From: Gammaproteobacteria bacterium | GTDB lineage: Bacteria; Pseudomonadota; Gammaproteobacteria; 21-64-14 | Length of the DNA: 64,000 nucleotides | Assembly (NCBI GenBank): GCA_027013145.1 | Contig: JALUXX010000016.1 | Location: forward strand, 22,983 to 86,982 | Direction of reading: 5' to 3' | Shown here: piece after piece, positions 1 to 64,000 of the stretch | How the letters are laid out: each line of letters starts with the position of its first letter | Position numbering within the stretch: the stretch's first letter is position 1 | Made by a program: the position numbers and the translations under genes | The notes under the pieces: generated by a model | Told to the model about the DNA's origin: nothing | The model's input: only the letters and a program-made list of their open reading frames with translations | The model's database searches: none

Positions 1-906
1 ATCGACAAGTCGTTCACGATCACGGATTTCTGGCGCTGGTGGGTGGTGCACCTCTGGGTGGAGCAGTCCTTCGAGTTCTTCGCCGCCTGCGTCAGCGCCT
101 ACCTGCTGATGGCCACCGGACTGGTCTCGCGCATCGTCGCCGAGCGCACCGTCCTGTTCGAGTTGATCCTGGTGTTCCTGGGCGGCGTACTCGGTACCGG
201 ACACCACTGGTACTGGGTCGGCGAGCCGAAAATCTGGGTGCCCCTGGGGAGCATGTTCTCGTTCATCGAGGTGCTGCCGCTGCTCCTGATGGTCATCGAG
301 GCCGTCGAACAGCGTCGGGTCATCCGGCGCCAGCACGGACGTTTCCCGTACTCGCTGGCGTACACCTACATCATCGGCGCGGCCTTCTGGAATTTCGTGG
401 GCGCCGGCGTGTTCGGCGGCGGGACCCTGAACGCCCCGCTCGTCAACTACTACGAACATGCGACGTTCCTCACCCTGAACCACGCGCACACCGCGCTGTT
501 CGGGGCCTTCGGGCTGCTCGGGATCGGGATGATCTACTTCTGCCTGCGCTACGCCGCCGGCGAGCGCGCCCCGTGGAGCGACCGGATCGGGATCTGGGCC
601 TTCTGGCTCTACAACCTCGGACTGGTGCTGTGGATCGTGCTGAACTTCTTCCCGATCGGCTGGGCGCAGCTCGCCGCGGTGTATGAACACGGGCTTGCGT
701 ACGCGCGCAGCGTGAAGTTCTACGATACGACGCTGTTGTGGCAATGGTTGCGCTTCCCGGGCGATGTCGTATTCGCGGCCGGTGCGTTGTTGATGGCCTG
801 GGACATCTTCGCCAAACTGCGCCCGTTCGCCCGCGGCTTCGCGCCGGTCGCGCAGGACTCCGGCGGTGTACCGTTGCGCGGGCCGGCCGCCCGTCGTCGG
901 GACTGA
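1..906 (+). CDS. norB: Nitric oxide reductase large subunit NorB, C-terminal ~300 aa; the 5' end lies outside the window
   Basis: Reading frame is open from nt 1. The product is a polytopic membrane protein with His-rich heme-copper-oxidase-like motifs (GHHWYW, HAHTALFG, AFWLYNLG) typical of NorB/cNOR. Confidence 0.8.
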   Translation: MDKSFTITDFWRWWVVHLWVEQSFEFFAACVSAYLLMATGLVSRIVAERTVLFELILVFLGGVLGTGHHWYWVGEPKIWVPLGSMFSFIEVLPLLLMVIEAVEQRRVIRRQHGRFPYSLAYTYIIGAAFWNFVGAGVFGGGTLNAPLVNYYEHATFLTLNHAHTALFGAFGLLGIGMIYFCLRYAAGERAPWSDRIGIWAFWLYNLGLVLWIVLNFFPIGWAQLAAVYEHGLAYARSVKFYDTTLLWQWLRFPGDVVFAAGALLMAWDIFAKLRPFARGFAPVAQDSGGVPLRGPAARRRD

Positions 907-1102
907 CGACGCGGGCGCGGGTCTTTACCCGGCCGGATCGGGTGCGGGGGCCGCGAGGCGCCGGATCAGTGGTAGGATGGAGCGGGCCCCGGTCCGGTCG
1001 GCGGGGTCACTGGCCCGGTCCGTTCGTAGGCGTCGGTCTGCGTGCTACGACGCTACGGACGGGCCCGGTCGGTAGGGCTGCAGGCTTCGCGGGGGTGACG
1101 AG

Positions 1103-1642
1103 ATGTCGTTTTCGATGCCGGCGCCGGATTTCGATGACCCGTTGGGGCTGTTGGCGGCCTGCCACGGCCGCATCCGCGAGCGTTGTGCGACGCTCGTGCG
1201 GCTCCCCGCGCACCTGACCGCGCATGGCGCCGACGCCGCGGCGCGGACCGCCGCGGGCCGGATCCTGACCTACTTCGAAACCGCCGCGCCGCATCACCAC
1301 GCCGACGAGGAGCAGGACCTTTTTCCGCTGTTGCGGGGGCGTGCGCGCGACGGGGGCAGGGATGAGATCGTACGCCTGATCGACGGACTTGCCGCCGAAC
1401 ACGCGGAGCTCGATCGGGCGTGGTGCGCCCTCAGGCCTCGGCTGGAGGCGTTGCGGGACGGTGATCCGGCGCTGCTGTCGGACGCCTCGGCGGTGGATCC
1501 GCTCGTACGCCTGTACGAGGGTCACATGGTTCGTGAGGAGGAAGGCGTGTTCGCCTATGCGCGGGCCGTTCTCGGAGACTCCGAGCGTCGCGTTCTCGGT
1601 CAGGCGATGGCGCGGCGGCGGGGGTGCGCGCAGGAATCCTAA
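1103..1642 (+). CDS. Hemerythrin-like (HHE cation-binding) domain protein, probably an NO-responsive NorA/DnrN/ScdA-type protein
   Basis: 179 aa with paired His/Glu motifs (HHHADEEQDLF, EHAELDR, EGHMVREEEGVF) spaced as in hemerythrin-like domains. It lies directly downstream of norB. Confidence 0.6.
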   Translation: MSFSMPAPDFDDPLGLLAACHGRIRERCATLVRLPAHLTAHGADAAARTAAGRILTYFETAAPHHHADEEQDLFPLLRGRARDGGRDEIVRLIDGLAAEHAELDRAWCALRPRLEALRDGDPALLSDASAVDPLVRLYEGHMVREEEGVFAYARAVLGDSERRVLGQAMARRRGCAQES

Positions 1643-1863
1643 CGGACGCTTGAAGAAACGGCCCGCCGAGGCGGGGGAGTGGCGTCGCGCACGCGGATCG
1701 GACACGGTCATGTTCCACGCGGCGAGCCCGCGCGCGGAGCTGCCTCGGGCGCCGCGCGTCGCGAACGCCCGTCCCGAACGGTTTCAACAAGCGGTCAAGG
1801 GGCGTAGGAGCGGGAGAGTCGACGGCTGCCCGGGTGCGCCGCGCGCCCGCGCCGGAAGAGCGG

Positions 1864-2082
1864 TCAGCGTTGGTCGGGCGGCAGCGCCATCTTTCCTTGC
1901 TGCGCGATGGCCGCGCGTCGCTCGCGCGCGAACCGCCGCACCGCACCGACCATCGGCTTGAGTTCCGCGGCGGCGGCAAGGGAGTCTTCGACGGTCGCGG
2001 CCTTGCGCGCCTGTTGCGGCGCCGAGGCGAACTGCGGCTTGTGCGCCAGGGAACTCTCGTCTTCGTCGCTCATCGCGTGCAT
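1864..2082 (-). CDS. Small hypothetical protein (~72 aa)
   Basis: Minus-strand ORF with strong GC3 bias. An internal ATG is preceded by GGAGG on the minus strand. No recognisable domain. Confidence 0.35.
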   Translation of the reverse strand: MHAMSDEDESSLAHKPQFASAPQQARKAATVEDSLAAAAELKPMVGAVRRFARERRAAIAQQGKMALPPDQR

Positions 2083-2514
2083 ACCTCCGGTGCGGACGTG
2101 CCGCTTACGCTGGAGTAAGTGCGCGGGTTTGTCAAGCAGCGCCCCTGGGGGTCTCCGACAGTGCATGCGGCGACGGTTCCGGGTGACCGGTCGCGCCGTT
2201 TTGAGCGCGCCCGTCGGTCGTGCGCGTTTCGGGTATCGCGCGCCGAGTTGTTGGAAAGCCCCGGCGCGCGAATCGATCACGCGGAGGGTCTATCCTCCGG
2301 ACCTGCGCCGGGCCTTCCTCCAGGTTGCGGTGGGGCGTGAACCGTTTGTGCAGGTCAGAACGATTTAACGAACGGTTTAGAAATCCAAACGGTTCGTGGA
2401 GCGGTCTGCAGGTAGACTGACGGTGCGGTCAATCGGGTCTCTGTGGCGCGCGCGGGGCGGAATATCAGGCGGCGTGGCTAAAGATTTATTGAAAGTAAAA
2501 GAAGTAGTTAAAAA

Positions 2515-2670
2515 ACTTAAACTGTAATTTATCGCAATCCTCTTCCACACTCCATCTCGACACCGAGTGCTGGTCTTCTTGTTCGATCCTCGACAGTACA
2601 TTCGGCGACTACCGGCATGAAATTAAATAATCATTTAAGTTTATATTTGTAAACTTAAACTGTTATTTAT
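2515..2670. promoter_or_regulatory. AT-rich cbbL upstream region with two copies of an 18-nt motif, ACTTAAACTGT(A/T)ATTTAT, at about 2515-2532 and 2653-2670; candidate LysR/CbbR operator and promoter region
   Basis: A sharp AT-rich island in otherwise ~68% GC DNA, 115 nt upstream of the cbbL start. The same TTAAACTGTATTTTAT core recurs in the cbbR-aldolase intergenic region at about 19847-19862. Confidence 0.35.
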
Positions 2671-2784
2671 TTTCAACCTCACCCAGACTGCATCCCCAGT
2701 TCGAAGGCCCTGGGCAGTCCGGATACGGGCACGAGGCCGCCGGGTGAACACGCAAATTTTGGCAACTCTAGGAGGACTCCTCAG

Positions 2785-4197
2785 ATGAGCGCGAGCTACC
2801 AAGCGGGTGTGAAAGAGTACCGCCAGATGTACTGGACCCCCGACTATGTGCCGCTGGATACGGATCTCTTGGCGTGTTTCAAGTGCACGGGCCAGCCGGG
2901 TGTGCCGCGCGAAGAGGTCGCCGCGGCCGTGGCCGCCGAGTCCTCCACCGGCACCTGGAGCACGGTGTGGTCGGAGCTGCTGACGGACCTCGAGTACTAC
3001 AAGGGCCGTGCGTATCGGATCGAAGACGTCCCCGGAGATTCGGAGTCGTTCTACGCCTTCGTGGCCTATCCGATCGATCTGTTCGAGGAGGGTTCGATCG
3101 TGAACGTGCTGACCTCGCTGGTCGGCAACGTGTTCGGGTTCAAGGCCCTCAAGCACCTTCGCCTGGAGGACATCCGCTTTCCGATCGCCTACATCAAGAC
3201 CTGTCTCGGTCCCCCCAACGGCATCCAGGTCGAGCGCGACAAGCTCAACAAGTACGGGCGCCCGCTGCTCGGCTGCACCATCAAACCCAAGCTCGGGCTG
3301 TCGGCCAAGAACTACGGGCGCGCGGTCTACGAGTGCCTGCGCGGCGGTCTCGATCTGACCAAGGACGACGAGAACGTCAACTCGCAGCCCTTCATGCGCT
3401 GGCAGAACCGCTATGAGTTCGTCGCCGAGGCGGTATTGAAGGCGCAGGCCGAGACCGGGGAGCGCAAGGGCCACTACCTGAACGTCACCGCCCCGGACCC
3501 GGAGCAGATGTACGAGCGCGCGGAGTTCGCCAAGGAATTGGGCATGCCGATCATCATGCACGACTTCCTGACCGGTGGATTCACCGCCAATACCGGGCTC
3601 GCGAAGTGGTGCCGCAAGAACGGTATGCTCCTGCATATTCACCGCGCGATGCACGCCGTGATCGACCGCCATCCAAAGCATGGCATCCACTTCCGGGTGC
3701 TCGCCAAGTGCCTGCGACTGTCCGGCGGCGATCATCTCCACGCCGGCACCGTGGTCGGCAAGCTCGAAGGCGATCGCGCATCGACCTTGGGCTTCGTGGA
3801 CCAGCTTCGCGAATCGTTCGTCCCGGAGGACCGTTCGCGCGGGATATTTTTCGATCAGGACTGGGGCTCGATGCCGGGCGTCTTCCCGGTGGCATCGGGC
3901 GGCATCCATGTCTGGCACATGCCGGCGCTGGTCACGATCTTCGGCGACGACTCCTGCCTGCAGTTCGGCGGCGGCACGCAGGGCCATCCCTGGGGCAACG
4001 CCGCGGGTGCGGCGGCCAACCGCGTGGCGCTTGAGGCCTGCGTCAAGGCGCGTAACGAAGGGCGTGAACTCGAGAAGGAGGCACGCGAGATCCTCACCGA
4101 GGCGGCCGCCAAGAGCCCGGAGCTGGCGATGGCAATGGAAACGTGGAAAGAGATCAAGTTCGAGTTCGAGACGGTGGACAAGCTGGACCTGGCCTGA
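2785..4197 (+). CDS. cbbL: RuBisCO large subunit, form IA
   Basis: 470 aa with near-canonical form I large-subunit sequence ([34 protein letters not shown], active-site region KPKLGLS). RBS AGGAGG precedes the ATG. Confidence 0.97.
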
Positions 4198-4255
4198 GTG
4201 CTGCAGGACGGCCCTGACCGGTTCCGAACCGATTCCCCTTTAGGAGACGATCATC

Positions 4256-4600
4256 ATGCCAAGCACATTCGAGATGGGTGACTACCAGACTGCGCATACG
4301 CTGGAGACCTTCGGGTTTCTGCCGTCGATGTCGCAGGACGAGATTCATCAGCAGATCGCGTACATCATCGCCCAGGGGTGGACGCCGGCCATCGAGCACG
4401 AGCACCCCTCCCAGGCAGACAGCGACTACTGGACGATGTGGAAGCTGCCGTTCTTCGGTGAGACCAATCTGGGCAACGTCGTAAGCGAGCTCGAGGCCTG
4501 TCACCGGGCGTATCCGGATCACCACATCCGGCTGATCGGCTACGACAACTACACCCAGTCGCAGGGCCTGTCGTTCGTCGTCTTCGAAGGTCGCAACTGA
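4256..4600 (+). CDS. cbbS: RuBisCO small subunit
   Basis: 114 aa with the conserved small-subunit pattern (ETFGFLP, QIAYIIAQGW, MWKLPFFG). Immediately downstream of cbbL. Confidence 0.95.
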   Translation: MPSTFEMGDYQTAHTLETFGFLPSMSQDEIHQQIAYIIAQGWTPAIEHEHPSQADSDYWTMWKLPFFGETNLGNVVSELEACHRAYPDHHIRLIGYDNYTQSQGLSFVVFEGRN

Positions 4601-4641
4601 AACGGCGGGGAACGCGCATCATCGACACGGTGGGGTGAGCC

Positions 4642-6975
4642 ATGGCACAGATTGCGAACAATACACGCGCGGCCGCGCGCGCCAGGCGGCGGGCTCTGGC
4701 CGCCCAGGGCAAGGCCGGGATCCGTACGGGCGCGGGGGCCGCGGGCGGCCGACCCGAGCGGGCGGTCGGCCCGGCGTCGGCGTCGACGTCGGCGGGCGGT
4801 GCGGGTGCGGCGTCGGGCCCCGTCGCCGTGGGCCCGGCGGCGCGCACCGCGTCCCGCGCCCGACGCAGGGCCATGGCCGCCCGCGGTAAGGCCGGGCTCG
4901 TCCGCAGTGACCGAACGCCTGCCGGCGGGGCCGCTCCCGCACCACGTGAGGCGGGCGCGACTCCGCCCAAGGCGGGCGGCTGCGGGTGCGGATGCAAGGC
5001 CGGCCGGGCGGGCGACCGTGGCGGGCCGGAGGCACCGGTGGCCGCGCCCACGCCCGGGGCGGCTGCGCCGGCTCCCTCCCTGGCGCCGGCGGCGCGGAGC
5101 ATTCCGCGCACCGCGGCCGCGGCGGTGACGATGAATCCCACACGGGCCGCGGCCCTGGCCCGGCGCCGGGCGACGTCCACGCGCGGCAAGGCGGGCCTGC
5201 GCGGGAACGGCGCATCGCAGGCGCAACGGGCACGGGCGGCGAATCCGAACCTGTCGAGCCGGGACCTTGCCCGGGTCGTGCGCGCACAGCGCAGTCAGAA
5301 CGGCTCGGCCGGGCAGAAGAAATCCGAGCCCTGCGGGCGCAGGCGCGGGAGCCGAACGAGCGGGGCCGCCGTGGGTCCGGCGCAGGATGCGCCGTGGAAG
5401 GTCGGCGCCGGCGAGACCGCGCGCGGGCAGATCGTGACCGGCACGATGGTGGGACGCAGCGTGCGGACGACCGGGGACGAATACAGTACCTGCCGCAACG
5501 TGACCGGCACCGAATACATGGGTGCCGACATCTTTCGCCAGTTCTGTCAGACCGATCCCCCGCGACCGCCGCGCAAGGTCAGAGTCAGCCCGACGGGCTA
5601 CGGGAACCGGGTCACCGGCGTCGAGGTGGGGCGCAGTCGCAGCGTGACCGGTGACGAACCCGGAACGTGCAAACGCGTGACCGGCACGCAATATGTCGGT
5701 GCGAACCAGGCCGAGGCCTTCTGCGGTTCGAAGGCCGGAGGCCCCGGCGCGATACCGTCGGACCCGATGAAGATCACTTCCTCCAAGACCCGCAAGGGTA
5801 AGGTCGTGACCGGGAACAACGTGGGCCGTTCCCGGCGCGTGACCGGGGACGAACCCGGGGCCGACCGCGATCCGACGGGGACCCAGTACATGCCGCGGGG
5901 CGACGACACGGCGCCGGCCAAGGTCGGCGCCAGCCGGACACTGCGCGGCGGTGCGGTGACGGGAAGCCTCGTCGGGCGCAGCGCGCGGGTGACCGGTGAC
6001 GAACCGGGGAGCTGCCGCAACGTCACCGGGGACGACTATATCGGCGAAGAGCAGTATCGCGACTTCTGCCCCGCGACCCCGCGACCCGAGGATCGGAAGG
6101 TCGGGCTTTCGCAGACGCTGAAGGGCGAGGTGGTGACCGGTACGTTGACGGGTCGCTCGTCCAGGGTCACCGGGGACGAGCCGGGTACCTGCAAGGCCAT
6201 CACCGGTACCCCGTATGCCGGTGCGGAACAGTACCGCGGATACTGCGCGCCGGAGGAGGCGAAGATGGCGGCCGCCCGCACCCGTCAGTTGCGATCGACC
6301 CCGGGCCCGGTGATGACCGGCCAACAACCCGGTATCGGCGGCAAACTGACCGGCGCCCACAAAGGCGCCTGCGAGGATGTGAGCGGTACGCCGTACGTCG
6401 GCGCGGATCAGTTCGCGGCGGCGTGTCCGGCGGTCCCCGCGCAGCCGGGCAGCCCGGATTTCCCGCAATCCCTGGGCGGGACCCCGTGGGGGCGGTTCAG
6501 CGTCGCGCCGCCTGCGCATGCCGCGCAACGGGAGGAGGCCGCGAGCGGGGTGACCGGTACCGCGTACGGGCAGGGACACATCACGGGCCCGTTCAGCATG
6601 GCGCCGGGCAAGGTCACGGGGACCGAGGAGGCGCGATTCGGGCGCGCCGGGTCCGCTCCGCAGGAGCCGCCGGAGACCGCGCCGCTCGTGGAGGGACGCG
6701 TGAAGTCGCGGATCTCCGGGGAAGGCATGGACGCGGGACCGAAGATCACCGGGGACGACTGGGATCGCGGCGATCGCGTTACCGGCACCGAGGGTTCGTC
6801 GGCGATGCGGCGCAATCCCACGCGGCGGGGCGGCCCGATGAGCGCCACGCCGGCGGTCTCCCAGCCGGCGAAGCGAAATGACGAACTGCCGGAGCCCCGC
6901 AACAAGGTGACCGGCGGGAGCGGGAATACGGACCGCGGCGCACTGGTGACCTACTCGGGCGGCGCCCGGGGTTGA
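4642..6975 (+). CDS. csoS2: Carboxysome scaffold protein CsoS2
   Basis: 777 aa, intrinsically repetitive. N-terminal repeats are RRRALxAQGKAG-type. The middle region has many V(T/S)G(T/D)EY and RVTGDEPG repeats with conserved Cys. Located between cbbS and csoSCA as in all alpha-carboxysome loci. Confidence 0.9.
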   Translation: MAQIANNTRAAARARRRALAAQGKAGIRTGAGAAGGRPERAVGPASASTSAGGAGAASGPVAVGPAARTASRARRRAMAARGKAGLVRSDRTPAGGAAPAPREAGATPPKAGGCGCGCKAGRAGDRGGPEAPVAAPTPGAAAPAPSLAPAARSIPRTAAAAVTMNPTRAAALARRRATSTRGKAGLRGNGASQAQRARAANPNLSSRDLARVVRAQRSQNGSAGQKKSEPCGRRRGSRTSGAAVGPAQDAPWKVGAGETARGQIVTGTMVGRSVRTTGDEYSTCRNVTGTEYMGADIFRQFCQTDPPRPPRKVRVSPTGYGNRVTGVEVGRSRSVTGDEPGTCKRVTGTQYVGANQAEAFCGSKAGGPGAIPSDPMKITSSKTRKGKVVTGNNVGRSRRVTGDEPGADRDPTGTQYMPRGDDTAPAKVGASRTLRGGAVTGSLVGRSARVTGDEPGSCRNVTGDDYIGEEQYRDFCPATPRPEDRKVGLSQTLKGEVVTGTLTGRSSRVTGDEPGTCKAITGTPYAGAEQYRGYCAPEEAKMAAARTRQLRSTPGPVMTGQQPGIGGKLTGAHKGACEDVSGTPYVGADQFAAACPAVPAQPGSPDFPQSLGGTPWGRFSVAPPAHAAQREEAASGVTGTAYGQGHITGPFSMAPGKVTGTEEARFGRAGSAPQEPPETAPLVEGRVKSRISGEGMDAGPKITGDDWDRGDRVTGTEGSSAMRRNPTRRGGPMSATPAVSQPAKRNDELPEPRNKVTGGSGNTDRGALVTYSGGARG

Positions 6976-7005
6976 GGCGGCTGAGCGACGGGTAGAGGCG
7001 AAGCG

Positions 7006-8514
7006 ATGTTGAGCCACCGTTATTCGACGATCAGGGGTGCGGTGCACCAGGCGGGCGCGCCGCGCCGCCGCCCCGGAGCGGCGGGCGCCGCGCGCCCGGC
7101 GCCGGCGCGGATCGCCGCGTCGCATCCGCTCGCGCGGTCGGAGGAGAATGCGCGGCTGTTCGACTACGAGTGCCGCGTGAAAGACTCCTTCGACGGGATC
7201 GTACCCACGCTCAAGCGCATCTCGGCGCTGCAACACGAATGCGACTTCGAGGCCCGCGCGCAAGGGCTTGCGCGCGATGAGCTTGGATTCGAGCTCCCAC
7301 AGGAGATCCTCGCGGACGCGTGGGTCGAGCAACTCGATATGCGGCGTCTGTTCGCCTGGTGCCTCTTCCAGACCTACCGGCGCTTCTGCGATGAATTTTT
7401 CACGGCCGACCCTCTCGGCGCGCGGGACGACGACGGGTTCCAGGGACTTCTGCAGGAATGCGGGTTCCACCTCCTCGACGTATCGCCCTGTGCGGACGGT
7501 CGCCTGGCGCACGTCATCCGCTATGTGTTTCGCCTTCCCTTCCGGGTGGTGCGGCGCAAGTCCTACGCCGGCGCCCTGTTCGACATCCAGGACAGCCTGG
7601 ACAAGTGGACGGAGACCGAGCTGTTGCGCTATCGGGAGGGTCGGCCCAACGCCGCCGACGCGCCGACGCGTTACCTCAAGGCGGTCGTCTACCACTACAG
7701 CTCGAGCGACCCCGGGCGCGAGGGGTGCGCCGCGCACGGCTCCGACGCACGCGTTGCCGCGCGCGCGGGTCTGGAGCGGCTCGAGAGCTTCCGGCAGGCC
7801 GTGCAGAACACCTACTGCTGCGGGGCCTCGATCGACCTCCTGCTGATCGGCCTGGATACCGACACGGACGCCATCCGCGTTCACGCCCCGGGCGGGGACG
7901 GGGGAATCGCCCTCGAGAATTATATCGACGCCGCGCGGCTCTATGATCTCACCCGTCCGCTCACCGCGCAGCAGGGGCGCGAGCGCATCGCGGCGAGCGT
8001 GCAGGAGGCCGCGCCGGATGCGCCGGCGGGCATGCGGCGCATGATCTCGCAGCTCCTCGAACACAATCTGTCGCAGATCGATTACGTGCGCAGATACCGC
8101 AACGGCCGCTATTCCGACATCGGTCATGCCGAGCGGTTCATCGGCGTTGGAAAGGGTTTCGAGGAGGTACAGCTCCGCAACCTCACTTATTTCGCCTATC
8201 TCGATACCGTCGAGGAGGCGGTGCCGGATCTGGACGTCGGAGTGAAGATCTTCTCGCGCCTGAACGTCGCTCACGGCCTGCCGATCCCCGTCGTGGTGCG
8301 TTTCGACTACCAGGGGCATGTGCCTGGTGCGCGCGAGCGCGCGGTGGCGCAGTGCGGGCGGGTGGCCGCGGCGATCGGCGATCGCTATGCGGATCTGGCC
8401 GGGCGCGGCCTGCTGCACACGCTGTTGTCGGTCCGTGATTGCGCGGCCGGGGGCGCCATCGAGGTACTGGGGTGCTCGGTGACGGACCCCGCCGGCGGAG
8501 GCACGCGGCGATGA
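7006..8514 (+). CDS. csoS3: Carboxysome shell carbonic anhydrase CsoSCA (CsoS3)
   Basis: 502 aa, in the conserved position after csoS2 and before csoS4A. Size and composition match the CsoSCA family. Confidence 0.85.
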   Translation: MLSHRYSTIRGAVHQAGAPRRRPGAAGAARPAPARIAASHPLARSEENARLFDYECRVKDSFDGIVPTLKRISALQHECDFEARAQGLARDELGFELPQEILADAWVEQLDMRRLFAWCLFQTYRRFCDEFFTADPLGARDDDGFQGLLQECGFHLLDVSPCADGRLAHVIRYVFRLPFRVVRRKSYAGALFDIQDSLDKWTETELLRYREGRPNAADAPTRYLKAVVYHYSSSDPGREGCAAHGSDARVAARAGLERLESFRQAVQNTYCCGASIDLLLIGLDTDTDAIRVHAPGGDGGIALENYIDAARLYDLTRPLTAQQGRERIAASVQEAAPDAPAGMRRMISQLLEHNLSQIDYVRRYRNGRYSDIGHAERFIGVGKGFEEVQLRNLTYFAYLDTVEEAVPDLDVGVKIFSRLNVAHGLPIPVVVRFDYQGHVPGARERAVAQCGRVAAAIGDRYADLAGRGLLHTLLSVRDCAAGGAIEVLGCSVTDPAGGGTRR

Positions 8515-8783
8515 AGATCTGTCAGGTGGAGCGGCCGCTGGTGGCCACCAACCGGATCCCCGGCCTCGAGCATCGGCACCTGCAGGTGGTGCGGGACGGC
8601 GCCGCCCTGGCGGTGGCGGTCGATGCGGTGGGCTGCATTCCGGGTGACTGGGTGATTTGCGTGGGCAGTTCTGCCGCGCGCGAGGCGGCGGGCAGCAAGG
8701 AGTACCCGAGCGATCTCACGATCGTCGGAATCATCGACCACTGGCCGCCGGAATCGGCTCAGCCGCAAACGGCTCAGGAGTGA
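8511..8783 (+). CDS. csoS4A: Carboxysome vertex (pentamer) protein CsoS4A, EutN/CcmL family
   Basis: ~90 aa starting MKICQVERPLVATNRIPGLEH, the EutN/CcmL fold signature. Its ATG overlaps the csoSCA stop. Confidence 0.85.
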   Translation: MKICQVERPLVATNRIPGLEHRHLQVVRDGAALAVAVDAVGCIPGDWVICVGSSAAREAAGSKEYPSDLTIVGIIDHWPPESAQPQTAQE

Positions 8784-8793
8784 GGTGGGCGAC

Positions 8794-9105
8794 ATGGACA
8801 TCCTGGAAGTGGAAGCGCCGCTCGTATGCACGCGCCGGATCGCAGGACTGAAACAGACCAGCTTACGGGTATTGCGCGACGCCGCCGGTCGGCGCCACGT
8901 GGCGGTCGATCCGGTAGGCGCCCGCGAGGGCAATTGGGTGTTCACGGTGAGCGGTTCGGCGGCGCGGTACGCGACCGGCGATTTCGATGTCCTGACCGAT
9001 CTGACCATCGGGGGAATCATCGACTTCTGGAAACCGGTTGGGGCTGCGGCGGGCGATCGCGGCGATCCGGCAGCGACTGCGGGCGGCGATGCCCGCAACG
9101 GGTGA
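8794..9105 (+). CDS. csoS4B: Carboxysome vertex protein CsoS4B, EutN/CcmL family
   Basis: Paralog of CsoS4A (MDILEVEAPLVCTRRIAGLKQTSLRVL). The ATG is preceded by GAGGTG. Confidence 0.8.
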   Translation: MDILEVEAPLVCTRRIAGLKQTSLRVLRDAAGRRHVAVDPVGAREGNWVFTVSGSAARYATGDFDVLTDLTIGGIIDFWKPVGAAAGDRGDPAATAGGDARNG

Positions 9106-9153
9106 GGGGTAGGGCGTTAATCCTTTTTCAATCCTGACGACGGAGAGACGAAG

Positions 9154-9468
9154 ATGGCAAGCGAGAACTACGGTATTGCACTGGGCATGATCGAAACCCG
9201 CGGGTTGGTTCCCGCCATCGAGGCGGCGGACGCGATGACCAAGGCCGCCGAGGTGCGCCTGATCGGGCGCGAGTTCGTCGGCGGCGGATATGTCACCGTG
9301 CTGGTGCGCGGGGAGACCGGCGCGGTCAACGCGGCGGTGCGTGCCGGCGCCGATGCGTGCGAGCGTGTCGGAGACGGCCTGGTCGCCGCGCACATCATCG
9401 CGCGTCCGCACCGCGAGGTCGAGCCGATTCTGCCCCCGGGCGGAACCAAATCGGCTGCCGCGGCTTAA
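9154..9468 (+). CDS. csoS1: Carboxysome hexameric shell protein CsoS1 (BMC-H) with a short C-terminal extension
   Basis: Canonical BMC domain ([43 protein letters not shown]). Confidence 0.9.
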
Positions 9469-9510
9469 ACGGCGCGTCACTCAAGATTGATTCGACAGGA
9501 GATTCCAGCC

Positions 9511-9834
9511 ATGGCCAACGGTACCTATGGTATTGCGCTCGGCATGATCGAAACCCGCGGGCTGGTGCCCGCCATCGAGGCGGCGGACGCGATGACCAAG
9601 GCCGCCGAGGTGCGCCTGATCGCGCGCGAGTTCGTCGGCGGCGGATACGTCACCGTGATGGTGCGCGGGGAGACCGGCGCGGTCAACGCGGCGGTGCGTG
9701 CCGGCGCCGATGCGTGCGAGCGTGTCGGAGACGGCCTGGTCGCCGCGCACATCATCGCCCGCCCGCACCGGGAGGTCGAGCCGGTTCTGGGAGGCGAGGG
9801 TGCCATGGCGGGCAATCGGCCGGCGCGCAGCTGA
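9511..9834 (+). CDS. csoS1: Carboxysome hexameric shell protein CsoS1 (BMC-H), second copy
   Basis: Nearly identical BMC domain to the first copy. AGGAG RBS before ATG 9511. Confidence 0.9.
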   Translation: MANGTYGIALGMIETRGLVPAIEAADAMTKAAEVRLIAREFVGGGYVTVMVRGETGAVNAAVRAGADACERVGDGLVAAHIIARPHREVEPVLGGEGAMAGNRPARS

Positions 9835-9874
9835 CTGAGTGCCCGGGAATGGATCGACTGACGAGCCCGCCGTC

Positions 9875-10354
9875 ATGAACTCGCCGCAATCGGATCCGCG
9901 GATACTCGGGTATCTCGGCCGGGCGCTGAGTCTGGAGCTCAGCGCGGTCCAGCAGTACACCACCCAGGCCCGCCTCGCGGCGGCCTGGGGGCTGGCCCGG
10001 CCGGCGGAACGCCTGCGTACCGAGGCGATGGAGGAGATGGGGCACGTCGAGCGGGTGATCGCACGGATGTTGGCCCTCGGCGCTGCACCGAACGCATCGG
10101 TGCTCAGGCCGGTCGGTCTGGGCCGGGACCTGCGTGAGCTGCTACAGCAGGATCGGGCGCTGGAGGGCGAGTTGGTGCGCTTGTACACCGACGCCACCCG
10201 CTACTGCGTGAGTGGGGGCGATCACGACGGTCGCCTGTTTTTCGAAACGCTCCTCGAAGAGGAGCGGGAGCACGGACGCGAACTCGATCGCTGGCTGGAT
10301 TCGCTGCAACGCCCGGAAGCGGTTGCGGCCCAACCGGAGCGGGCGACGTTTTAG
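9875..10354 (+). CDS. Bacterioferritin/ferritin-like protein associated with the carboxysome operon
   Basis: Four-helix ferritin-like signature (LELSAVQQYTTQARL, EEMGHVERV, EEEREHGREL). A Bfr-like gene in this position is typical of cso operons. Confidence 0.7.
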   Translation: MNSPQSDPRILGYLGRALSLELSAVQQYTTQARLAAAWGLARPAERLRTEAMEEMGHVERVIARMLALGAAPNASVLRPVGLGRDLRELLQQDRALEGELVRLYTDATRYCVSGGDHDGRLFFETLLEEEREHGRELDRWLDSLQRPEAVAAQPERATF

Positions 10355-10408
10355 CCCCGGGAAGGCCGAGCGGCTTCGGGTGGAGCAAACGATTGGAGGG
10401 GACTCCTC

Positions 10409-10672
10409 ATGAGCGAGCACTGGCAGGAACGTGACCGGCCACCCCGGCTCGAGCGGCGTTACGGGTTTGCGGACTACTCCGCACTGCGTGACTTTCTCGA
10501 TCGGGCGGCGGCCTTGTCGGAGCGCGAGGGTTTCTATCCGGACATGGGCTTCGGGCGCGACTACGTGAACGTGACGATCCACGCGGAGGAAGGGGCCGGG
10601 GAGCTGAGTTCCGACCGGCGGCGCTTCGCCGAGGCGCTCGACAAGCTGCAGGCGCCGGCGCCGGTGGATTGA
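10409..10672 (+). CDS. Pterin-4a-carbinolamine dehydratase-like RuBisCO assembly factor (acRAF)
   Basis: 87 aa PCD/DCoH-like fold pattern (GFADYSALRDFLD, EGFYPDMGFGRDYVNVTIH). Conserved position downstream of bfr-like in alpha-carboxysome loci. GGAGGG RBS. Confidence 0.7.
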   Translation: MSEHWQERDRPPRLERRYGFADYSALRDFLDRAAALSEREGFYPDMGFGRDYVNVTIHAEEGAGELSSDRRRFAEALDKLQAPAPVD

Positions 10673-10679
10673 CCGGGAC

Positions 10680-11306
10680 ATGACGGTCATCGCGCTGGTA
10701 GGCAACAAGGGCGGCGCAGGGAAGACCACGATCGCCGTCAACCTCGCCAGCGCGCTGGCCCGGAACGGGTCCACTGCCGTATTCGACTCCGATCCGCAGG
10801 GTTCGGTGCTGCAGTGGCAGGCGATCGCGGGGCCGGATCGGGCGCCGATCGTCGTCGATACCGCCGACGGTCTGGAGGATGTGTTCGCGCGCAGCGCCCA
10901 CCGCTATGGGCACGTGATCATCGATTGCCCGCCCTCGGTCCACGCGACCCAAACTCATGTCGCCCTGGCGGTGAGCGAGGTCGCCCTGGTGCCGGTGCAG
11001 CCGTCCCCGCTGGATCTATGGGCCACGGTCCATATCGAGCATGCCATCGAGGCGGCGCGGCGTGTCAATCCGGGATTGAGGGCATTGCTGGTGATCAATC
11101 AACTCGAGTCGCGGACCACGCTGTCGCGGCTGATGCGCGACGCCCTGGCGGAGCTCGAGCTGCCGGCGGCGCGCACCGCCATCCGCAGACGTGCCGTCTA
11201 CCGGGCGAGCGTCCTCGAGGGGAAGAGCGTCCTGGACATGGGGCGGCGCGGCGCGGCCGCAGCCGCGGAGATTCGATCGCTGCTCAGCGAGGTGACGACA
11301 CCATGA
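10680..11306 (+). CDS. mcdA: ParA-family ATPase McdA (maintenance of carboxysome distribution)
   Basis: Deviant Walker A (GNKGGAGKTT) and ParA/MinD fold. Sits in the carboxysome operon, followed by a small disordered partner gene. Confidence 0.75.
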   Translation: MTVIALVGNKGGAGKTTIAVNLASALARNGSTAVFDSDPQGSVLQWQAIAGPDRAPIVVDTADGLEDVFARSAHRYGHVIIDCPPSVHATQTHVALAVSEVALVPVQPSPLDLWATVHIEHAIEAARRVNPGLRALLVINQLESRTTLSRLMRDALAELELPAARTAIRRRAVYRASVLEGKSVLDMGRRGAAAAAEIRSLLSEVTTP

Positions 11307-11533
11307 GTACTTCCGACAAGACCGGCCGGAAACTGGTCGATTCGCTGCGTAAGACGAAGGCCGCGGCCGCCGGCAAAGATACGGCATCGCCCGCGGAGGG
11401 AGAGGCCTCATCCGGGTCACCGGAGGGGGCGACGGGGGCGAAGGGGTCGAATCCGGCACGGCGTGCCGCCGCCCGGAGCGCGGGCGCAGCGGGCGATCCC
11501 TATCAAAGCGGCGGGCGGGTATGGCCGGATTGA
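11303..11533 (+). CDS. mcdB: McdB-like partner protein of McdA (small, disordered, conserved C-terminal Trp)
   Basis: 76 aa of low-complexity, basic/Ala/Gly-rich sequence ending GGRVWPD. Its ATG overlaps the mcdA stop. Alpha-type McdB proteins are short, disordered and carry an invariant C-terminal tryptophan. Confidence 0.5.
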   Translation: MSTSDKTGRKLVDSLRKTKAAAAGKDTASPAEGEASSGSPEGATGAKGSNPARRAAARSAGAAGDPYQSGGRVWPD

Positions 11534-11575
11534 GCCGATGCCGACCCGCGAGTCTGACCTGCTGATGGCGGAGCC

Positions 11576-13258
11576 ATGAAGGCGCTGGTCGTCGCCGTGG
11601 CGGCGGTGCCGTTCGCATCCGCGCTGCTGGTTCAGTTGTTCGGCGCGCGCCTGAGGCGGGGGGCGGCCCGCGTCAGTGTGGGCGCCGTTGCGCTTACCTT
11701 CGTCCTCGCCGCGGCAACGCTCGCCCTGGCGTTGGACGGTCACGCGCCCGCGCAATTCGCGCTGGCACGTCAGTGGGGGATACTTCTCTTCGACCCCCTG
11801 AGCACCTTGATGGCCGTGGTGATATCGGGAATCAGCCTCGTCGTCCATGTCTACTCGGTCCGCTATATGGCCGAAGAGCCCGGCTATGCGCGCTTCTTCG
11901 TCCTGTTGGACCTCATGACGGGCACGCTGCTGGTGATGGTGGCGGCCGGCGATCTGATCACGCTGCTGGCCGCTTGGCACCTGATCGGTGTGCTCCTCTA
12001 TTTCCTGCTCGGACACGATGCCCGCAGCCGCGCGGCCCACCGCTACGCGTCGTGGACCCTGATCACCTACCGGCTTGGCGATTTGCCGCTGGTGCTCGCG
12101 GCCGGCCTGCTCTATCACGCGTACGGAACGTGGTCGTTGCCGAAGATCTTCGCCGCGATCGGCACCGATCCGCGCGCCCACGCCGTTCTGGGCGTACCGT
12201 TGCCGGAGGTCGTGGCGGCCCTCGTCGCGCTCGCCGCGTTCGCGCGTTCCGCCCAGTTCCTCCTCCATACCTGGCTCCCCTACACGATGTCGGGCCCGAC
12301 CCCGGTTTCGGCCCTGATGCATGCGGGGATCGTGAATGCGGGGGGGTTCCTGATCAACCGGTTCGCACCCGTGTTCGTTCACACGGCCGACGTACTGCCC
12401 GGCGTCTTCATCGTCGGGTTGATCACCGCGCTGATCGGGTCGAGCCTCATGCTGACCCAGAACGACATCAAAAAGTCGCTGGGCTACTCCACCATGGGGC
12501 AGATGGGCTTCATGATCATGGAGTGCGGCGTGGGCGCCTTCGCGCTGGCCATCTTTCATCTGATATCACACGGTCTGTTCAAGGGGACCTTGTTTCTGGG
12601 TGCGGGAGGGGTCATCCATTCGGCCCGCGAAGACGACGGGGTGCCCAAAGACGATCTCTACACCTTCGTCGTCGAGAAGCGCCCGGCCAATCAACGCCGA
12701 CCCTGGATCCTGATGGCGGCGATCACTCTCGCCGTTCCGGTGGTGATCCTGATGGCGGCGCACTTCCTCGTGTCCCAGGATTATTTCCAGGAGCAGGGCG
12801 CGATCGTGCTCCTGTTTTTCGGCTGGATCACGGGAGCGCAGTTGATATTCGCGACCTACCGCATGCGCGCGCAGAACTTCTGGCGGCTGGTGGTGCTGAG
12901 CGTCTTCTCGTTTGCGATCGTGATCGTCGGCTATACGCTGATCAGCCACGCCTTCGATCTCTTCCTGTATCCGGACGCGTCGTTCCGGCGCGGACTGTTC
13001 GCCGCGGCCGATATCGGTGCCGTGAGATTCGACGCCCTGGTCGGCCTCGTGACCGTTTCCATCGTCGCCGGCTGGGTGTTCACCTACTACTCCGAGCAGG
13101 GGAGGGGGCGGCGCCGGGAGGTCCGGGCGGGGCGTTGGTGGTCGACCCTGTACGCCCTCGGCTCCCGGGAATTTTTTTTGACCGACTTGTATACGCGCCT
13201 GGCGCGGGCGCTCGAGGCTGCGGCTACACGGCTCAACGTATGGTTGAGGTGGGTCTGA
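11576..13258 (+). CDS. dabB: DabB, the NuoL/MrpA-like proton-pumping membrane subunit of a DAB inorganic-carbon accumulation complex
   Basis: 560 aa with ~14 TM helices and complex I antiporter-like motifs (WHLIGVLLYFLLGH, THAGIVNAGGFL, LISHGLFKGTLFLGAG). Followed by a DUF2309 (DabA) gene. Confidence 0.75.
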   Translation: MKALVVAVAAVPFASALLVQLFGARLRRGAARVSVGAVALTFVLAAATLALALDGHAPAQFALARQWGILLFDPLSTLMAVVISGISLVVHVYSVRYMAEEPGYARFFVLLDLMTGTLLVMVAAGDLITLLAAWHLIGVLLYFLLGHDARSRAAHRYASWTLITYRLGDLPLVLAAGLLYHAYGTWSLPKIFAAIGTDPRAHAVLGVPLPEVVAALVALAAFARSAQFLLHTWLPYTMSGPTPVSALMHAGIVNAGGFLINRFAPVFVHTADVLPGVFIVGLITALIGSSLMLTQNDIKKSLGYSTMGQMGFMIMECGVGAFALAIFHLISHGLFKGTLFLGAGGVIHSAREDDGVPKDDLYTFVVEKRPANQRRPWILMAAITLAVPVVILMAAHFLVSQDYFQEQGAIVLLFFGWITGAQLIFATYRMRAQNFWRLVVLSVFSFAIVIVGYTLISHAFDLFLYPDASFRRGLFAAADIGAVRFDALVGLVTVSIVAGWVFTYYSEQGRGRRREVRAGRWWSTLYALGSREFFLTDLYTRLARALEAAATRLNVWLRWV

Positions 13259-13259
13259 T

Positions 13260-14024
13260 ATGGGTACGCCGGGTCTTTGGAGCGTCGCGATCTTTCTGCC
13301 GCTCTTTCCGCTGAGCGTGATCTTCAATGCGCTGTTCGCCCGGGTCGGCAATGCGCCGATGCGGGCGATTATCCTGCTCGCATGGCCGCAGGTCGGACTC
13401 GTCCTGTTCGGAATTTTGCCGCCCGGGCGGGTAGCCGGGGGGGTGGTCGCGTTGGCGGTGCTGGGGTCGCTCCTCTACGCGTTCCGCGCGATCGCGCTGC
13501 GGGATGTGGACCGCTGGACCGGCTACATCGCGACTTCCGCATGGGCGCTGTTGTGGCCGGCTCTCGCACATCACGCAGCGATCGACACCCTGCGGCTCTA
13601 CGCGTTGGGTTTCAGCGTTCCACTGGCGCTGTTGGTACTGGTGGCCGACGCACTGAAGCGGCGCTTCGGGGCCGCGTACGCCGGACTCTATGGCGGAACC
13701 GTGCGGATGCTTCCGAGGCTGGCCGGCGCGACGGCGCTGGTGGTGCTGGCGGCGGTCGCGGTGCCGTTGTTTCCGGGCTTCTTCGCGCTGGTGGCGGTCA
13801 TGGTTACGACGATTCCGGAGCAGCCGTGGCTCGCGGTGTGCGTCGGGCTCACGTGGCTGCTTTGGACCTGGGGCGGAATCCGGCTGCTGCAGGGATTGAT
13901 CGTGGGTCCGGGTGAGGCGGTTGCGCCGGTCGCGGATCTGAGTCGCGTCGAGTTCGGATTCTACGTCCTGACGCTCGCCCTGCTGATTGCCGGTGCGTTG
14001 CGGCTGCCGGGGGTGACGGCATGA
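13260..14024 (+). CDS. Hypothetical polytopic membrane protein encoded between dabB and dabA
   Basis: 254 aa with ~7 predicted TM segments and high GC3. Translationally coupled: it starts 2 nt after the dabB stop and overlaps the dabA start by 4 nt. No motif I can assign. Confidence 0.5.
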   Translation: MGTPGLWSVAIFLPLFPLSVIFNALFARVGNAPMRAIILLAWPQVGLVLFGILPPGRVAGGVVALAVLGSLLYAFRAIALRDVDRWTGYIATSAWALLWPALAHHAAIDTLRLYALGFSVPLALLVLVADALKRRFGAAYAGLYGGTVRMLPRLAGATALVVLAAVAVPLFPGFFALVAVMVTTIPEQPWLAVCVGLTWLLWTWGGIRLLQGLIVGPGEAVAPVADLSRVEFGFYVLTLALLIAGALRLPGVTA

Positions 14025-17000
14025 GTCTGAGGCTCGGGCAGACGCTGAAGATCCGCGCCATGGCCTACGTCGCGGGCGAGCCGATCCCGTTCTTCTGGCC
14101 GATGCGTTCCTTCATTCATCACAATCCGCTCCATGGCCTCGAACACCATCCGTTTCCGGAGGCGGTGGCGCGCGGTGAGCGGCTCTTTCAGGCCCGCGGC
14201 TTCCTTCCGCGGAGCGGATATCAACGGTATCTGCGCCTCGGCAAGGTCGACCGGGCGGCGCTCGGCGCCGGGGTGGAGGCCTTCCTGGCGCAACGGGAGG
14301 CGGTGGCGGGGATCGATCTTCCCAAGTGGATTCTTGCGCTGATGACGCGCATGGATCGGCCGGTCGTCGCGGGGAGCGGACTCGCCCGTGAGGCCGACGT
14401 CGTGGTCGCCCTGCGGGGCGGTCCCATCCGCGGGACGGTTCCGGGAGCGGATCATGTGCGCGCGCGTCTGCGCGAGGAGCTGCTGGATTCGCGCCCGGTC
14501 TACGAGGCGGTCGACCTCCTGTTCGGTACCGGGGTCGGCGCGGAACTGGACGAACTGGTGATCAAAAGCTGCCTCGATTTCTTCGACGAGGGTCAGTCGG
14601 TGTGGTCGATGCCGGGGCGCGAGCGGGGATTTTTCGCCGCCTGGCGGGAGATTGCGCGGCGCAGCGGGCGTCTGTACCTGCGCGGACTCCACATCGGGCG
14701 CATCCTGCGCGACGAGGAGGGCCCGGAGGCGGTGATCGTACGCGTCATGGAGACGCTCGGCGTGGGCGAGGGGCGGTGGACGACCTACTTCACCCGCGAG
14801 CTGGCGCGTCTTCACGGCTGGGCCGGCTTCATCCGGTGGCGGTCGGGCGCAAGGCACTATTACTGGGCGCAGCGCTATCCGGCCGATCTCGTGGATTTCC
14901 TCGCTGTGCGACTGGCGCTCGGGCTCGCGCTGCTCGGCGAGCGGGCCCGGACCGGGCCCACGACGGAGCCGGAACTGGAGCGGTTCATCGAGGACCGGTG
15001 GCGCGAGGCGTATCTGCGTCACGAGCTGTTTTCCGGGGCGGTGCTGCCGGCGATGGCGGCCCGGGTGGAACGTACCCTCGCGGCCGGACGGCCCGCACGG
15101 ATCGAGCGGCTCTACGAGGAGTATGTTGCCGCGAAGCGGGCCGAGGAGGCACGCGATCAGGCCGAGCGTCTTCAGGTTCTTGCCGCAATGAGTGATGGGC
15201 AGGAGGCGCTCTCGCGCTTGTCCGCCGAAGACCTGGGGCGCCTAGTCGGGATCCTGAGAGACTTCGAGCGCGGCGAAGGGATGATCTGGTTGAACGCCAT
15301 GGAGAATCGCGCCGTCGAGCGCCTGCTCGGGGGCATCCGGCCCGGCGCCCCACCGGCCGACGGGAAGCGGCCGTTCGCCCAGGCGCTGTTTTGTATCGAC
15401 ACGCGGTCGGAGCGCATCCGGCGTCACCTTGAGGGCGTCGGGGACTACGAGACCTACGGCATCGCGGGATTTTTCGGCGTTCCCGTCAGTTTCATGGAGC
15501 TGGGCAAAGGCAGCGAAGTGCATCTCTGCCCGGTTCTGCTCACGCCGAAGAACCTGGTAATGGAAATCGCGGTCGCCCAAGGCAACGACGACGTTACGGC
15601 GCTCACCGTGTTGGAGAAGGCTTTCCACGAACTGAAGGAATCGGTCCTGAGTCCGTTCGTGACCGTCGAGGCGATCGGCCTGCTCTTCGGTTTCGATATG
15701 GTAGGCAAGACCCTGCTGCCCGAGCGCTACAACCGCTGGCGCAAGCGGTTGCACCAGCGCAAGCCGCGCACCCATCTGCTGCTGGACAAGCTCAGCCGCG
15801 AGCAGGCCGATTCCGTTATCCGCGCGGTGCAGCGCGCCGTGATTGCGAAGGCGATTGCGCAGGAGTTCGGCCTGGAGGCCGAGCAGATCCACGATGCCGT
15901 GGTTCGCGAGCTGCGCGAGGTCGCGATGGGGCATGCCCAGGGGGCCCCGAAGCTGGCGGCGATGCTGGGGCTGGACGCTACGTCCGAACAGGCGTTCATC
16001 GGCCGGCTGCGGACCGTATACCGCATCAATCCATCCGTGGTGCGGCTCCAGATGGAGCGACTGGGTCGGCTCGGCTTCAGCCTCGACGAGCAGGTGGTCT
16101 TCGTCGCCCAGGCCCTCAAGGCCATCGGTCTGACGGAGAACTTCTCGCGATTCGTGTTGCTGGTAGGGCACGGCAGTACGTCGGAGAACAATCCCTACGA
16201 GTCCGCGCTCGACTGCGGCGCCTGCGGCGGGAATCAGGGACTGGTGAACGCCAGGGTCCTCGCCCAGATGGCGAACAAGCCGGCCGTGCGGCGTAGGCTG
16301 CGCGAGCAGGGGATCGATATTCCGGAGGACACTTGGTTCTTCCCGGCGCTGCACGATACCACGACCGACGAGTTGCGGCTGTTCGACCTCGACCGGGTGC
16401 CCGCCTCCCATGTCGTGTACATGGATCGGCTGCGCAAAGGGTTGCTCGCCGCATCCAGACTGTGCACGCAGGAGCGGATGCCGACGCTGCTGCCGTCGCC
16501 CGCCTCCCTCTCTCCGGCGGCCGCGTCGCGATATGCGGCACGCAACGCGCTCGATTGGTCCCAGGTGCGCCCGGAATGGGGGCTTGCGGGCAACGCATAC
16601 TTCATCATCGGCCGTCGTGCGTTGACGCAATCGTTCGCGCTCGAGGGGCGCGCGTTTCTGCATTCCTACGACTACCGTATCGATCCGAAGCGGCGGCTGC
16701 TGGAGACCATCCTGACCGGGCCCCTGGTGGTCGGCCAGTGGATCAACATGGAGCATTATTTTTCCACCGTGGACAATGAACGCTTCGGCAGCGGCAGCAA
16801 GGCCTACCACAACGTGGCCGGCCGCTTCGGGGTGATGACCGGGAATCTGAGCGATCTGCGCACCGGGCTCCCGGCTCAGACGGTGCTCGATCGCGGGTTC
16901 CCGTATCACGAGCCGCTGCGACTGATTACGGTGATCGAGGCCCCGTTCGATCACGCTTGGCGCGCCGTGGAGGAGGTATCCGTGGTCAAGTATCTCGTGC

Positions 17001-17137
17001 GAAACGGCTGGATTCGCCTGTTGATCGTGGATCCGGAGCGCCATTGCGTCGACGTGTACGAGGACGCGGCCTGGAGCCGGCGGCCGTTCCCGGGGACCGT
17101 TCAGTCGCAGCCGGCCGAGGAGTCCGTGCCATCATGA
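14021..17137 (+). CDS. dabA: DabA (DUF2309), the beta-carbonic-anhydrase-like catalytic subunit of the DAB inorganic-carbon pump
   Basis: 1038 aa, the size and composition of DabA/DUF2309. Contains a C-x-D-x-R-type motif (FCIDTRSERIRRHLE) and a later His/Cys motif resembling beta-CA zinc ligands. Paired with a NuoL-like gene. Confidence 0.75.
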   Translation: MSLRLGQTLKIRAMAYVAGEPIPFFWPMRSFIHHNPLHGLEHHPFPEAVARGERLFQARGFLPRSGYQRYLRLGKVDRAALGAGVEAFLAQREAVAGIDLPKWILALMTRMDRPVVAGSGLAREADVVVALRGGPIRGTVPGADHVRARLREELLDSRPVYEAVDLLFGTGVGAELDELVIKSCLDFFDEGQSVWSMPGRERGFFAAWREIARRSGRLYLRGLHIGRILRDEEGPEAVIVRVMETLGVGEGRWTTYFTRELARLHGWAGFIRWRSGARHYYWAQRYPADLVDFLAVRLALGLALLGERARTGPTTEPELERFIEDRWREAYLRHELFSGAVLPAMAARVERTLAAGRPARIERLYEEYVAAKRAEEARDQAERLQVLAAMSDGQEALSRLSAEDLGRLVGILRDFERGEGMIWLNAMENRAVERLLGGIRPGAPPADGKRPFAQALFCIDTRSERIRRHLEGVGDYETYGIAGFFGVPVSFMELGKGSEVHLCPVLLTPKNLVMEIAVAQGNDDVTALTVLEKAFHELKESVLSPFVTVEAIGLLFGFDMVGKTLLPERYNRWRKRLHQRKPRTHLLLDKLSREQADSVIRAVQRAVIAKAIAQEFGLEAEQIHDAVVRELREVAMGHAQGAPKLAAMLGLDATSEQAFIGRLRTVYRINPSVVRLQMERLGRLGFSLDEQVVFVAQALKAIGLTENFSRFVLLVGHGSTSENNPYESALDCGACGGNQGLVNARVLAQMANKPAVRRRLREQGIDIPEDTWFFPALHDTTTDELRLFDLDRVPASHVVYMDRLRKGLLAASRLCTQERMPTLLPSPASLSPAAASRYAARNALDWSQVRPEWGLAGNAYFIIGRRALTQSFALEGRAFLHSYDYRIDPKRRLLETILTGPLVVGQWINMEHYFSTVDNERFGSGSKAYHNVAGRFGVMTGNLSDLRTGLPAQTVLDRGFPYHEPLRLITVIEAPFDHAWRAVEEVSVVKYLVRNGWIRLLIVDPERHCVDVYEDAAWSRRPFPGTVQSQPAEESVPS

Positions 17138-17460
17138 AGAACCTGAACCTGAGCCCCCTCAAGAAGCTGGAAATCATCCTCGGCGGCGAACACCAGGCGT
17201 TCGCCACCGACGTTCTGGATCGCGCCGGCGTCAAAGGCTATACGATCGTCAACAACCTTTCGGGAAAAGGCAGTCATGGCTTTCACGAGGGACACCTCAT
17301 GTTCAATGAGGACGATGTCCTGATCATGATCATTGCGGCCGTCCCGGCGGATCTGGTCACTGCGATCCTCGAGGGGCTCGCGCCCTTTTACAACGAGCAT
17401 TCCGGAGTGGTGTTCATTTCGGACATTCAGGTGACCCGGTTGGTGAAATTCAGCGGTTGA
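17134..17460 (+). CDS. PII-like signalling protein, carboxysome-associated CPII type
   Basis: 108 aa with the GlnB-like fold pattern (KLEIILGGEHQAFATDVLDRAGVKGYTIV...GKGSHG). Its ATG overlaps the dabA stop. CPII proteins are encoded next to carbon-transporter genes in cso loci. Confidence 0.7.
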   Translation: MKNLNLSPLKKLEIILGGEHQAFATDVLDRAGVKGYTIVNNLSGKGSHGFHEGHLMFNEDDVLIMIIAAVPADLVTAILEGLAPFYNEHSGVVFISDIQVTRLVKFSG

Positions 17461-17602
17461 GCGCCGGGCGTGCATCGTGCCCCGCGAGCAGCCCCGAGCG
17501 GCGGTAGTACAGTGACACGACCCTTCGGGCGCCGGCCCTGCGAGCGGGGCGGCGGCCGGACGACTGCGGCCCGAGGTGCGGAGGCACCAACCCTGCGCGA
17601 CC

Positions 17603-18217
17603 ATGATTCAGCTACGTACATACGTCTACATCGACTCTCTGCAGCCGCAGCTCGCTGAGTATATGGCGACCGTATCGCAGGGGTTTCTGCCCGTTCCGGG
17701 CGACGCGTGCCTGTGGGTGGAGGTCTCTCCGGGCATGGCGATTCACCGGTTGACGGACATCGCCTTGAAGGCGACGCGGGTCAATCTGGCGCAGCAGGTG
17801 GTGGAGCGGGCGTACGGATCGATGGTGATCCATCATCGCGACCAGAGCGACGTCCAGGAAGCCGGTAGGGTCATCCTGCATCACCTCGGCGCGTCGGTGG
17901 AGGACCGCCAGCACTGCGATATCGCCTGGCAGGAAGTGATCCGGGGGATGACCCCCGATCACACCGTGCTCATCAACCGGCAGAACCGCCGCGGTTCGAT
18001 GATGCTTCCGGAGCAGAGTATGTTCATCCTGGAGACGGAGCCCGCCGGGTACGTCGTCTATGCGGCGAATCAGGCGGAGAAGGCGGCCAACATCACCCTG
18101 ATCGACGTACGCGCGGTCGGCGCCTACGGGCGCCTGACGCTGTCGGGGCACGAGGCGGATGTGGACGAGGCCGCGGCCGCGGCGATCGCGGCGGTGCAAC
18201 GTCCCTCGGGGACCTGA
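17603..18217 (+). CDS. Putative tandem-BMC-domain shell protein (CsoS1D-like, BMC-T)
   Basis: Two degenerate BMC-like segments ([26 protein letters not shown] and [28 protein letters not shown]). The position after CPII matches csoS1D in other alpha-carboxysome loci. The alternative start at 17576 is not excluded. Confidence 0.5.
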
Positions 18218-18220
18218 GCC

Positions 18221-18826
18221 GTGCACCGTCGCCGCCTGCTCGATCTGCTGTCCGCGCATCGCACGCCGTTTCTGGAGGAGGCGGCCTACGTCCGACGCGC
18301 CCGGGAGTTCATTTCCGCCCACCCGGGTTGCTTCGGCTGTGACTATTGGCCGGCGCACGTCACCGGCTCCTCGTGGGTGCTCAATCCGCGGCGCTCGCAC
18401 GTGCTGCTGGTGCATCACCGAAAGCACGGGCGCTGGTTTCAGCCGGGTGGGCACGCGGACGGGAATCCGGATATCCTCGCCGTCGCGCTGCGGGAGACCG
18501 CGGAGGAAAGCGGTGTCGCACCCGGCGCGATCCGGCTGCTGGACGAGCGCATCTTCGATCTGGACATCCACCGGATCCCGGCGAGCGTGCGCGGTCCGGC
18601 GCACGAGCACATCGATGTGCGTTTTCTGGTCGAGATCGACGACGGCGTCCCGCTGCGGGGCAGCGAGGAATCCTACGAGGTACGCTGGGTCCCGCTGCAC
18701 GAGGTCAGTCGCTACAACAACAATCGCTCGACGTTCCGCATGGTGGAGAAGACGCGACGACGGCGCGCGGCGGCGGCCAGCGGCGGGTTGCTGAACGGTG
18801 TTCGCGGCGGATCGGAGTTCGCCTGA
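18221..18826 (+). CDS. NUDIX hydrolase
   Basis: NUDIX box (GGHADGNPDILAVALRETAEESGV). GTG start. Confidence 0.7.
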   Translation: MHRRRLLDLLSAHRTPFLEEAAYVRRAREFISAHPGCFGCDYWPAHVTGSSWVLNPRRSHVLLVHHRKHGRWFQPGGHADGNPDILAVALRETAEESGVAPGAIRLLDERIFDLDIHRIPASVRGPAHEHIDVRFLVEIDDGVPLRGSEESYEVRWVPLHEVSRYNNNRSTFRMVEKTRRRRAAAASGGLLNGVRGGSEFA

Positions 18827-18876
18827 TCCAGGGGCGGCGGTGCCCGGGCGGGCTCGGTCGCGCGGAGGTCGGCGAT

Positions 18877-19797
18877 TCAGGCCGTCGCGGCCGCGTTTCC
18901 GCTCGCATGGCGGGACATCAGGAACTCCTTGAACGCCTGGGCGGCGGGCGAGAGCACCTTGTGATCCGGATAGACGAGGTACCACTGGCGTTCCAGCGGG
19001 AGGCCCTGAACGTCGAGTAATGCGAGGTCGCCGCGCGCCAGCTCGGCTTCGGCGGTGATCTTCGCGAGGATGGAGATCCCGAGCTTGCTCGACACGGTCT
19101 GCTTGATCGCCTCGTTGCTTCCGAGTTCCATGCGTGTGCGCGGCGCCGTTCCGTGACGCTGGAAGAAGGCCTCGCAGCCGAGGCGGGTCCCGGAGCCGCG
19201 CTCGCGCGCGATGAACGGCTCTTCGGCCAGCCGCTGCGGTGTGATCGATTTTTCGCGCGTCAGCGGGTGATCCGGGTGGGCGATGGCGACCATGGGGTTG
19301 GGCGCGAACGGGATGGCGACGACGTTCAGGTTGTCAGGGGGCTGACCGAGGACGTAGAGGTCGTCCTGGTTTTGCACCAGGCGTTCGAGCATCGCCTTGC
19401 GGTTGCCGACGAACAGGGATACCTCGATGCCGGGGTGTTGCGCGCTCAATTGCCCGAGGAGTTGCGGGATGAAGTATTTGGCGGTGGTCAGGATGGAGAC
19501 GCTGAGTGTGCCGCTCTCCAGGCCCTGTATGGCCGCGAGCTCCTGGGCGAGACGCTCCATCCGCGCGGCCACGTCGCGGCAGGCGGAGGCCATGACCTTG
19601 CCGGCCTGGGTGAGGTAGAGGCGCTTTCCGACCTGCTCGACCAGTGGCTGGCCGGCGGCTTCGGCGAGTTGCTTGACCTGGATCGAGACGGCGGGCGGCG
19701 TCAGGTGAAGCGCTTCGGCCGTGCGCGTGATGCTCATATGCCGCGCAAGGGCGTCGAAGATTCGCAACTGATGCAGGGTCGCGCGTCGGATGGACAT
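18877..19797 (-). CDS. cbbR: LysR-family transcriptional regulator, CbbR-like
   Basis: N-terminal HTH (LHQLRIFDALARHMSITRTAEALHLTPPAVSIQVKQLAE) and a LysR substrate-binding domain with the CbbR-like segment ELGSNEAIKQTVSSKLGISIL. Divergent from the aldolase gene. Confidence 0.6.
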   Translation of the reverse strand: MSIRRATLHQLRIFDALARHMSITRTAEALHLTPPAVSIQVKQLAEAAGQPLVEQVGKRLYLTQAGKVMASACRDVAARMERLAQELAAIQGLESGTLSVSILTTAKYFIPQLLGQLSAQHPGIEVSLFVGNRKAMLERLVQNQDDLYVLGQPPDNLNVVAIPFAPNPMVAIAHPDHPLTREKSITPQRLAEEPFIARERGSGTRLGCEAFFQRHGTAPRTRMELGSNEAIKQTVSSKLGISILAKITAEAELARGDLALLDVQGLPLERQWYLVYPDHKVLSPAAQAFKEFLMSRHASGNAAATA

Positions 19798-19846
19798 AGG
19801 TCCCTTGGAACTCTTTAAGAATTATTTAAACAAGAATTAATAAAAT

Positions 19847-19862
19847 TAAACTGTATTTTATC
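19847..19862. promoter_or_regulatory. TTAAACTGTATTTTAT motif in the AT-rich cbbR/aldolase divergent intergenic region; candidate CbbR operator
   Basis: Same core as the two cbbL-upstream motifs. Lies 65 nt upstream of the cbbR start on the opposite strand. Confidence 0.3.
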
Positions 19863-20060
19863 ACTGACCACCCATAAACTGCAACTTGTCCCGGGTCATC
19901 CTCCCCAGTCCGCCCGCGGGACGCCGCCCGCTTCCGTGCCTCGGGTCCACTCGTGGTGCGCGACGACAGCCGCGTCGCTGGGACGTGGCTTGGCGGTCTT
20001 TGGGGGCGACCCGAGGGTCGGGGTGCGAGCCGTGCGAGGCAGACGGCCAGGAGCGGTGTG

Positions 20061-21275
20061 ATGTCGTTGGTTGCGATGCGGGATCTGCTGGAACACGCCT
20101 ACCGGCACAACTACGCCGTGGGGGCCTTCGATCTATGCGGCCTGGAGTTCCTCGACGGCGTGATCGCCGCGGCCGAGCGTTGTCGTGCGCCGGTGATCCT
20201 CAATCTCGACCAGCCGCGGTGTGGCGCTTCCGATTTCGATCGCTTGCTGCCCGCCGCGGAGGCGGCGGCCCGGCAGGCCGTCGTTCCGGTCGCGATCCAT
20301 CTGGATCGCGGGGCGGACATCGAGGCTGCCGTGCATGCCGTCAACCGCGGCTGCAACGGCGTGATGGTCGACGCTTCGGATCGCGAGCTGGGAGATAACA
20401 TCCGGATCACCCGGGAAGTCGTGTCCATGGCGCAGGGATGCGGCGTTGCGGTCGAGGGCAAACTCGGCGGTGTCGATGGTGTCGACGGCGCCGGCGAAGT
20501 CGTCTATACCGGCGTCGCCGAGGCGCGCGCCTATGTCGAGCGTACCGGAGTGGATTTTCTGGCGGTGTCGATCGGTGCCGATACCGGGCGCTCCCGCAGC
20601 AGGCCCCGCCTCAACTGGCAGCGGCTCAAGCAGATCAACGAGACTCTCCGCATCCCCCTGGTCATCCACGGTGGGGACGGAATCTCCGACGACCAGTTTC
20701 GCCGGCTGATCGCCAACGGCGTGGCCAAGATCCACCACCCGACCGTACTCGTCGACGCCGCCGGAGAGCGGCTGCGCGCGGGCGCGAGGAAGGGTGCCGG
20801 GGCGGACTACCGTGCGGTGATGCGCGAGGTCCGCAAGGGCGTGGAGCAGGAGGCCGAGTGTTACATGCGGTTGTGGGGGGGCGCGGGACGCGCCGCCGAA
20901 GTTCTGGAGCAATGCCGCGGTTGGGAGCCCGTCGAACACGCGGTCTTCCACGGTCGCGATGGGCTCGGCGAAGAGGAGGTCGCGGTGGTGATCGAGGAGG
21001 GCCGGCGTGCGTTCAGCGCCATCCCGGGCGTGCGCGCGGTGCGTACCGGAGAGGTGGTGCAGACCGACCGGCGCTTCGGTTGGCTGTTGAGCGTCTGCCA
21101 CCCGGCGGTCATCGGCGCCTATCGTGAACATCCGTCTTATGTCGCGTTCGCGCGCACGCGCGCGGAGCGCCTCTCCAGTCTTCCGTCGGTGGCGGACGAT
21201 GCCGCTCCCCACCGCCCGCGGCCGGCCGCGCGGGCGCAGGAGGCGGCGTCCGTCGCCTGGTCGCGCGGGCGCTGA
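20061..21275 (+). CDS. Class II fructose/ketose-bisphosphate aldolase (CbbA-like) fused to a C-terminal Dabb (stress-responsive alpha+beta barrel) domain
   Basis: N-terminal ~290 aa match the class II aldolase pattern (MSLVAMRDLLEHAYRHNYAVGAFD, VAIHLDRG, IHGGDGISDDQF). C-terminal ~100 aa match Dabb (EHAVFHGRDGLGEEEVAVVIEEGRRAFSAIPGV...HPAVIGAYREHPSYVAFA). One uninterrupted ORF. Confidence 0.75.
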   Translation: MSLVAMRDLLEHAYRHNYAVGAFDLCGLEFLDGVIAAAERCRAPVILNLDQPRCGASDFDRLLPAAEAAARQAVVPVAIHLDRGADIEAAVHAVNRGCNGVMVDASDRELGDNIRITREVVSMAQGCGVAVEGKLGGVDGVDGAGEVVYTGVAEARAYVERTGVDFLAVSIGADTGRSRSRPRLNWQRLKQINETLRIPLVIHGGDGISDDQFRRLIANGVAKIHHPTVLVDAAGERLRAGARKGAGADYRAVMREVRKGVEQEAECYMRLWGGAGRAAEVLEQCRGWEPVEHAVFHGRDGLGEEEVAVVIEEGRRAFSAIPGVRAVRTGEVVQTDRRFGWLLSVCHPAVIGAYREHPSYVAFARTRAERLSSLPSVADDAAPHRPRPAARAQEAASVAWSRGR

Positions 21276-21530
21276 TTTTCGCCCGCCGGTGCCGCGGCGC
21301 CGGGAGGGCCGCTCGACAGGGCCGGCCCGGCACGGGCCGGCGTCTGCGATGCCTCCGGCGCCCGCTTCAGGCCCGGGTGTCCGCGCGGGCGGGGAGGGCA
21401 TTGCGCGCCCATCCGCGCAATCCGGTGCTAGAATTGCGCCCCAAGCTCATCGATCGGTAACGCCTGCCGGCCCGTCGCGCAGCGCTGCGAGGCCGGCGGC
21501 GCCCGCGGGCGTTTTCGGGGGAGACTGACC

Positions 21531-22028
21531 ATGACCGCGCTGGTCGGCATCATCATGGGATCCGACTCGGACTGGGAGACGATGGGTCACGCGGCCCGGA
21601 CCCTGCAGCGGCTGGAGATCCCGCACGAGGTCGAGATCGTATCGGCCCACCGCACCCCCGACCGTCTGTTCGAATACGCCGAGTCCGCCCAGGGGCGCGG
21701 GCTCGAGGTCATCATCGCCGGTGCCGGGGGCGCGGCGCACCTGCCCGGGATGACGGCGGCGAAGACGCCGCTGCCGGTGCTGGGCGTCCCGGTACAGTCG
21801 CGCGCGCTGAACGGACTGGATTCCCTGCTGTCCATCGTCCAGATGCCCGCGGGCGTGCCCGTCGGGACGCTCGCGATCGGGGCCGCGGGGGCGACCAACG
21901 CGGCGCTGCTCGCCGCGGCGATCCTCGGGAACAAATATCCGGAATACCGCCGGGCGCTGATCGAGTTTCGGGAGCGGCAGACGCAGGCGGTACTGGAGAA
22001 GCCCAGACCCCGGGATCCCGCGGCGTGA
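21531..22028 (+). CDS. purE: N5-carboxyaminoimidazole ribonucleotide mutase
   Basis: 165 aa with a canonical PurE sequence ([35 protein letters not shown]). Confidence 0.9.
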
Positions 22029-23107
22029 TCGTAGGTGTACTCGGGGCGGGCCAGCTCGCACGGATGCTGGCGCTGGCCGGGCGCCCGCTAGGTCTCGACT
22101 TCGCATTCCTCTCTCCGGATCCCGACAGTTGCGCGGCCGCCCTGGGGCGACATATCTGCGCGGATTTCGACGACGAAGCGGCCCTCGCGCGCCTCGCCGC
22201 GGACGCCGCGGTGGTGACCTATGAGTTCGAGAATGCGCCGCTCGCGGGCGCGCGCCGCCTCGGCGAGCGCGTAACGCTTCTTCCCCCCGCACCGGCCCTG
22301 GCGGCGGCGCAGGACCGGCTGGAGGAGAAGCGACTGTTCCGGGCGCTGGGGGTCGAAACCCCGACCTTCGTCCCCGTCGACGATCCCGCCCGGTTGGCCG
22401 ATGCGGCCGGGCGCACGGGCTATCCGGCGGTCCTCAAGACGCGGCGTATGGGCTACGACGGCAAGGGGCAGGCGATCGTTCGCGACGAGGCGGATCTCGA
22501 GCCCGCCTGGACGCGCCTGGGCGGAGCGCCCTCGATACTGGAGGCGTTCGTTCCCTACGAGCGCGAGGTCTCGATCGTCGCGGTGCGTGCCCGTGACGGG
22601 CGGACGGCCTTCTACCCGCTCTGCGAGAACACTCACCGGGACGGAATCCTGCGCCTTTCGGTCGCTCGACCGGACGACCCGATGGAGGCCGCGGCGCAGG
22701 CCGGCGCCCGCCGCCTGCTCGAGGCCCTCGATTACGTCGGCGTGCTGGCCCTGGAATTCTTCCAGGTCGGCGGCCGCCTTCTGGCGAACGAGTTCGCCCC
22801 GCGGGTGCACAACTCCGGTCACTGGACCATCGAGGGCGCCGAGTGCAGCCAGTTCGAGAATCACCTGCGCGCGATCATGGGCTGGCCCCTCGGTGCCACC
22901 GATCCGATCGGATGGGCGGCGATGGTGAACTTCATCGGCACGCTTCCCGCAGCCGCCGAGGTGCTGGCGCTCCCGCACGTGCACTTCCACGACTATGGAA
23001 AGGCCCCGCGGCCCGGGCGCAAGCTCGGCCACGCCACGGTCCGCGCGGACAGCGCCGAAGACGTCGCACGAATCGTACCGGAGCTGCTCAGGCTCGCCTC
23101 GTCGTGA
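22025..23107 (+). CDS. purK: N5-carboxyaminoimidazole ribonucleotide synthetase
   Basis: ATP-grasp enzyme of the PurK family ([31 protein letters not shown]). GTG start overlapping the purE stop. Confidence 0.85.
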
Positions 23108-23943
23108 GCGCTCGCACCGCGGCGCGCCCCGCGTCCTCGGGCCGCGCGGCGTCTTGCGCCTGGAATCCAATTCAAAATCCGTCTGCGCCGCCCCGTACGG
23201 TGTTGCGGATCCTGTCGCGAGGCTCGATGGTCGAACGTGAACCGCGCGTCTCGCAGGCCCCGCGCCTCGCCTGCCCCCCGCTAACAACCTTGTGACGGGG
23301 TCCGGGCCTTTCGGCATCTGGACTTATGGGGGGCGGCTTCGGGCTGTCGGCTTGCGAGGTCGTGTCATATAAGGTAGGGTAGCTGCCGGAGCCGTTTACG
23401 GCCGCGGCGGCGAGCGTGTCGCGTGGGCCGCCGGGCGGTCAAGCCCCGCAGGCGAATCAGACGCGGGAGTGTTTGATTCGTCGAGTTGGAAAGTCCGTCC
23501 CGGACCTTTCAACGAGCGGTTGGACGGCTCCGTCGCAACGGGGGTGGACACCAACGGTGCCCCCTCATCAAATGCGGCCCGCACGGGCCGCCCGTAGTGG
23601 GTAGCCTGGCCGGGTTATCGTGTCGCGCTTGCGGCGGTCGGCAATCCGACGAGGGCGCCGATACCCGGCGTCGCGCGCGATGGCCGTTCTTCCCGGACGG
23701 CCGTGCGTCCCCGAGGCCGGGGTCGCGGGGCACGAATCGCCAAGTCGGGCTTCGAGCGGTGGCGACACCGGTTCGTGGGGGGGCGGCGCCCGGGAGCCCG
23801 TCTCCCGCCGATATCGCAACGCAGGCCGGACGCCGACCTTTTATCCCTCTGGGACCGTGCGGTCGCGCGCGCCGGGAAAAATTCGATGCCGCCGGGATCC
23901 CGATCGCCGGGCGCGCCGGCACGTCCGCCTTGGAGGGTATGCA

Positions 23944-24756
23944 ATGAGCGCACAGGCATTTGGAGAAAATCCGCTGAAGGTTCGCGCGACGGACCACTAC
24001 CATGAGGAGTATGTCCACTCGTTCGTTCAAAAGTGGGACCAGTTGATCGACTGGGATGCCCGCGCCAACAGCGAGGGCGGCTTTTTCATCGAGGCCCTCA
24101 GACGACACGGAGCAACGAAGGTGCTCGACGTCGCGACGGGAACCGGCTTCCATTCCGTGCGGTTGTTGCGCGCGGGTTTCGAGGTGACCAGCGTCGACGG
24201 CAGCGCGGAGATGCTCGCCAAGGCGTTCGAGAACGGCAGGCGCAACGGCCAGATTCTGAAAATCGTACATGCGGACTGGCGCTGGTTGAACCGCGACGTG
24301 CACGGCAAGTTCGACGCCGTGATCTGTCTCGGAAACTCCTTCACCCATCTCTTCTCCGAACGCGATCGTCGAAAGGCGCTTGCGGAGTTCTATGCGGCGC
24401 TGCGCCACGACGGAATCCTGATCCTCGACCAACGGAACTATGATGCGATCCTGTCCGAGGACTACCAAAATCGGCATACGTATTATTACTGCGGAGAAAA
24501 CGTGCGTGCGGAGCCGGAGCACGTCGATCCCGGTCTGGCCCGGTTTCGGTACGAGTTTCCGGACGGATCCGTGTTCCACCTGAACATGTTTCCGCTGCGG
24601 AAGGACTACGTCCGCGGGCTCATGCAGGACGTCGGGTTCCAGAACATCGAAACCTACGGGGACTTCCAGGAGACGCATCGCAGCGACGTTCCGGATTTCT
24701 TCATACACGTCGCGTCGAAGCGCTATGAGCACCCTGCATCGGAGGACTCGGAATGA
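23944..24756 (+). CDS. gsmt: Glycine/sarcosine N-methyltransferase (first step of betaine synthesis by glycine methylation)
   Basis: Very close match to halophile GSMT sequences (ENPLKVRATDHYHEEYVHSFVQKWDQLIDWDARA, VLDVATGTGFHSVRLLRAGFEVTSVDGSAEML, CLGNSFTHLF). Confidence 0.85.
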   Translation: MSAQAFGENPLKVRATDHYHEEYVHSFVQKWDQLIDWDARANSEGGFFIEALRRHGATKVLDVATGTGFHSVRLLRAGFEVTSVDGSAEMLAKAFENGRRNGQILKIVHADWRWLNRDVHGKFDAVICLGNSFTHLFSERDRRKALAEFYAALRHDGILILDQRNYDAILSEDYQNRHTYYYCGENVRAEPEHVDPGLARFRYEFPDGSVFHLNMFPLRKDYVRGLMQDVGFQNIETYGDFQETHRSDVPDFFIHVASKRYEHPASEDSE

Positions 24757-25598
24757 CGGGGGAAGCGGATGCGGCGCGCGTGACGCAGGACTACTACGAC
24801 AGTGCGGATGCCGACACGTTCTATGAGAGGATCTGGGGCGGGGAGGATATCCACATCGGGATCTACGAGTCGGAGGAGGAGCCGATCCGCGCTGCGAGCC
24901 GGAGAACCGTCGAACGGATGGCGGAGTTGGTGGCCGATCTCCCGCCGGGCACGCGCGTACTCGATCTGGGATCGGGCTACGGCGGGGCTGCGCGTTTTCT
25001 GGCCGAGAACCGTGGTTTCCAGGTCGAGTGCCTGAACATCAGCGAGCGTCAGAACCGGCGCAACCGGCGTCTGAATGCGGAGCGCGGCCTGGACGGGCGG
25101 GTCCGCGTCACGGACGGTGACTTCGAGAACGTGCCGTTTCCCGACGCGCAGTTCGATCTTGTCTGGTCGCAGGATGCCATCCTGCACAGCGGGAACAAGG
25201 ACAAGGTGTTCGCGGAGATCGCGCGCGTGTTGCGCCCCGGCGGCACGCTGCTATTTACGGATCCGATGCAGAGCGACGAGTGTCCCGATGGAGTTCTGAC
25301 CCCGATCCTCGAACGGATCCATCTGCGCGCGCTCGGCTCCCCGGGGCTCTATCGGGAACTGGCGTCTGGCGTGCGTCTGGATGAGGTCGCCTTCGCCGAT
25401 TATAGTCCCCACCTGCCGACGCATTACCGCCGGGTGGGGGAGGAACTGGGCCGACGGGGGGCGGACCTGGCCGGCGAGGTGTCCGGCGAGTACATGGAGC
25501 GGATGTTGCGCGGCCTCGGGCACTGGGTGGAGGGCGGTGCCGCCGGGCACCTATGTTGGGGGATATTCCGGTTCCGCAAGGCGGCCGGCCCCGACTGA
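24753..25598 (+). CDS. sdmt: Sarcosine/dimethylglycine N-methyltransferase
   Basis: SAM-methyltransferase fold (VLDLGSGYGGAARFLAE) with SDMT-like N- and C-terminal regions. Start overlaps the gsmt stop. Confidence 0.8.
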   Translation: MTGEADAARVTQDYYDSADADTFYERIWGGEDIHIGIYESEEEPIRAASRRTVERMAELVADLPPGTRVLDLGSGYGGAARFLAENRGFQVECLNISERQNRRNRRLNAERGLDGRVRVTDGDFENVPFPDAQFDLVWSQDAILHSGNKDKVFAEIARVLRPGGTLLFTDPMQSDECPDGVLTPILERIHLRALGSPGLYRELASGVRLDEVAFADYSPHLPTHYRRVGEELGRRGADLAGEVSGEYMERMLRGLGHWVEGGAAGHLCWGIFRFRKAAGPD

Positions 25599-25613
25599 CG
25601 CGCGTGTCGGAAG

Positions 25614-26522
25614 TCAGGGGCGGGGCGCGGGCCGGGGCGTCTGCGCGCCGGGCGCAGATTCCCCCAGCCAGCGGTCGACGAGTGCCGGATGGTCGGCGAG
25701 CCAGCGCCGGGCGGCGACCGCGGGGCGCGTGCCGGCGCGGATATCGAGCATGACGGCGTTCATGTCCGCGCTCGTCCAGTAGAAGCGCTTGAGAAACAGC
25801 AATACCGGCATCGCCTTGTGCGGGAGGCGGCGCGATACGACCGTGCCGATATAGCCCCCTTTTCCGTAGACGTCCTTGGGGTCCTTCAGGTACTTCAGTT
25901 TCCACTTCGCCCACATCCAGTGCGGGGTCCAGCCGGTGACGACGATCCAGCGATGGTGGCGTTCGGCGCGCGCCAGCATGGCCGTCATCGCCGCGCCGGA
26001 ACTCTGTATCAGTCGGAAGTGCAGCCCGTAGCGCCGGATGGCCTCCTGGGTCTTCATCATGATGCCGGCTCCGGGATCGATGCCGATGATCCTGCCGCGA
26101 AAGCGGTTGCGGTACGCTGCAAGCTGCCCGATCGAGTCGATCGGCACGTAATCGGGTACGACGAGGCCGATACGGGTGCCGATCAGATTGGGGCCGAGGT
26201 CGATGACGTCGGGCCACAGCTTCTCGTAATAGGCACGGTGCGTATTGGGCAGCCACGCCGAGACGATTGCGTCGAGACGCCCGCGCGCGACGCCTTCCCA
26301 CATCGGACCCGCATCCAGGGACAGGAGCTTCACGGGATAGCCCAGACCGTCGTGGATCACTGCGGCGACGACGTTGGCCGACGCAACGTTGGACGACCAG
26401 CTCTGTACATAGCCGATGCGGATGACCGGCTTGGACGCGGCGGCCGCTGCGATCGCCGCTGCGGGCAGCGCCGCGATCAACGTCAACAGAGCGATGAGGA
26501 CCGTTCGAACGCGTTGATACAT
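25614..26522 (-). CDS. Glycine betaine/proline ABC transporter substrate-binding protein (ProX/OpuAC family)
   Basis: Signal peptide plus periplasmic binding-protein fold of the ProX/OpuAC type. Operon with ProW/ProV-like genes. Confidence 0.75.
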   Translation of the reverse strand: MYQRVRTVLIALLTLIAALPAAAIAAAAASKPVIRIGYVQSWSSNVASANVVAAVIHDGLGYPVKLLSLDAGPMWEGVARGRLDAIVSAWLPNTHRAYYEKLWPDVIDLGPNLIGTRIGLVVPDYVPIDSIGQLAAYRNRFRGRIIGIDPGAGIMMKTQEAIRRYGLHFRLIQSSGAAMTAMLARAERHHRWIVVTGWTPHWMWAKWKLKYLKDPKDVYGKGGYIGTVVSRRLPHKAMPVLLFLKRFYWTSADMNAVMLDIRAGTRPAVAARRWLADHPALVDRWLGESAPGAQTPRPAPRP

Positions 26523-26525
26523 CGA

Positions 26526-27371
26526 TTACCTCCGTCGTTTGCCGTGTCCCAGACCCTGCGTGATGCGGTCGAGTACGATCGCCACGATCACGACCGCCAG
26601 CCCGGCCTCGAACCCGGCCCCGATCTCCAGACGGGTGATCCCTTCGAGCACGTTCTTTCCGAGCCCGCCGGCGCCGATCATGGCGGCGATCACAACCATG
26701 GAAAGCGCCAGCATGATGGACTGGTTCAGTCCCGCAAGGATCGTCGGCATGGCCATGGGGATGCGCACCTTCCACAAGGTCTGCGCAGGGGTCGCGCCGA
26801 AGGCCTCGGCCGCCTCGATCAGATCGTGCGGAACCTGCCGGATCCCGAGGCTGGTGAGGCGGATCAGCGGAGGGATGGCGAAAATGAACGTGGCGATGAC
26901 GCCGGGGACCAGGCCCAACCCGAACAACATGACCGCCGGGATCAGGTAGACGAAAGCCGGCATCGTCTGCATGAGATCGAGCAACGGGCGCAACGTGCGC
27001 TCCGCGCGACGGCTGACGGCCGACAGGATCCCCAGTGGAAAGCCGATCGCGAACACGATCAGCTCCGCGCACAACACCAGGGCGAGCGTGACCATGGTCG
27101 GACCCCAGAGGCCCATGTTCGCGATCAGCGCGAGGCCGGCGAGCGCGAAGATGCCGGCCCGTGTCCCGGCGCTCCACCAGGTGAGCAGCGCGAGCACCAG
27201 GATCGCCACGGGTACGGGCACGGCCGCGAGGCCGTGCTGGAGGGCGGAGATGACGATATACAGGCCCGAGCTGACATGGTGGAAGGCGCCGTCGTAGCGG
27301 TCGAGGAGGAAGTTGACGGCCTCCTCCGACCACCTGCCGACCGGGATCCTGAAGGCGGAGAGGCCCGTCAT
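26526..27371 (-). CDS. Glycine betaine ABC transporter permease (ProW/OpuAB family)
   Basis: Six-TM permease with an EAA-like loop (EAAEAFGATPAQTLWKVRIPMAMPTIL). Confidence 0.8.
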   Translation of the reverse strand: MTGLSAFRIPVGRWSEEAVNFLLDRYDGAFHHVSSGLYIVISALQHGLAAVPVPVAILVLALLTWWSAGTRAGIFALAGLALIANMGLWGPTMVTLALVLCAELIVFAIGFPLGILSAVSRRAERTLRPLLDLMQTMPAFVYLIPAVMLFGLGLVPGVIATFIFAIPPLIRLTSLGIRQVPHDLIEAAEAFGATPAQTLWKVRIPMAMPTILAGLNQSIMLALSMVVIAAMIGAGGLGKNVLEGITRLEIGAGFEAGLAVVIVAIVLDRITQGLGHGKRRR

Positions 27372-28618
27372 GCGGTCGTCTCCGGTCCGTCGGCGGTTGC
27401 GTCCGCGCCTTTGCCGTCGCCGACCAGGGTCGCACCGCGGTGCGCCAGTCCCGCAAGCAGCGCCTGTCGCGAGATGATCCCGCGGACCGGGCCGCCGCCG
27501 GATTCGCGTACCGCGATCGGCGCGGCGTCCGCGGCGGCGAGCACGATGACCTCGGCGAGCGGGGTGTCCGCAGGGACGGTGCGCACCGGTTGCAGAACCG
27601 CGTCGCCGATCGGGGCGTCGGCGCCCGCCAGCCGCGCCAGTTCATCGGCGGTCACCAGGCCGTGGGGCGCACCCCCGGGGTCCACGACGCAGGCGCACGT
27701 CAGCCCCGCCTCCCGCAGCCGGTCGAGCACGGATGCGGGCCGGGCGGCCGCGCCCGCGACCCCGTGGGAGACCGCGACGACCCCGGCGGTGAGCGCACGG
27801 GCCGGGTCCACGCCGCTGACGAATCGGGCGACGTAGTCGTCCGCAGGCGACGCTACGATCTGCGCAGGGGTTCCGACCTGCACCAGGCGGCCGTCGCGCA
27901 GGATCGCAATCCGGTCGCCGAGTCTGAGTGCCTCATCGAGGTCGTGCGTGACGAATACGATCGTTTTGCGCAGGCGTGCCTGTAGCGCGAGAAGTTCCCG
28001 TTGCAGGTCGGCGCGGATGAGCGGGTCGAGCGCGCTGAAGGCCTCGTCCATCAGCAGAATGTCGGGTGAGACGGCCAACGCCCGCGCCAGGCCCACGCGC
28101 TGGCGCATCCCGCCGGAGAGCTCGTCGGGCCGCCGCGTCTCCCAGCCCCGCAGTCCGACCAGTTCCAGTGCCTCTGCGGCACGCGCACGCCGTTCGGCGC
28201 GTGGTGTTCCCTGTATTTCGAGCCCGAACTCGACGTTCCCGCGTACGGTACGGTGCGGCAACAGTGCGAAGTGCTGGAAGACCATCCCGAAACGGCTGCG
28301 GCGCAGCGCGAGCAGTTCGCGCCGGGGGAGGGAGGCGAGGTCCCGGCCGGCGATCAGTACGCGCCCCGCGGTGGGTCGATGCAGGCCGTTGAGGAGGCGC
28401 AACAGGGTGGACTTCCCGCTGCCCGACAGGCCCATGACCACGAAGACCTCCCCGCGGCGGATCTCCAGGCTTAGATCGTCGAGGGCGAGCACCCACCCGT
28501 GTTCCCGGCGCAGGGCGTCCCGATCGGCGCCGGCGCGCAGGCGTTCGAGCGCCCGCTCCGGCCGCGGGCCGAAGACCTTGGATACGGACGAGACCTGGAT
28601 TTCCGGGGTTTCATGCAC
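27368..28618 (-). CDS. Glycine betaine ABC transporter ATP-binding protein with tandem C-terminal CBS domains (ProV/OpuAA family)
   Basis: Walker A (GLSGSGKST), ABC signature (LSGGMRQRVGLARA), Walker B (LLMDEAFSALD), then a CBS pair. The likely start is an internal GTG near 28618; the ORF is open to 28711. Confidence 0.75.
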   Translation of the reverse strand: MHETPEIQVSSVSKVFGPRPERALERLRAGADRDALRREHGWVLALDDLSLEIRRGEVFVVMGLSGSGKSTLLRLLNGLHRPTAGRVLIAGRDLASLPRRELLALRRSRFGMVFQHFALLPHRTVRGNVEFGLEIQGTPRAERRARAAEALELVGLRGWETRRPDELSGGMRQRVGLARALAVSPDILLMDEAFSALDPLIRADLQRELLALQARLRKTIVFVTHDLDEALRLGDRIAILRDGRLVQVGTPAQIVASPADDYVARFVSGVDPARALTAGVVAVSHGVAGAAARPASVLDRLREAGLTCACVVDPGGAPHGLVTADELARLAGADAPIGDAVLQPVRTVPADTPLAEVIVLAAADAAPIAVRESGGGPVRGIISRQALLAGLAHRGATLVGDGKGADATADGPETTA

Positions 28619-28792
28619 GATGCGGCATTCAGGGAGGCGGTCGGGGACAAACGATGGAGGTCGCCCACTATAGAGGCCCCACCGGGCCGCCGCAACCCGG
28701 TGGCGGTGCATTCGGCGCCGCGGCCGGGTGCGGGTCTGCTAGACTGAACGGGTGGCGGTTTACACCCCGCCTCGCGGTGTGAGGGCCGAGCC

Positions 28793-30268
28793 ATGCCGGT
28801 CGCGGACGGGACGGGGATGCCCGAGGGGATCCCGGACGAGTTCCTGGGCGGGATCCCCGCGGCATCGGAGATGGATACGTGGCGCCGGTGGTGGGAGGCG
28901 CGCGGCGCGGAGCTGTCGGCGGCGGTGGACCGGGCGGGTACGCCGTGGCTGCGGATGTACGATCGCACGGGTGCGCGCGTCGACACGGTGTGCATGCCCG
29001 GCGGCTATCGGGAACTGTTGCAGCGCGGATACGCGGCCGGCATCATCTCCCGGGTCTTCGAGCACGACTCCCTGCTGCCCTTCTACCGCCTCGGCTATCT
29101 CGTCGCCTACCACGATCCGGGCTTGTACTGCCCATACACGGTATCGCTCGCCACCGCCGTGGCGCTCCACAAGTACGCGTCCGACGAGGTACGCGAGCGC
29201 TTTCTGCCGCCGATGCTGCGTACCGACGAAGAGGTGTGGCAGGGCGCGACCTGGATGACGGAGATCCGCGGCGGCTCGGACCTCGGCTCCAACGTCGATA
29301 CCACGGCGTTCGCCGACGGCGCACGCTGGCGGCTGCGCGGAGAGAAATACTTCGCGAGCAACGTCGGCGCGGAGCTCGCCGTCGTCGCCGCGCGCCCCGA
29401 AGGCGCGCCCGACGGCGTGCGCGGACTTGCCCTGTACCTGGTCCCGCGCGAGCGCGCGGACGGCACGCGCAACTACCGGATTCGCAGGCTCAAGGACAAG
29501 ATCGCCACGCGTTCGGTGCCCACCGGCGAGGTCGAGCTGTGCGACAGCGAGGGCTGGCTGCTCGGGGCGGCGGAGCAGGGTGTGTACCTGATCCTCGAGG
29601 TGCTCAACCTCTCGCGCGTGGCCAACGCCGTCGCGAGCGCGGCCTTGGCGCAGCGCGCGCTCGATGAGGCGCGAGCGTTCGCCGCGCAGCGCGTGGCCTT
29701 CGGCCTCCCGGTCCTCGAACAACCCCTGCTGCGCGCGCAGTTCGCCGCCCGCCGCGACGGCCTCGCCGGCGCCGTCGCCCTCGCCTGCGCCGCGGCGCGC
29801 GAACTCGACGCCGTGTGGCGCCTGCGCCCACCCTACGATGCGCGCTACCACCGCTTCCGCCTGCTCGCCCATCTCGCCAAGTACTGGACCGCCGAGTTTG
29901 CCGCACAGACCGCGAAGTGGGCCATGGAGGTCCACGGCGGCCTCGGCGTGCTCGCCGAGTACCCGGTGGAGCGCGGGTTTCGGGAGGCGATGATCCTGTC
30001 GATCTGGGAGGGTACGGCGCACCGCCAGATCCTCGACGGCCTCGAGGTGATGCAACGCCGGCAGGCGCACCGCGCGCTTCTGGAGTGGCTCGCACCGTGG
30101 GGCGACGCGGTCGCCGCCGGGGATCTGCGCGCGCGGCTCGACGCGCACCTCGCGCTGCCCGAGGCGCGGCGCGAGGCGGAGGCGGAGGCCGTGTTCGCCG
30201 AGCTGGCGCGTTTCACGGCGGATGCACTGCGCGCGGCCGGTCCCGGAGCCGCGGCGGGGCCGGCATGA
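28793..30268 (+). CDS. Acyl-CoA dehydrogenase family protein (AidB-like)
   Basis: 491 aa with ACAD-like middle and C-terminal domains (TEIRGGSDLGS, YFASNVGAELAVV). The precise start is uncertain. Confidence 0.65.
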   Translation: MPVADGTGMPEGIPDEFLGGIPAASEMDTWRRWWEARGAELSAAVDRAGTPWLRMYDRTGARVDTVCMPGGYRELLQRGYAAGIISRVFEHDSLLPFYRLGYLVAYHDPGLYCPYTVSLATAVALHKYASDEVRERFLPPMLRTDEEVWQGATWMTEIRGGSDLGSNVDTTAFADGARWRLRGEKYFASNVGAELAVVAARPEGAPDGVRGLALYLVPRERADGTRNYRIRRLKDKIATRSVPTGEVELCDSEGWLLGAAEQGVYLILEVLNLSRVANAVASAALAQRALDEARAFAAQRVAFGLPVLEQPLLRAQFAARRDGLAGAVALACAAARELDAVWRLRPPYDARYHRFRLLAHLAKYWTAEFAAQTAKWAMEVHGGLGVLAEYPVERGFREAMILSIWEGTAHRQILDGLEVMQRRQAHRALLEWLAPWGDAVAAGDLRARLDAHLALPEARREAEAEAVFAELARFTADALRAAGPGAAAGPA

Positions 30269-31140
30269 ATACCCCCGGTGCGCGCCTGCGCCAGGCCCTC
30301 GAGATCGAGCGCCCGCTGCAGATCGTCGGCGTGCCCAACGCCTACTGCGCCCGGCTCGCCGCGCGTGCCGGTTTCCGCGCCGTCTATCTCTCCGGGGCCG
30401 GCGTCGCCAACGCCGCCTTCGGCCGGCCCGATCTTGGGCTGACGACGCGCGCCGAGGTGGTGGAGGAGGCGCGGCGCATCGCCGCGGTCTCGTCGTTGCC
30501 ACTGTTGGTCGACGTCGACACCGGCTGGGGGGACGAGATCGGGGCGTGCGTGCGCGAGCTCGAGGACGCCGGCGCCGCCGGGTTGCACGTCGAAGATCAG
30601 GTCGAGGCCAAACGCTGCGGGCACCGCCCCGGAAAACAACTGGTCGGTCCCGAGGAGATGTTCGTGCGCCTGGAAGCGGCGTTGGCGGCACGGCGCGATC
30701 CGGCCTTCGTGATCATGGCACGCACCGATGCCGCCGGGGTGGAGGGACTGGATGCGGCGATCGCGCGCGCGCGCGCCTACGTCGCCGCCGGGGCGGACAT
30801 GGTCTTCGCCGAGGCCTTGTCCTCGCTGGAGGAGTACCGCCGCTTCGTCGCGGCCGTGGCGGTGCCGGTGCTCGCCAACCTGACCGAGTTCGGGCGCACG
30901 CCGCTGTTCGATCGCGACGAGATCGCGCCCACCGGCGTGCGCATGCTGCTCTACCCGTTGAGCGCGTTCCGGGCGATGAGCGCGGCCGCCGAGGGTGTGT
31001 ACACGGCGATCCGCCGCGAGGGGAGCCAGCGGAGCTGGCTGGCACGGATGCAGACGCGCGCGGCGCTCTACGAGGTCCTCGATTACGACGCCGCCGAGCG
31101 CGCCCAACGCGCCGGGCCCGACGGGGAGCCGGAGGTGTGA
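30265..31140 (+). CDS. prpB: 2-Methylisocitrate lyase
   Basis: PEP mutase/isocitrate lyase superfamily with the KRCGH catalytic motif (EDQVEAKRCGHRPGKQLV) and DTGWG. Confidence 0.8.
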   Translation: MNTPGARLRQALEIERPLQIVGVPNAYCARLAARAGFRAVYLSGAGVANAAFGRPDLGLTTRAEVVEEARRIAAVSSLPLLVDVDTGWGDEIGACVRELEDAGAAGLHVEDQVEAKRCGHRPGKQLVGPEEMFVRLEAALAARRDPAFVIMARTDAAGVEGLDAAIARARAYVAAGADMVFAEALSSLEEYRRFVAAVAVPVLANLTEFGRTPLFDRDEIAPTGVRMLLYPLSAFRAMSAAAEGVYTAIRREGSQRSWLARMQTRAALYEVLDYDAAERAQRAGPDGEPEV

Positions 31141-32252
31141 GCGCCGGCGCCGGTCTCGCGGGCGTGGTCGCGGGCGAGACCGCGATCAGCACGGTGGAGG
31201 CCGACGGCCGCGGCCTGCGCTATCGCGGCTACGCCATTGAGGACCTGGCGGCGCACGCGCGCTTCGAGGAGGTTGCCTTCCTGCTGCTCTACGGTGAGCT
31301 GCCCGACCGGCGGGCACTGGCGGACTTCGAGGCGCGGACGGCGCGCCTGCGTGCGCCACCGGCCGCGGTCACGGCGATCCTCGACGCGCTGCCCGGGGGC
31401 GTCCACCCGATGGACGCGTTGCGCAGCGCCGTCTCCGTCCTCGGGGCCGTGGAGCCGGAGCGCGGCTTCGAGGGCCAGGAGGCGGTGGCCGAGCGCCTGC
31501 TCGCCGTGCTCCCGGCGTTGCTGCTGCACTGGTATACGCGTATCGATACCGGCATCGCGCCCCGGTCCGCGGCGGACGGCGCCGGGCTGGCCGAGGCCTT
31601 CCTGCGGATGCTGCACGGGCGAACGCCGCCGCCGACGCACCGGCGTGCGCTCGAAGTCTCGCTGATCCTCTACGCCGAGCACGAGTTCAACGCCTCGACC
31701 TTCGCCGCGCGCGTGACGGCCTCGACACGCGCCGACTTGCACTCCTGCATCACCACGGCGATCGGCACGCTCCGCGGACCGCTGCACGGAGGCGCGAACG
31801 AGGCCGCGATGGCGTTTCTGGACCCGCTCGCGGATCCCGACGCCGCCGAGGCCGCGGTGCTCGACGCATTGCGCGCGCACCGGCGGGTCATGGGCTTCGG
31901 CCACCGTGTCTACCGCGGGGAGGACCCGCGCAGCGCGCTGATCAAACCGTGGAGCCGCCGCCTGGCGGCAGAGGCGCGCGACGAGCGGCTGTTCGCCGTC
32001 TCCGAACGCGTGGAGGCGGTGATGCGGCGCGAGAAGGGGTTGTTTCCGAATCTCGACTTCTACAGCGCCTCGCTCTACCGGTTCCTGGGGATCCCGACGG
32101 CGCTCTACACCCCGCTGTTCGCGTGCGCGCGCATGGCGGGTTGGGCCGCGCACGTGATCGAGCAGCGGCGCGTCGGCCGCCTGATCCGCCCGCTCGCCCG
32201 CTACACGGGCCCGGCGCCGCGACCCTATGTCCCGCTGGAGGCGCGCGGGTGA
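31137..32252 (+). CDS. prpC: 2-Methylcitrate synthase
   Basis: Citrate-synthase family (GFGHRVYRGEDPRSA, LFPNLDFYSASLY). GTG start overlapping the prpB stop. Confidence 0.8.
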   Translation: MSAGAGLAGVVAGETAISTVEADGRGLRYRGYAIEDLAAHARFEEVAFLLLYGELPDRRALADFEARTARLRAPPAAVTAILDALPGGVHPMDALRSAVSVLGAVEPERGFEGQEAVAERLLAVLPALLLHWYTRIDTGIAPRSAADGAGLAEAFLRMLHGRTPPPTHRRALEVSLILYAEHEFNASTFAARVTASTRADLHSCITTAIGTLRGPLHGGANEAAMAFLDPLADPDAAEAAVLDALRAHRRVMGFGHRVYRGEDPRSALIKPWSRRLAAEARDERLFAVSERVEAVMRREKGLFPNLDFYSASLYRFLGIPTALYTPLFACARMAGWAAHVIEQRRVGRLIRPLARYTGPAPRPYVPLEARG

Positions 32253-33664
32253 GCCGTGTCCCGGACGAAGCCGATGCGCTCCTGAGCGAACTCGCCGCCT
32301 ACGCCTGCGACTACGAGCCGCGCGATGCGGAGGCGTTCGCCACCGCGCGCGAGTGCCTGTTCGACAGCCTCGCCTGCGCGCTGCTCGCCGGCGCCGATCC
32401 CGACTGCCGGCGCGTGCTCGCCGCGCCGGCCGAGGGGTTCGAGGTGCGCGATGGTCTCCGGCCCCCGGGGGCTACGCGCGCGCTCGATCCGGTCGCTGCG
32501 GCCTTCGACCTCGGCACCCGCATCCGCTGGCTCGACTTCAATGATACGTGGCTCGCGGCCGAATGGGGCCATCCCTCCGACAACCTCGGCGGGCTCCTCG
32601 CCGCGGCGCTGCTCGCGGCGCGTCGCGGCCCCGCCCCGAGCGTGCGCGACCTGCTCGGCGCGATGATCAAGGCCTACGAGATCCAGGGCGGCCTCGCCCT
32701 CGGCAACGCCCTCAACGAGGCCGGTCTCGATCACGTCGTGTTCGTGCGCGTCGCCACCGCACTCGCGGCGGGCGCGCTGCTCGGCGCCGAGCGCGCGCAA
32801 TTGCTCGCCGCCGCCGCGCACGCCTGGGTCGACGGCGGCCCCTTGCGCGTCTACCGCCACGCGCCGGACGCCGGCCCGCGCAAGGGCTGGGCGGCGGGCG
32901 ACGCGACCGCGCGCGGCTTGTGGCTGGCGCTGCTCGCCCTGCGCGGGGAGCCGGGCTGTCCGCACGCACTGAGCACGCCGGTGTGGGGATTCCGCGACGC
33001 GCTGCTGCGCGGGCGCGAGCCGGTCCTCGCGCGCCCGCTCGGCGAGTACGTCATGCCCAACGTCCTGTTCAAAGTAGCCTTCCCCGCCGAGTTCCACGGC
33101 CAGACCGCCGTCGAGGCGGCGCTGCGCCTGCACCCGCGGGTGCAGGGACGCTGGGAGGCGATCGAGAGCATCCGCATCGAGACCCAGCGCCCGGCGCTGC
33201 GCATCATCCACAAGCCCGGCCCGCTGCGCAATCCGGCCGATCGAGACCATTCCATCGACTACATGGTGGCGGTGGCGTTGCTGCGCGGCGCACTGGAGAG
33301 CGCCGACTACGGCGACGCGGGCGCCGCCGATCCGCGCATCGACGCCCTGCGCGCGCGCATGGAGGTGGTCGAGAACCCGGAGTTCACCCGTGCCTACTAC
33401 GACCCCGCGCGGCGCGCGATCCCCAACGCCATGAGGATCCGCTTCGCCGACGGCACCGCCACCGAGCGCGTCGCGATCGACTACCCGCTCGGCCACCGCC
33501 GCCGCCGCGCCGAGGCGCGCCCGCTGCTGCGGGAGAAATTCCGCTCCGCCGCCGAGCCCGCCCTCGGCCGCGAGCGCTGCACCCGCCTCCTCGCGCTCCT
33601 CGACGACCCGGCCCTCGACACCCTCCCCATCACAACCTTCGCCGACCAATTTCGGGGACAGTGA
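32249..33664 (+). CDS. prpD: 2-Methylcitrate dehydratase (MmgE/PrpD family)
   Basis: MmgE/PrpD family length and pattern. GTG start overlapping the prpC stop. Its last 7 codons lie inside the first copy of a 19-bp tandem repeat. Confidence 0.75.
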   Translation: MSRVPDEADALLSELAAYACDYEPRDAEAFATARECLFDSLACALLAGADPDCRRVLAAPAEGFEVRDGLRPPGATRALDPVAAAFDLGTRIRWLDFNDTWLAAEWGHPSDNLGGLLAAALLAARRGPAPSVRDLLGAMIKAYEIQGGLALGNALNEAGLDHVVFVRVATALAAGALLGAERAQLLAAAAHAWVDGGPLRVYRHAPDAGPRKGWAAGDATARGLWLALLALRGEPGCPHALSTPVWGFRDALLRGREPVLARPLGEYVMPNVLFKVAFPAEFHGQTAVEAALRLHPRVQGRWEAIESIRIETQRPALRIIHKPGPLRNPADRDHSIDYMVAVALLRGALESADYGDAGAADPRIDALRARMEVVENPEFTRAYYDPARRAIPNAMRIRFADGTATERVAIDYPLGHRRRRAEARPLLREKFRSAAEPALGRERCTRLLALLDDPALDTLPITTFADQFRGQ

Positions 33665-33710
33665 GAATTTCGCGACCAATTTCGGGGACAGCGACCAATT
33701 TCGGGGACAG
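33643..33710. repeat. Three copies of the 19-bp unit CGACCAATTTCGGGGACAG: one at 33643-33661 overlapping the prpD stop, then two exactly tandem at 33673-33691 and 33692-33710
   Basis: Read directly. Copies 2 and 3 are perfect and abut. Copy 1 is separated by 11 nt. The last copy runs into the left boundary element. Confidence 0.85.
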
Positions 33711-33841
33711 TGTACTTAATTGTTGGCGATCGTCTGTTGCGCGGTTGCAGCAGTTCGTGGGCCGGGGCCCCGTTGAACGGACGTTGACGCCGGCGCGATC
33801 CTGCGAGCGGACGAGCCTCTCAAATAAGTAAACTGTCCCCG
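33700..33841. repeat. ~142-bp element with inverted-repeat termini (5' TTCGGGGACAGTGTAC ... AGTAAACTGTCCCCG 3'), left copy
   Basis: The termini CGGGGACAG and CTGTCCCCG are reverse complements. A second, ~70% similar copy with identical termini lies at about 60348-60484 in the same orientation. Confidence 0.6.
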
Positions 33842-33954
33842 CATTTCAATACTGAAATTATTTCGGATCCGTACCCGCGCGGGTCTGTGTTCCCGGCTGC
33901 GGCTTCCGTTCAAACTCTCGTAAATTCAAACAGAAAAGTTCTTTATCCCGGAGT

Positions 33955-33970
33955 TGGCACGTTCGTTGCG
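33955..33970 (+). promoter_or_regulatory. Sigma-54 (RpoN) promoter, -24/-12 elements TGGCAC-N5-TTGCG
   Basis: Perfect match to TGGCAC-N5-TTGC(A/T) with correct GG/GC spacing, ~110 nt upstream of the CDS starting at 34078. A sigma-54 activator is encoded 10 kb downstream. Confidence 0.55.
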
Positions 33971-34077
33971 AACGAAACGCGTGCCGGCGGCCGGCGTGGC
34001 CGCGCGGGTCCGGCCGGACAGAGCGGACAGAGCTTAGACGCGGACTAGGGCTTCGACAGCGATTTCGCGAGGAGACG

Positions 34078-35514
34078 ATGATGGAGACTTGTTCCCGAGG
34101 ACACCGAAGGGGCGTTGCCCGACTCGGCCGGGTCGTGCCGCGGGCGAAAGGCGTCGGCGTAGCGCTCGCCGGCGGCCTGCTGCTTCTGGGCGGGGTAGGA
34201 AACGCCGCGGCCCGCTCCTGGGAGTTGAACGGGCCGGCGTGGCACCTCCCGACACCCGCGCATTCGCGCGCGATGGGGGTGCCCGGGCGGGCGCCCGCGA
34301 GTGGGTTCGCCGGAAGCTGGCAGAACGTGGATCGCAATACGCGCGGTCTCACGCGCGTGGATATCGTGCGCGCCGGTGCGGGTTACCGAGTCCGGGCCTG
34401 GGGCCGCTGTCACCCCCGTGACTGCGACTGGGGGAGCGCACCGGCGCAGATCTACGCCCCGTCGCCGTCGGCACGGCGCGACGTGGCGCTCACGGCGCAG
34501 TTCCGCGAGCCGAGCGGAACGATGACCCTGGTGCTCCATAACCGCGGGAGCCGGCTGAGCGCGGAGGTGTTTCGGGCGTTCGATCCGGCGCACGCCTCCG
34601 GGCGCCGCAATTATCTGATGACCGCGCAACTGACCCGTTCGGCCACCCGGCCGAGCGTCGGCATGGGCGGCGCCGCTCCATCGGGGTCCGCGGGTACGAG
34701 GCCACCGGCCGGCGGGCGTCCCGCCGGCGCGCAGGCGCGCTTCCGGGTCATCGTCACCGGTTTCACCGTGAACCAGCAGACCTGGGACGACGCCCTTAAC
34801 CATGACGGAAAAGGAGACGAGGTGTTCCTGCTCACGCACGTGGCCGAGCTGAGCTCATCCGGGAAGGAGGTGCTCGCCTCGGATGTCCGCTCACGCGTGA
34901 TGGGCGATACCAACGGCTGGAAGGGAAGGGTGCACGCGGGGACGGCATGGACGGGTATCTTCGGCGGTCCGCGCGGCGGGCTGGCGACGGGGGATCAGTA
35001 TCCCAGCACGCGCCCCTGGCAGGTGCGGGGACGGGTCTTCGAAGACCGTGCGCCGGAACTCGTGTGGCAGGGAACACTCCGGAGGGGGGACGGCGGCGTG
35101 CTGATCGTACCGACCATCTGGGAATGGGACGAGGCCGGCGGAGATGCGATCGTCCGCGACTGGGCGGCGCTGGTGCAGAAGCTGGACAAGGCCGCGGGGC
35201 CTCTGATCAACGCCGCCAGCGGCGGGGAGGCGAAGCCGTTCGTCGACGCGGCCGGCGCCACATGGGGCGTGCTGCGCAGCAACGAGTTGGCCAGGGTGCT
35301 CGGGCACGCCGCCACCCGTCCCATCGGCCTGCGCGAGGCGGGCAAGGGTCGTCAGGTGTTCCGGCCGACGATCATCCGGCTCAACTACGACATCGCCGAG
35401 CGCCTGCTGCGCAGCAACTTCGGCAAGGGGCCCGGTGTGCTGGAGGTCCAGTATCAGGATTCCTCGCGCCTGCGCGGGGACTACACGCTGTACGTGAAGG
35501 TGCAGCGCATGTGA
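34078..35514 (+). CDS. Hypothetical secreted protein (478 aa)
   Basis: GAGGAG RBS. N-terminal signal-like hydrophobic segment. High GC3. No recognisable domain. Confidence 0.55.
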   Translation: MMETCSRGHRRGVARLGRVVPRAKGVGVALAGGLLLLGGVGNAAARSWELNGPAWHLPTPAHSRAMGVPGRAPASGFAGSWQNVDRNTRGLTRVDIVRAGAGYRVRAWGRCHPRDCDWGSAPAQIYAPSPSARRDVALTAQFREPSGTMTLVLHNRGSRLSAEVFRAFDPAHASGRRNYLMTAQLTRSATRPSVGMGGAAPSGSAGTRPPAGGRPAGAQARFRVIVTGFTVNQQTWDDALNHDGKGDEVFLLTHVAELSSSGKEVLASDVRSRVMGDTNGWKGRVHAGTAWTGIFGGPRGGLATGDQYPSTRPWQVRGRVFEDRAPELVWQGTLRRGDGGVLIVPTIWEWDEAGGDAIVRDWAALVQKLDKAAGPLINAASGGEAKPFVDAAGATWGVLRSNELARVLGHAATRPIGLREAGKGRQVFRPTIIRLNYDIAERLLRSNFGKGPGVLEVQYQDSSRLRGDYTLYVKVQRM

Positions 35515-35595
35515 CGAGGCCGCCGCCGGCGCCCGCACGGGCGCCGGCGGGCCGACGGCCAATGGGCGGACGGGTCGGTACAAGGGGGGAATTAC

Positions 35596-36021
35596 ATGAG
35601 CATCGGACATCGGATACGGGGTTCGGGAGCGGTCGCCAATTCGCTGCGCGCCGCGCTTTTTGGGGTGCTTCTCGGCAGCGCCGGTGCCGCTTCCGCGGCC
35701 CCGGGCGGGATGGTCGGCCTGGTCTACGACTTCGGGCGCAGTGTGGGCGTGACGATCAAGTTGCTTTCGTCCAATCATCGGCACCGGGCCGTGGGCGAGA
35801 TCGGCGTTTCGTACTTTCCGTTCTCGCGGACGGGGCGTTTCGGCCTCGATGTCGGCGGCGGCTACAACCTGACGAAGTCGTCCGTGACCGTCGGCTGGGA
35901 TTTTCTCGGCAGGACGGTGCAGATCGGCGCCGGTTACGTCAACACGGTGGAGGACCATGCGGCCGCGGCGCCACCGCCCGCGCCCCCGCCACCGATCTTC
36001 TCGAAGCCGACGGTGCAATGA
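35596..36021 (+). CDS. Small hypothetical secreted protein (141 aa)
   Basis: Signal peptide (LFGVLLGSAGAASAAPG), beta-rich Gly/Val composition, Pro-rich tail. Confidence 0.45.
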   Translation: MSIGHRIRGSGAVANSLRAALFGVLLGSAGAASAAPGGMVGLVYDFGRSVGVTIKLLSSNHRHRAVGEIGVSYFPFSRTGRFGLDVGGGYNLTKSSVTVGWDFLGRTVQIGAGYVNTVEDHAAAAPPPAPPPPIFSKPTVQ

Positions 36022-36030
36022 GTCGCCGGG

Positions 36031-36696
36031 GTGGTGGTGGCGGCGCGCCAGGGTCGCGGAGACCGGTGGTCCCGGCACGGAGCGGGGGGGGCGCCGCCGG
36101 CGCGCCCGCTCCGGACGGCGGTGCTCGCGTGGGCCCTTTTCGCCATGGGTCCGGCGTCGTGGGCGATGGGCGCAGGGGGGCCGCGGTGGACCATCGGCAG
36201 GGCGCAGATCGTGGGTTCTCCCCGGGAGACGGTGGGGCGCGCCGGGCTCTATCTCGAGTTGAGTCTGCGCAATACCGGTGCGTTGCGGCGCGCTCCGGTC
36301 CGGATATTCGGCCGCTGGAGGCGCGTGAACCCGCATCCCCAGCGAAGGACCGCACGCAATGGTGCGGCACAGGCGTGGCGGGGGACGCCCGGTGCAACGG
36401 CCTGGCGCCCGCGTCCGCCGGCGTCCGGCGGCGGGCGCCGTTGGCTTCCCGGTCCGGGGCCGACGGAAGAGGAACGCCACGCGGAGGAAACCGGGCAGGC
36501 ACGGGGCACGCTGCCGGCGGGAATGCGCCTGTTGGGGCGCTACAGATCGGATCTGAGCCTGGGCTACACGGCAATACTGCGCGTTCCGCTGGCCGCGTTG
36601 GGCCCGGCCCCCGGATCGGCTCCGGTGGTCGACGTCGCGGTGATGACGGGAGTGGTGGTCACCGATCGGCGCTTCGTGGGAGTCGGAATGGAGTGA
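36031..36696 (+). CDS. Possible hypothetical protein (weak call; start undefined)
   Basis: Strong GC3 bias throughout the frame, but no clear start/RBS and odd composition. The overlapping minus-strand ORFs look like shadows. Confidence 0.3.
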   Translation: MVVAARQGRGDRWSRHGAGGAPPARPLRTAVLAWALFAMGPASWAMGAGGPRWTIGRAQIVGSPRETVGRAGLYLELSLRNTGALRRAPVRIFGRWRRVNPHPQRRTARNGAAQAWRGTPGATAWRPRPPASGGGRRWLPGPGPTEEERHAEETGQARGTLPAGMRLLGRYRSDLSLGYTAILRVPLAALGPAPGSAPVVDVAVMTGVVVTDRRFVGVGME

Positions 36697-36766
36697 GGTG
36701 CGCGGGAGAGGCGCTTCGGGAGACGGTCAACGCGGTTCTGTCATGAGTCTGACAGTGGAGGCGGAT

Positions 36767-37495
36767 ATGTCTTTTCACAGGGTCTGTATCGTCTGGCGGG
36801 GGGCGGTTGCGGCCGTCATGGTGTTCGGCATGGCCGGTTGCGCGACCGCGAGCCGACCGACGGTCGACAACTCGTACACCAGTCACGAACTGGCAAGCCT
36901 GCCGCCGCTGCGGGCGCGGCCGAAGACGGTGACCATCTATCGGTTCACCACCAGTGTCGACGAGGTGTCGGCGCGGGCGGCCACCGACATGTTCACGACG
37001 GCGCTGATCAAGTCTCACCGGTTCGCCGTACTCGAGCGACAGCGGCTCAGTGAGGGTGTGTTGCGCGAGAAACAGATGAACTCCCAGGGCATGACCACCG
37101 GAAACGTCGGTCGCGCCACCCTGGCCGGCGCCGACTACATCTTTTACGGGACGGTCAGCGAAGCCAACGCGGATGCGTCGGATACGGGCGTGGGCGCGAC
37201 TCTCCGCGGGCTCGGTGTGGAGGGCAGCGGGCAGAAGGCGGTGATCGCGGTCGATGTGCGGGTCGTCGATGCGCATACCGGCGCCGTTCTCGACGCGGTC
37301 GACGTGCGCCGCCCGGTGACGCAGGGTGGTGTCGGCGTATCCGGGGTCGGGGCGTTCGTCCAGAGCTTCACGCACACCGATCTCCAGGGGGCCGACGTCT
37401 CGCTCCACAAGGCGCACAAGGAGGGTGTGGACCGCGCGCTGCGCGAGTGCATCGAAGAGGCCGTCTATCAGCTCGCGAGGCGGTTCTCCAATTGA
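36767..37495 (+). CDS. CsgG-family outer-membrane lipoprotein (curli-type secretion channel family)
   Basis: GGAGG RBS. Lipobox (VFGMAGC). CsgG-like segments (TIYRFTTSVDEV, FTTALIKSHRFAVLERQRL, ADYIFYGTVSE, AVIAVDVRVVDAHTGAVL). Confidence 0.65.
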   Translation: MSFHRVCIVWRGAVAAVMVFGMAGCATASRPTVDNSYTSHELASLPPLRARPKTVTIYRFTTSVDEVSARAATDMFTTALIKSHRFAVLERQRLSEGVLREKQMNSQGMTTGNVGRATLAGADYIFYGTVSEANADASDTGVGATLRGLGVEGSGQKAVIAVDVRVVDAHTGAVLDAVDVRRPVTQGGVGVSGVGAFVQSFTHTDLQGADVSLHKAHKEGVDRALRECIEEAVYQLARRFSN

Positions 37496-37500
37496 TCGCC

Positions 37501-38685
37501 ATGAACGTCCGATGGGGTCTTTGGGTCGGCCTGCTGGTCTGCGCCCCGCTCGCGGCGAATACGGTCCGGGCCGGCGGTTGGCGGGTGACGGAGCTGCGTC
37601 TCAATACGCCGACGATGGAGGGCCAGTGGTACGCGTCGGATTCCCCCCTGGCGCGGGGTCTCGGGATCCGGGCGGGTTATATGGCGTTGTATACGATCGA
37701 GGTGTTGCCGGGTCTCCAATATACCCTGCAGCTGCGTGTGCCGCGCGCAGCGGAGCGGGTCCGGGTGTACGCCTACGATCGCTGGCCGCTGTCGGCCGGA
37801 GCACGCCGGTTCGCGTTGCCGAGCGGACCGGTCACCTGGCCGCCGCGTGCACGACGGATCTCGTACCGCTGGCGGATCGGGATCTCCCCGCGGAGCACCG
37901 GGACACTGTTGTACCTCATGGTGTGGTTTCCGCGCCCCTGGCCGTCGGGTCCGGTGACGGCCCCGGTCCTGCTCGTGCGTTCGCCGCCCATCGTTCCGAC
38001 CCACCGCATCGGACGCGGCATAACCTATCTGGACGGCCCGCGCGATCTGCTGCTCTCCGGCGAGTCCGGTGCGGTCTCCTATACGCTGCTGCCGGCCGCG
38101 CCGGCCGTGCCGGTCCGGTCCGCCCGGGTGTGGACGGCCCCGCGCGATCTGGTCATCAATGGGCGTTTCAGCGCGGGTCTGCGAGGCTGGGTGCCGCGGA
38201 CCGGCGCCGACGGTCGCGGCCTGGAGCCGACCATTGGATCGCAGGGACTGCGTCTTGCGCCGGGCACCGGAGTGCGCTCGCAACTCGATGCGGACGTCGC
38301 CCGTGCACGGACGCTGGTTCTTTGGGCCGACGTGCGTCTCGGGCGGGCGACGAGCGGCGATGGCGGGCGGACGACCGGTGACCCCGGACTGACGATCGCG
38401 CTGTGCTTGCGCGACGAGGCGGGAAGACGCCACTGCGGTCGACATTCGGATCGGATCGAGTTCTTCAGGCAGGGCAAGGGAAACGCGGCGACGGCCGTCG
38501 CCGCGGGCCGTATCCGGCGCCTGATCCCGGCGGGAACCTGGTACCGGTTCCAGATCGATCTCGCCGGCGGTCCGTCGCATCCCGCGCACATCGACTCGAT
38601 CGATCTGTCGGCGGGTACGGCCGGGACGGCGTGGGTGCGCGAGGTGCATCTCATACGAGGGGGGACGAGTGATGCGGGTGATTGA
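37501..38685 (+). CDS. Hypothetical secreted protein (394 aa)
   Basis: Signal peptide (MNVRWGLWVGLLVCAPLAANTVRA). No recognisable domain. Confidence 0.5.
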   Translation: MNVRWGLWVGLLVCAPLAANTVRAGGWRVTELRLNTPTMEGQWYASDSPLARGLGIRAGYMALYTIEVLPGLQYTLQLRVPRAAERVRVYAYDRWPLSAGARRFALPSGPVTWPPRARRISYRWRIGISPRSTGTLLYLMVWFPRPWPSGPVTAPVLLVRSPPIVPTHRIGRGITYLDGPRDLLLSGESGAVSYTLLPAAPAVPVRSARVWTAPRDLVINGRFSAGLRGWVPRTGADGRGLEPTIGSQGLRLAPGTGVRSQLDADVARARTLVLWADVRLGRATSGDGGRTTGDPGLTIALCLRDEAGRRHCGRHSDRIEFFRQGKGNAATAVAAGRIRRLIPAGTWYRFQIDLAGGPSHPAHIDSIDLSAGTAGTAWVREVHLIRGGTSDAGD

Positions 38686-39730
38686 AACCTGGAGCACTGC
38701 GGTTCTCGTGCTGGTGTTGGCGGTGGCCGCGGACCCGTTGTGTGCGGGCCCGCTCGATCGCGGCCCGATGGCGCCGCGCGTCAATCCGGCGACCAATGAC
38801 ATGCTGCGTGTGCCCGGCGTGGTCGGTATGGACCGGCAGGGTGCGCTCGCGACGCTCGAGCAGGCCGGCCTGAACCCGCGGATCCACGAGCTGCGCAAGG
38901 TCACGAAACGCTATGCCGGCCGCGAGGGTACGGTGGTGCGCCAGTTACCGCTTCCGGGCGGTATGGCGATGTTGGGGTCCTCGGTGAGCATCACAGTGTA
39001 TGACCCCGGCGGCAGTGAGGGCGGCGTTGGTGCGGGCGGCCCCCCCGCTCAGCCGCCGTCTTATCCCGACAACGGCGGGCCCGGCTACGATGGCTCCGAC
39101 TACGGCGGTTACGACACCGGCGGGGCGCCGCCGTACGGGTCCGGGTCCGGCGGCGTCGATAGCGGTGGCGCCGGCGATGCGGGAGCGGTTGGTGGTGGAG
39201 ACGCGGGACCGCCGTTGCCGGGTGGATGGAGCGGTCCGAGCGCGCCGGCGGCCGGGGCCGGTGAAGGTCCCGCCCCCGCAGACGCGGGCGGGGCACCGGC
39301 CCCTGGACCCGCCACCGGCAACCTCCCGCTGAAGGCCCCCGCACCGTTGCCGGTACCCTCATCCCCGCCGTCGCAACCCCTCCCGGCCGGTCCGCTTCCG
39401 GTGCCCAAGCCGGTCGCGGTGCCGTCGACGCCCGCGCCCGCGTTGCACGCGCCGATCCCCGAGCCGAAGGCGCCGGTGGGCGGAACCGGCGCACGCCCGA
39501 AGCCTTCCCTGCGGCCGCCGCCGGAGCGCCGGTTGCCGCCTCCGCGACCGCAGCCCCCGGCGCCGGTCGTGACGCCCGCGCCGGTTCCGGTATCGCCGCA
39601 TATTCCGAAGCCCGTTGTGCCGATCCCGCCGGACGGGTCCGGCACGGGTGCTGCGCCGGTTCCACGGCCGGCCTTGCCGAGACGGAAAGAACCCCGCCGC
39701 CTGTCGGCCCCGCCCGAAGGCGTTCCGTAG
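38672..39730 (+). CDS. Secreted protein with one PASTA-like domain and a ~230-aa Pro/Gly/Ala-rich tail
   Basis: Signal peptide. PASTA-like module (VPGVVGMDRQGALATLEQAGLNPRIHELRK...GTVVRQLPLPGGMAMLGSSVSITV) followed by low-complexity PxxP-type repeats. Confidence 0.5.
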   Translation: MRVIETWSTAVLVLVLAVAADPLCAGPLDRGPMAPRVNPATNDMLRVPGVVGMDRQGALATLEQAGLNPRIHELRKVTKRYAGREGTVVRQLPLPGGMAMLGSSVSITVYDPGGSEGGVGAGGPPAQPPSYPDNGGPGYDGSDYGGYDTGGAPPYGSGSGGVDSGGAGDAGAVGGGDAGPPLPGGWSGPSAPAAGAGEGPAPADAGGAPAPGPATGNLPLKAPAPLPVPSSPPSQPLPAGPLPVPKPVAVPSTPAPALHAPIPEPKAPVGGTGARPKPSLRPPPERRLPPPRPQPPAPVVTPAPVPVSPHIPKPVVPIPPDGSGTGAAPVPRPALPRRKEPRRLSAPPEGVP

Positions 39731-39784
39731 CCGGGCGGCGTGGGTATCCACGGGGTCGTAGACAACTGCAAAGAGGGGATCGTC

Positions 39785-40516
39785 ATGGAAAACAAGCAGC
39801 ACGGCGTCACCGCAACTTCAAAGGGCAACCGGCCGCACGCTTCCGCGCCGACCGGGATCGTTGCGACCTTCGTCGCCGTCGTAACCCGGCCGGCGGAGTT
39901 CTTTTCCGCAATGCCCCGGACGGGCGGCTACGGTCAACCGCTGATCTTCATGGTCGTCATGGGCGTCGCGGGCGGGCTCATACGTGCCGTGCTCGGCATG
40001 CTCGGTCTCCTCACCGCGGGATCCACGGCCACGGCGCTGACCGGAATCATCCTCGCGCCGGTCCTGATCCTGATCTTCGGCTTCATCGGTGCAGCGATCC
40101 TGTTCATCATCTGGAAGATGATGGGTTCGCAGCGGGACTTCGAGACCGCATACCGGTGCGTTGCATACGGCAGCGCGATTTCGCCTTTGACGCAATTCCT
40201 TATGCTGATACCCTATCTGGGCATCGTCTTGGCCCTCGGATGGTGGGCGTTCATCCTCGTGGCCGCCAGCACCCAGGTTCACGATGTGGGGCGGAGTGTC
40301 GCGATCACAGTCTTCGGCGGGATCGCCGCGGTGCTGGCCCTGGCGGGTATCGGTATGCAGTTCACGGCTCAGCGGATGGTGAATTCGCTGACCAGGACGC
40401 AGCAGCAACTGCAACTCGATCAGACCCGGGATCCGGCCAAGGCCGCACAGGATCTTGGCAAGCTGCTCCAGCAGATGCAGAAGGCGTCCGGGCAGGGAGG
40501 CAGCGCGGGGCGCTGA
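39785..40516 (+). CDS. Yip1-domain (DUF1282-like) integral membrane protein
   Basis: GAGGGG RBS. Five TM helices in the Yip1-like arrangement. Conserved Gly-rich TM segments. Confidence 0.55.
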   Translation: MENKQHGVTATSKGNRPHASAPTGIVATFVAVVTRPAEFFSAMPRTGGYGQPLIFMVVMGVAGGLIRAVLGMLGLLTAGSTATALTGIILAPVLILIFGFIGAAILFIIWKMMGSQRDFETAYRCVAYGSAISPLTQFLMLIPYLGIVLALGWWAFILVAASTQVHDVGRSVAITVFGGIAAVLALAGIGMQFTAQRMVNSLTRTQQQLQLDQTRDPAKAAQDLGKLLQQMQKASGQGGSAGR

Positions 40517-40852
40517 CCCTCCACGCGGCCGAGCCGCAGCTTTCCGTTTCGTGTTCGACACGGCCGTATGCCGCGCGCCCGGCGCCGACCGCGCGGGGAC
40601 ACGTCCTTCATCTCTCGGCATCCCCCAGCGGGCATATGGGCGTTCCCGGCTGCGGCCCGTCCGGCACCGGCGCTATAATTCGGTCAAGGGCGAGGGATCC
40701 CGTCGGCGCCGGCCGTGCCGCGCTCGCGGCGCGACCTGGCGGCGGGATGCGACGGGGACGTTCGGCAGGGACGCGCGCGGCGCGTGGTCGGCGCCCGATG
40801 TGCCGGTCGGTACCCGCCCGCAGATGGTTTTCGGCCGAGTCGGGGGGCTCGC

Positions 40853-43800
40853 ATGGAACAGGGGGGTGATCCGCAGGGGGACGTCTTCTCCGGTCGTCTG
40901 TCGTTACCGCGGCAGCCGTGCCCGGTGTACCGGCGCGGGCGCCTACATCGGCGCATCGGGGAGGCCCTCGAAGCGGGCGCGTCGGTGTGGGTTTATGGGC
41001 AGCCGGGGGCCGGCAAGACGACCCTGGTTGCGAGCTATCTCGAGGCAGAACCGAACCCGGCGTTCTGGTACACGCTGACGTCGGAGGACGCGGATCCGCC
41101 GACCTTCTTCCGCCACCTGGGTTCGCTCCTCGGGGATCGAGCGGGGTCCGCGGGGCTGCCGCAATGGGCCCCGAACCTCGGCTACGACCCGCTGGCGTTC
41201 GCGCGTAACTTCTTCGCCGTCTTCTGCGAGTCCCTCCCCGCGAAGGCCGTCCTCGTTCTCGACGATCACCACGAGGTCGAGGGGCGCGGGGCGATGGACA
41301 CGCTCGTTCGCGCCCTCCTGGAGGCTTTCGCCGGACATCGGTCCTGCGTCGTGATCAGTCGGAGCCGGCCACCGGAAACGCTGGTGCGAGCGATGGCCCG
41401 CGGCGCGTTGGAGTGCGTCGACGGCGAGGATTTGCGTTTCAGCGACGAGGAGGCGCGGGGCATCGTTGAGAAACGGGTGCCCGCGCCCTTGCGTGGGGCC
41501 ATCGACGTCAAAGGCGTGAATCGCCGTGCACGCGGGTGGGCTTTGGGCCTGGTCCTGTTGGTGCAACAGGCCCTGTCGGGCGGCGCGGCGGCGGACGCGG
41601 CGGGACCCGCACCGGATACGATCCTGGGTTACTTCGCGGGCGAGTTCGCGAGCCGTGAAAGGGACGACGATCTCGATCTGCTGATCACTGCATCGTTGTT
41701 TTCATACCTGACCTACGGGATCGCGCGCAAGATCGCGGGGCCGGCCGGCGGTGCCGCGTGGATCGACGATCTATGTCGGAAGAACCTCTTCGTCACACGT
41801 TACCAGTCCGGGTCGGGTGAAACGGCTTTCCGGCTCCATCCCTTGTTTCGGGACTACCTGCACTGGGAGGCCGCGCGGCGGCTGAGTGAGCCGGAGTTGA
41901 ACCGGCGCCGTGTTCTGGCCGCCGCAACGCTTGCGGAATCCGGCCGTCGGGAGGAGGCGGTGGGGTTGTATCTCGCGGGGCGCGCGTGGGAGCAGGCGGA
42001 GGCCGAATTGCTCGACCTCGCGTGGGTACGTTACCAGTCGGGAGAGATCGAGACCCTGAGACACTGGCTCGGCGCCCTTCCCCAGGAGCGCGTCCGGCGC
42101 AGCGGATGGCTGTCCCTGTGGGCGGGCGCCTGCGCGGCGGCGGCCGAGGTCGGCGCAGGACAGGAGGCGCTGCAGCGCGCGTACGCCCTCCTGCGCCCGG
42201 AGGCGGACGCGACGGGGACGTTGCTGGCCTGGTGCTTCATGGTCGAAGGGCAGGTGCTCGGGTGGAGCGATCCCCGGGACCTCGATGCGCTGATCGCGGA
42301 TTTCGCCGACCTGGAGCCGATGCTGGGGCGGGTCGAGCGCCCCCTCGCCGGGCGGGCGATGCTGGCGATGTTCGCGGCGGTCGCGGTCCGCGCCCCCTAT
42401 CCGCCCCGGGCGGACGCGTGGGCGCAACGGGTCGAAGCAGGGTTGCGGGAAGCGGACGAGGAGATCGCGCGCGCGTTCGGGACCGCGCAGTTGGCTTCGT
42501 TCTACGGTTTCAACCGCGGCCGTTTCGAGAAGGCCGCGGCGGTCGTGAACGAACTCGCCGCACGGGCGGGCAGCGAGGAATCCAACCCCGTCGCGCAAAT
42601 CATCTACCTGGCCTATCAAGCGGTGGTCGAACTGTGGGCGCAGGGGGAGCCGGCCCGAAGTCTGGAGACGGTGCGCAAGGGAATCGCGGCGGCGGAGGCG
42701 AGCGGGATACGGTTGCTCGACTTCCTACTCCAGTCCACCGGTGCCTGGTGTGCCCTGGCGGCGGGCGATTACGACGCTGCGCGTCACCACCTCGGCGCGA
42801 TGGGGTCCGAATTGAATCGGCGCGCCTGGTTGAACCGCTGCGTGTTTCATGACACTTCGGCGCTCCTCGCCTGTCACTCGGGCGACTTGGCGGCGGCGCG
42901 TGGGGGTTCGGAGCAAAGTCTCGAATTCGCCCGGCGCAGCGGGATGCCCTTTGCGGAAGCGGCCTGTCTGATGACGGCCTCGAGGGTGCGGAGTCTGTCG
43001 GGAGAATGGGAGGAGGCCGTGCGGCTCAGGGAGGCGGCCGCCGCGATCGGTCGCAGTATGGACAACCCGTTCATCCTCGCCCAACTGGCATGGTTCGAGT
43101 CCTCGGATTACCTGGAGCGCGGGCGGGAGGACGCGGCGGTCGTCGCGTTGCGGAAGGGCTTTTCGGCGGGCCGGCTCGCCGGTTTGCATGGAAACCTCTG
43201 GCTGCGCCGCGAGGAGCTGGCGCGTCTCTGCGCGTTCGCGCTGCGCCACGAGATCGAGACCGACTACGTACGGCGGCGCATCGCCCGCAACCGCCTGCGC
43301 GCGCCGCAGGCCGAGGCCGGTCCGGAATGGCCGTTTATGCTACGGGTACGTGTACTCGGTGGACTGAAGGTCGAGGTGCTGGGCTCGGATCGATATCGGA
43401 CGCTGCGCCTCAAGGGACGCCCGGCACAACTTCTCGAGGCCCTTCTGTGGCTCGGGCCGGAGTCGGTCAGTCAGGAGCGCCTGAGCGACTGCCTGTGGCC
43501 CGATGCGGACGGGGATGCGGCGCGTCGCAACATCGACGTGACCGCGCACCGTCTCCGCAAGGCACTGGGTGACGATCGCCTGTTGGCGTTCGAGCAAGGG
43601 CGGGTGGGCCTGGCGCCGGGGCTGGCGTGGAGCGATCTCGGCGGGCTCGAGGCGACGCGACAGGCGCTGGTCGCCGAGCTTCAAGGACAGCCGGAGGCGT
43701 CCCGGGTGGGGGCCCTGCAGCAGCGCTTGCTCGACTGGGCCGACGCGCTCGCCCGCACCACCCCGGAATCCGTGCCCGCGGCGCTTGCCGGGGCATGTGC

Positions 43801-44092
43801 GGCGCGGCGCAGCGAATTCGTCTCCACCCTCGACCGCCTGGCCGCGTATTGGCAAAAACAGGAGGTCTGGCGCAAGGAGGTGGAGGCGTTGCAGGCACGG
43901 GTTCGCCTCGAGCCGGCGGCCGAGCGTCCCCATCTGCGGATGATGCGTATCTACGTGGCACAGGGCCTGCACGGGGAGGCATTGGGTGCCTACGAGGCCT
44001 GCCGGCGAAACCTGGAGCGTAGCGTCGGAATCCCGCCGGGGCCGGAAATCGAGGCCGCGCGGGAAGAAATCTTGCGAATTACAAATAGTTGA
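40853..44092 (+). CDS. Large ATPase transcriptional regulator: N-terminal P-loop NTPase, central helical/TPR-like region, C-terminal OmpR-type winged-helix DNA-binding domain plus BTAD (SARP-like domains in inverted order)
   Basis: Walker A (VYGQPGAGKTTLV). Near the C-terminus, an OmpR/SARP-type DNA-binding segment (VLGGLKVEVLGSDRYRTLRLKGRPAQLLEALLWLGPESVSQERLSDCLW) is followed by a BTAD-like segment (RMMRIYVAQGLHGEALGAYEACRRNLERSVGIPPGPEI). Confidence 0.65.
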   Translation: MEQGGDPQGDVFSGRLSLPRQPCPVYRRGRLHRRIGEALEAGASVWVYGQPGAGKTTLVASYLEAEPNPAFWYTLTSEDADPPTFFRHLGSLLGDRAGSAGLPQWAPNLGYDPLAFARNFFAVFCESLPAKAVLVLDDHHEVEGRGAMDTLVRALLEAFAGHRSCVVISRSRPPETLVRAMARGALECVDGEDLRFSDEEARGIVEKRVPAPLRGAIDVKGVNRRARGWALGLVLLVQQALSGGAAADAAGPAPDTILGYFAGEFASRERDDDLDLLITASLFSYLTYGIARKIAGPAGGAAWIDDLCRKNLFVTRYQSGSGETAFRLHPLFRDYLHWEAARRLSEPELNRRRVLAAATLAESGRREEAVGLYLAGRAWEQAEAELLDLAWVRYQSGEIETLRHWLGALPQERVRRSGWLSLWAGACAAAAEVGAGQEALQRAYALLRPEADATGTLLAWCFMVEGQVLGWSDPRDLDALIADFADLEPMLGRVERPLAGRAMLAMFAAVAVRAPYPPRADAWAQRVEAGLREADEEIARAFGTAQLASFYGFNRGRFEKAAAVVNELAARAGSEESNPVAQIIYLAYQAVVELWAQGEPARSLETVRKGIAAAEASGIRLLDFLLQSTGAWCALAAGDYDAARHHLGAMGSELNRRAWLNRCVFHDTSALLACHSGDLAAARGGSEQSLEFARRSGMPFAEAACLMTASRVRSLSGEWEEAVRLREAAAAIGRSMDNPFILAQLAWFESSDYLERGREDAAVVALRKGFSAGRLAGLHGNLWLRREELARLCAFALRHEIETDYVRRRIARNRLRAPQAEAGPEWPFMLRVRVLGGLKVEVLGSDRYRTLRLKGRPAQLLEALLWLGPESVSQERLSDCLWPDADGDAARRNIDVTAHRLRKALGDDRLLAFEQGRVGLAPGLAWSDLGGLEATRQALVAELQGQPEASRVGALQQRLLDWADALARTTPESVPAALAGACAARRSEFVSTLDRLAAYWQKQEVWRKEVEALQARVRLEPAAERPHLRMMRIYVAQGLHGEALGAYEACRRNLERSVGIPPGPEIEAAREEILRITNS

Positions 44093-44136
44093 AATGATGC
44101 GCCGCTTGCGGTTCCGCAACGCGCGCATGGCCGCGC

Positions 44137-46152
44137 TTGCGAATCTGTAAGCCGGATGTAAGCCCAGCCGTTTCATTATCGTTCCCGACATCGGAACCAT
44201 CGTCGGGAGGGGGGGTGGCCAGCAGCGCCACGACATGGACCACGCCGGGCGGGGCGGAGGCGCCGGGGGCGCCCCGCTACGGGCTGCAGGTCAAGCTCGG
44301 CCTCAGCGTGCTCGTCTCGACGCTGCTATCGGCGTTCATGATCGCCGGCAGCGTGTACCAGTTCGGTCGCGACCGGGTCGACCGTGCCTATGTCGCCGAG
44401 TCGGAGGCGATGGTGCAGGCGGCGAGCCTCGCGTTTTCCCAGGCGCTCGGGCGCCGGGATTTCGTGCTGCTCGACGCCCTGGTCCACGAGCTTCAGAGCC
44501 GCCGTAGACTTCGCATCCAGCAGGCCTACGTCCTCGATCCCACCGGGCGGGTCGTCGCCCACTCGATCGGCTCCGAGTACGGCAAGCACTACCCGGTCCC
44601 TGCGCTGTTGCGGGCGCGGCATCCCTCGCGCCTGTCGCAGGTCGTTTCCTCGACCGGGCCGACCTTCAAGGTCGTGAGCCTGCTGCAAACCCAGGGCCAT
44701 ACCCTCGGCGCCCTCGTGGTTCGTTTCGACGCCGCCGAGCTGGAGCAACGGCTGCGCTCGGAGGTCGTCTGGGTGCTCGAGACCACGCTCCCCATTCTGC
44801 TGTTGTCGGGAATCATCCTGCTGCTGCTCGGGCGCGGAATGACGCGGCGCCTTCAGACCCTTCGCACCCGCATCCGCGCGGTCGGGCGCGGCGAACGACC
44901 CGAACCCGTCCCGGTCCTGGGGAACGACGAGGTCGCGCAGCTTTCCCGGGACTTCAATCAGATGCAGAAAGACCTTGAGGCCCTCCAAGAAAAGGACCGC
45001 GATGCGACGGAGACCATCCGGGGGCTCAATCGCGAACTCACGACCCAGCTTCGCACCGTCGAGCGCCTGAAGGAACAGCTCGCGGAGGAGAATTCCGACC
45101 TGCGCGAGCAGCTCAGGAGCATGGCCGGGGACGCCGAATTCCTCGGGGCATCCGCTCCCGTGCGAAAGCTTCTGGAACAGGCGGCACAGACCGCGGGGCT
45201 CCCGATCAACGTCCTGATCACGGGGGAAAGCGGCACGGGCAAGGAACTCCTCGCGAGCTATATCCACCGGCGCAGCGGGAGGGAGTCGGGACCGTTCGTG
45301 AAGATCAACTGCGCCGCGCTGCCGGTCAATCTGGTCGAGAGCGAACTGTTCGGCCATGAAAAAGGCGCTTTTACCGGTGCGGTTTCGCAGCGGGTGGGAA
45401 AGTTCCAACTCGCCCACGGCGGGACGCTGCTGCTCGACGAGGTCGGGGAGTTGCCTCCCGAGTCGCAGTCCAAACTGCTGCGTGCCCTGCAGCAGGGAGA
45501 GATTCAGCGGGTGGGCGGCAACAAGCCGATCGTGGTCGACGTTCGCGTGATCGCAGCGACGAACCGCGATCTGGCCGAGGACGTGAGGCGGGGCACCTTC
45601 CGGGAGGATCTCTATTACCGGCTCAAGGTCATCGAGCTTCGCTGTCCCGCGCTGCGCGAGCGCATCGATGATCTGCCCATCCTCGCGCAGCATTTCATCG
45701 AACAGTTCGGCCGAAAGCTCGGGCGCAGTGTCGTCGGGATCTCGCCCAGCGCATTGCGCCGGCTCGGCCGCTACCACTGGCCCGGGAACGTCCGCGAGTT
45801 GGAGCACGCCGTGGCCCGTGCGGTCGCCCTGAGCGGGACCCGGGTCCTCGGGCCGGAAGACTTCGATTTCCTGCCCGTCTCCGGGCCGAGCGGCGGCGGC
45901 CGCGAGGCCGGCGGCGGCGGAATCGAAGCGCTCGCCCGCGCGTGCGGGCTCCGTGAGGAGAATCTGGGGGAGGCGCCGTGGGCGCGCATCATGGCGGCCT
46001 GCGAGCGCGTCTGTCTGACCGCCGCCCTCGATCGAAACCGAAATCAAAAAGACGCCGCGGCGATGCTGGGCATCACGCCGACCAAGATCCATCGCCTGAT
46101 CCGGAAACACCGCCTCAAGGGCGAGCCGCAGGGATCGGCCCCGGGAGGCTGA
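44137..46152 (+). CDS. Membrane-anchored sigma-54-dependent transcriptional activator (bEBP): periplasmic sensor between two TM helices, HAMP, AAA+ sigma-54 interaction domain, Fis-type HTH; no receiver domain
   Basis: TM1 (LSVLVSTLLSAFMIAGSVY), ~170-aa extracytoplasmic region, TM2 (VLETTLPILLLSGIILLLLG), HAMP plus coiled coil. AAA+ motifs: Walker A (GESGTGKE), the sigma-54 contact motif GAFTGA (EKGAFTGAVS), Walker B (LLLDEVGEL) and RVIAATNRDL. C-terminal HTH (QKDAAAMLGITPTKIHRLIRK). An alternative GTG start near 44215 follows GGAGGG. Confidence 0.8.
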   Translation: MRICKPDVSPAVSLSFPTSEPSSGGGVASSATTWTTPGGAEAPGAPRYGLQVKLGLSVLVSTLLSAFMIAGSVYQFGRDRVDRAYVAESEAMVQAASLAFSQALGRRDFVLLDALVHELQSRRRLRIQQAYVLDPTGRVVAHSIGSEYGKHYPVPALLRARHPSRLSQVVSSTGPTFKVVSLLQTQGHTLGALVVRFDAAELEQRLRSEVVWVLETTLPILLLSGIILLLLGRGMTRRLQTLRTRIRAVGRGERPEPVPVLGNDEVAQLSRDFNQMQKDLEALQEKDRDATETIRGLNRELTTQLRTVERLKEQLAEENSDLREQLRSMAGDAEFLGASAPVRKLLEQAAQTAGLPINVLITGESGTGKELLASYIHRRSGRESGPFVKINCAALPVNLVESELFGHEKGAFTGAVSQRVGKFQLAHGGTLLLDEVGELPPESQSKLLRALQQGEIQRVGGNKPIVVDVRVIAATNRDLAEDVRRGTFREDLYYRLKVIELRCPALRERIDDLPILAQHFIEQFGRKLGRSVVGISPSALRRLGRYHWPGNVRELEHAVARAVALSGTRVLGPEDFDFLPVSGPSGGGREAGGGGIEALARACGLREENLGEAPWARIMAACERVCLTAALDRNRNQKDAAAMLGITPTKIHRLIRKHRLKGEPQGSAPGG

Positions 46153-46396
46153 GGTCGTCGCTTCTCGGGTGGGCTGCCGTTCACCGCACGACCGGCGGTT
46201 CGACGGACGGGCGCCGCCCGAGTCCGGCTCGTCGTTTGCGACCCGTCGCGGCGGCCGGCGTTTCCGCAGCCGGCCGCGAATCCGGCGAACGGGTCTTGTA
46301 AAAATGAATTTCAATATCGAAACGCTTTCGGTGCCGGAGACGCGGCCACCCACACTGATAAACACCAACTTACTGTTGTTCAGAGGTTTTTCTTTG

Positions 46397-46412
46397 TGGC
46401 CCGGCTCTTGCT
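46397..46412 (+). promoter_or_regulatory. Candidate sigma-54 promoter TGGCCC-N5-TTGCT upstream of the OmpA-fusion gene
   Basis: GG and GC dinucleotides at the canonical 12-nt spacing, ~185 nt upstream of ATG 46595. The -24 element is imperfect (TGGCCC instead of TGGCAC). Confidence 0.4.
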
Positions 46413-46594
46413 TGGCACTTGTCCCGATACGCCGGGGTCTCGTGGTCTGCCCCGAAGACATGTCCCAAAGGATGGAGATGAACGGGCCATGCCACGATTC
46501 GGCTCGCGCCGTCCCCGGCCGAGGCGTCCGGTGGGCGCGCAGCCGCAAGAGCATGTGGTTCGGCCGTCTGCCGGGCGATGAAGAGGATCGCAGA

Positions 46595-47545
46595 ATGACT
46601 CCACATCCGTTGCGAAAAACCGTCGGTTTGCTGGGCTTGCTCTGGGCCCTTGCCCTCGGTCCCGGTGCCGCGCAGGCCGCCGTCCAGACCTTCATCAAGC
46701 CGTATCCCGGCTCCACCGTACACAGCACCTGGACGCACAAGTTTGATCGGGTGATGCTGCCGGCGGGCAAGGTGCATTTCGATAACAAGACGCAAACCGA
46801 TGTTGTGGCCAAAACGATCGAGGTCAAAGGGCGGCTGACCTACGTGGATTACGAAACGCCGGAAGACCGCGGCGGCTTCGAGGTGCTGGAGAACTATAAG
46901 CAGGGGCTTGCCCGGGCGGGCTTCAAGATCCTGTTTTCCTGTTATGCCGCGGCCTGCAGCAAGGGAGGCGATGTCGGCTATGTCCTCAACCGGGACCAGT
47001 TCGGAGACGACCCGCCACAGGTCGGCAGCGACCAGACCGGCTACCTGACCGCGAAGCTGGCGCGTCCCGAGGGTGACGTCTACGCCACCGTGATTGTGGA
47101 TGGGAACAATCACGCCACGGACGTGGCGATCGTCGAGGCCAAACCCATGCAGACGGGCATGGTGAAGGTCGACGCCAAGGCCTTGCTCAACGACATCGAC
47201 CGCACCGGCCACGCCGCCATCTACGGCATTTACTTCGACACCAACAAGGCCACGGTCAAGCCCGCGTCGAAACAGGCGCTGGTCGCGATCGCCAAGCTGC
47301 TCAAGACGCGCCCGAAACTCAAGCTCTACGTGGTCGGCCACACCGACAACGTCGGCACCTTCGACTACAACATGGGCCTGTCCAAACGACGTGCCGAAGC
47401 AGTGGTGGCCGTGCTGGTCAAGCAATACGGCATTGCCTCCGGTCGCCTGCGCGCTGCCGGCGTGGGCCCGCTGGCGCCGGTGCTGGCCAACACCACCGAG
47501 GCGGGGCGCGCCAGGAACCGGCGCGTGGAACTGGTGGCGCAATGA
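46595..47545 (+). CDS. OmpA-family protein: N-terminal DUF4892-like domain carrying a YPGS motif, fused to a C-terminal OmpA/MotB peptidoglycan-binding domain
   Basis: Signal peptide. N-terminal domain (FIKPYPGSTVHSTW...). C-terminal OmpA-like motifs (IYFDTNKATVKP, YVVGHTDNVGTFDYNMGLSKRRAEAV, RNRRVELV). Confidence 0.75.
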   Translation: MTPHPLRKTVGLLGLLWALALGPGAAQAAVQTFIKPYPGSTVHSTWTHKFDRVMLPAGKVHFDNKTQTDVVAKTIEVKGRLTYVDYETPEDRGGFEVLENYKQGLARAGFKILFSCYAAACSKGGDVGYVLNRDQFGDDPPQVGSDQTGYLTAKLARPEGDVYATVIVDGNNHATDVAIVEAKPMQTGMVKVDAKALLNDIDRTGHAAIYGIYFDTNKATVKPASKQALVAIAKLLKTRPKLKLYVVGHTDNVGTFDYNMGLSKRRAEAVVAVLVKQYGIASGRLRAAGVGPLAPVLANTTEAGRARNRRVELVAQ

Positions 47546-47592
47546 GCGGTTCAAAAAACATCAATGTATCAGAAGTCTTGGGGTACTACATC

Positions 47593-48102
47593 ATGAATAA
47601 AACAGGTATATCGCTTGCATCGTTCGTGTTGCTCTGCCTGCTGGGCGCGCAGACCGCAAACGCGGCGCAGCCCATCGCCCCCCGGGTGCCGGTAACCAAA
47701 GAGGGCAAGCTGATCAATTACGACTGGAAAGGCACGTGCCCACCGCAAAGCGAGGTCGGTGTGCCGGCCTATCCGGGCAGCCTGTGCACCAAAGCGGCAA
47801 TGTTCAACAAGCACTCCGGGTTTGTCGAGCTGATATCCGGCACGAGCGCCGCGGCGGTCGTGTCCTGGTATTCCGGCCATCTCTCCGGCTGGCGGCATAC
47901 GAAGGTTATGAGCGGCGACGTCATCTTTGTGCCGCCCGGCGTTGACCTGAACCGTGTGTATCCCGGCTATAGCGACACCAATATCACCATACATAAGCTG
48001 ACGGCCGGCGGCGTGAAACTGAAGAAAATGATTTACGCGTTCCAGGGCACGCCGAAGACACTGATCACTATTGACTATGAAGTCAATGGAGGCATGCGAT
48101 GA
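47593..48102 (+). CDS. Small secreted protein of the YPGS...WY paralog family (169 aa)
   Basis: Signal peptide. Motif AYPGSLC ... VVSWYSGHLSGWRH shared with the next gene and with 51306 and 51836. Confidence 0.5.
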   Translation: MNKTGISLASFVLLCLLGAQTANAAQPIAPRVPVTKEGKLINYDWKGTCPPQSEVGVPAYPGSLCTKAAMFNKHSGFVELISGTSAAAVVSWYSGHLSGWRHTKVMSGDVIFVPPGVDLNRVYPGYSDTNITIHKLTAGGVKLKKMIYAFQGTPKTLITIDYEVNGGMR

Positions 48103-48611
48103 AAGCCTATGCGGTCTATGCAATTGCAACGGCTTTGGCGGCTCTAAACGGGGCGCCGGTTGTGGCTGCGCCGGTCGCGCCGCATCCTCCGCTTAGCAAG
48201 CTCGGAAAGCAGATGCTGGCGGCGCAGCATGGCAAGGCTAGAAAAGTTTGTCCCGATGCGGCTTACGTCGCCATGCCGATCTATCCGGGTTCTTTGTGTG
48301 TTTCAAACACCACGATTTCGAGCAATGGAAGGAAGGATCCGCTGGAAGTGCTCGTGCTCGTCAGCAATGATGCCGTGGCAAAAGTTCGCGGCTGGTATAG
48401 AAAACACCTCAAGGGCTGGAAGTACAACTCCGAGTTTGGAAACTACGCACCTCCTGGCTGGAGTATCCGGACAATTATGTCCATGCCACAGGTCGAGATC
48501 GAGAAAGCCGACGACACCAGCCTCTGGATGTACAAGATCGCCTATGACTTGAAAGGGGTGCATACCCTCATCAACATCTACTACAAACCGCATCGGGGCG
48601 CGAGGCCGTGA
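48099..48611 (+). CDS. Small secreted protein of the YPGS...WY paralog family (170 aa)
   Basis: Signal peptide. IYPGSLC ... VRGWYRKHLKGWKY. Start overlaps the stop of the preceding paralog. Confidence 0.5.
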   Translation: MKAYAVYAIATALAALNGAPVVAAPVAPHPPLSKLGKQMLAAQHGKARKVCPDAAYVAMPIYPGSLCVSNTTISSNGRKDPLEVLVLVSNDAVAKVRGWYRKHLKGWKYNSEFGNYAPPGWSIRTIMSMPQVEIEKADDTSLWMYKIAYDLKGVHTLINIYYKPHRGARP

Positions 48612-48972
48612 AATCTGTTGGCTGCGCCACGACTGTCAATCGTCCGCCGGCCAGTTTGTCCGACGGAGGCGATTGAAACAGGGGCGCGATGAAGGAACTT
48701 GCCGCAATCGTTATGGCCGTGGCATTCACTGCCATGCCGATCGACGCGGCGACCGCGGGGTGCCGGACGGGGGCTGGGTGCCGGACACGATGAAGGGCTT
48801 GCGCACAAGCCTCCCGCGCCTGCCTGCGCCGCCGCCGGAACCGGGCGACCCGGGCGGTCGCTCAACGCCCTGGGGCGCGCGGCTGCGCGTCGCGCCCTTG
48901 CGCGGGTGGGAGGGACGCTGGATGTCGCCCTGCGAGGACGTCCGGTGCCTGGCGGTAACCGAGGAGAAAGAC

Positions 48973-49317
48973 ATGAAGCGATGCACGATTGCATGGAAGA
49001 TGGCCGCGGGCCTTTTTGCACTCGCCCTGGCGGGCATGCTGCCTAGTTTCGCCTCGGGGCGCCAGCTTTGGGCGGGAGGACGGAACGTCGATCCCGCCAC
49101 GCCGGCCTGCGCCGTGGAGAAGGCGGCCGCGAAACAAGCGCTCTTCCAATGGGACATCTGCATGGGTGGGCAGACCAAGCCGCCCGTCATGGGCGGCAAC
49201 GCGACCGTCTACTACCTCGAGCGGCGCAGGCGATGTGCGCCCAAATACCGTATCTTCACCCGCGCCGAGAACCGCTTGAATGCCTGCCAGGAGCGCCGGA
49301 AGGGCCACCCGCGCTGA
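48973..49317 (+). CDS. Small Cys-containing secreted protein (114 aa)
   Basis: GGAGAAAG RBS. Signal peptide (MAAGLFALALAGMLPSFASG). Five Cys residues. Confidence 0.4.
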   Translation: MKRCTIAWKMAAGLFALALAGMLPSFASGRQLWAGGRNVDPATPACAVEKAAAKQALFQWDICMGGQTKPPVMGGNATVYYLERRRRCAPKYRIFTRAENRLNACQERRKGHPR

Positions 49318-49382
49318 GCCTGGGTGACGATCGAAAGGAACGGCGGACACGCGTGGCCGGCGAAAGACATAGGAGAGGCGTC

Positions 49383-51212
49383 ATGAACGTCCATGCACAA
49401 CACCCGATCCGTGCGGCGGCGCTCGCCATGTTGTGGGTCGCACTGCTCATCCCACCGTCGCAGGCAGCGATGAACCGTGGCCGGCCGATCAACTGGGGCG
49501 GAGGGATCGGCCGGGACGCACGGGCGAATGGACCGCATTTCAGCCAATGGCGTCCGCTGTGGCGTTTCGTTTGGTCGGCAACGAGGCGCAACTACGATAT
49601 GCGCCCCGCGCCGAGTGTGGCCGGTTCGCCGAACTGCCCGGCGGATCTCGGCATCGGTCCGATCGTCGAGCGTATCATCGGCACGACCTATAGCCACCGC
49701 TACGGGGATGCGGTCCATGCGCTGGGTCAGTTTCAGAGGCGTCTGCTTTGCCTCGACCCCGACGGGGCGCACGGAGTGGACTTCGCGCTCTCCGCGTTCA
49801 ACGCCCTGGCCGTGCGCGACCTGCATGGGCGCGAGCGGGATGAGGCGGTGATCGGTTCGTTCAATGCGGGCCTGCTCGCCTTCGATACGGTTCAATACAG
49901 CGGACGCAGTTGGTGGCTGCCCGTCATGTACCACGACTACAACACCGAGCGGTCGCTGATCCGCCGCTTCCCGGGTACCGCCCTGGGGCTGTGGCTGTAC
50001 GACGTTCGGGACGGGCGGCTCCACCAGCTCACGTTCGGCCGCGCAAACCCGGCGGTCTACCGGGGCCTGATGCGCGCATTCGCCCATCCGGGCGTATTCG
50101 GGCAGGGCGACTGCAGCCTGCTCGGCATGGCGGGCACGGGATTCGTCTGCGGCGGGGGCGGCGGTGATAACCGCTGGATGGGCGGCGGTGGCGGCGGTGC
50201 CGGTGGCGGCGGCGGGAGCGGCATGGGCGGCGGCTCGGGCGCTGGCCTGAGCTGCATGGTGTCGGCCGCGATGAACACCGGCAGTCTCGGCACACTTTCG
50301 TGCATGGTGCGCGCCGGTGGTCTGGGCGGGACGCGTATACCCGTGACCGCCACCTCCCACCTGCAGATTCAGGGCGTTTTCGACACACAATGCGCCCAAA
50401 ACGACGGGTCGGGTAAGGCGCCGAGACTGCCCGATTACGACAAGACGAAGGCCGGGAGCGAGCACGCGGATGCCAAGGAAAGCCACTGGTACGATGCCGT
50501 TCTCAATTTCATTCATGACTTGAATTTCGTCAACGGCGGCTCCGGAGGGGGTGGTTCCTCGTCCTCGTCGGGTAGCCAGAGCAAGCCGCCGCCGGAACCG
50601 CAGCCGGGTCAGGTTGGGTATGGGCAAATGAAGGCAGCCAGGGATGCATACTTCGACAGGCAGCGGGCCAAGCTCAACAAGCACGGATTGAAGAAATTCA
50701 AGAACAAGGGCGGCCATGCGGTGAATGGCGGGGTTGCCGGCGGGGGCAGCGGCTGCGGCGGCAATGGGACCAACGCCGCGGCGCGGGTGGCGGCCCTGTT
50801 TGCCTGTACGGGAACCGGCAGCGCCCGCGGCGGGATGAGCGCATCGGGGCCGCGCTTTCCGGGTGCCGGCGGCGGCGGGCCGCTCTCGATGCCCGGGCCG
50901 GCCGCTGGCGGGGTGGGCGCGCCGAGCGGGCTGCTCTCCTGTGCCATGCAGGGTGGAAGACTCGTGCGTGCCGGTGTCCATGACAGGCGCTGTCAGCAGA
51001 CCGATTGCGCGCCCGGCGCAAGCTGCTCCTGCAACGGCTCGGGCGGCCCTGGCCAGGCCGCGGCCATCGGAGCCGCCGGGCGTCGGGCGGTCAGCAGCCC
51101 CAACAACGCCAACTGGGGCGCGATCGATTTTGGGCGCAATCATTATGGCAACGGCGGCGGTTTTACCGGCCCGAAGATTCCGGGGCACGGCGGGGGGCCG
51201 AGCAAGCGGTAA
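49383..51212 (+). CDS. Glycine-rich, Cys-containing secreted protein (609 aa)
   Basis: AGGAGAGG RBS. Signal peptide. Long poly-Gly/Ser tracts (GGGGGDNRWMGGGGGGAGGGGGSGMGGGSGAG). 19 Cys residues. Confidence 0.55.
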   Translation: MNVHAQHPIRAAALAMLWVALLIPPSQAAMNRGRPINWGGGIGRDARANGPHFSQWRPLWRFVWSATRRNYDMRPAPSVAGSPNCPADLGIGPIVERIIGTTYSHRYGDAVHALGQFQRRLLCLDPDGAHGVDFALSAFNALAVRDLHGRERDEAVIGSFNAGLLAFDTVQYSGRSWWLPVMYHDYNTERSLIRRFPGTALGLWLYDVRDGRLHQLTFGRANPAVYRGLMRAFAHPGVFGQGDCSLLGMAGTGFVCGGGGGDNRWMGGGGGGAGGGGGSGMGGGSGAGLSCMVSAAMNTGSLGTLSCMVRAGGLGGTRIPVTATSHLQIQGVFDTQCAQNDGSGKAPRLPDYDKTKAGSEHADAKESHWYDAVLNFIHDLNFVNGGSGGGGSSSSSGSQSKPPPEPQPGQVGYGQMKAARDAYFDRQRAKLNKHGLKKFKNKGGHAVNGGVAGGGSGCGGNGTNAAARVAALFACTGTGSARGGMSASGPRFPGAGGGGPLSMPGPAAGGVGAPSGLLSCAMQGGRLVRAGVHDRRCQQTDCAPGASCSCNGSGGPGQAAAIGAAGRRAVSSPNNANWGAIDFGRNHYGNGGGFTGPKIPGHGGGPSKR

Positions 51213-51305
51213 GGATGGACAGGTGTCCCGGCGGCGATAGAACGACTGCCGGGGAGATCCCTCACAGTACCAACAAACGTCGATATTCATGAAGGAGCAT
51301 CCACA

Positions 51306-51779
51306 ATGAATCGAAAGACATTCGTCCTGGGCCTGGCCCTGACGGTCGTCACGACCCCAGCCCCGGCCGCCGGCATCCCGCTTCCGGGCCACCGGCCCAA
51401 GAACCTGTCTTCCGACGCGTTTCAATTTGTTCTGCAGCAGCTTCGGCGAATCAAGCAGTTCGATCTGAAAACGCTGGGCATTCCATTGGCAAAAAGCCTG
51501 CGTCTTGCGGGTGCTTTCGGAGATCCAGCGCATCCCTTTGGGCTGGATGCGGTGTCGCCGAAGGACATGGAGACCATGCTGGCCTGGTATCACGAACGGC
51601 TCCCGGATTGGAAGGTGTCGTTCCACTTCAAAGGTAAAACTGCCACCCTGACGTCGCCCCGGTCCGCGGGAACAAAAGTCACCATCCTGAATTGCTCAGG
51701 CGGTACCTATCAACTGTACCCATGCGGTTCCGTAGTGCGGTTCTACAACACGCCGCCCGTTCCTCCCGCAGCACCATGA
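51306..51779 (+). CDS. Small secreted protein, distant member of the WY-motif paralog family (157 aa)
   Basis: AAGGAG RBS. Signal peptide. METMLAWYHERLPDWKV resembles the shared motif. Confidence 0.45.
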   Translation: MNRKTFVLGLALTVVTTPAPAAGIPLPGHRPKNLSSDAFQFVLQQLRRIKQFDLKTLGIPLAKSLRLAGAFGDPAHPFGLDAVSPKDMETMLAWYHERLPDWKVSFHFKGKTATLTSPRSAGTKVTILNCSGGTYQLYPCGSVVRFYNTPPVPPAAP

Positions 51780-51835
51780 AGCACAAGCCGTGAGCCATGG
51801 CCATGAGAACCCGCAATACTCCAGGCGAATCAGGT

Positions 51836-52939
51836 ATGAATCCGATGTCGGGAAACACAAAGCGGTTGGGCGTGGCCATGCTGCGCTGGGTACTGGCCGG
51901 ACCGGCATTGGGATTGTCGGGCCAGGCACTCGCCGGTGCGGTGCCGATCTACCCGGGTGCCGCGCTCGATCCGGTGGCAAGTGCGCAGGAGAGCCACCTC
52001 CGCGAACACGCTGTGAAGGTTTATATTTCGCATGATTCGCTACAGCAGGTCCGGGCTTGGTATCAGCCCAGACTGGCGAAGCAGAGCATTGCAGGATGCA
52101 CATTCAAAGATCCGAAGGAAGGCTGCGGCGCATTCAAACAGACTTGCGAATCGATCGCCATGGCCGGGCGGTGGGTGCAGTGCACGGACGGGATCGTGCT
52201 GAAATGGAACTACATCCCACCCGGCGGCAGCATGGTGGACGCTTTCAATGCCGGCGTACACCTCGTCGGGTGGCGCATCCCGCCCAAGTCCAAGAAGCCC
52301 GCGGCTGCGCACGCCACGCCGCAGAAACCGCAGCGGCTGACGGGACGGGCCGCCGAGACCATGGCGCAGCTCGACGCCATGTCGGCGCAGCTGCAGGCGG
52401 CAACCAAGCAGGCGATGCAACAAGCGGATGCGGAAGGAAAAAGTCTTGGGCTGACGGACACCGTCCGATTCGCAGGCATTCCGGACATGCCGTTCAAGGG
52501 ACTCAAGGACGAAGTGCTCGCCGGTCGTCACCGCCAGCAGGAACTCGAGGCGCTTTACCGAAAGTATCGGTGGCTGACGGCGGCCTTCTATCCGATGAAA
52601 AGGACCGTCAACGGCGTCGAAGACTACGCGCACTGGCTGATCGCCAGGACCGAAGCCCGTATTCATAAGCCACAACAAGCAGCCATCGAGGCTGCGGGCC
52701 AACACGGCGAAGATCCGGCGCAAGCGCAAGCGCGGATGCAGCAATTGATTCGGCAGGGCCGGATGGATGAGGCACGCAAGCTGGGCGAACAAATGGCGGT
52801 CGCCATGCAGGGGGCGGAGCGAAGCGGTAACGTCGTGACGCAACTCCAGTCCAGAGATCACTGGCAGGAATGGGTGGCGGTGATCAAGAAGCTGGCCGCT
52901 CACGCCTACAAGACAAAAATCATTATCGACACGTTCTGA
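51836..52939 (+). CDS. Secreted protein with an N-terminal YPGA...WY family domain and a C-terminal coiled-coil-like region (~367 aa)
   Basis: Signal peptide. PIYPGAALDP ... VRAWYQPRLAKQ. C-terminal Gln/Ala-rich helical region. An alternative start at 51797 is possible. Confidence 0.5.
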   Translation: MNPMSGNTKRLGVAMLRWVLAGPALGLSGQALAGAVPIYPGAALDPVASAQESHLREHAVKVYISHDSLQQVRAWYQPRLAKQSIAGCTFKDPKEGCGAFKQTCESIAMAGRWVQCTDGIVLKWNYIPPGGSMVDAFNAGVHLVGWRIPPKSKKPAAAHATPQKPQRLTGRAAETMAQLDAMSAQLQAATKQAMQQADAEGKSLGLTDTVRFAGIPDMPFKGLKDEVLAGRHRQQELEALYRKYRWLTAAFYPMKRTVNGVEDYAHWLIARTEARIHKPQQAAIEAAGQHGEDPAQAQARMQQLIRQGRMDEARKLGEQMAVAMQGAERSGNVVTQLQSRDHWQEWVAVIKKLAAHAYKTKIIIDTF

Positions 52940-52962
52940 GGAAATGAATAGGAGGAACCAGG

Positions 52963-53412
52963 ATGAGAACCGTCCCGATGACCGTCGCCGCCCTCTGGCT
53001 GTTCGCCGTGGTCGTGCCGTCCGCCGCCAATGCCGCAGCACCCAGGCTCAAGCCCGGCCTGTGGGAGACTACCGCCACCAGCGTCATGGTCGGCACACCC
53101 TTCTCGCCGCCGCCGCAGACCGGCAAGACTTGCCTGACCGAGAAGCAGATCGCCCACCCCTGGGCCGCGCTCCAGGCCAACAAGAACCAGCACTGTAGGT
53201 TCACCCACGTGGAGGTCCACGCGCATTCGGCGAGCTGGCGCATGGAGTGCGACGGGCAGGGCGGGCACATGATCGGAACGGGCACCAGCAAGTACCCCGA
53301 TCCGACGCACATGCAGGGGATGACCCATATGACCGTGAACGCCGGCGGCGAGCAGATGAAGATCGACGTCACCACCGTCGGGCACTGGGTCCGCGCCTCC
53401 TGCCCGAAGTGA
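52963..53412 (+). CDS. Small secreted protein, DUF3617-like (149 aa)
   Basis: AGGAGG RBS. Signal peptide. KPGLWETTAT motif. Four Cys residues. Confidence 0.5.
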   Translation: MRTVPMTVAALWLFAVVVPSAANAAAPRLKPGLWETTATSVMVGTPFSPPPQTGKTCLTEKQIAHPWAALQANKNQHCRFTHVEVHAHSASWRMECDGQGGHMIGTGTSKYPDPTHMQGMTHMTVNAGGEQMKIDVTTVGHWVRASCPK

Positions 53413-53451
53413 CCCGAGGCAGCGTGTCACCAGGCCCACCGGAGCGAATCG

Positions 53452-56184
53452 ATGCCGCCCTCGCCCCGCCTGCACCGGTACTGCACCCTGCTCGTGGCGC
53501 TGTCGACGCTGCCGGCCCCGGCGGGGTCGGTGCAGGCCGATCCCGGCCCGAACTCTCCGTTCGCCGGCATGAGCCAGCGCCGGATGTGGTGCCAGGTACT
53601 CCAACAGGGCATCAGCAGTCCCGCGCGCCAGGCGCATGCGCGCGAGGAGTGTTTCGGCAAGCTGGCGCGCTTCGACAAGGTCGAGACCTGGCAGGGGCGC
53701 CTGACGCTCACCCGGCACTACATCTGCGCCGACCAAAGCGGGACCAAGACCGTGCGTGCGCGCTTTGCCCTCAAGCGCACGCCCTACCTCAGCAACGCCG
53801 AGGTCGCGGGCTCGATCAAGGCCCAGGTCCCTAAAGCGGCGAACGTCTTTCAACAGGCCATGGCGCGCATGCCCGGCGCGAAAGTCGTCATCCGGCGAGA
53901 CCCGACGACCGGCTACACGGAGGGCCCCAACGAGCTGAGCTGGTTCCTGACCGCCGGCACGCTGGACGCGTCCATCGGCACCCGCGGCAGCGACGGCGAC
54001 ACCGCGCACAGCGAAAACGGCAGCGGTTCGGCGGCCATCTCACGCCAGGCGCGCTTGATCTTCGACCTCGAGCAGGGCACCTGGAGCCTGGAGCTGCCGC
54101 CGCTGGACGAGAAGGGCTTTCCGGTCACCAGGGTCACGAGCTCGCCCGAGGGCAGCACGACCGAACACGACCGCGAATCGATGGACGACGTCAGCTCGCT
54201 CGACGGCTATACCGACGATCGGGGCCTGAACAAGTTGCCAGGCACCGGCCTGCAACTGGTCGGACATGTCACGACGCAGGAGGGCGACTGCGAGCGCGAC
54301 GAACTGAGCTGGCGCCTCGCGCCGGCGGCCGACTGCGCCTCGTACAAATACCTGACGCTCGGGATAGAAGACCCCGTTGCCGGCACCCGATGGATCTTCG
54401 ACAGCCATGACGCGCCCGCCGGGCTCGGTCCCGTCAGACTCGACGGGGGCGCTGAATACGCCCAGGACAAGGCGGTCGTGAACATAGACGACATGGTGCA
54501 ATGGACGCCGCCCCGAATCCCCGGTACCACGCTCCACGCAAAGCCCGTCGACCTCTTCGGCGCCTCGCTCACCCTTTCGTATAGCGGCATGCCGGCCACC
54601 AACAGCGACTTCGGCAAGGCCGTTGTGCGATTAGAGATTCCCGACCTGCCGAACTGCGTTGCACCGGAGAGCCGGACCGTGCGACTGTTCTTCGCACGTG
54701 ACGGGCACGGCAATCCCGAGGGCAAGCGCGAGCCGAACTGGTTCTACTACTGGATGCAGAGCAAGGCGGGGGCCGGTCATACCGAAAAAGATGTGGTCTT
54801 CGAGACGGGTTGCGACCCGACAAAACTCGGCTATTTCTACATGCACTATCCCTTCTCCGCGCGCGTGCATATCTGTTCGGCCGCAAAGGGTGTGACAGCC
54901 TCGAGGGACGTCTACGGAGAAGTGGCCTTTGGAATCGATCAGTTCGCTTTGACCATTCGCCACGAGTTCGTGCACAAGATGCTCTACGACGAGGGCCTGC
55001 GGGCCTTCGATGCGTCGTGGTACCACAAGTACGGATTCTCATATTTCAAGCGCGAGGATTATCTTGCCGCGAAGGCCAAGCTCGATCCCGATCGCGACTA
55101 CCTCACCTCCGCCGAAGAACGCAAATACGGCCTCTCTCCCTGGATAAAGGATACACACTGCACCGGCCAGGACGACAACGAATACCTCGCTTACAAGCTC
55201 TCGACCAAACACTGGAAGCTCGGTTCCGCGGATCGACAGGATTGGTCCTGCCCGGGGCGTCAGGGACGCGCCCCCGAGAACGGCCAACCCGACGGGGACT
55301 GCGCCCTGGTGCCTCCCTCGCCCGGCGGGGGCCACTGGCCCGGGTGCGCGGCGCCTCGTGTACGAACGGGATCGCGGAGGTCGAACCCGCGGGAAGCCTC
55401 ACCGGGTGATGAATTGCATTCGGTGCGCGGGGTGGGGATGGCGGACGCCGTGCCCGCGCCGAGCCCGCGTACCACGGACGTGCCAGGGGCGTCTTCCAAG
55501 GCCAATCACACCGGGAACGCCACCGCCCCGGCCGCGGGCGGTGCCGCGGGCATTGCGACGCGATTGAAGAGCCCCGATCCGATGACCCGCTTGCGGGCCT
55601 TGCGCGACTTGGTGACCGCCGGCGGTGGGCCGGCGCCCGGCACGTCAGCGAAACAGGTCCTGGGTGCGCTGGCCTCGGAAGTGAACGGTCCGCCCGCGCC
55701 TCAGCCCATCCGCAACGGCTACCTGCCGCAGGGGGCCTGGCGCCGTGTGCAATACGCACGGCTCAGTGCCCGCTTACCCGAGAAGGCGCTGAGCGTGCTC
55801 TATCGCAGGCATCTCGAGGCCGGCGGCCCGACGAAGAGCTGGCTCGCCATCACGCTGGGCGATGCCGGCGACGCGCGCCTTACGGGTGAGCTGATCGCGC
55901 TGGTGCATGAGGCGCCCGACTGGCCGACCCGCTGGGCCGCGGCCGAGGCTCTGGGTGCCATCGGTTCCCCGGTCGCGGTGCGTGCGCTGGAGGACGTGAT
56001 GCAACATGATGCCGCGACTACGACGATGCAGTCGGACGCAGCCGCTCCGGTCACGTTTTACCCCGTGCGTGAGCAGGCTGCGGGTGCGCTCTTGCGCCTG
56101 GGTATCGGGGTTCACCTCGTCGGACCGGATACCTACGTCGTCGACACGGCCGCGCCGGACCCGCAATCGTCGGTTGTACGTTGA
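53452..56184 (+). CDS. Large secreted protein (910 aa) with an HExxH zinc-metallopeptidase-like motif and C-terminal HEAT/PBS-lyase-type repeats
   Basis: Signal peptide (LLVALSTLPAPAGSVQA). HEFVH at IRHEFVHKMLYDEG. C-terminal HEAT-like repeats (LGDAGDARLTGELIALVHEAPDWPTRWAAAEALGAIGSPVAVRALEDVM). Confidence 0.6.
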   Translation: MPPSPRLHRYCTLLVALSTLPAPAGSVQADPGPNSPFAGMSQRRMWCQVLQQGISSPARQAHAREECFGKLARFDKVETWQGRLTLTRHYICADQSGTKTVRARFALKRTPYLSNAEVAGSIKAQVPKAANVFQQAMARMPGAKVVIRRDPTTGYTEGPNELSWFLTAGTLDASIGTRGSDGDTAHSENGSGSAAISRQARLIFDLEQGTWSLELPPLDEKGFPVTRVTSSPEGSTTEHDRESMDDVSSLDGYTDDRGLNKLPGTGLQLVGHVTTQEGDCERDELSWRLAPAADCASYKYLTLGIEDPVAGTRWIFDSHDAPAGLGPVRLDGGAEYAQDKAVVNIDDMVQWTPPRIPGTTLHAKPVDLFGASLTLSYSGMPATNSDFGKAVVRLEIPDLPNCVAPESRTVRLFFARDGHGNPEGKREPNWFYYWMQSKAGAGHTEKDVVFETGCDPTKLGYFYMHYPFSARVHICSAAKGVTASRDVYGEVAFGIDQFALTIRHEFVHKMLYDEGLRAFDASWYHKYGFSYFKREDYLAAKAKLDPDRDYLTSAEERKYGLSPWIKDTHCTGQDDNEYLAYKLSTKHWKLGSADRQDWSCPGRQGRAPENGQPDGDCALVPPSPGGGHWPGCAAPRVRTGSRRSNPREASPGDELHSVRGVGMADAVPAPSPRTTDVPGASSKANHTGNATAPAAGGAAGIATRLKSPDPMTRLRALRDLVTAGGGPAPGTSAKQVLGALASEVNGPPAPQPIRNGYLPQGAWRRVQYARLSARLPEKALSVLYRRHLEAGGPTKSWLAITLGDAGDARLTGELIALVHEAPDWPTRWAAAEALGAIGSPVAVRALEDVMQHDAATTTMQSDAAAPVTFYPVREQAAGALLRLGIGVHLVGPDTYVVDTAAPDPQSSVVR

Positions 56185-57042
56185 CGATGCGGCCTGGTCC
56201 GATGCATCCGCCCGCCGCTCAGCGGGCCCGCCGTCGGGGGCGGTTGGGATGGCGGGCGGGCCACGCGTTTGTACCGGACGCGCGGCGACTTCGGGAAGGA
56301 GACCTTATCGGAGCGGGCGTCGCGTAAGGGCATGGGGCGCTGCGCTCGGCTGAGAAGGGCGAAATACATCAGAACGCCATTCAAACGAACGTAACGCAAT
56401 ATTGAACCCCGCTCTTGCGATGCTGTGACGGATGGCCCGGTTTGAGCCCGCCGGTGCATTCACCGTCCGCGGCACGATGGCGCAATTGATGTCGTAGTCG
56501 ACCGCACCCGTATGTCACGTCGTCGTCGCGTCCGTCGCCGCGGCCCGGTCATTGCGGTACGCCGATCGAGGCGCGGCAACGGGTCGTCGCGGCTGGCGGT
56601 GCCGTCCCGCCACCGACTGAGAGATTGCAGGCCACGTAGCGCCCGCGGCGGCGCGCATGCATTTCAAAACCGAAATTGTTACGGATCCGCATGCAGGCCG
56701 AATCGGATGCGAACCGCTCGGGCCTGCATACCCCATTGTAATACCGCTATGTTTTCTCAGCGCCCGCGTTTGGCATGGAGATTGCCGTATCCGGCGCAAG
56801 GCGAGGGGCGTCGTGTCCCGAGAAGGACGCGGAACATCGAGCTTGAGGTTGGACTTGCCGCCCGCACGGCCAGCTCGCGCGGGTCTCCGGAAGGATGCCG
56901 GAGGCGTCCACCGGAGAGGTCCGCGTGTATCGCCCCGGAGGCCGGCCGCGGCCCGGAGTCACGGTGCTGAACGGGTCACAAAATCGACCACGTCGCCATC
57001 ACGGATTTTGCATTGTATGTCTTTTCTCGGGAGAAATGACCA

Positions 57043-59523
57043 GTGAACGTTGAAGACCGATCCGCACTTCCGCTTATGCCGATGCTTTTACTGTTCGCCT
57101 TGCTGGCGCTGCCGTCGATGGTCCAGGCTGCCGTCGGCCAATACTGGGAGTGGGAGAATCCGATCCCGCAGGGCAACACGCTGAATGCGGTTGCATGGAA
57201 CGGCAGTAATCTCTACGTGGCCGTCGGGGATCGCGGCACGGTGATGACCAGTCCCGATGCGGTTTCCTGGATGGCCTCCAACGTCGGAAACACGAATCGT
57301 CTCACGGCGGCGGCATGGGGGAACGGGAGATTCGTGGCCGCGGATGATATGGGCGGGATAGTTACCAGCCCGGACGGCGGGAATTGGACGCCCCGTACGT
57401 CGAACTCGAACTACTATGGGATCTCCGGTTTGGTGTGGAATGGAAGCGAATTCGTCGCGGTAGGCGGCGGTGGCGTCATCCTGACCAGTCCGGACGGAAT
57501 CACATGGACATCGATAGTCCCGGGGGCGGGTTCGGCGCACAACCTCAGCGCGGTTGGCTGGAACGGCATGCAGTTCGTCGCGGTAGGTCAGGCGGGTACC
57601 GTACGCACCAGCCCGGACGGCATCCACTGGACGACGCGGACCTCCGGCACGACGGCCGATCTCGCCGGTGTGGTCTGGGCCGGCGCGAAATGGGTGGCCG
57701 TAGGCGGAAACACGGTTCTGACCAGCGCCGACGGCATTACGTGGACAGCCCAGACCGGAGTCACGTCCAATTTTCTGTTGGCCGTGGGCTGCAAGAGCAG
57801 CGAATTGGTTGCGCTGGGCGGAAACGTCACCCTGACCAGCGCCGACGGCGTGAGCTGGACGCAACACAACAACGTCACCTATAGGTTGAACGCGCTCTTG
57901 TGGAACGGCAGCGAATTCGTCGCCGTCGGAGACGGCGGAAAGATCGCTGTCAGCACCGATGGCTCCGTATGGACGTCTCGGACGCAGAACGTGCTGGACG
58001 TGCCGGGGCGGTACGAACCCTCTGTCGGTGGCATCGGATGGTTCGCGGTCAAGGGCGAGTTCGTCGCCGTTACCAACCAGGGGTTGGTGTTGAGGAGCCG
58101 TGACGGATTGCATTGGTCGGTCACGGATACCGGGATCGGCAACAACCTCAGTGCCCTTGACTGTACGAGCACCGAGTGCGTGGCCGTCGGTGCCGGCGGT
58201 CACATCGCAACCAGCCTGGATGCCGCGACCTGGACGCCGCAGACTTCGGGTACGAGCAACACGCTTTATGATGTCGCCTGGGACGCGAAAAACGCTCAGT
58301 TCGTGGCCGTGGGGGCCAACGGGACGATTCTCACCAGCGCGGACGGTGCCGCCTGGGTAGCGCAGAGTTCCGGCACGACGCAGAATCTATTCGGCGTTCA
58401 TGCGGGAGGCGGCGGCATCGTGGCCGTGGGTGGGAACGGAACCATCCTCACCAGCGCGGACGGGACCGTATGGAACGCACGAACCTCCGGCGCCACGTCA
58501 CGTTTGAGTGCGATCACCTTTGGCGGCGGAAAGTACGTCGCGGTCACCCAGCTTACGGGTAAGGCGCTCATCAGTGCCGATGGGGTGACGTGGACGCCGT
58601 ACTCGCTTCCCTCGTTCGCCATCCTGGATACCGTGATATGGGACGGGAAGTATTTCTTCGCAGGAGGACCGCAGTCGCCGGTATTCGTCAGTTCGGACGG
58701 AATGAACTGGACCTCGTACGATACGGGCGCGGACCCCGCGCCGCTGGCGATAGCGACGAACGGAAACGCCAACGCGTCCATCGCTGTCATGGGCGGTTTC
58801 AGCGGCTCGATTCTGGCCTCTGTCCAGCCGGCGCCCACCGGATTGCAGGCCGTGACGGTGACGCAACCGGGTCCGGGTTCGGAAACGTTCAACATTCAGG
58901 GCATGAGTTCGTTGACGGTCGCCGCAAGTTCCGGCAACCAAACGCTGTTGCCGGACGCCGGCATTGCGGGCGCATCGACTTGCAGATCGGCCGGAAGCTG
59001 CACGCTTACATTGCATCCCGCGGCCGGGCGGACCGGCACCGCAGCGGTGACCGTGACCGTTACCGATGGCCATGGACAAAGCGGAAAAGGCACCTTCCAG
59101 GTAACGGTCGGGCCACCGCCGCCACCGAGCGCGAGCGGCTTTTCCAATATCACGATCGCGCAACCGAACGGCGGCAGCGAAAAGTTTGCGGTGACGGGAT
59201 CCGGTACGCTGACAGTAACGGTGCATTCTGGCAACCAGGGACTGTTGCCCGATGCCAATATTGGCGGCGCAGCGAGCTGCACGTCGGCCGGGAACTGCGT
59301 GCTGACGCTGCAGCCGGTTGCACAACAGGCCGGGACCGCCGCGGTGGGTGTGACGGTGAGTGACGCCTACGGGCAGAGTTCAGGCGGCACCTTCACGGTG
59401 TCGGTCAAGGCGGCGCCGTCTGCGGCCGGCGGTGGCGGCGGTGGCCTCGGGCCGTGGATGCTCTTGGGCCTGCTGGGGCTCCTGCCGTGGCGGCTGCGCC
59501 GCCGCGTGTCCCGGCGTGTCTGA
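57043..59523 (+). CDS. Secreted protein with 12 BNR/Asp-box repeats (two beta-propeller-like units), two Ig-like domains and a GlyGly-CTERM-like C-terminal sorting signal (826 aa)
   Basis: Signal peptide. Twelve S-x-D-G-x-x-W-T repeats (TSPDGGNWT, TSADGITWT, SSDGMNWT and similar), each with a (W/F)xGxxFVAVG strand. Two ~100-aa beta-sandwich-like repeats (VTVTDGHGQSGKGTFQVTV / VGVTVSDAYGQSSGGTFTVSV). C-terminus GGGGGGLGPWMLLGLLGLLPWRLRRRVSRRV: Gly-run, TM helix, Arg cluster. Confidence 0.65.
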   Translation: MNVEDRSALPLMPMLLLFALLALPSMVQAAVGQYWEWENPIPQGNTLNAVAWNGSNLYVAVGDRGTVMTSPDAVSWMASNVGNTNRLTAAAWGNGRFVAADDMGGIVTSPDGGNWTPRTSNSNYYGISGLVWNGSEFVAVGGGGVILTSPDGITWTSIVPGAGSAHNLSAVGWNGMQFVAVGQAGTVRTSPDGIHWTTRTSGTTADLAGVVWAGAKWVAVGGNTVLTSADGITWTAQTGVTSNFLLAVGCKSSELVALGGNVTLTSADGVSWTQHNNVTYRLNALLWNGSEFVAVGDGGKIAVSTDGSVWTSRTQNVLDVPGRYEPSVGGIGWFAVKGEFVAVTNQGLVLRSRDGLHWSVTDTGIGNNLSALDCTSTECVAVGAGGHIATSLDAATWTPQTSGTSNTLYDVAWDAKNAQFVAVGANGTILTSADGAAWVAQSSGTTQNLFGVHAGGGGIVAVGGNGTILTSADGTVWNARTSGATSRLSAITFGGGKYVAVTQLTGKALISADGVTWTPYSLPSFAILDTVIWDGKYFFAGGPQSPVFVSSDGMNWTSYDTGADPAPLAIATNGNANASIAVMGGFSGSILASVQPAPTGLQAVTVTQPGPGSETFNIQGMSSLTVAASSGNQTLLPDAGIAGASTCRSAGSCTLTLHPAAGRTGTAAVTVTVTDGHGQSGKGTFQVTVGPPPPPSASGFSNITIAQPNGGSEKFAVTGSGTLTVTVHSGNQGLLPDANIGGAASCTSAGNCVLTLQPVAQQAGTAAVGVTVSDAYGQSSGGTFTVSVKAAPSAAGGGGGGLGPWMLLGLLGLLPWRLRRRVSRRV

Positions 59524-59801
59524 CAGGTGAAGGGTACTCGCCGCGGTGCGCATTCCGACATGAGCGGGTACGCGCACGCCCGGAGGGCCACACCATGAAT
59601 GCCAGGGCTGGCGACCTGCTCTTCTGGTGCGACGTGCTCGGCAGTTACACCGACGCGGGCTACATGGGTACCCGGCATGCGGAGGCCTCGGTGACGCCGT
59701 TCCCACATGGCTCCTGATGCGGATGGGTTTCACGGAAATCCAAAGGGGCGGGCGGATGCGACTGCATCCGGGAATTCGCCAAGAAAACCGGAGGGAAGGA
59801 G

Positions 59802-60272
59802 ATGCATAAATGCTATCTGTCGGTCCTATTCGCCCTGCCGCTCCTGCTGCCCGGCCTGGCCGGTGCGCGCAGCGCTGGCGGGCCCGACTGGGGCGGCGTT
59901 CTGCGCCAGCCGTCGCGCCCGCGATTACCAAGGCCGGGGCATCATGGGCCGTGCCATCTCGACGGCACCGTGTGGGCCAGCGGCTCGGCCCGCAACCGGA
60001 ATACCGACCATCTCCACCTCACGCTGAAGCATCGCTGGAACGGAGGGCTGACGCGGGTCTACGGCGTTCGCAACCAGTACAGGCCGGAGGAATACGCAGT
60101 GGTCGTTTATCAGACCAATAGGAACTTGGTGCACATCCTGCGCTACTACGCGCCGCAGAGGCGTATCACCGACGATAGCGGGAGCCTGTCCGCCGATTGC
60201 CGGCACATGAGACTCTCGGGCGTCACAAGTGACGGCGCGTTTGGTGGCGGTAGACTCTATCGGGAACGGTAG
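59802..60272 (+). CDS. Small secreted hypothetical protein (156 aa)
   Basis: GAAGGAG RBS. Signal peptide (LSVLFALPLLLPGLAGA). GC3 bias. Confidence 0.4.
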   Translation: MHKCYLSVLFALPLLLPGLAGARSAGGPDWGGVLRQPSRPRLPRPGHHGPCHLDGTVWASGSARNRNTDHLHLTLKHRWNGGLTRVYGVRNQYRPEEYAVVVYQTNRNLVHILRYYAPQRRITDDSGSLSADCRHMRLSGVTSDGAFGGGRLYRER

Positions 60273-60347
60273 GCTGCGGCGCCGGCGAAGACGAATGCGA
60301 CGTGTCCAGGACCACAGACGCTCAAGAGGTCCTCCATGACCGTTGAA

Positions 60348-60484
60348 TTCGGGGACAGTGTACCAATTTGGCCCTTGCCCGTTGTGCGGTTACGGTACCC
60401 CGTGGACCGCCGCTCTATCGGTGACCACTGGTGTCCGCGCGTCCCGCGACTGGATGGTGACCTGAAATTAGTAAACTGTCCCCG
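60348..60484. repeat. ~137-bp element with inverted-repeat termini (TTCGGGGACAGTGTAC ... AGTAAACTGTCCCCG), right copy, ending 11 nt from the tRNA-Arg 3' end
   Basis: Same termini and orientation as the element at 33700-33841. Internal similarity, for example GTTGTGCGGTTACGGTAC against GTTGCGCGGTTGCAGCAG. Confidence 0.6.
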
Positions 60485-60495
60485 AAAAGGGGGGG

Positions 60496-60572
60496 TGGCG
60501 CCCCGGCCAGGATTTGAACCTGGGACCTTCCCCTTAGGAGGGGGATGCTCTATCCAGCTGAGCTACCGGGGC
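60496..60572 (-). tRNA. tRNA-Arg (anticodon CCU), 77 nt, with genomically encoded CCA
   Basis: Minus-strand sequence GCCCCGGTAGCTCAGCTGGATAGAGCATCCCCCTCCTAAGGGGAAGGTCCCAGGTTCAAATCCTGGCCGGGGCGCCA. It has a 7-bp acceptor stem, D stem GCTC/GAGC, anticodon stem TCCCC/GGGGA with loop CTCCTAA (anticodon CCT), T stem CCAGG/CCTGG and GGTTCAAATCC T-loop. Confidence 0.9.
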
Positions 60573-60631
60573 GGGCCCGCCTATGGTAGCGGCTCGACGG
60601 GCGGAACCAAAGGGCCGGGCCGGCGGTTCGG

Positions 60632-61573
60632 TCAACTGAACCAGAAGGAGACCTCGCGGCGCAGGAACTCCTCGGCCGGCAGGTAGTGGGAGCCGTCGCA
60701 GGAGAAGGTCAGGCGTACGAGGCCGTTCATGATGTTGAGCGACGCCGAGCGCAGGTAAATGGTCTCGTCGGCGCGGCGCAGGGCCTTGAACTGTTCGAGC
60801 ACGGGGCGCACGAGGTCCGGGGCCAAGGTGGCCTCCTCGGGGTAGGGCCGCTTGGGGTAGGGGAGGCACATCATCGGGTCGATCAGCTCGGCCAGGGTGT
60901 GCAGGCGGTAGTGGTAGGGGTCGTCGTGCAGCCACAGCACCGCGCGCGAGCTTGAGAGGTGCAGTTTGCAGTGGAAGACGCCGTGTTCACGGATCAGCAG
61001 GTCGAACAGCGTGACCACCGTGTCGAGGTGCTCATCCATCGCGCTCGGAACGCGGCGCTGCTGGAAGACGGTCTCGCGGATCGCGGGATCGCCGCGGTAC
61101 TGATGCCAGTCGTTGTGCAGGGCCGCGGTGACCGGTGCGGGCGGGAGGTCCTTGACGTCGAAGTCCGCGGCGACGAAGCCGAGCGGACCGGTGGCGGAGT
61201 GGATCGCCTGCAGCGCGGTGACGCACGGGGAGATCCCATTGCGCCCGGTATAGGGTCGGGACAGGCCGAAACCCCGGTAGGGCAGGGAGCCGGCGAGATA
61301 GGGGCGTGCGGACAGATCCTGGCCGCGGCGGGAGGAGTCCGTCCCCTCGGGTGAGACGTTCGCCGAGACCTGCACGCCGGCGTTGTTGAGCGCGTAGAGC
61401 ATGCGGCAGTGCGGCAGCAGCGGCAGGGTGTCGGCCAGCAGCCGGTCGAGGCGCTCGGGTTCGTTCCAGACCAGGGCACAGTGCCCGGCCAGTTCAGACA
61501 TCGGGCGCTCGAGCCGCTCGGCCAGCGCCGCCTTGCGAAGAAAGATTCCGTCGTTGAACCATGCCATGGTCAT
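60632..61573 (-). CDS. Hypothetical protein (~313 aa)
   Basis: Minus-strand ORF with consistent GC3 bias. No recognisable domain. The start (MTMAWFNDG) is chosen over an upstream in-frame ATG. Confidence 0.5.
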   Translation of the reverse strand: MTMAWFNDGIFLRKAALAERLERPMSELAGHCALVWNEPERLDRLLADTLPLLPHCRMLYALNNAGVQVSANVSPEGTDSSRRGQDLSARPYLAGSLPYRGFGLSRPYTGRNGISPCVTALQAIHSATGPLGFVAADFDVKDLPPAPVTAALHNDWHQYRGDPAIRETVFQQRRVPSAMDEHLDTVVTLFDLLIREHGVFHCKLHLSSSRAVLWLHDDPYHYRLHTLAELIDPMMCLPYPKRPYPEEATLAPDLVRPVLEQFKALRRADETIYLRSASLNIMNGLVRLTFSCDGSHYLPAEEFLRREVSFWFS

Positions 61574-61874
61574 CGCTCTCCTTGCCGTAACGGAACTGTG
61601 CCCGCATCGGGTGGGGCATGAATCGAGACGCATCGATCGCCTGCTTGCGGCGGTTGCGCGCGATTAGCGGTGACGTGGGATTCCAGGATTGTCCCCGTAT
61701 CCCGATGCGGACGGGCGGGAGTATAGCGCCGGTGCGGTGACGGTTGGATGACCGGAATCGGCGACAGCGTCGGGCACGGGCGACGACGTCAGAACAGCCG
61801 TGGGGCGTTGTCCTATGCGGGGCGTCGCGGGACGATCGGTGCGAATGTCGCACATCGATCGTGCGGCGTGCCCG

Positions 61875-62531
61875 CTACTTGTGCGTCGGGGCGAGCCCGG
61901 AAAACAGGTACTCGGCGATCAGGTCGCTGTAGCGCTCCGGATCCGACGCGAAGGTCGCCGCCTTCATGTGGATGAGGACGCTGCGCGCGAGAAAAAAGAA
62001 CACGTCGGCACCCAACAGGAGTGCGGCGACGACGGATACGTCGGCATCTTCGCGTAGCTCGCCGTTTCGTTGGCCGTCGCGGATCATCCGCACGAGCCCG
62101 TCGAAGTGTTCGTCGAAGACCTTTTCGGCGAGTTCCGCACCGCGCCGCGGACCGTTTTCCACGACTTCGCGCAGGAGCAGCCGCGAGACCTCCTCCTGCT
62201 CGAGCAGGTGGCGCAGGTGCGCGCCCGCGGCGTGGCGCAGGCGGGCGTCGAAGGCCCCGTCGCCAGCCATGCGCTCGTGCCAGACCTGGGTGGCCGCGCC
62301 GCAGGCGCGGCGCAGGACCGCGAGGTACAGCCGGTCCTTGGTGCCGAAGTGGTGGAAGACGTTGGCCTTGCTGACACCGGCGCGCGCCGCGATCGCGCTC
62401 ACCGGCACGGCGTTGTAGCCGCGCTCGGCGAACAGGACCTCGGCGGCCTCGAGGATCGCCTCGGCGCCTTTTCGCCGCCGTGGGGTCGGGGCCGGCGCGG
62501 GCGCCGGGACCTGGCGCTGGGTGTTTTCCAT
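61875..62531 (-). CDS. TetR/AcrR-family transcriptional regulator
   Basis: N-terminal TetR HTH (ILEAAEVLFAERGYNAVPVSAIAARAGVSKANVFHHFGTKDRLYLAVL). ~218 aa. Confidence 0.8.
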   Translation of the reverse strand: MENTQRQVPAPAPAPTPRRRKGAEAILEAAEVLFAERGYNAVPVSAIAARAGVSKANVFHHFGTKDRLYLAVLRRACGAATQVWHERMAGDGAFDARLRHAAGAHLRHLLEQEEVSRLLLREVVENGPRRGAELAEKVFDEHFDGLVRMIRDGQRNGELREDADVSVVAALLLGADVFFFLARSVLIHMKAATFASDPERYSDLIAEYLFSGLAPTHK

Positions 62532-62763
62532 GGACCTTCCTCGACCGGTCTTTTCGGGCCCGTCGGGCGTCCGGATCTGACCGTCCGGTCAGCATAGCGC
62601 GCGCCCGGGCGGCTGGCAAGCCGGCGGCGCCGGATGCCGGCGCGCGGGAGTTCGGCTAACATGGCGCCGGCCCGGGGAGCCGCCGGGTGGCGGGGCCGTT
62701 CGTTTCACCGGCGGCGCGTCGTGGGCGGCCCCGGTTTCGTCACCCGATCATTCCGGACCGCCG

Positions 62764-64000
62764 ATGCCGCACGTGCGCCTCGACGCACCGGTACGCGCCG
62801 CCCGTGCGGTGCTCGGTGCCCCGAACCGCTGGGACCTGGTGGCCATTCCACTGGTCCTGGGCCTTCTGTTCGTACTCTCCTGGGGTACGCGGCAGATGGC
62901 GGCGCCCTATCACCTCGGCGAGGCTCTGCCGCTCTCGCTCGACCCGGTGCATCTCCCGTACTACGCGCTGCGCACGACCCTCAGGATGGCGGCGGCGATG
63001 GCGCTGTCGCTGCTGTTCACCTTCACCTACGCGACGCTTGCGGCGAAGAACCGCCGCGCCGAGGCGCTGCTCATCCCGGTGCTCGACGTCCTGCAATCGG
63101 TGCCGATCCTCGGGTTCCTTTCTATTACGGTCGTCGGCTTCATCAACCTGTTCCAGGGGAGTCTGCTGGGTCCCGAGGCCGCGGCGATCTTCGCCATTTT
63201 CACCTCCCAGGCCTGGAATATGGCCTTCAGCTTCTATCACTCGCTGAAGATGGTCCCCAAGGACCTGTCGCAGGCCGCGCACCTGTTCCGGCTCTCGCCG
63301 TGGCGGCGCTTCTGGAAGCTGGAGGTCCCCTTCGCGCTGCCGTCGCTGGTCTGGAACGCCATGATGTCGGCCTCCGGCGGCTGGTTCTTCGTGGTCGCTT
63401 CGGAGGCGATCAGCGTGTCGGGGCATCAGATCCTGCTGCCGGGCGTCGGTTCCTACATCGCGCTCGCGATCGAGCACAAGGATCTGCACGCCATCGGTTA
63501 CGCGATCGCGACGATGTTCGTGGTGATCTTCCTCTACGATCAGTTGCTCTTCCGCCCGCTGGTGGCATGGTCGGAGCGTTTCCGCTTCGAGGCGCTGGCG
63601 ACCGACAGCGTCTCCGAGTCCTGGGTGCTGACCTTGCTGCGGCGCGCGGAGGTCTTCCGGCGCCTGGCGCGGTTGCCGGTCCGGATCGGTGCGAGCCTTG
63701 CACCCGTCCTGCCGCGGCGGCGCGGCCCGACGCGGCCGCTGGTGCTGCTACGCGACCTCATCCGCCGCGAGGAGCGGCTGCTCTCGCGCCTGTGGCGCTA
63801 CGGTCTGATCGTGCTCGTGAGTGCGATGAGTATCGGTTTCGCCCGCTACGTGACGGCGGCGGTGAGCTATCGCGAGATCGGGGAGGTGTTCCTCTACGGC
63901 GCGGCCACGGCGCTGCGCGTGGTGGTCCTCGTGGCCCTCGCCTCGGTGGTCTGGGTGCCGGTCGGGGTGTGGGTCGGCGAGCGTCCGCGGATGGCGCAGG
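62764..64000 (+). CDS. Large ABC transporter permease of the binding-protein-dependent inner-membrane-component family (NitT/TauT-like); 3' end outside the window
   Basis: Open frame from ATG 62764 to the window end with no stop. Multiple TM helices and an EAA-like loop region (SQAAHLFRLSPWRRFWKLEVPFALPSLV). Absent from the ORF track only because it runs off the window. Confidence 0.6.
   Translation, partial: MPHVRLDAPVRAARAVLGAPNRWDLVAIPLVLGLLFVLSWGTRQMAAPYHLGEALPLSLDPVHLPYYALRTTLRMAAAMALSLLFTFTYATLAAKNRRAEALLIPVLDVLQSVPILGFLSITVVGFINLFQGSLLGPEAAAIFAIFTSQAWNMAFSFYHSLKMVPKDLSQAAHLFRLSPWRRFWKLEVPFALPSLVWNAMMSASGGWFFVVASEAISVSGHQILLPGVGSYIALAIEHKDLHAIGYAIATMFVVIFLYDQLLFRPLVAWSERFRFEALATDSVSESWVLTLLRRAEVFRRLARLPVRIGASLAPVLPRRRGPTRPLVLLRDLIRREERLLSRLWRYGLIVLVSAMSIGFARYVTAAVSYREIGEVFLYGAATALRVVVLVALASVVWVPVGVWVGERPRMAQ

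What the first reader, a model, noticed from the sequence alone, without database searches (positions are those of the whole stretch)
33955..46412. Sigma-54 regulon inside the segment: a textbook -24/-12 promoter, a second candidate, and a receiver-less, membrane-embedded sigma-54 activator with a periplasmic sensor
The sequence at 33955-33970 is TGGCAC-gttcg-TTGCG, a perfect RpoN promoter in front of the first island gene. The sequence at 46397-46412, TGGCCC-ggctc-TTGCT, precedes the OmpA-fusion gene and the paralog run.

The activator at 44137-46152 carries the diagnostic GAFTGA motif and a full AAA+ sigma-54 module plus an HTH. Its N-terminus, however, is two TM helices around a ~170-aa extracytoplasmic domain followed by HAMP, with no phospho-receiver domain.

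One-component, membrane-anchored bEBPs that sense directly in the periplasm are uncommon. Here one is embedded among about 20 genes for envelope or secreted proteins that it plausibly controls.
Basis: partly seen in the sequence, partly recalled or inferred. Interest (0 to 1): 0.65.

Follow-up and report, generated by a model that had tools for sequence, protein, structure and literature searches.

The report
Membrane-bound sigma-54 activator and its regulon
A transcription activator that sits in the cell membrane, probably senses something outside the cytoplasm and appears to switch on three nearby sigma-54 promoters driving about 18 secreted or envelope proteins; the same unstudied module recurs in several bacterial phyla.

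Summary

**Promoters.** P1 (33955-33969, TGGCAC-N5-TTGC) and P2 (46397-46411, TGGCCC-N5-TTGC) are real matches. There is a third, P3 (56771-56785, TGGCAT-N5-TTGC).

**Upstream box.** Each promoter lies 89-112 bp downstream of the same box, ATTTCAAnAnnGAAAnnnTTnCGG. This box occurs three times in 64 kb against 0.02 expected. Its core is a 16-bp dyad, ATTTCA-N4-TGAAAT.

**Activator.** The protein most likely starts at GTG 44215 (645 aa), not TTG 44137. Its order is TM1, a periplasmic PDC/Cache fold of about 137 aa, TM2, HAMP, coiled coil, a complete sigma-54 AAA+ module with GAFTGA, and a Fis-type HTH. It has no receiver domain.

**Conservation.** Loci were picked in three independent ways: by the DNA motif, by the sensor domain and by the target protein. 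All three recover the same module in Chromatiales, Thermodesulfobacteriota and Nitrospirota MAGs: this activator, tandem dyads, a -24/-12 promoter, a small secreted Ig-like protein, and often a CsgG-like lipoprotein.

**Upstream control.** A conserved TGTAAG-N5-TGTAAG repeat in front of the activator gene suggests control by the adjacent STAND/SARP-like regulator.

**Status.** The family is rare, and I found no description of it. DNA binding, rpoN dependence and the signal are inferred.

The parts
33843..33875 (+). Enhancer (UAS) 1. Dyad ATTTCAATACTGAAAT followed by a degenerate second dyad, ATTTCGGATCCGTACC.
   Evidence: Zero mismatches to ATTTCA-N4-TGAAAT. From UAS start to the end of the -12 element is 127 bp.
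33955..33970 (+). Sigma-54 promoter P1, TGGCAC-GTTCG-TTGCG.
   Evidence: It lies about 108 bp upstream of ATG 34078, which is preceded by GAGGAG.
34078..40516 (+). P1 operon, seven tightly spaced genes:
- 478-aa secreted protein
- 141-aa Gly-rich secreted protein
- small Ig-like secreted protein, 36031-36696 (the family's signature target)
- CsgG-like lipoprotein, 36698-37495
- 412-aa secreted protein
- PASTA plus Pro-rich protein
- Yip1 membrane protein
40715..44092 (+). STAND NTPase (AAA_16, MalT-like) with TPR, an OmpR-type winged helix (Trans_reg_C) and BTAD. It is conserved immediately upstream of the activator in type-A loci.
44146..44179 (+). Conserved promoter footprint of the activator gene. 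It is a direct repeat TGTAAG-N5-TGTAAG (44146-44162) plus a -10-like CATTAT (44174-44179). The -10-like hexamer overlaps a single dyad-like GTTTCATTATCG.
   Evidence: The repeat occurs exactly once in the window and once in each of L001 and L031-L035, always between the regulator gene and the activator gene.
44215..46152 (+). Membrane-bound sigma-54 activator (bEBP), 645 aa:
- TM1, about residues 27-48
- periplasmic PDC/sCache, about 49-185
- TM2, about 186-208
- HAMP, then coiled coil to about 305
- AAA+ module (Walker A at 337, GAFTGA at 384)
- HTH_8
46308..46340 (+). Enhancer (UAS) 2, ATTTCAATATCGAAAC followed by CTTTCGGTGCCGGAGA.
   Evidence: From UAS start to the end of -12 is 104 bp, two helical turns shorter than at P1 and P3.
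46397..46412 (+). Sigma-54 promoter P2, TGGCCC-GGCTC-TTGCT.
46595..56184 (+). P2 operon, about ten genes, all with signal peptides:
- OmpA-C fusion, 46595-47545
- YPGS-motif paralogs: 47542, 48099, 51306, 51797
- Gly-rich 609-aa protein
- DUF3617 protein
- 910-aa HEAT-repeat protein
56661..56693 (+). Enhancer (UAS) 3, ATTTCAAAACCGAAAT followed by GTTACGGATCCGCATG.
   Evidence: From UAS start to the end of -12 is 125 bp.
56771..56786 (+). Sigma-54 promoter P3, TGGCAT-GGAGA-TTGCC.
57043..59523 (+). P3 gene. A beta-propeller-repeat plus Ig/cadherin-like surface protein with a GlyGly-CTERM-like tail. The likely start is ATG 57082.

Best explanation
The window carries a self-contained sigma-54 regulatory module.

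**Proposed mechanism**
1. A one-component activator is anchored in the inner membrane by two helices. Between them lies a periplasmic PDC/Cache domain.
2. A signal perceived there passes through HAMP and a long coiled coil to the AAA+ module. The signal is unknown; an envelope or extracellular cue is most likely.
3. By analogy with DctD and NtrC1, the coiled-coil dimer is proposed to hold the ATPase off until signalling lets it form the active ring.
4. Through its Fis-type HTH, the activator binds tandem 16-bp dyads (ATTTCA-N4-TGAAAT, centres 17 bp apart). These begin about 104-127 bp upstream of the -12 element.
5. It contacts E-sigma54 by DNA looping and opens three promoters: P1 (33955), P2 (46397) and P3 (56771).
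6. These promoters drive about 18 same-strand genes for secreted or envelope proteins. They include the family's signature small Ig-like protein and a CsgG-like lipoprotein.
7. The activator gene itself appears to be driven by a SARP/OmpR-type promoter (TGTAAG-N5-TGTAAG plus CATTAT). The adjacent STAND/SARP-like regulator probably binds it, which would give a two-tier cascade.

**Shown:** the motifs, the domain architecture, the predicted fold, and conservation with adjacency.

**Inferred:** binding, rpoN dependence, the signal, the coiled-coil control mechanism and the cascade.
For: **Within the window**
- The box ATTTCAAnAnnGAAAnnnTTnCGG occurs three times, all on the + strand and all intergenic. 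The expectation is 0.02.
- Each box lies 89-112 bp upstream of a TGGC-N7-TTGC element.

**Route 1: loci chosen by DNA motif**
- A scan of 185,579 genomes for box plus promoter returned 27 loci.
- Seven of them encode a full-length orthologue of this activator (51-58% identity, covering residues about 20-645). In each, the gene ends just upstream of the box and a homologue of 36031-36696 follows the promoter.

**Route 2: loci chosen by the sensor protein**
- The same dyads and promoter appear in L033, L036, L037 and L042.

**Route 3: loci chosen by the small target protein**
- A HAMP plus Sigma54_activat gene lies immediately upstream in 4 of 4 contigs, and CsgG lies downstream.

**Spacing**
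- The distance from UAS start to -12 end is 122-128 bp in 11 of 15 sites. The others are 101, 104 and 212 bp.

**The activator protein**
- Pfam domains and motifs are complete.
- The AlphaFold model (pLDDT 77) matches the periplasmic sensors of WalK, CitA, DctB, KinD and DcuS.
- The nearest non-family relatives of the input module are sCache_3_2-HAMP histidine kinases and diguanylate cyclases.

**The cascade**
- The TGTAAG repeat is found once per locus in all six independent type-A loci, always between the regulator gene and the activator gene.
Against: - No experiment exists. Transcription start sites, rpoN dependence and DNA binding are untested.
- rpoN itself is not in the window.
- The 24-nt box was derived from the three sites themselves, so its within-window statistic is post hoc. 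The validation comes from the other genomes.
- P2 departs from consensus at one -24 position (TGGCCC), and its first dyad has two mismatches.
- The second dyad is degenerate at all three window sites (5-7 mismatches).
- In the closest relatives, L031 and L032, the 478-aa gene follows the activator with no sigma-54 promoter between them. Regulon wiring therefore differs between genomes.
- No IHF consensus was found in the spacers.
- How a hexameric AAA+ ring assembles from membrane-tethered dimers is not addressed by any data here.
Confidence: 0.8

Rival explanations
1. The activator does not work at the membrane. Signal-dependent proteolysis (regulated intramembrane or juxtamembrane cleavage) releases a soluble AAA+-HTH fragment, which then behaves like PspF or a truncated NtrC.
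For: - Hexamer assembly and DNA looping are easier for a soluble protein.
- A roughly 50-residue coiled-coil linker separates HAMP from AAA+ and could be a cleavage region.
- Some membrane-tethered transcription factors are released in this way (general knowledge).
Against: - No protease gene is conserved in the module.
- HAMP is a reversible conformational transmitter and is not typical of cleavage-activated factors.
- The HAMP and coiled-coil region aligns without large gaps in the one family member for which it was compared, P0001, and HAMP recurs in the other family members. This suits conformational signalling.
Confidence: 0.12
2. The dyads are bound by a different factor, such as the neighbouring STAND/SARP-like regulator, a nucleoid protein or another bEBP. 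The membrane activator would then control something else.
For: - The STAND/SARP-like regulator is adjacent in the window and in L001 and L031-L033.
- The same dyad plus a sigma-54 promoter also occurs next to unrelated bEBPs in Ureibacillus, Lysinibacillus and Polaromonas.
Against: - In type-B loci (L008, L009, L011, L015, L021, L022, L036, L037, L042, L049) no STAND/SARP gene is nearby. The dyads nevertheless lie directly between this activator and its target.
- Inverted repeats suit a Fis-type HTH dimer. Winged-helix SARP proteins bind direct repeats, and exactly such a repeat is found elsewhere, at 44146.
Confidence: 0.05
3. Only P1 is a functional sigma-54 promoter. P2 and/or P3 are chance matches, and their operons are read from other promoters.
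For: - One-mismatch matches to the promoter consensus occur at chance frequency in this GC-rich window.
- P2 has TGGCCC.
- The 5' leaders would be long, about 180 nt for P2 and 285-310 nt for P3.
Against: - Both carry the same 24-nt box at helically phased distances, 104 and 125 bp against 127 bp at P1.
- The sigma-70 consensus scan found no match between 46000 and 62000.
- In L033, homologues of the P2-operon paralogues are preceded by a dyad plus TGGCACGGTGGTTGC.
Confidence: 0.1

Closest known systems
NtrC/DctD/NtrC1/ZraR-type bacterial enhancer-binding proteins
   Same: - The central sigma-54 AAA+ module has GAFTGA and the C terminus is a Fis-type HTH.
- Inverted-repeat enhancers lie about 100-130 bp upstream of -24/-12 promoters.
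- A helical linker precedes AAA+, as in DctD and NtrC1.
   Different: - There is no receiver domain and no partner kinase.
- The input is an integral-membrane TM-PDC-TM-HAMP module, so signal perception and transcription activation sit in one membrane protein.
CitA, DcuS, DctB, WalK and TspS sensor histidine kinases
   Same: - The input architecture is the same: TM1, periplasmic PDC/sCache, TM2, HAMP.
- They are the best Foldseek matches.
- The nearest sequence relatives of the input module are sCache_3_2-HAMP kinases and diguanylate cyclases.
   Different: The output is a sigma-54 AAA+ ATPase plus HTH instead of HisKA/HATPase_c. The phosphorelay step is bypassed.
ToxR, CadC and TcpP membrane-bound one-component activators
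   Same: The concept is shared: a DNA-binding transcription activator is tethered in the inner membrane and senses in the periplasm. The activator gene lies close to its targets.
   Different: - Those proteins have an N-terminal cytoplasmic winged helix, one TM helix and a C-terminal periplasmic sensor.
- They act on sigma-70 promoters without ATP hydrolysis or ring assembly.
ZraPSR and PspF/PspA envelope-stress sigma-54 systems
   Same: Sigma-54 control of envelope-related genes. The conserved first target is a small exported protein, as ZraP is for ZraSR.
   Different: - The sensor and the activator are fused.
- The target is an unannotated Ig-like protein, not a ZraP/CpxP-type or PspA-type protein.
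- No feedback has been shown.
Curli CsgG and holdfast HfaB secretion lipoproteins
   Same: Gene 36698-37495 matches Pfam CsgG (96 bits) and has a lipobox. It lies in an operon with small secreted proteins.
   Different: - No CsgA, CsgB, CsgE or CsgF, and no HfaA or HfaD, were detected.
- The NCBIfam equivalog scores are far below cut-off.
- The partners are PASTA, Yip1, PEGA or CARDB proteins.

Membership tests
Sigma-54 enhancer-binding protein (AAA+ activator) | Sigma54_activat AAA+ domain with Walker A and B, the GAFTGA loop, the arginine finger and sensor II | tested here: met
   PF00158 scores 235.9 bits against a cut-off of 20.2. Motifs found: GESGTGKE at 337, GAFTGA at 384, LLLDE at 405, FREDLYYRL at 462, GNVREL at 524.
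Sigma-54 enhancer-binding protein (AAA+ activator) | C-terminal DNA-binding HTH with cognate upstream enhancer sites | tested here: met
   HTH_8 scores 25.6 bits against a cut-off of 22. Tandem dyads lie 89-112 bp upstream of three -24/-12 elements and are conserved next to orthologues. Physical binding was not tested.
Sigma-54 enhancer-binding protein (AAA+ activator) | ATP-dependent activation of E-sigma54 open-complex formation | not testable with these tools
   This needs in vitro transcription or genetics.
NtrC-type two-component response regulator | N-terminal phospho-receiver (Response_reg) domain | tested here: not met
   No PF00072 hit at E <= 0.01. The N terminus is TM-PDC-TM-HAMP.
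Sigma-54 (-24/-12) promoter | GG and GC dinucleotides exactly 10 bp apart within TGGCAC-N5-TTGCW, intergenic and co-oriented with the gene | tested here: met
   P1 scores 10/10, P2 9/10 and P3 9/10 against TGGCAC-N5-TTGC.
Sigma-54 (-24/-12) promoter | Transcription starts about 12 nt downstream of GC and depends on rpoN | not testable with these tools
   No transcript data are available.
PDC / single-Cache extracytoplasmic sensor | Long N-terminal helix plus a five-stranded antiparallel sheet between two TM helices | tested here: met
   AlphaFold model (pLDDT 77) with helices 23-79 and 83-95 and five strands 101-172. Foldseek hits to CitA, DctB, KinD, WalK and DcuS at E 1e-4 to 5e-9.
PDC / single-Cache extracytoplasmic sensor | Pfam sCache_3_2 sequence signature | tested here: inconclusive
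   17.6 bits against a cut-off of 28.4, E 0.004. The database pre-computation lists PF17203 for family members.
HAMP linker | Pfam HAMP directly after TM2 | tested here: met
   44.1 bits against a cut-off of 25.
ToxR/CadC-type membrane one-component regulators | N-terminal cytoplasmic OmpR-type winged helix, a single TM helix and a C-terminal periplasmic sensor | tested here: not met
   The topology and domains differ. This is an analogy only.
Curli secretion system | CsgG together with CsgA, CsgB, CsgE and CsgF | tested here: not met
   The CsgG domain is present (96.4 bits). No other curli families appear among the Pfam or NCBIfam hits of the neighbours. The CsgG equivalog scores 42 bits against a cut-off of 505.
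SARP-type regulator and promoter (neighbour gene 40715-44092) | OmpR-type winged helix plus BTAD, with target direct repeats at 11-bp periodicity just upstream of a -10 element | tested here: met
   Trans_reg_C scores 27.0 against 26.2 and BTAD 39.6 against 22.1. TGTAAG-N5-TGTAAG plus CATTAT is conserved in six independent loci. Binding was not tested.

The most novel reading that the evidence does not exclude
This would be the founding example of a cross-phylum family of sigma-54 activators that work while embedded in the membrane.
- Three HAMP-coupled dimers would have to assemble an AAA+ ring at the inner face of the membrane and loop enhancer DNA to E-sigma54. The phosphorelay would be short-circuited.
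- Co-translational export of the target proteins could help hold the locus at the membrane.
- The family's dedicated output would be a previously undescribed CsgG-dependent surface or envelope apparatus.
- The apparatus's first product, a small Ig-like exported protein with no Pfam family, might feed back on the periplasmic sensor.
Probability: 0.3. Interest if true: 0.75.

Novelty: new variant of a known kind. Interest (0 to 1): 0.62.

Why it matters
**Mechanism.** Sigma-54 activators are textbook soluble, ring-forming ATPases fed by kinases or cytoplasmic ligands. A version that is itself a transmembrane receptor raises a concrete question. How does a ring that acts by DNA looping assemble from membrane-tethered, HAMP-coupled dimers?

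**Practical use.** It would also offer a one-protein route from an extracellular signal to a tightly off/on promoter, which is attractive for biosensor design.

**Ready for experiment.** The work here supplies what is needed to test it:
- the likely true start codon
- domain boundaries
- a defined 16-bp operator, with natural variants in other genomes
- three promoters
- a conserved minimal module (activator, UAS, promoter, small gene) suited to reconstitution in a heterologous host; this matters because all known members come from uncultured bacteria

**The target genes.** The analysis also flags an unannotated, conserved CsgG-associated envelope gene set as the physiological output.

Tried and rejected
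1. **Promoter consensus as sole evidence.** One-mismatch hits are at chance level, so the case rests on the shared box and on comparative data.
2. **TGGCACAGGGCCTGC at 43956 as an autoregulatory sigma-54 promoter.** It lies inside the regulator gene, has CTGC at -12 and has no dyad upstream. Rejected.
3. **TTG 44137 as the start codon.** Rejected, because conserved promoter elements lie downstream of it and an RBS precedes GTG 44215.
4. **IHF sites in the spacers.** None within one mismatch of WATCAANNNNTTR. The spacers are merely AT-rich, GC 0.48-0.53 against 0.68 for the window.
5. **Sigma-70 promoter and terminator scans.** Both were at background level and did not help define operons.
6. 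**Riboswitches or other RNAs in the long leaders.** Rfam found only a tRNA.
7. **Function of the small target protein from its fold.** Only generic Ig/Fn3-like matches with E > 0.01.
8. **Pfam and NCBIfam on the 478-, 141-, 221- and 412-aa proteins and on the paralogues.** No families were found.
9. **Literature on HAMP or membrane-bound bEBPs.** Nothing describing this architecture was found in the searchable library. The two classic reviews, Bush and Dixon 2012 and Studholme and Dixon 2003, were not available. Absence from the literature is therefore not proven.
10. **A fourth dyad at 50506.** It lies inside a coding region with no promoter downstream and was treated as chance.

Full report
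**1. What is in the sequence**

The window is a GC-rich (68%) piece of a 203-kb metagenome contig, ENA ERZ27262636 k141_299917. Its left part carries an alpha-carboxysome/RuBisCO/DabA cluster and methylcitrate-cycle genes. The host is therefore probably an autotrophic proteobacterium. The closest DNA-motif relatives are Chromatiales MAGs.

At 33955-33969 the + strand reads TGGCAC-GTTCG-TTGC. At 46397-46411 it reads TGGCCC-GGCTC-TTGC. Both sites are intergenic and point at + strand genes.

The promoter consensus alone is not statistically remarkable here:
- TGGCAC-N5-TTGC with up to one mismatch gives 6 hits against 4.2 expected.
- TGGC-N7-TTGC gives 6 hits against 2.3 expected.

**2. The shared enhancer and a third promoter**

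Aligning the two upstream regions exposed a common box. The pattern ATTTCAAnAnnGAAAnnnTTnCGG occurs three times in the window, at 33843, 46308 and 56661. All three are on the + strand and intergenic, against 0.02 expected.

The third box precedes a third -24/-12 element, TGGCAT-GGAGA-TTGC at 56771-56785. This lies upstream of the 826-aa surface-protein gene.

The core of the box is a 16-bp inverted repeat, ATTTCA-N4-TGAAAT. A second, weaker dyad follows one base later.

The distance from box start to the end of -12 is 127 bp at P1, 104 bp at P2 and 125 bp at P3. P2 is therefore two helical turns shorter.

The three regulatory regions are AT-rich, GC 0.48-0.53 against 0.68 for the window. No IHF consensus is present.

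**3. The activator**

Pfam finds HAMP, Sigma54_activat, AAA_lid_14 and HTH_8. It finds no receiver domain and only a sub-threshold sCache_3_2 match. NCBIfam places the core nearest NifA and NorR, below every equivalog cut-off.

All catalytic and sigma-54-contact motifs are present. Two hydrophobic segments, about residues 27-48 and 186-208, flank about 137 residues. Basic residues lie on the cytoplasmic sides.

An AlphaFold model of the N-terminal 309 residues has pLDDT 77. It shows a long helix, a short helix, a five-stranded sheet, a long helix running through TM2 and HAMP, and a roughly 70-residue helix leading into the AAA+ domain. Foldseek matches the periplasmic PDC/Cache sensors of WalK, CitA, DctB, KinD and DcuS.

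The start codon is most likely GTG 44215:
- It is preceded by GGGAGG.
- The metagenome gene caller chose it.
- A conserved promoter footprint lies between TTG 44137 and GTG 44215.

**4. Comparative evidence from three independent routes**

*Route 1, by DNA motif.* I scanned one genome for each of 185,579 species for box plus promoter and obtained 27 loci.
- Seven loci encode a full-length orthologue of this activator, sensor included, at 51-58% identity. Three are Thermodesulfobacteriota MAG loci, three are Chromatiales MAG loci and one is a Gammaproteobacteria MAG locus.
- In each, the gene ends just upstream of the box. A homologue of the window's 36031-36696 product follows the promoter.

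*Route 2, by protein.* I scanned JGI metagenomes for the sensor domain and obtained 16 loci.
- Those with enough flank show the same dyads and a -24/-12 element: L036, L037, L041 (the same contig as L008), L042, and L033 on the opposite strand.

*Route 3, by target.* A profile of the small protein found 61 clusters. All are 'hypothetical' and none has a Pfam family.
- In 4 of 4 contigs inspected, a HAMP plus Sigma54_activat gene lies immediately upstream and a CsgG-family gene lies downstream. One of these contigs is from a Nitrospirota MAG.
- The dyads and promoter are again present.

Across 15 sites the distance from UAS start to -12 end is 122-128 bp in 11. The others are 101, 104 and 212 bp.

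In several relatives the second dyad is also near-perfect. In L021, for example, the sequence is ATTTCAAAAATGAAAT-A-ATTTCAGAAATGAAAT. This is the arrangement expected for two HTH dimers nucleating a ring.

In L001 the corresponding position holds a different palindrome, ATTGCGGAATCGCAAT. This hints at co-evolution of operator and regulator. It could not be checked, because that contig ends inside the activator gene.

**5. The regulon**

P1 heads seven tightly packed genes, 34078-40516:
- a 478-aa secreted protein
- a Gly-rich 141-aa secreted protein
- the small Ig-like protein
- a CsgG-family lipoprotein with a lipobox
- a 412-aa secreted protein
- a PASTA plus proline-rich protein
- a Yip1 membrane protein

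P2 heads about ten genes, 46595-56184:
- an OmpA-C fusion
- several paralogues sharing a YPGS motif
- a Gly-rich protein
- a DUF3617 protein
- a HEAT-repeat protein

P3 heads a beta-propeller/Ig-like protein with a GlyGly-CTERM-like tail.

Nearly every product begins with a signal peptide. Homologues of P1-operon and P2-operon genes sit in one operon in L001. The two sets therefore belong together functionally.

The small target protein is modelled as a seven-stranded Ig-like sandwich (pLDDT 76). Only generic structural neighbours were found.

The minimal conserved module in the Chromatiales and Gammaproteobacteria loci (L008, L009, L011, L015) is the activator, the UAS, the promoter and this small gene. 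A short ORF follows, which in L008 is a 158-aa signal-peptide protein; then comes an unrelated gene of about 980 aa.

**6. An upstream tier**

In the window and in L001 and L031-L035, the activator gene is preceded by a 1,070-1,125-aa STAND NTPase. This protein carries TPR repeats and a C-terminal OmpR-type winged helix plus BTAD.

The short intergenic gap contains an invariant TGTAAG-N5-TGTAAG direct repeat with 11-bp periodicity. A -10-like hexamer follows 11 nt later: CATTAT, CATTCT, CATCAT or CAAAAT depending on the locus. The rest of the gap has diverged.

The repeat occurs exactly once in the window and once in each of those six loci. Direct repeats with this periodicity next to a -10 element are what SARP/OmpR-type activators use (general knowledge).

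I infer a cascade: STAND/SARP regulator, then activator gene, then P1, P2 and P3. The -10-like hexamer overlaps a single dyad-like GTTTCATTATCG, which could allow autoregulation. That is speculative.

**7. Rarity and prior knowledge**

A profile of the sensor and HAMP region was run against 1.84 billion cluster representatives.
- It found 6 proteins at E < 1e-30 and 30 at E < 1e-10.
- Beyond the family, the hits sampled with Pfam are sCache_3_2-HAMP histidine kinases and diguanylate cyclases. Of the listed hits outside the family, only P0045 and the fragment P0130 carry a sigma-54 AAA+ domain.

A search with the HAMP-AAA+ junction found HAMP in only 4 of the top 120 sigma-54 activators. All four are family members.

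Published surveys list no HAMP input domain and report few or no transmembrane inputs. They cover 431 activators in Clostridiales (PMC6615313) and 37 in Desulfovibrio vulgaris (PMC4641369). Full-text searches found no description of a HAMP-containing or membrane-anchored bEBP. The two main reviews could not be read, so prior mention cannot be excluded.

**8. Mechanism and uncertainty**

The best-supported reading is a one-component, membrane-integrated enhancer-binding protein. It would bind the tandem dyads and activate the three sigma-54 promoters in response to a periplasmic or envelope cue.

Control through the HAMP and coiled-coil linker is proposed by analogy with the DctD and NtrC1 linker. 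It is not shown.

The alternatives are:
- release of the activator by proteolysis
- another protein binding the dyads
- P2 or P3 being non-functional

These are weighed in the rivals section. None is favoured by the data.

**9. Verdict**

I classify this as a new variant of a known kind. The AAA+/HTH output and the -24/-12 logic are standard. Three things are not described in anything I could find: the transmembrane Cache-HAMP input, its defined operator, and its conserved CsgG-associated target set.

Noticed in passing
window 60496-60572 (-): A tRNA-Arg(CCT) gene lies just beyond the last gene of the envelope-protein segment. The 46-53 kb stretch also has lower GC (0.60-0.63) than the flanks (0.68-0.75). 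This fits the segment being a horizontally acquired island inserted next to a tRNA gene.
   Followed up: partly
window 40715-44092 (+): The large regulator has its STAND NTPase and TPR at the N terminus and its OmpR-type winged helix plus BTAD at the C terminus. From memory, AfsR-like SARP-STAND proteins have the opposite order. I did not check this against the literature.
   Followed up: no
window 59440-59523 (C terminus of gene 57043-59523): The tail GGGGGLGPWMLLGLLGLLPWRLRRRVSRRV looks like a GlyGly-CTERM (rhombosortase) sorting signal. No rhombosortase gene was looked for.
   Followed up: no
L010 5050-5152 and L023 5316-5418 (Ureibacillus, Lysinibacillus); L014 5321-5447 (Polaromonas MAG): The same ATTTCAAAAATGAAAT dyad plus a TGGCAC-N5-TTGC promoter lies beside unrelated sigma-54 activators that match the window protein only in the AAA+ region (37-51% identity). 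This operator type may therefore be shared by other Fis-HTH activators.
   Followed up: partly
L008 and L015 (both from Chromatiales MAG JALUTW, contigs 24 and 40): One MAG carries two copies of the activator, UAS and small-protein module (54% and 58% identity to the window protein). This is either a paralogous pair or a mixed bin.
   Followed up: no
L002 (contig end) and L005 (contig start), both from Thermodesulfobacteriota MAG JBHHYT: The activator gene is split across two contigs. L001 and L040 also end inside this gene. Assemblies seem to break in the conserved AAA+ region, which may make the family look rarer and shorter in protein databases than it really is.
   Followed up: partly
L031 5865-5880, L032 5893-5908, window 44168-44183: A single dyad-like element (GTTTCATTCTTGAAAT in L031) overlaps the -10-like hexamer of the activator's own promoter. 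This could mean negative autoregulation, or it may simply reflect conservation of the -10 region.
   Followed up: partly
window 2659-17137 (+): An alpha-carboxysome-type locus: form I RuBisCO large subunit, CsoSCA carbonic anhydrase, and a DabA/DabB-like inorganic-carbon pump. This marks the host as a CO2-fixing chemo- or photoautotroph.
   Followed up: partly
window 56185-56660: The gap before P3 is unusually long, about 860-900 bp in total. The 475 bp upstream of the UAS have no assigned feature. They contain a dyad-like fragment, GCAATATTGAA, near 56398.
   Followed up: no

What the first reader, a model, noticed from the sequence alone, without database searches (positions are those of the whole stretch)
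40853..44092. 1080-aa ATPase regulator with SARP domains in inverted order (NTPase first, OmpR-type DNA-binding plus BTAD last)
Classical SARP/AfsR regulators are N-terminal winged helix plus BTAD, then NB-ARC ATPase, then TPR. Here the Walker-A ATPase (GQPGAGKTT) is N-terminal, a long helical/TPR-like region is in the middle, and the OmpR-type DNA-binding segment plus BTAD are at the extreme C-terminus.

That is a permuted STAND-like signalling regulator. Such large one-component ATPase regulators often gate specialised gene sets, here presumably the surrounding secreted-protein genes together with the sigma-54 activator next door.
Basis: seen in the sequence. Interest (0 to 1): 0.5.

Follow-up and report, generated by a model that had tools for sequence, protein, structure and literature searches.

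The report
MalT-type ATPase regulator with SARP output
This gene encodes a large ATP-driven switch protein built like the E. coli maltose regulator MalT, but with the DNA-binding "SARP" module of Streptomyces antibiotic regulators at its tail. It belongs to a large, unstudied family for which I could predict the DNA site it binds and the neighbouring gene it most likely turns on.

Summary
Window 40853-44092 (+) encodes a 1,079-aa protein: an N-terminal P-loop STAND ATPase, a long helical-repeat middle, and a C-terminal OmpR-type winged helix plus BTAD.

The interpretation needs correcting.
- **Not a permuted AfsR.** The ATPase module is MalT-type, not the NB-ARC type of AfsR. This is a MalT-like regulator whose LuxR output was exchanged for a SARP module.
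- **Not rare.** At least 1,394 clusters at 50% identity match the sensor-plus-SARP half, mostly in Proteobacteria. I found no paper on the family. Reviews call SARPs actinobacterial and N-terminal.

New here is a 22-bp tandem repeat, TGTAAGCC-N3-TGTAAGCC.
- It lies 54 bp after the stop codon, 9 bp upstream of a -10-like CATTAT, in front of the adjacent sigma-54 activator gene.
- It is conserved in orthologous loci and recurs downstream of distant homologues.
- A metagenome scan with the consensus box alone found a family regulator just upstream in 41 of 120 contigs.

A perfect sigma-54 promoter heads the upstream CsgG-like envelope operon. The likely circuit is STAND-SARP, then sigma-54 activator, then envelope genes. 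Nothing is tested experimentally.

The parts
40853..44092 (+). Gene for the 1,079-aa MalT-type STAND regulator with a C-terminal SARP module
   Evidence: ORF and translation; Pfam, NCBIfam and PDB matches; AF2 model with pLDDT 91; more than 100 full-length homologues
40925..41881 (+). Nucleotide-binding oligomerisation module (NBD, helical domain, winged-helix domain), residues ~25-343, MalT-type
   Evidence: MalT NF003420 over residues 15-422. MalT 8bob over residues 47-414 and by Foldseek, target TM-score 0.80. WHD_MalT PF25873 is on record.
40997..41023 (+). Walker A motif GQPGAGKTT (residues 49-57); G52, G54 and K55 are invariant in the family
41249..41266 (+). Walker B motif VLVLDD (residues 133-138). 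D137 is invariant. Position 138 is D here, as in MalT, but N in 64 of 70 family members.
41837..41839 (+). His329 codon in the winged-helix motif HPLFRDYL. It is invariant in the family and aligns with the His of MalT's YHPLFGNFL. This is the position where STAND proteins carry the nucleotide-sensing His (the role is inferred).
41888..43297 (+). Arm plus helical-repeat (TPR-like) sensor region, residues ~346-815; ligand unknown
   Evidence: AF2 secondary structure shows ~20 paired helices. TPR_12 is sub-threshold. Foldseek matches TPR proteins and the STAND-TPR protein 6mfv.
43328..43633 (+). OmpR-type winged-helix DNA-binding domain, residues ~826-927. The recognition helix is residues 887-905 (nt 43511-43567), with invariant R900 and R902.
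   Evidence: Trans_reg_C over residues 850-908. AF2 elements. Alignment to AfsR 8hvr_I puts R900 opposite the Arg of AfsR's RLRK; I take this to be base-contacting R92 (PMC10936776). Family conservation.
43634..44086 (+). BTAD (bacterial transcriptional activation domain), residues ~928-1078, seven helices
   Evidence: BTAD over residues 937-1074 at E=7.9e-10. EmbR and AfsR alignments. Foldseek matches to AfsR and EmbR. Seven helices in the model, as described for AfsR (PMC10936776).
44146..44167 (+). Predicted operator: two 11-bp direct repeats, TGTAAGCCgga and TGTAAGCCcag. The first 8 bp of each are conserved.
   Evidence: It is the only such site in the 64 kb. It is conserved in orthologous loci L001, L055/L056, L057 and L059 while the flanks diverge.
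44174..44179 (+). -10-like hexamer CATTAT, 9 bp after the 8-bp core of the downstream repeat. There is no -35 consensus.
   Evidence: An xAnnnT hexamer sits at this fixed offset in 9 of 12 sites, against 3.5% background. No complete sigma-70 consensus promoter was found in 40400-44400.
44215..46152 (+). Predicted direct target: gene for a membrane-anchored sCache/HAMP sigma-54 enhancer-binding protein. It starts at GTG, 645 aa, with GGGAGG 4 nt upstream.
   Evidence: Pfam HAMP, Sigma54_activat, AAA_lid_14 and HTH_8. The start matches the call on L001. The gene follows the regulator in all four orthologous contexts.
33955..33969 (+). Sigma-54 promoter TGGCACGTTCGTTGC, an exact match to TGGCAC-N5-TTGC, ~110 bp upstream of the first gene of the envelope operon
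   Evidence: It is the only zero-mismatch site in the window. The same feature is present in L001, in L055/L056, and as a near-match in L059.
34078..40516 (+). Co-directional, tightly spaced gene set: 478 aa, 141 aa, ~191-221 aa, CsgG-like lipoprotein, ~394-412 aa, PASTA-like Pro-rich protein, Yip1-domain membrane protein. Presumed sigma-54-dependent operon and indirect output of the circuit.
   Evidence: The same gene order stands upstream of orthologous regulators in L055/L056 and L059.
46397..46411 (+). Second sigma-54-like promoter, TGGCCCGGCTCTTGC (1 mismatch), downstream of the activator gene and ~185 nt before the likely OmpA-family start (46595)
   Evidence: It is conserved in L001 (13169), where it precedes a different exported-protein gene.

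Best explanation
The gene encodes a one-component, ATP-dependent transcription activator of the STAND class.

Architecture (shown). The switch part (P-loop NTPase, helical domain, winged-helix domain, arm, helical-repeat sensor) is of the MalT/LAL type. The output is a C-terminal SARP module (OmpR-type winged helix plus BTAD) in place of MalT's LuxR-type helix-turn-helix.

Proposed working (inferred by analogy with MalT and AfsR):
1. Without signal, the ADP-bound protein is closed and autoinhibited.
2. An unknown ligand bound by the repeat sensor, together with ATP, opens it and lets the nucleotide-binding modules associate.
3. Two SARP modules then sit side by side on two 11-bp direct repeats (TGTAAGCC-N3-TGTAAGCC, 44146-44167). 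These take the place of a -35 element, 9 bp upstream of a -10-like hexamer.
4. The bound modules recruit sigma-70-type RNA polymerase.

Predicted direct target in this window: the adjacent gene for a membrane-anchored sCache/HAMP sigma-54 enhancer-binding protein.

Second, more speculative step: that protein drives the perfect sigma-54 promoter at 33955 (CsgG-like/PASTA/Yip1 envelope operon) and the sigma-54-like promoter at 46397 (OmpA-family and small exported proteins). This would make a two-tier sigma-70 to sigma-54 cascade.

Status of each step:
- Shown in silico: the domain architecture, the family size, the conserved box, its geometry, and its statistical linkage to the regulator family.
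- Inferred: binding, activation, the ligand, and the cascade.
For: Architecture and fold:
- Pfam, NCBIfam and PDB matches.
- AF2 model with pLDDT 91 and pTM 0.85.
- Foldseek matches MalT at target TM-score 0.80 and the AfsR SARP domain at ~0.58.

Switch motifs are conserved across 70 homologues: Walker A G52/G54/K55, Walker B D137, S169-R170, H329.

DNA-reading helix: R900 and R902 are invariant. R900 aligns with the Arg of AfsR's RLRK, which I take to be base-contacting R92 (PMC10936776).

Operator in the window and its orthologues:
- The exact repeat is unique in the window.
- The repeat and the following TTTCAxxATCG are conserved in L001, L055/L056, L057 and L059. The regulators there are only ~38-43% identical over the C-terminal half, and the flanking DNA diverges.

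Operator across the family:
- TGTAAG pairs are enriched only at an 11-bp period and only on the regulator's strand. Counts are 4, 7 and 20 hits at 0, 1 and 2 mismatches, against roughly 0, 0-2 and 5 for other periods or the other strand.
- A motif-blind scan looked for any 7-mer repeated at period 11 with xAnnnT at the fixed offset. It gave 14 hits in 16.2 kb of downstream flanks (12 of 36 loci), against 1 on the opposite strand and 0.079 per kb in the background.
- Out-of-sample test: 120 metagenome contigs were retrieved only by ATCTGTAAGNNATCTGTAAG. 41 carry a family regulator upstream on the same strand; in the first 80 contigs checked, 25 of 30 such gaps were 23-456 nt.

Geometry: it matches the published SARP rule. 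Direct repeats are spaced 11 bp, the 3' repeat lies ~8 bp from the -10, and the box overlaps the -35. In AfsR the first 8 bp of each 11-bp repeat are contacted (PMC10936776, PMC11301090).

Cascade:
- The regulator-activator gene pair is conserved in all four orthologous contexts.
- Perfect sigma-54 promoters head the envelope operon in the window, L001 and L055/L056.
Against: - There is no experimental datum for any family member.
- The ligand is unknown.
- Trans_reg_C is only just above Pfam's cut-off (27.1 against 26.2 bits). Sequence matches to AfsR and EmbR are weak on their own (E=0.011 and 7e-4).
- A box that overlaps the -35 position could equally serve a repressor.
- The -10 assignment (CATTAT) is a consensus guess with no mapped transcription start.
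- Distant homologue loci have no sigma-54 activator nearby. The cascade is therefore specific to this subclade, and its second step rests only on promoter consensus and gene linkage.
- I could not inspect model coordinates, so nothing can be said about autoinhibitory contacts.
- The regulator's own promoter and any feedback are unresolved.
Confidence: 0.7

Rival explanations
1. One reading: a circularly permuted or inverted AfsR-type 'large SARP'. The same SARP, NB-ARC and TPR parts would simply be re-ordered.
For: The same three kinds of module are present: SARP, P-loop STAND NTPase and helical repeats. The SARP module resembles that of AfsR in fold.
Against: - The NTPase module matches MalT, not NB-ARC, and WHD_MalT is on record.
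- No NB-ARC hit appears at E<=1.
- The nearest relatives outside the family are MalT/LAL proteins with a C-terminal GerE/LuxR domain (P0093, P0096, P0098, P0099, P0104).
- A C-terminal output is the native MalT layout.
Confidence: 0.04
2. The protein is a regulator, but the TGTAAG box is not its site, or it represses rather than activates. Its real targets would lie elsewhere, and the box would belong to another factor.
For: There are no binding data. The box overlaps the -35 position, where repressors often bind (as noted in PMC11301090). The window holds many other regulators.
Against: - The only element common to all loci that carry the box is the regulator family itself. The linkage holds in loci with quite different neighbours and in contigs selected by the box alone.
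- The box has a fixed phase to a -10-like hexamer and no -35 consensus, which fits an activator-dependent promoter.
- BTAD modules are activation domains in every studied case (PMC10936776, PMC10972967).
Confidence: 0.17
3. It is an anti-phage STAND (Avs-like) pattern-recognition protein whose effector happens to be a DNA-binding domain.
For: It is a large STAND NTPase with a big repeat sensor. Defence and non-defence STAND clades are interspersed (PMC13581612).
Against: - It has no PADLOC match.
- The effector is a transcription-activator module with a conserved promoter-embedded operator.
- It has several paralogues per genome, next to metabolic or exported-protein genes.
- No defence genes are nearby.
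Confidence: 0.03
4. It is an artefact: a gene fusion created by misassembly or a frameshift that joins a MalT-like gene to a separate SARP gene.
For: None beyond the unusual order.
Against: - An independent contig carries the same 1,079-aa product.
- The full-length entries among the best 150 representatives, from many samples, are ~1,000-1,100 aa with the same order.
- The AF2 model is confident across the junction (pLDDT 87-96 over residues 800-860).
Confidence: 0.01

Closest known systems
MalT of Escherichia coli and the LAL (large ATP-binding LuxR-family) regulators
   Same: - The N-terminal STAND nucleotide-binding module is of the same subtype by sequence and fold, including WHD_MalT, Walker A/B and the HPLF histidine motif.
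- It is followed by an arm and a helical-repeat sensor.
- The DNA-binding output is at the C-terminus.
- The protein is ~1,000 aa.
- The expected logic is inducer plus ATP leading to self-association and cooperative binding to repeated sites.
   Different: - The output is an OmpR-type winged helix plus BTAD (SARP) rather than a LuxR/GerE helix-turn-helix.
- It scores far below the MalT equivalog cut-off (103.7 against 537 bits).
- The predicted operator is two 11-bp direct repeats that replace the -35, not MalT boxes.
- The inducer is unknown.
AfsR of Streptomyces coelicolor and other 'large SARPs' (SARP, NB-ARC, TPR)
   Same: - It combines a SARP module with a STAND NTPase and helical repeats.
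- The SARP fold matches (target TM-score ~0.58, 24-26% identity), and the BTAD has seven helices.
- The conserved recognition-helix Arg matches.
- The predicted operator has the same design as the afs box: two 11-bp direct repeats with the first 8 bp conserved, overlapping the -35, and the 3' repeat ~8-9 bp from the -10 (PMC10936776, PMC11301090).
- In most family members the gene after the box encodes a small protein. This is reminiscent of AfsR activating afsS, but it is an analogy only.
   Different: - The domain order is reversed, with the SARP module last.
- The NTPase is MalT-type, not NB-ARC.
- The hosts are mainly Proteobacteria (plus Nitrospirota, Myxococcota and Acidobacteriota MAGs), not Actinobacteria.
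- The repeat sequence is YGTAAG-like.
SARP-LAL regulators (PimR, SanG, FilR) of Streptomyces
   Same: One protein joins a SARP module with an LAL-like ATP-binding half that lacks the LuxR HTH (PMC10972967, PMC3367932). They bind heptameric direct repeats (PMC5930380).
   Different: There the SARP module is N-terminal and the proteins are actinobacterial, cluster-situated antibiotic regulators. Here the SARP module is C-terminal and the context is envelope or exported-protein genes.
EmbR of Mycobacterium tuberculosis
   Same: It shares the wHTH plus BTAD module. EmbR is the best PDB sequence match for the BTAD end (2fez).
   Different: EmbR carries a C-terminal FHA domain and no NTPase. It is controlled by Ser/Thr-kinase phosphorylation.

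Membership tests
[quoted passage not shown] | P-loop NTPase with Walker A and Walker B, followed by a helical domain and a winged-helix domain carrying a conserved His | tested here: met
   GQPGAGKTT, VLVLDD and H329 in HPLF, all conserved in 70 homologues. The fold matches the MalT nucleotide-binding module.
[quoted passage not shown] | Large repeat-type sensor domain C-terminal to the NTPase module | tested here: met
   About 20 paired helices over residues 346-815 in the AF2 model. Foldseek matches TPR proteins and the STAND-TPR protein 6mfv. Pfam TPR is only sub-threshold.
MalT / LAL family | MalT-subtype nucleotide-binding module, including WHD_MalT | tested here: met
   NF003420 over residues 15-422 at E=7e-30. 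8bob at E=3.6e-16 and target TM-score 0.80. PF25873 WHD_MalT is on record.
MalT / LAL family | C-terminal LuxR/GerE-type helix-turn-helix | tested here: not met
   No GerE hit. The C-terminus is Trans_reg_C plus BTAD.
MalT / LAL family | Score above the NCBIfam MalT equivalog cut-off | tested here: not met
   103.7 bits against a cut-off of 537.
SARP family | OmpR-type winged-helix DNA-binding domain immediately followed by a BTAD | tested here: met
   Trans_reg_C over residues 850-908 and BTAD over 937-1074. Foldseek matches the AfsR SARP domain and EmbR. Alignment to AfsR 8hvr_I runs over residues 851-1075.
SARP family | SARP module at the N-terminus, as in all described small, medium, large and SARP-LAL classes (PMC10972967) | tested here: not met
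   The module occupies residues ~826-1079 of 1,079.
SARP family | Found in Actinobacteria ('exclusively', PMC10972967) | tested here: not met
   Homologues lie in Burkholderiales and other Beta-, Gamma- and Deltaproteobacteria, and in Nitrospirota, Myxococcales and Acidobacteriota MAGs. The window has Gram-negative features: a sigma-54 system, CsgG-like and OmpA genes. Its PrpC is closest to a Thiohalobacterales MAG among named hits (65%).
SARP family | Binds direct repeats spaced 11 or 22 bp, with the 3' repeat ~8 bp upstream of the -10, overlapping the -35 | tested here: inconclusive
   A box with exactly this design is linked to the family statistically and by an out-of-sample scan. Binding itself cannot be tested with these tools.
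AfsR-type large SARP | NB-ARC-type nucleotide-binding module | tested here: not met
   No NB-ARC match at E<=1; only generic AAA, NACHT and nSTAND traces. The best matches are to MalT.
Anti-phage STAND (Avs and relatives) | Match to a known defence-system model, or a defence-island context | tested here: not met
   No PADLOC hit. The neighbours are envelope, regulatory and propionate-catabolism genes.

The most novel reading that the evidence does not exclude
The gene represents a large, unstudied regulatory module of Gram-negative bacteria that was assembled independently of the actinobacterial SARPs. Its parts are:
- a MalT-type STAND switch with a C-terminal SARP output;
- a 22-bp tandem box (atc-YGTAAGnn, twice) placed 9 bp upstream of the -10;
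- immediately downstream, a dedicated target gene.

In most members the target encodes a ~60-90-aa protein (consensus MDSYIVRIYRR...AGLVE...F...EL..IL, no Pfam or NCBIfam family). This would be a functional parallel to AfsR activating afsS. In the window's subclade the target has been replaced by a membrane-bound sigma-54 activator, which couples the switch to a sigma-54 envelope regulon.
Probability: 0.5. Interest if true: 0.65.

Novelty: new variant of a known kind. Interest (0 to 1): 0.55.

Why it matters
SARP modules are treated in the literature as an actinobacterial speciality that always sits at the N-terminus and controls antibiotic clusters (PMC10972967, PMC11301090). This case changes that picture in four ways.

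- **Wider reach of the SARP module.** The same sigma-adaptation type of output appears to have been grafted onto a MalT-type switch. More than a thousand sequence clusters, mostly proteobacterial, match the sensor-plus-SARP half.
- **A directly testable prediction.** There is a conserved, easily recognised operator. Binding site, target gene and promoter geometry can all be checked in a standard reporter or EMSA set-up.
- **A handle on regulons in uncultured bacteria.** Scanning for the box finds the targets.
- **Two leads for follow-up.** One is an unannotated family of small proteins that are the usual targets. The other is, in this window, a two-tier sigma-70 to sigma-54 circuit in front of a CsgG-like envelope operon of unknown function.

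Tried and rejected
- **Conserved neighbourhood across the whole family.** tblastn of all window neighbours against 53 genome loci found nothing outside the near-identical contig. All-against-all clustering of neighbours gave only weak recurrences. The CsgG/Yip1/sigma-54 context is therefore specific to the window's subclade, not a family trait.
- **Other boxes in the window.** Neither strict nor relaxed scans found a second convincing site. I cannot assign further direct targets or autoregulation.
- **Complete sigma-70 promoter consensus around the gene.** None was found.
- **Covariation between recognition helix and half-site.**
  - An early idea that 'DAARR/K' goes with TGTAAGCC did not hold in 23 further regulators that sit upstream of exact TGTAAG boxes. 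Those share SF(D/E)TTLHRLRK instead.
  - The most deviant boxes do go with deviant helices: TGTCCCC with VATRRLRK, and CGTGAG with MTLSRLRK. This is suggestive only.
- **Literature.** Seven full-text searches found no paper on a C-terminal SARP, on proteobacterial SARPs or on the box sequence. The library is incomplete: subscription journals, including the original STAND classification paper, are not covered.
- **Taxonomy of the window.** There is no rRNA and only one tRNA. PrpC gives only a distant named relative, and cluster look-up gave no names.

Full report
**1. The observation.**

The ORF at 40853-44092 (+) runs from ATG to TGA and encodes 1,079 residues. A longer in-frame GTG start at 40715 exists. 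However, the 99%-identical product on an independent contig was called from the same ATG (P0001 on L001), and the family alignment begins near residue 8.

Pfam places the domains as follows:
- AAA_16 and AAA_22 at residues 30-162
- Trans_reg_C at 850-908 (27.1 bits, just above its 26.2 cut-off)
- BTAD at 937-1074 (E=7.9e-10)

The Walker A motif GQPGAGKTT is at residues 49-57.

An AlphaFold2 model built on 70 homologues is confident throughout (mean pLDDT 91, pTM 0.85). It shows, in order:
- an alpha/beta NTPase with helical and winged-helix subdomains
- about 20 paired helices (346-815)
- a beta-sheet/three-helix/hairpin winged helix (826-927)
- seven BTAD helices (928-1078)

**2. What kind of ATPase module it is.**

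- The NCBIfam MalT model matches residues 15-422 at E=7e-30.
- The only significant PDB sequence match for the N-terminal half is E. coli MalT (8bob, residues 47-414, E=3.6e-16). Walker A, Walker B (VLVLDD against LVIDDY) and the HPLF histidine motif align.
- Foldseek's best PDB match is the same MalT chain (target TM-score 0.80). The next is the archaeal STAND-TPR protein 6mfv.
- Pfam WHD_MalT is on record for this protein and for nearly all homologues.
- No NB-ARC match appears at E<=1.
- The nearest proteins outside the family are MalT/LAL regulators that end in a GerE/LuxR domain (P0093, P0096, P0098, P0099, P0104).

So this is not an AfsR-type large SARP turned round. It is a MalT-type STAND regulator whose C-terminal output domain is a SARP module instead of a LuxR helix-turn-helix. 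A C-terminal output is the normal MalT layout.

**3. The SARP module.**

The C-terminal 250 residues match the AfsR SARP domain seen in transcription-initiation complexes (8k60_I/J, 8hvr_I; target TM-score 0.57-0.59, 24-26% identity). They also match EmbR (2ff4).

By sequence, residues 851-1075 align with AfsR 8hvr_I. The end of the BTAD aligns with EmbR. In that alignment the target's R900, in the helix TAHRLRKAL, sits opposite the Arg of AfsR's RTYASRLRK. I take that Arg to be R92, which makes a base contact (PMC10936776). R900 and R902 are invariant in 70 homologues.

**4. How common it is.**

- A word-indexed search found 113 clusters, about 90 of them full length (~1,040-1,090 aa) with WHD_MalT plus BTAD.
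- An exhaustive phmmer search with only the C-terminal 660 residues (sensor plus SARP) found 1,394 representatives at 50% identity with E<=1e-30.
- Among the best 150, the full-length entries are ~1,000-1,100 aa proteins with this segment at the C-terminus. About 30 shorter entries appear to be fragments that end with it.
- Genome hits are mostly Burkholderiales and other Betaproteobacteria. Others are Gamma- and Deltaproteobacteria, Nitrospirota, Myxococcales and Acidobacteriota MAGs. There are often several paralogues per genome.
- Sources already label such proteins 'MalT/DNA-binding SARP family' or 'BTAD domain-containing putative transcriptional regulator'.

The architecture is thus catalogued but, as far as I could find, unstudied. 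Seven full-text searches found nothing on it. Recent reviews state that SARPs are exclusive to actinobacteria and describe only N-terminal SARP modules (PMC10972967; PMC11301090).

**5. Gene context.**

Upstream lies a tightly spaced co-directional set, 34078-40516. It comprises three proteins without Pfam families, a CsgG-like lipoprotein, another unknown protein, a PASTA-like Pro-rich protein and a Yip1-domain membrane protein.

Downstream lies a sigma-54 enhancer-binding protein with two predicted membrane segments, a weak sCache hit, a HAMP domain, the sigma-54 AAA+ domain and a Fis-type HTH.

None of these neighbours recurs next to the 53 distant homologues. But the closer relatives keep the context:
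- P0114 (43% identical over the C-terminal half) keeps both the upstream cluster and the activator gene (L055, L056).
- P0383, a member of P0115's 90%-identity cluster (P0115 is 38% identical to the window protein), also keeps the upstream cluster and the start of the activator gene (L059).
- P0115 itself, on a short contig, keeps the activator gene (L057).

**6. A predicted operator.**

Between the regulator's stop (44092) and the activator gene's start (GTG 44215, preceded by GGGAGG) lies TGTAAGCC-gga-TGTAAGCC (44146-44164). After 9 more bases comes CATTAT (44174-44179).

- It is the only such repeat in the 64 kb.
- In L001, L055/L056, L057 and L059 the two TGTAAG cores, their 11-bp spacing and the following TTTCA(T/A)(T/A)ATCG are conserved. 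The rest of the intergenic DNA diverges.
- The pattern TGTAAG-N5-TGTAAG also occurs next to distant homologues: L008, L024 and L044, plus variants in L013, L031, L035 and L049.

Controls:
- Across all loci, TGTAAG pairs are enriched only at an 11-bp period and only on the regulator's strand. The counts are 4, 7 and 20 at 0, 1 and 2 mismatches, against about 0, 0-2 and 5 elsewhere.
- An xAnnnT hexamer lies exactly 9 bp after the second 8-mer in 9 of 12 sites, against a background of 3.5%.
- A motif-blind scan looked for any 7-mer repeated at period 11 with that hexamer. It finds 14 sites in the 450-nt downstream flanks of 36 loci. The opposite strand gives 1, and the background rate is 0.079 per kb, so the enrichment is about 11-fold. 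The consensus is atc-YGTARSnn.

**7. Out-of-sample test.**

I scanned the metagenome collection with the consensus box alone (ATCTGTAAGNNATCTGTAAG, no protein information). The scan returned 120 contigs, most of them short.
- 41 encode a family regulator whose C-terminus lies upstream of the box on the same strand. In the first 80 contigs checked, 25 of 30 such gaps were 23-456 nt.
- In that first set, nearly all of the 30 boxes with a regulator upstream are followed at the same +9 offset by a hexamer beginning TA.

Given how rare the family is among random contigs, this ties the box to the regulator family as firmly as sequence analysis can.

The design matches the published rule for SARP sites and the AfsR/afs-box structure (PMC10936776, PMC11301090):
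- two 11-bp direct repeats with the first 8 bp conserved
- overlapping the -35 position
- the 3' repeat ~8-9 bp from the -10

**8. What the box controls.**

In the window it precedes the sigma-54 activator gene. Elsewhere the gene after the box usually encodes an exported protein without a Pfam family, a MauG-like di-haem peroxidase, a lactonase-type propeller, a rhodanese, or a paralogous regulator.

The commonest target is a small protein of ~60-90 aa. Its consensus is MDSYIVRIYRRDADKPDEIAGLVEEVGTGEKRAFSSLDELVAILRSPEKKERSKRKKA.
- It starts 61-191 nt after the box in 31 of the 120 box-selected contigs (32 within 500 nt).
- It lies beside 13 of the genome loci.
- It has no Pfam or NCBIfam family.
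- It is absent from the window and its orthologous loci.

**9. The sigma-54 tier.**

- The only exact TGGCAC-N5-TTGC in the window is at 33955-33969, ~110 bp upstream of the first gene of the envelope set.
- The same holds in L001 and L055/L056, and a near-match precedes the cluster in L059.
- A one-mismatch site at 46397 follows the activator gene in both the window and L001.
- Three direct copies and one inverted copy of a 22-nt repeat lie 110-310 bp upstream of the 33955 promoter. They are candidates for the activator's enhancer.

**10. Synthesis.**

Shown:
- the architecture and its MalT-type switch
- the size and taxonomic range of the family
- a conserved SARP-style box linked to the family
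- the local arrangement: box, then activator gene, with sigma-54 promoters on the flanking operons

Inferred:
- the protein binds the box as a side-by-side pair of SARP modules after ligand- and ATP-driven opening and association, as for MalT and AfsR
- it activates a -35-less sigma-70-type promoter
- the activator then turns on the envelope genes

The sensed signal is unknown.

I rate the core model at 0.7. The cascade's second step is weaker, at about 0.5.

Rivals are listed with their tests: a permuted AfsR, a box that belongs to another factor or a repressor role, a defence STAND (no PADLOC hit), and an assembly artefact.

**11. Verdict.**

This is a real feature whose parts were correctly read and whose origin was mis-assigned. 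It is not rare in sequence space, but it is undescribed in the literature I could search. It now comes with a concrete, testable operator and target. It is best filed as a new variant of a known kind: STAND transcription activators, with a MalT-type switch and a SARP-type output.

Noticed in passing
L002, L005, L008, L014, L016, L019, L020, L021, L026, L030, L034, L038, L040 and 32 of the metagenome loci L060-L179 (for example L065 598-790, L067 5588-5780): A family of small proteins (~60-90 aa) is encoded 61-191 nt downstream of the tandem box in 31 of the 120 box-selected contigs (32 within 500 nt). It also lies beside many family regulators in the genome loci. The consensus is MDSYIVRIYRR..P.EIAGLVE.V......F.s.dEL..IL followed by a basic tail. 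It has no Pfam or NCBIfam match. It is absent from the window and its orthologous loci.
   Followed up: partly
window 33643-33713 and 33832-33846: There are three direct copies of a 22-nt repeat (CGACCAATTTCGGGGACAGTGA, at 33643, 33673 and 33692) and one inverted copy. They lie 110-310 bp upstream of the perfect sigma-54 promoter at 33955. They could be enhancer sites for the neighbouring sigma-54 activator. They overlap the 3' end of the PrpD-like ORF.
   Followed up: no
window 44215-46152: The sigma-54 enhancer-binding protein has no receiver domain. Instead it has two hydrophobic segments flanking a ~130-aa region with a weak sCache_3_2 hit, followed by a HAMP domain. That makes it a membrane-anchored, one-component sigma-54 activator, which is an uncommon layout.
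   Followed up: no
window 46169-51300 versus L001 12905-13355: The near-identical contig L001 (93-99% protein identity through the activator gene) lacks the window's OmpA-family gene, two small exported-protein genes and the Gly-rich 714-aa ORF. It continues directly with a homologue (51%) of the window's 51306-51779 gene. This is a ~5-kb strain-level indel immediately after a conserved sigma-54-like promoter (46397 in the window, 13169 in L001).
   Followed up: partly
window 47542-48102, 48099-48611, 51306-51779, 51797-52939 and the N-terminal domain of 46595-47545: Several weakly related small exported proteins share the motif P-x-YPG(S/A) ... (V/L)xxWY..(R/H)L..W(K/R). The same YPGS motif opens the DUF4892-like N-terminal domain of the OmpA-family protein. 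Their function is unknown.
   Followed up: partly
window 41249-41266 (residues 133-138): Walker B is hhhhDD in the window protein, as in MalT, but hhhhDN in 64 of 70 family members. Most of the family may bind ATP yet hydrolyse it poorly, while this subclade keeps the second acidic residue.
   Followed up: partly
L030 13129-16480: Two paralogous regulators stand in tandem. A box (CGTACGCG-att-CGTAAGCG, then TAAGCT) lies between them and a small YLVRIYRQ protein gene follows the second. One family member may therefore activate another.
   Followed up: no
window 49068-51212: This 714-aa ORF has long Gly-rich, low-complexity stretches (GGGGGAGGGGGSG...), a likely internal signal-like segment and no Pfam match. 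It overlaps an 804-aa antisense ORF, so the coding assignment is uncertain.
   Followed up: no
window 28793-33664: A propionate/methylcitrate cluster (AidB-like acyl-CoA dehydrogenase, 2-methylcitrate synthase PrpC, PrpD) lies directly upstream of the envelope operon. The PrpC is 100% identical to a protein on a 324,878-bp public contig. Its closest named relative is 65% identical, from a Thiohalobacterales MAG. The window therefore probably comes from an uncultured gammaproteobacterial lineage.
   Followed up: partly
window 56771-56785: A further sigma-54-like site, TGGCATGGAGATTGC (1 mismatch), lies downstream of the HEAT-repeat protein gene. I did not examine what it precedes.
   Followed up: no

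What the first reader, a model, noticed from the sequence alone, without database searches (positions are those of the whole stretch)
46595..52939. Local expansion of a small periplasmic domain family (YPGS...WY motif): five paralogs, one fused to an OmpA peptidoglycan-binding domain
The genes at 46595, 47593, 48099, 51306 and 51836 all encode signal-peptide proteins sharing a roughly 100-aa module with (I/A/P)YPG(S/A)(L/T/A) followed ~25 residues later by (V/L)x(x)WYxxxLxxW. Examples: KPYPGSTV; AYPGSLC...VSWYSGHLSGWRH; IYPGSLC...VRGWYRKHLKGWKY; IYPGAAL...VRAWYQPRLAKQ; LAWYHERLPDWKV.

In 46595 the module is N-terminal to a canonical OmpA domain, implying that the free-standing paralogs are periplasmic partners or competitors of an envelope-tethered version. 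The 51836 copy adds a long coiled-coil tail.

Two of the small paralogs are translationally coupled.

This looks like an envelope-remodelling or contact module of unknown function rather than scattered hypotheticals.
Basis: seen in the sequence. Interest (0 to 1): 0.55.

Follow-up and report, generated by a model that had tools for sequence, protein, structure and literature searches.

The report
Unnamed periplasmic family beside DUF4892-OmpA
Four of the five flagged genes encode exported proteins of one small family that no Pfam or NCBIfam model matched, and in several bacterial lineages this family sits next to a cell-wall-anchored DUF4892-OmpA protein; the fifth gene is that anchor protein, which is not a demonstrable paralog, and the function of the set is unknown.

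Summary
The five genes exist at the stated coordinates, and each protein starts with a Sec-type signal peptide. B (47593) and C (48099) are clear paralogs, and their ATGA overlap confirms translational coupling.

A profile built from about 105 relatives of B and C picks out only four of the window's 567 six-frame ORFs:
- C, 173 bits
- B, 125 bits
- E, 21.8 bits
- D, 16.1 bits
- the next best ORF scores 5 bits

hhalign gives D 94.5% probability over 120 columns and E 91.9% over 46 columns. D lacks the YPG motif. No family member hits any Pfam or NCBIfam model.

A (46595) is DUF4892 (borderline, 28.5 vs 28.8 bits) plus a canonical OmpA domain. No sequence method links it to the others (hhalign 0.7-3.7%).

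Family members lie beside DUF4892 proteins in at least six other loci. Tandem arrays reach eight copies.

Verdict: a real, previously unmodelled periplasmic family in a conserved envelope gene cluster. It is moderately interesting.

The parts
46397..46412 (+). Candidate sigma-54 type -24/-12 element, TGGCCCGGCTCTTGCT. It lies in the intergenic region between the sigma-54 activator gene and gene A, 183 nt upstream of the A start codon.
   Evidence: one mismatch to TGGCAC-N5-TTGCW. The window-wide count (17) is not above the shuffle expectation (20.6), so only position and strand make it a candidate. Sequence shown.
46595..47545 (+). Gene A, 316 aa. Signal peptide covers residues 1-28, the DUF4892-type domain about 29-205, and the canonical OmpA peptidoglycan-binding domain 213-309.
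   Evidence: OmpA 74.8 bits; DUF4892 28.5 bits against a cutoff of 28.8; close homologs carry precomputed PF16234; weak match to PA1624 (6td9) that includes the Cys-x4-Cys pair. Read from the sequence: the GHTD and NxxLSxxRA OmpA motifs are present.
47593..48102 (+). Gene B, 169 aa. Exported member of the YPG-WY family, with a conserved Cys pair (CPP...YPGSLC).
   Evidence: 125 bits to the family HMM; the start at 47593 agrees with orthologs (L014 82%, L011 71%). Gene callers used the upstream ATG at 47542, which overlaps the stop codon of A.
48099..48611 (+). Gene C, 170 aa. Exported member of the same family. Its start overlaps the stop of B (ATGA).
   Evidence: overlap and GGAGG; 173 bits. 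AF2 model with pLDDT 91.9 and pTM 0.83, topology beta-beta-alpha-beta-beta-beta-alpha-beta after an N-terminal helix.
51306..51779 (+). Gene D, 157 aa. Divergent full-length family member that keeps the WY helix but has lost the YPG motif.
   Evidence: hhalign Prob 94.5%, E 8e-8, 120 columns; 16.1 bits, E 2e-4; orthologs in L035 (56%) and L014 (54%).
51836..52939 (+). Gene E, 367 aa. After the signal peptide comes an N-terminal part with the YPGA...WY segment (residues 35-80 match the family) and four conserved Cys. A conserved helical region of about 190 aa follows, then a terminal strand AHAYKTKIIID that resembles the family's last strand.
   Evidence: Prob 91.9%, E 7e-7; 21.8 bits; alignment of 9 homologs; model with pLDDT 64.8; the helices and terminal strand are predicted, but packing could not be checked.
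39740..40516 (+). Yip1-domain membrane protein. Homologs are found in the same loci as A homologs: directly upstream of the A ortholog in L035, and about 5.7 kb upstream across nine genes in L007.
   Evidence: Yip1, E 4e-12. L007 Yip1, 40% identical. L035 Yip1, 38% identical.
44215..46152 (+). Sigma-54-dependent activator with a HAMP domain, directly upstream of A. Candidate regulator of the cluster.
   Evidence: precomputed Pfam HAMP, Sigma54_activat, HTH_8. The regulatory link is an inference from position only.
52963..53412 (+). Gene H, an exported DUF3617 protein. Conserved directly downstream of E in another locus.
   Evidence: DUF3617, E 6e-17; the order in L036 is E (49%), H (45%), I (42%), then a family member.
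53452..56184 (+). Gene I, 910 aa. Protein with a conserved HEFVH (HExxH) motif and C-terminal HEAT repeats. Conserved partner of E and H.
   Evidence: HEAT_2, E 1e-10; 42% identical homolog in L036 with the HEFVH region conserved.

Best explanation
B, C, D and the N-terminal part of E belong to one family of Sec-exported, soluble periplasmic alpha/beta domains that no Pfam or NCBIfam model matched. The family's signature is YPG(S/A) before strand 1, a helix reading WYxxxLxGW, and a last strand reading KTxIxIxY. The B/C subgroup also has a disulfide-forming Cys pair.

No candidate catalytic residue is conserved. The nearly invariant positions are Pro, Tyr, Leu and Ile (plus the start Met), which look like core residues. 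The domain is therefore most likely a binding or adaptor module, not an enzyme.

A is a different protein: a DUF4892 domain tethered to peptidoglycan through a canonical OmpA domain.

The small family and DUF4892 proteins are encoded side by side in several lineages, usually with an E-type protein, and also with a Yip1 membrane protein or with a DUF3617 protein plus a large HExxH/HEAT protein. The best reading is that they act together as one envelope-associated assembly: A supplies the cell-wall anchor, and the soluble family members supply interchangeable periplasmic binding subunits whose number varies between organisms.

What is shown:
- family membership of B-E
- export signals
- B-C coupling
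- the architecture of A
- the conserved neighbourhood

What is inferred:
- physical interaction with A
- a non-enzymatic binding role
- sigma-54 control
For: **Family**
- BLASTP B-C, E 2e-13.
- An exhaustive profile search finds 108 representative clusters at E<=1e-3, mostly 160-180 aa.
- The HMM separates C, B, E and D from all other window ORFs.
- hhalign gives D 94.5% and E 91.9%.
- No Pfam or NCBIfam hit and no consistent Pfam hit for any of 60 members.

**Fold**
- Model of C has pLDDT 91.9.
- PA1624's N-domain is described as Mog1p/PsbP-like (PMC7716261).

**Neighbourhood**
- L007: family member, AIM24, then DUF4892-OmpA (58% to A).
- L009: family member immediately upstream of a stand-alone DUF4892 protein.
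- L014: A (85%), B (82%), D (54%). L015 (Zetaproteobacteria): E-like, family, family, DUF4892. L019 also has a family member beside DUF4892.
- L035: Yip1, A (80%), D (56%), E (60%).
- L036: E, H, I, family member.
- L011: eight tandem members, mostly with 4-bp overlaps, followed by two E-like genes.

**Architecture of A**.

**Conserved positions in the family**: the nearly invariant positions are M1 (start Met), P52, P60, Y62, P63, L87, Y100, L104 and I158; none is an obvious catalytic residue.
Against: - No experiment or complex prediction supports a physical A-family interaction.
- Only 4 of 21 genome loci with DUF4892-OmpA homologs have a detectable family member within 10 kb. Some family members occur without DUF4892 nearby: L011 and L012.
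- The sigma-54 element is a single one-mismatch consensus match in a window where such matches are no more frequent than chance.
- The E model is of low confidence, and its fold search was uninformative.
Confidence: 0.55

Rival explanations
1. The small proteins are periplasmic immunity or inhibitor proteins. On this reading, divergent tandem copies each neutralise a variant of a secreted enzyme or toxin, for example the neighbouring HExxH protein I or an incoming effector. Copy-number variation would reflect an arms race.
For: - Tandem, translationally coupled arrays of divergent exported paralogs with 0-8 copies.
- No conserved catalytic residues.
- A large HExxH protein is conserved in the cluster, and another HExxH protein sits in L007.
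- B, C and D have lower GC3 than their neighbours.
- Tandem immunity-gene arrays are a known pattern for T6SS lipase and amidase immunity proteins (own knowledge, not tested here).
Against: - The Pfam and NCBIfam scans of the annotated genes found no T6SS, CDI, Rhs or other toxin-delivery genes in the window.
- No PADLOC hit.
- The paralogs are old and have 1:1 orthologs at 54-82% identity, rather than fast-turnover orphan copies.
- The conserved partner is a peptidoglycan-anchored DUF4892 protein, not a recognisable toxin.
Confidence: 0.15
2. All five, including A's N-domain, are true but very divergent homologs. They would form one superfamily of the Mog1p/PsbP/DcrB type, so that A is an anchored version of the free modules.
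For: - A low-stringency hhalign of a 24-sequence DUF4892 profile against the 105-sequence family profile aligns RY(P/E)GS with PaYPGA and EV.RNYE..L with kV.aWYk..L in the same register. It places DUF4892's extra segment where PA1624 has its beta insertion.
- The two families are genomically linked.
Against: - That alignment has P 0.034 and probability 1.5%.
- Other hhalign runs give 0.7% and 3.7%.
- HMM searches in both directions find nothing.
Confidence: 0.25
3. The small proteins are periplasmic chaperones or adaptors for a CsgG-type outer-membrane secretion channel encoded 9 kb upstream. They would escort the glycine-rich secreted protein G, as CsgE and CsgC do for curli subunits.
For: - A CsgG-family gene lies at 36698-37495 (E 2e-27).
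- In L014 the CsgG ortholog (57%) lies in the same short locus as A, B, D and an H-like gene.
- G is a 609-aa exported Gly/Ser-rich protein with no family match.
- A homolog of the CsgG neighbour 36031-36696 lies next to a family member in L012.
Against: - No CsgG homolog appears within the sequenced flanks of L007, L035, L036 or L011, although they carry the family and/or A and E.
- G has no homolog in any related locus examined.
Confidence: 0.05

Closest known systems
DUF4892 (PF16234); solved example PA1624 of Pseudomonas aeruginosa (PDB 6td9, PMC7716261)
   Same: - A's N-domain matches the Pfam model at E 1.3e-6.
- A aligns weakly to PA1624, including the Cys-x4-Cys disulfide pair.
- PA1624 is also periplasmic and pairs the domain with an OmpA-like domain.
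   Different: - A scores 0.3 bits below Pfam's gathering cutoff.
- A carries a canonical OmpA domain, whereas PA1624's is degenerate and lacks the peptidoglycan-binding motifs.
- B-E do not match the DUF4892 model at all.
- B-E are about 40 residues shorter in the core, lacking the insertion between strands 1 and 2.
Mog1p/PsbP-like bacterial proteins: DcrB (DUF1795, 6e8a) and the T6SS Eag chaperones SciW (6xrb) and PA0094 (1tu1)
   Different: - DcrB is a lipoprotein, whereas B-E have no lipobox.
- Eag chaperones are cytoplasmic, whereas these proteins carry signal peptides.
SRPBCC / START / Bet v 1-like ligand-binding domains (e.g. 3uid, 3fo5, 2r55)
   Different: - There is no long C-terminal grip helix in the C model's secondary-structure string.
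- Foldseek scores are non-significant.
- No sequence relationship is detectable.
OmpA-family peptidoglycan anchors with a partner-binding N-domain (Pal, YfiB, YiaD)
   Same: A's C-terminal domain matches these models at 73-112 bits and carries the canonical motifs. The 'works like' analogy is a cell-wall-tethered protein holding or sequestering soluble periplasmic partners.
   Different: - A falls below every equivalog cutoff.
- A has no lipobox.
- A has a DUF4892 N-domain that none of these proteins has.
- The analogy is an inference, not a test.

Membership tests
DUF4892 (PF16234) | Protein A reaches the Pfam gathering score (28.8 bits) | tested here: inconclusive
   A scores 28.5 bits, E 1.3e-6, covering residues 72-172 and model positions 47-145 of 183. 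Homolog P0004 (45% identical) and the 80% identical L035 ortholog carry precomputed PF16234 hits.
DUF4892 (PF16234) | Cys-x4-Cys disulfide after the helix-strand unit, as in PA1624 (C110-C115) | tested here: met
   A's LFSCYAAAC aligns with PA1624's LFWCERRDC. The paper reports the 110-115 disulfide. The pair is conserved in most of 24 homologs.
DUF4892 (PF16234) | Proteins B, C, D and E match the family model | tested here: not met
   No DUF4892 hit at E<=1. None of 60 family members hits it. A home-made DUF4892 HMM gives E>0.4 against all family members. hhalign gives 0.7-3.7%.
OmpA family (PF00691) | Match above the gathering score, and the canonical peptidoglycan-binding motifs | tested here: met
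   A residues 213-309 cover the full model at 74.8 bits against a cutoff of 27.2. GHTD and N-x-x-L-S-x-x-R-A are present in the sequence.
YPG-WY periplasmic family (defined here; no Pfam or NCBIfam match) | Significant match to the family profile built from relatives of B and C | tested here: met
   C 173, B 125, E 21.8 and D 16.1 bits, against 5 bits or less for all 563 other window ORFs. hhalign gives D 94.5% and E 91.9%. A is not matched.
YPG-WY periplasmic family (defined here; no Pfam or NCBIfam match) | YPG(S/A) motif before strand 1 and a WYxxxLxGW helix | tested here: inconclusive
   B, C and E have both motifs. D has only the helix. A has YPGS but an NY helix at twice the spacing.
Mog1p/PsbP-like fold | Structural match to solved members at a convincing score | tested here: inconclusive
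   [not shown]
Anti-phage defence or known immunity families (PADLOC) | Match to any model | tested here: not met
   No hit for B, C, D, E, F, G, H or I. Only A's OmpA domain hits the MotB-like ZorB models.

The most novel reading that the evidence does not exclude
The YPG-WY family, DUF4892-OmpA, the E-type protein, a Yip1 inner-membrane protein, DUF3617 and the HExxH/HEAT protein together form an undescribed trans-envelope machine. A variable set of divergent soluble modules would dock onto a homologous, wall-anchored DUF4892 module to sense or remodel the envelope, possibly under sigma-54 control.
Probability: 0.15. Interest if true: 0.6.

Novelty: new variant of a known kind. Interest (0 to 1): 0.35.

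Why it matters
- **A family no Pfam or NCBIfam model matched.** The finding defines a small exported protein family that matched no model in either library, and provides a high-confidence structural model for it.
- **A first functional handle on DUF4892.** The family is tied by gene neighbourhood to DUF4892, a domain with a crystal structure but no known function. Only two papers in the searched library mention DUF4892. This yields a testable partner hypothesis for DUF4892/PA1624-type proteins.
- **A conserved gene set to follow up.** It delineates an envelope gene set (Yip1, DUF4892-OmpA, D-type, E-type, DUF3617, HExxH/HEAT) that can be pursued in a cultivable carrier.
- **Limits.** It does not resolve any long-standing question by itself.

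Tried and rejected
1. **Word-based homolog searches.** Searches for C and for A's N-domain returned only 2 and 3 proteins. The exhaustive profile search was needed to find the family.
3. **afdb50 fold library.** It was not available.
5. **Profile search against PDB sequences.** The family profile gave only noise.
6. **Looking for G, F or the regulators in related loci.** No homologs were found, so they are not treated as core parts.
7. **Chance-motif explanation.** Rejected for B-E on profile statistics; it stands for A's YPGS.
8. **Defence-system reading.** Rejected by PADLOC.


Full report
**Checking the observation**

Each protein begins with a positively charged, then hydrophobic N-terminus that ends in an AxA-like site. 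None has a lipobox cysteine (sequences). No signal-peptide predictor was available, so export is read from the sequence and from its conservation in homologs.

B's stop and C's start overlap as ATGA, with GGAGG 8 nt upstream. The translational coupling is therefore real.

Gene callers on public copies of this contig start B at 47542, which overlaps A's stop. Orthologs support the 47593 start instead.

**Are the five related?**

BLASTP among the window proteins:

| Pair | Result |
|---|---|
| B-C | 28% identity over 129 aa, E 2e-13 |
| C-E | 32% over 47 aa, E 4e-4 in a tiny database |
| D vs B or C | E about 0.1-0.2 |
| A vs any other | nothing |

A word-indexed search found only one relative of C among 5.8 billion proteins. 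I therefore ran the exhaustive HMMER search with a profile of B, C and that relative. It found 108 representative clusters at E<=1e-3 and 27 at E<=1e-10, nearly all 160-180 aa.

An HMM of about 105 of these sequences was built without D or E and searched against all 567 six-frame ORFs of the window:

| ORF | Bits | E-value |
|---|---|---|
| C | 173 | |
| B | 125 | |
| E | 21.8 | 4e-6 |
| D | 16.1 | 2e-4 |
| next best | 5.0 | |

hhalign against a 60-sequence alignment of the family:
- D: 94.5% probability, E 8e-8, over 120 columns. D is a full-length but divergent member in which YPG has become LAK.
- E: 91.9% probability, E 7e-7, but only over residues 35-80.
- A: 0.7% as a single sequence, 3.7% as a 3-sequence profile.

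I also built a 24-sequence DUF4892 profile from loci fetched later. At low stringency, hhalign aligned RY(P/E)GS with PaYPGA and the two helices in register, but with P 0.034 and probability 1.5%. HMM searches in both directions found no cross-hits.

Four of the five are therefore demonstrably one family. A is not.

**What the proteins are**

A carries a full-length canonical OmpA domain (74.8 bits) and a DUF4892 match 0.3 bits under Pfam's cutoff. Close homologs carry the precomputed PF16234 label. A aligns weakly to the only solved DUF4892 protein, PA1624, including its Cys-x4-Cys disulfide.

B, C, D and E hit nothing in Pfam, NCBIfam or PADLOC. None of 60 family members hits any Pfam family consistently. 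No model in those libraries matches the family.

Within the B/C subgroup two cysteines are invariant (CPD... and YPGSxC), which fits a periplasmic disulfide. Across the wider family the nearly invariant residues, apart from the start Met, are Pro, Tyr, Leu and Ile. These are core positions, not an active site.

**Structure**

AlphaFold2 with the 60-sequence alignment gave a confident model of C (pLDDT 91.9, pTM 0.83). Its order of elements is: N-terminal helix, two strands, the WY helix, three strands, a short helix, and a final strand.

The PA1624 paper describes its N-domain as Mog1p/PsbP-like, with a beta insertion between strands 1 and 2. That is where A's extra 30 residues fall in my alignment.

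This is a suggestive, register-consistent resemblance. It does not prove homology.

The model of E was poor (pLDDT 64.8). It predicts a helical region of about 190 residues and a terminal strand, AHAYKTKIIID, that resembles the family's last strand KTxIxIxY. E may therefore be a family domain split by a large helical insertion, but I could not inspect the coordinates. The fold search returned only helical bundles.

**Genomic context elsewhere**

This is the most informative result.

- **L011 (related organism):** eight family genes lie head to tail, mostly with 4-bp overlaps, followed by two E-like genes.
- **L005 and L010:** three or more coupled copies each.
- **L007:** a family member, AIM24, a DUF4892-OmpA protein 58% identical to A, and a Yip1 protein 40% identical to the window's.
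- **L009:** a family member directly precedes a stand-alone DUF4892 protein.
- **Genome scan with the DUF4892 alignment:** 21 loci were returned. Family members lie within 10 kb in four of them: L014 (a Gammaproteobacteria MAG, with A 85%, B 82%, D 54%), L015 (Zetaproteobacteria, order E-like, family, family, DUF4892), L019 (Burkholderiaceae) and, weakly, L016 (Nitrospiria).
- **L035:** Yip1, A (80%), two unrelated genes, D (56%), E (60%).
- **L036:** E (49%), H/DUF3617 (45%), I (42%), then a family member.

The family is rare: 108 clusters at 50% identity among 1.84 billion representatives. Repeated adjacency to DUF4892 across phyla is hard to ascribe to chance, although I did not compute a formal odds ratio.

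B, C and D each have their own orthologs at 54-82% identity. The duplications are therefore old, and what varies is copy number (0 to 8).

**Regulation and surroundings**

Directly upstream of A lie a sigma-54 activator with a HAMP domain and a large AAA/BTAD regulator. A one-mismatch -24/-12 element sits at 46397-46412 on the correct strand, 183 nt before A. Such matches are no more common in the window than in shuffles, so it is only a candidate.

No sigma-70-like promoter or plus-strand terminator was found in 46.0-57.2 kb.

The host is a 68% G+C autotroph with an alpha-carboxysome operon. B, C and D have lower GC3 (0.66-0.74) than their neighbours (0.80-0.91).

**Mechanism**

I commit to the following, at about 0.55 overall.

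B, C, D and E's N-part are soluble periplasmic binding modules of one family. A is a peptidoglycan-anchored DUF4892 protein. They function together in a conserved envelope assembly, with A as the anchor and the small proteins as exchangeable partners.

Family membership, export signals, coupling, architecture and synteny are shown. Interaction, a non-enzymatic role and sigma-54 control are inferred.

The rivals are:
- immunity or inhibitor arrays (0.15)
- true deep homology of all five (0.25; compatible with the main model)
- chaperones for the nearby CsgG-type channel (0.05)

**Comparison and novelty**

A is an ordinary member of a recurrent DUF4892-OmpA architecture: 21 genome loci were found at once.

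The small family matched no Pfam or NCBIfam model, and its nearest solved structures are only fold-level neighbours. I rate it a new variant of a known kind, namely small periplasmic alpha/beta binding domains of the Mog1p/PsbP or START-like shape.

DUF4892 has almost no literature; two papers in the searched library mention it. The partner hypothesis is therefore useful but modest. Interest 0.35.

Noticed in passing
window 2785-18217: Complete-looking alpha-carboxysome and carbon-concentrating region: RuBisCO large chain, CsoS2, the CsoSCA carbonic anhydrase, a BMC shell protein, and a DabA/DabB-type inorganic carbon pump (DabA 14021-17137; proton-antiporter-like subunit 11576-13258). The host is a chemolithoautotroph.
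   Followed up: no
window 23620-28711: Two SAM methyltransferases lie in tandem next to an OpuA-type glycine-betaine ABC transporter (binding protein, permease, and an ATPase with CBS domains). This suggests compatible-solute synthesis and uptake, i.e. a salt-adapted organism.
   Followed up: no
window 34078-39730; L014 7483-9493; L012 3836-4456: A CsgG-family outer-membrane channel gene (36698-37495) is flanked by unannotated genes and a PASTA-domain protein. In L014 its ortholog (57%) and the following gene lie in the same short locus as the A, B and D orthologs. A homolog of 36031-36696 (40%) sits next to a family member in L012.
   Followed up: partly
window 53452-56184; L036 1732-4665: The 910-aa protein I has an HEFVH (HExxH) motif inside a strongly conserved block, YGE.A.GIDQF.LT..HEFVHK.LYD.GL..FDASWYHK, plus C-terminal HEAT repeats. 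It has no protease family match and may be an unclassified metallopeptidase. An unrelated 746-aa protein with HELGHAVGIRHH closes the L007 cluster.
   Followed up: partly
window 49383-51212 and 48973-49317: G is a 609-aa exported protein with long Gly/Ser runs and many Cys. F is a 114-aa exported protein. Neither has a family match or a homolog in any related locus examined, so they look like lineage-specific insertions between C and D.
   Followed up: partly
window 33955-33970 and 56771-56786: Two further plus-strand sigma-54-like -24/-12 matches (1 and 2 mismatches) lie just upstream of the first gene of the CsgG block (34078) and of the cadherin-like gene J (57043). This hints at a common regulon with the A promoter candidate, but the total number of matches is at chance level.
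   Followed up: no
L011 213-4442: An array of eight tandem family genes, six of the seven junctions being 4-bp overlaps, in a 5.9-kb metagenome contig. It includes orthologs of B (71%) and C (71%) and is followed by two E-like genes.
   Followed up: yes
L035 3713-4405, L014 5357-6127, L007 2119-3093: The D orthologs of L035 and L014, and an otherwise unrelated 324-aa protein of L007, share a C-terminal tail motif: V.KDAKDIG...V(D/E)EAHQ(S/T).KQG(I/V)Q. The window's D lacks it. Its function is unknown; it may be a docking or sorting peptide.
   Followed up: no
L014 56-3622: In the related MAG the cadherin-like J ortholog (53%) and the A ortholog (85%) lie in the same reading frame with no stop codon between them, although A keeps its own signal peptide. 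This could be chance, a fusion or an assembly issue.
   Followed up: no
window 47593-48611 and 51306-51779: B, C and D have G+C of 55-59% and GC3 of 0.66-0.74, against 0.80-0.91 GC3 for most neighbours. A is 80-85% identical to orthologs in genomes of only 52-57% G+C. Both observations are compatible with horizontal spread of the cluster.
   Followed up: no
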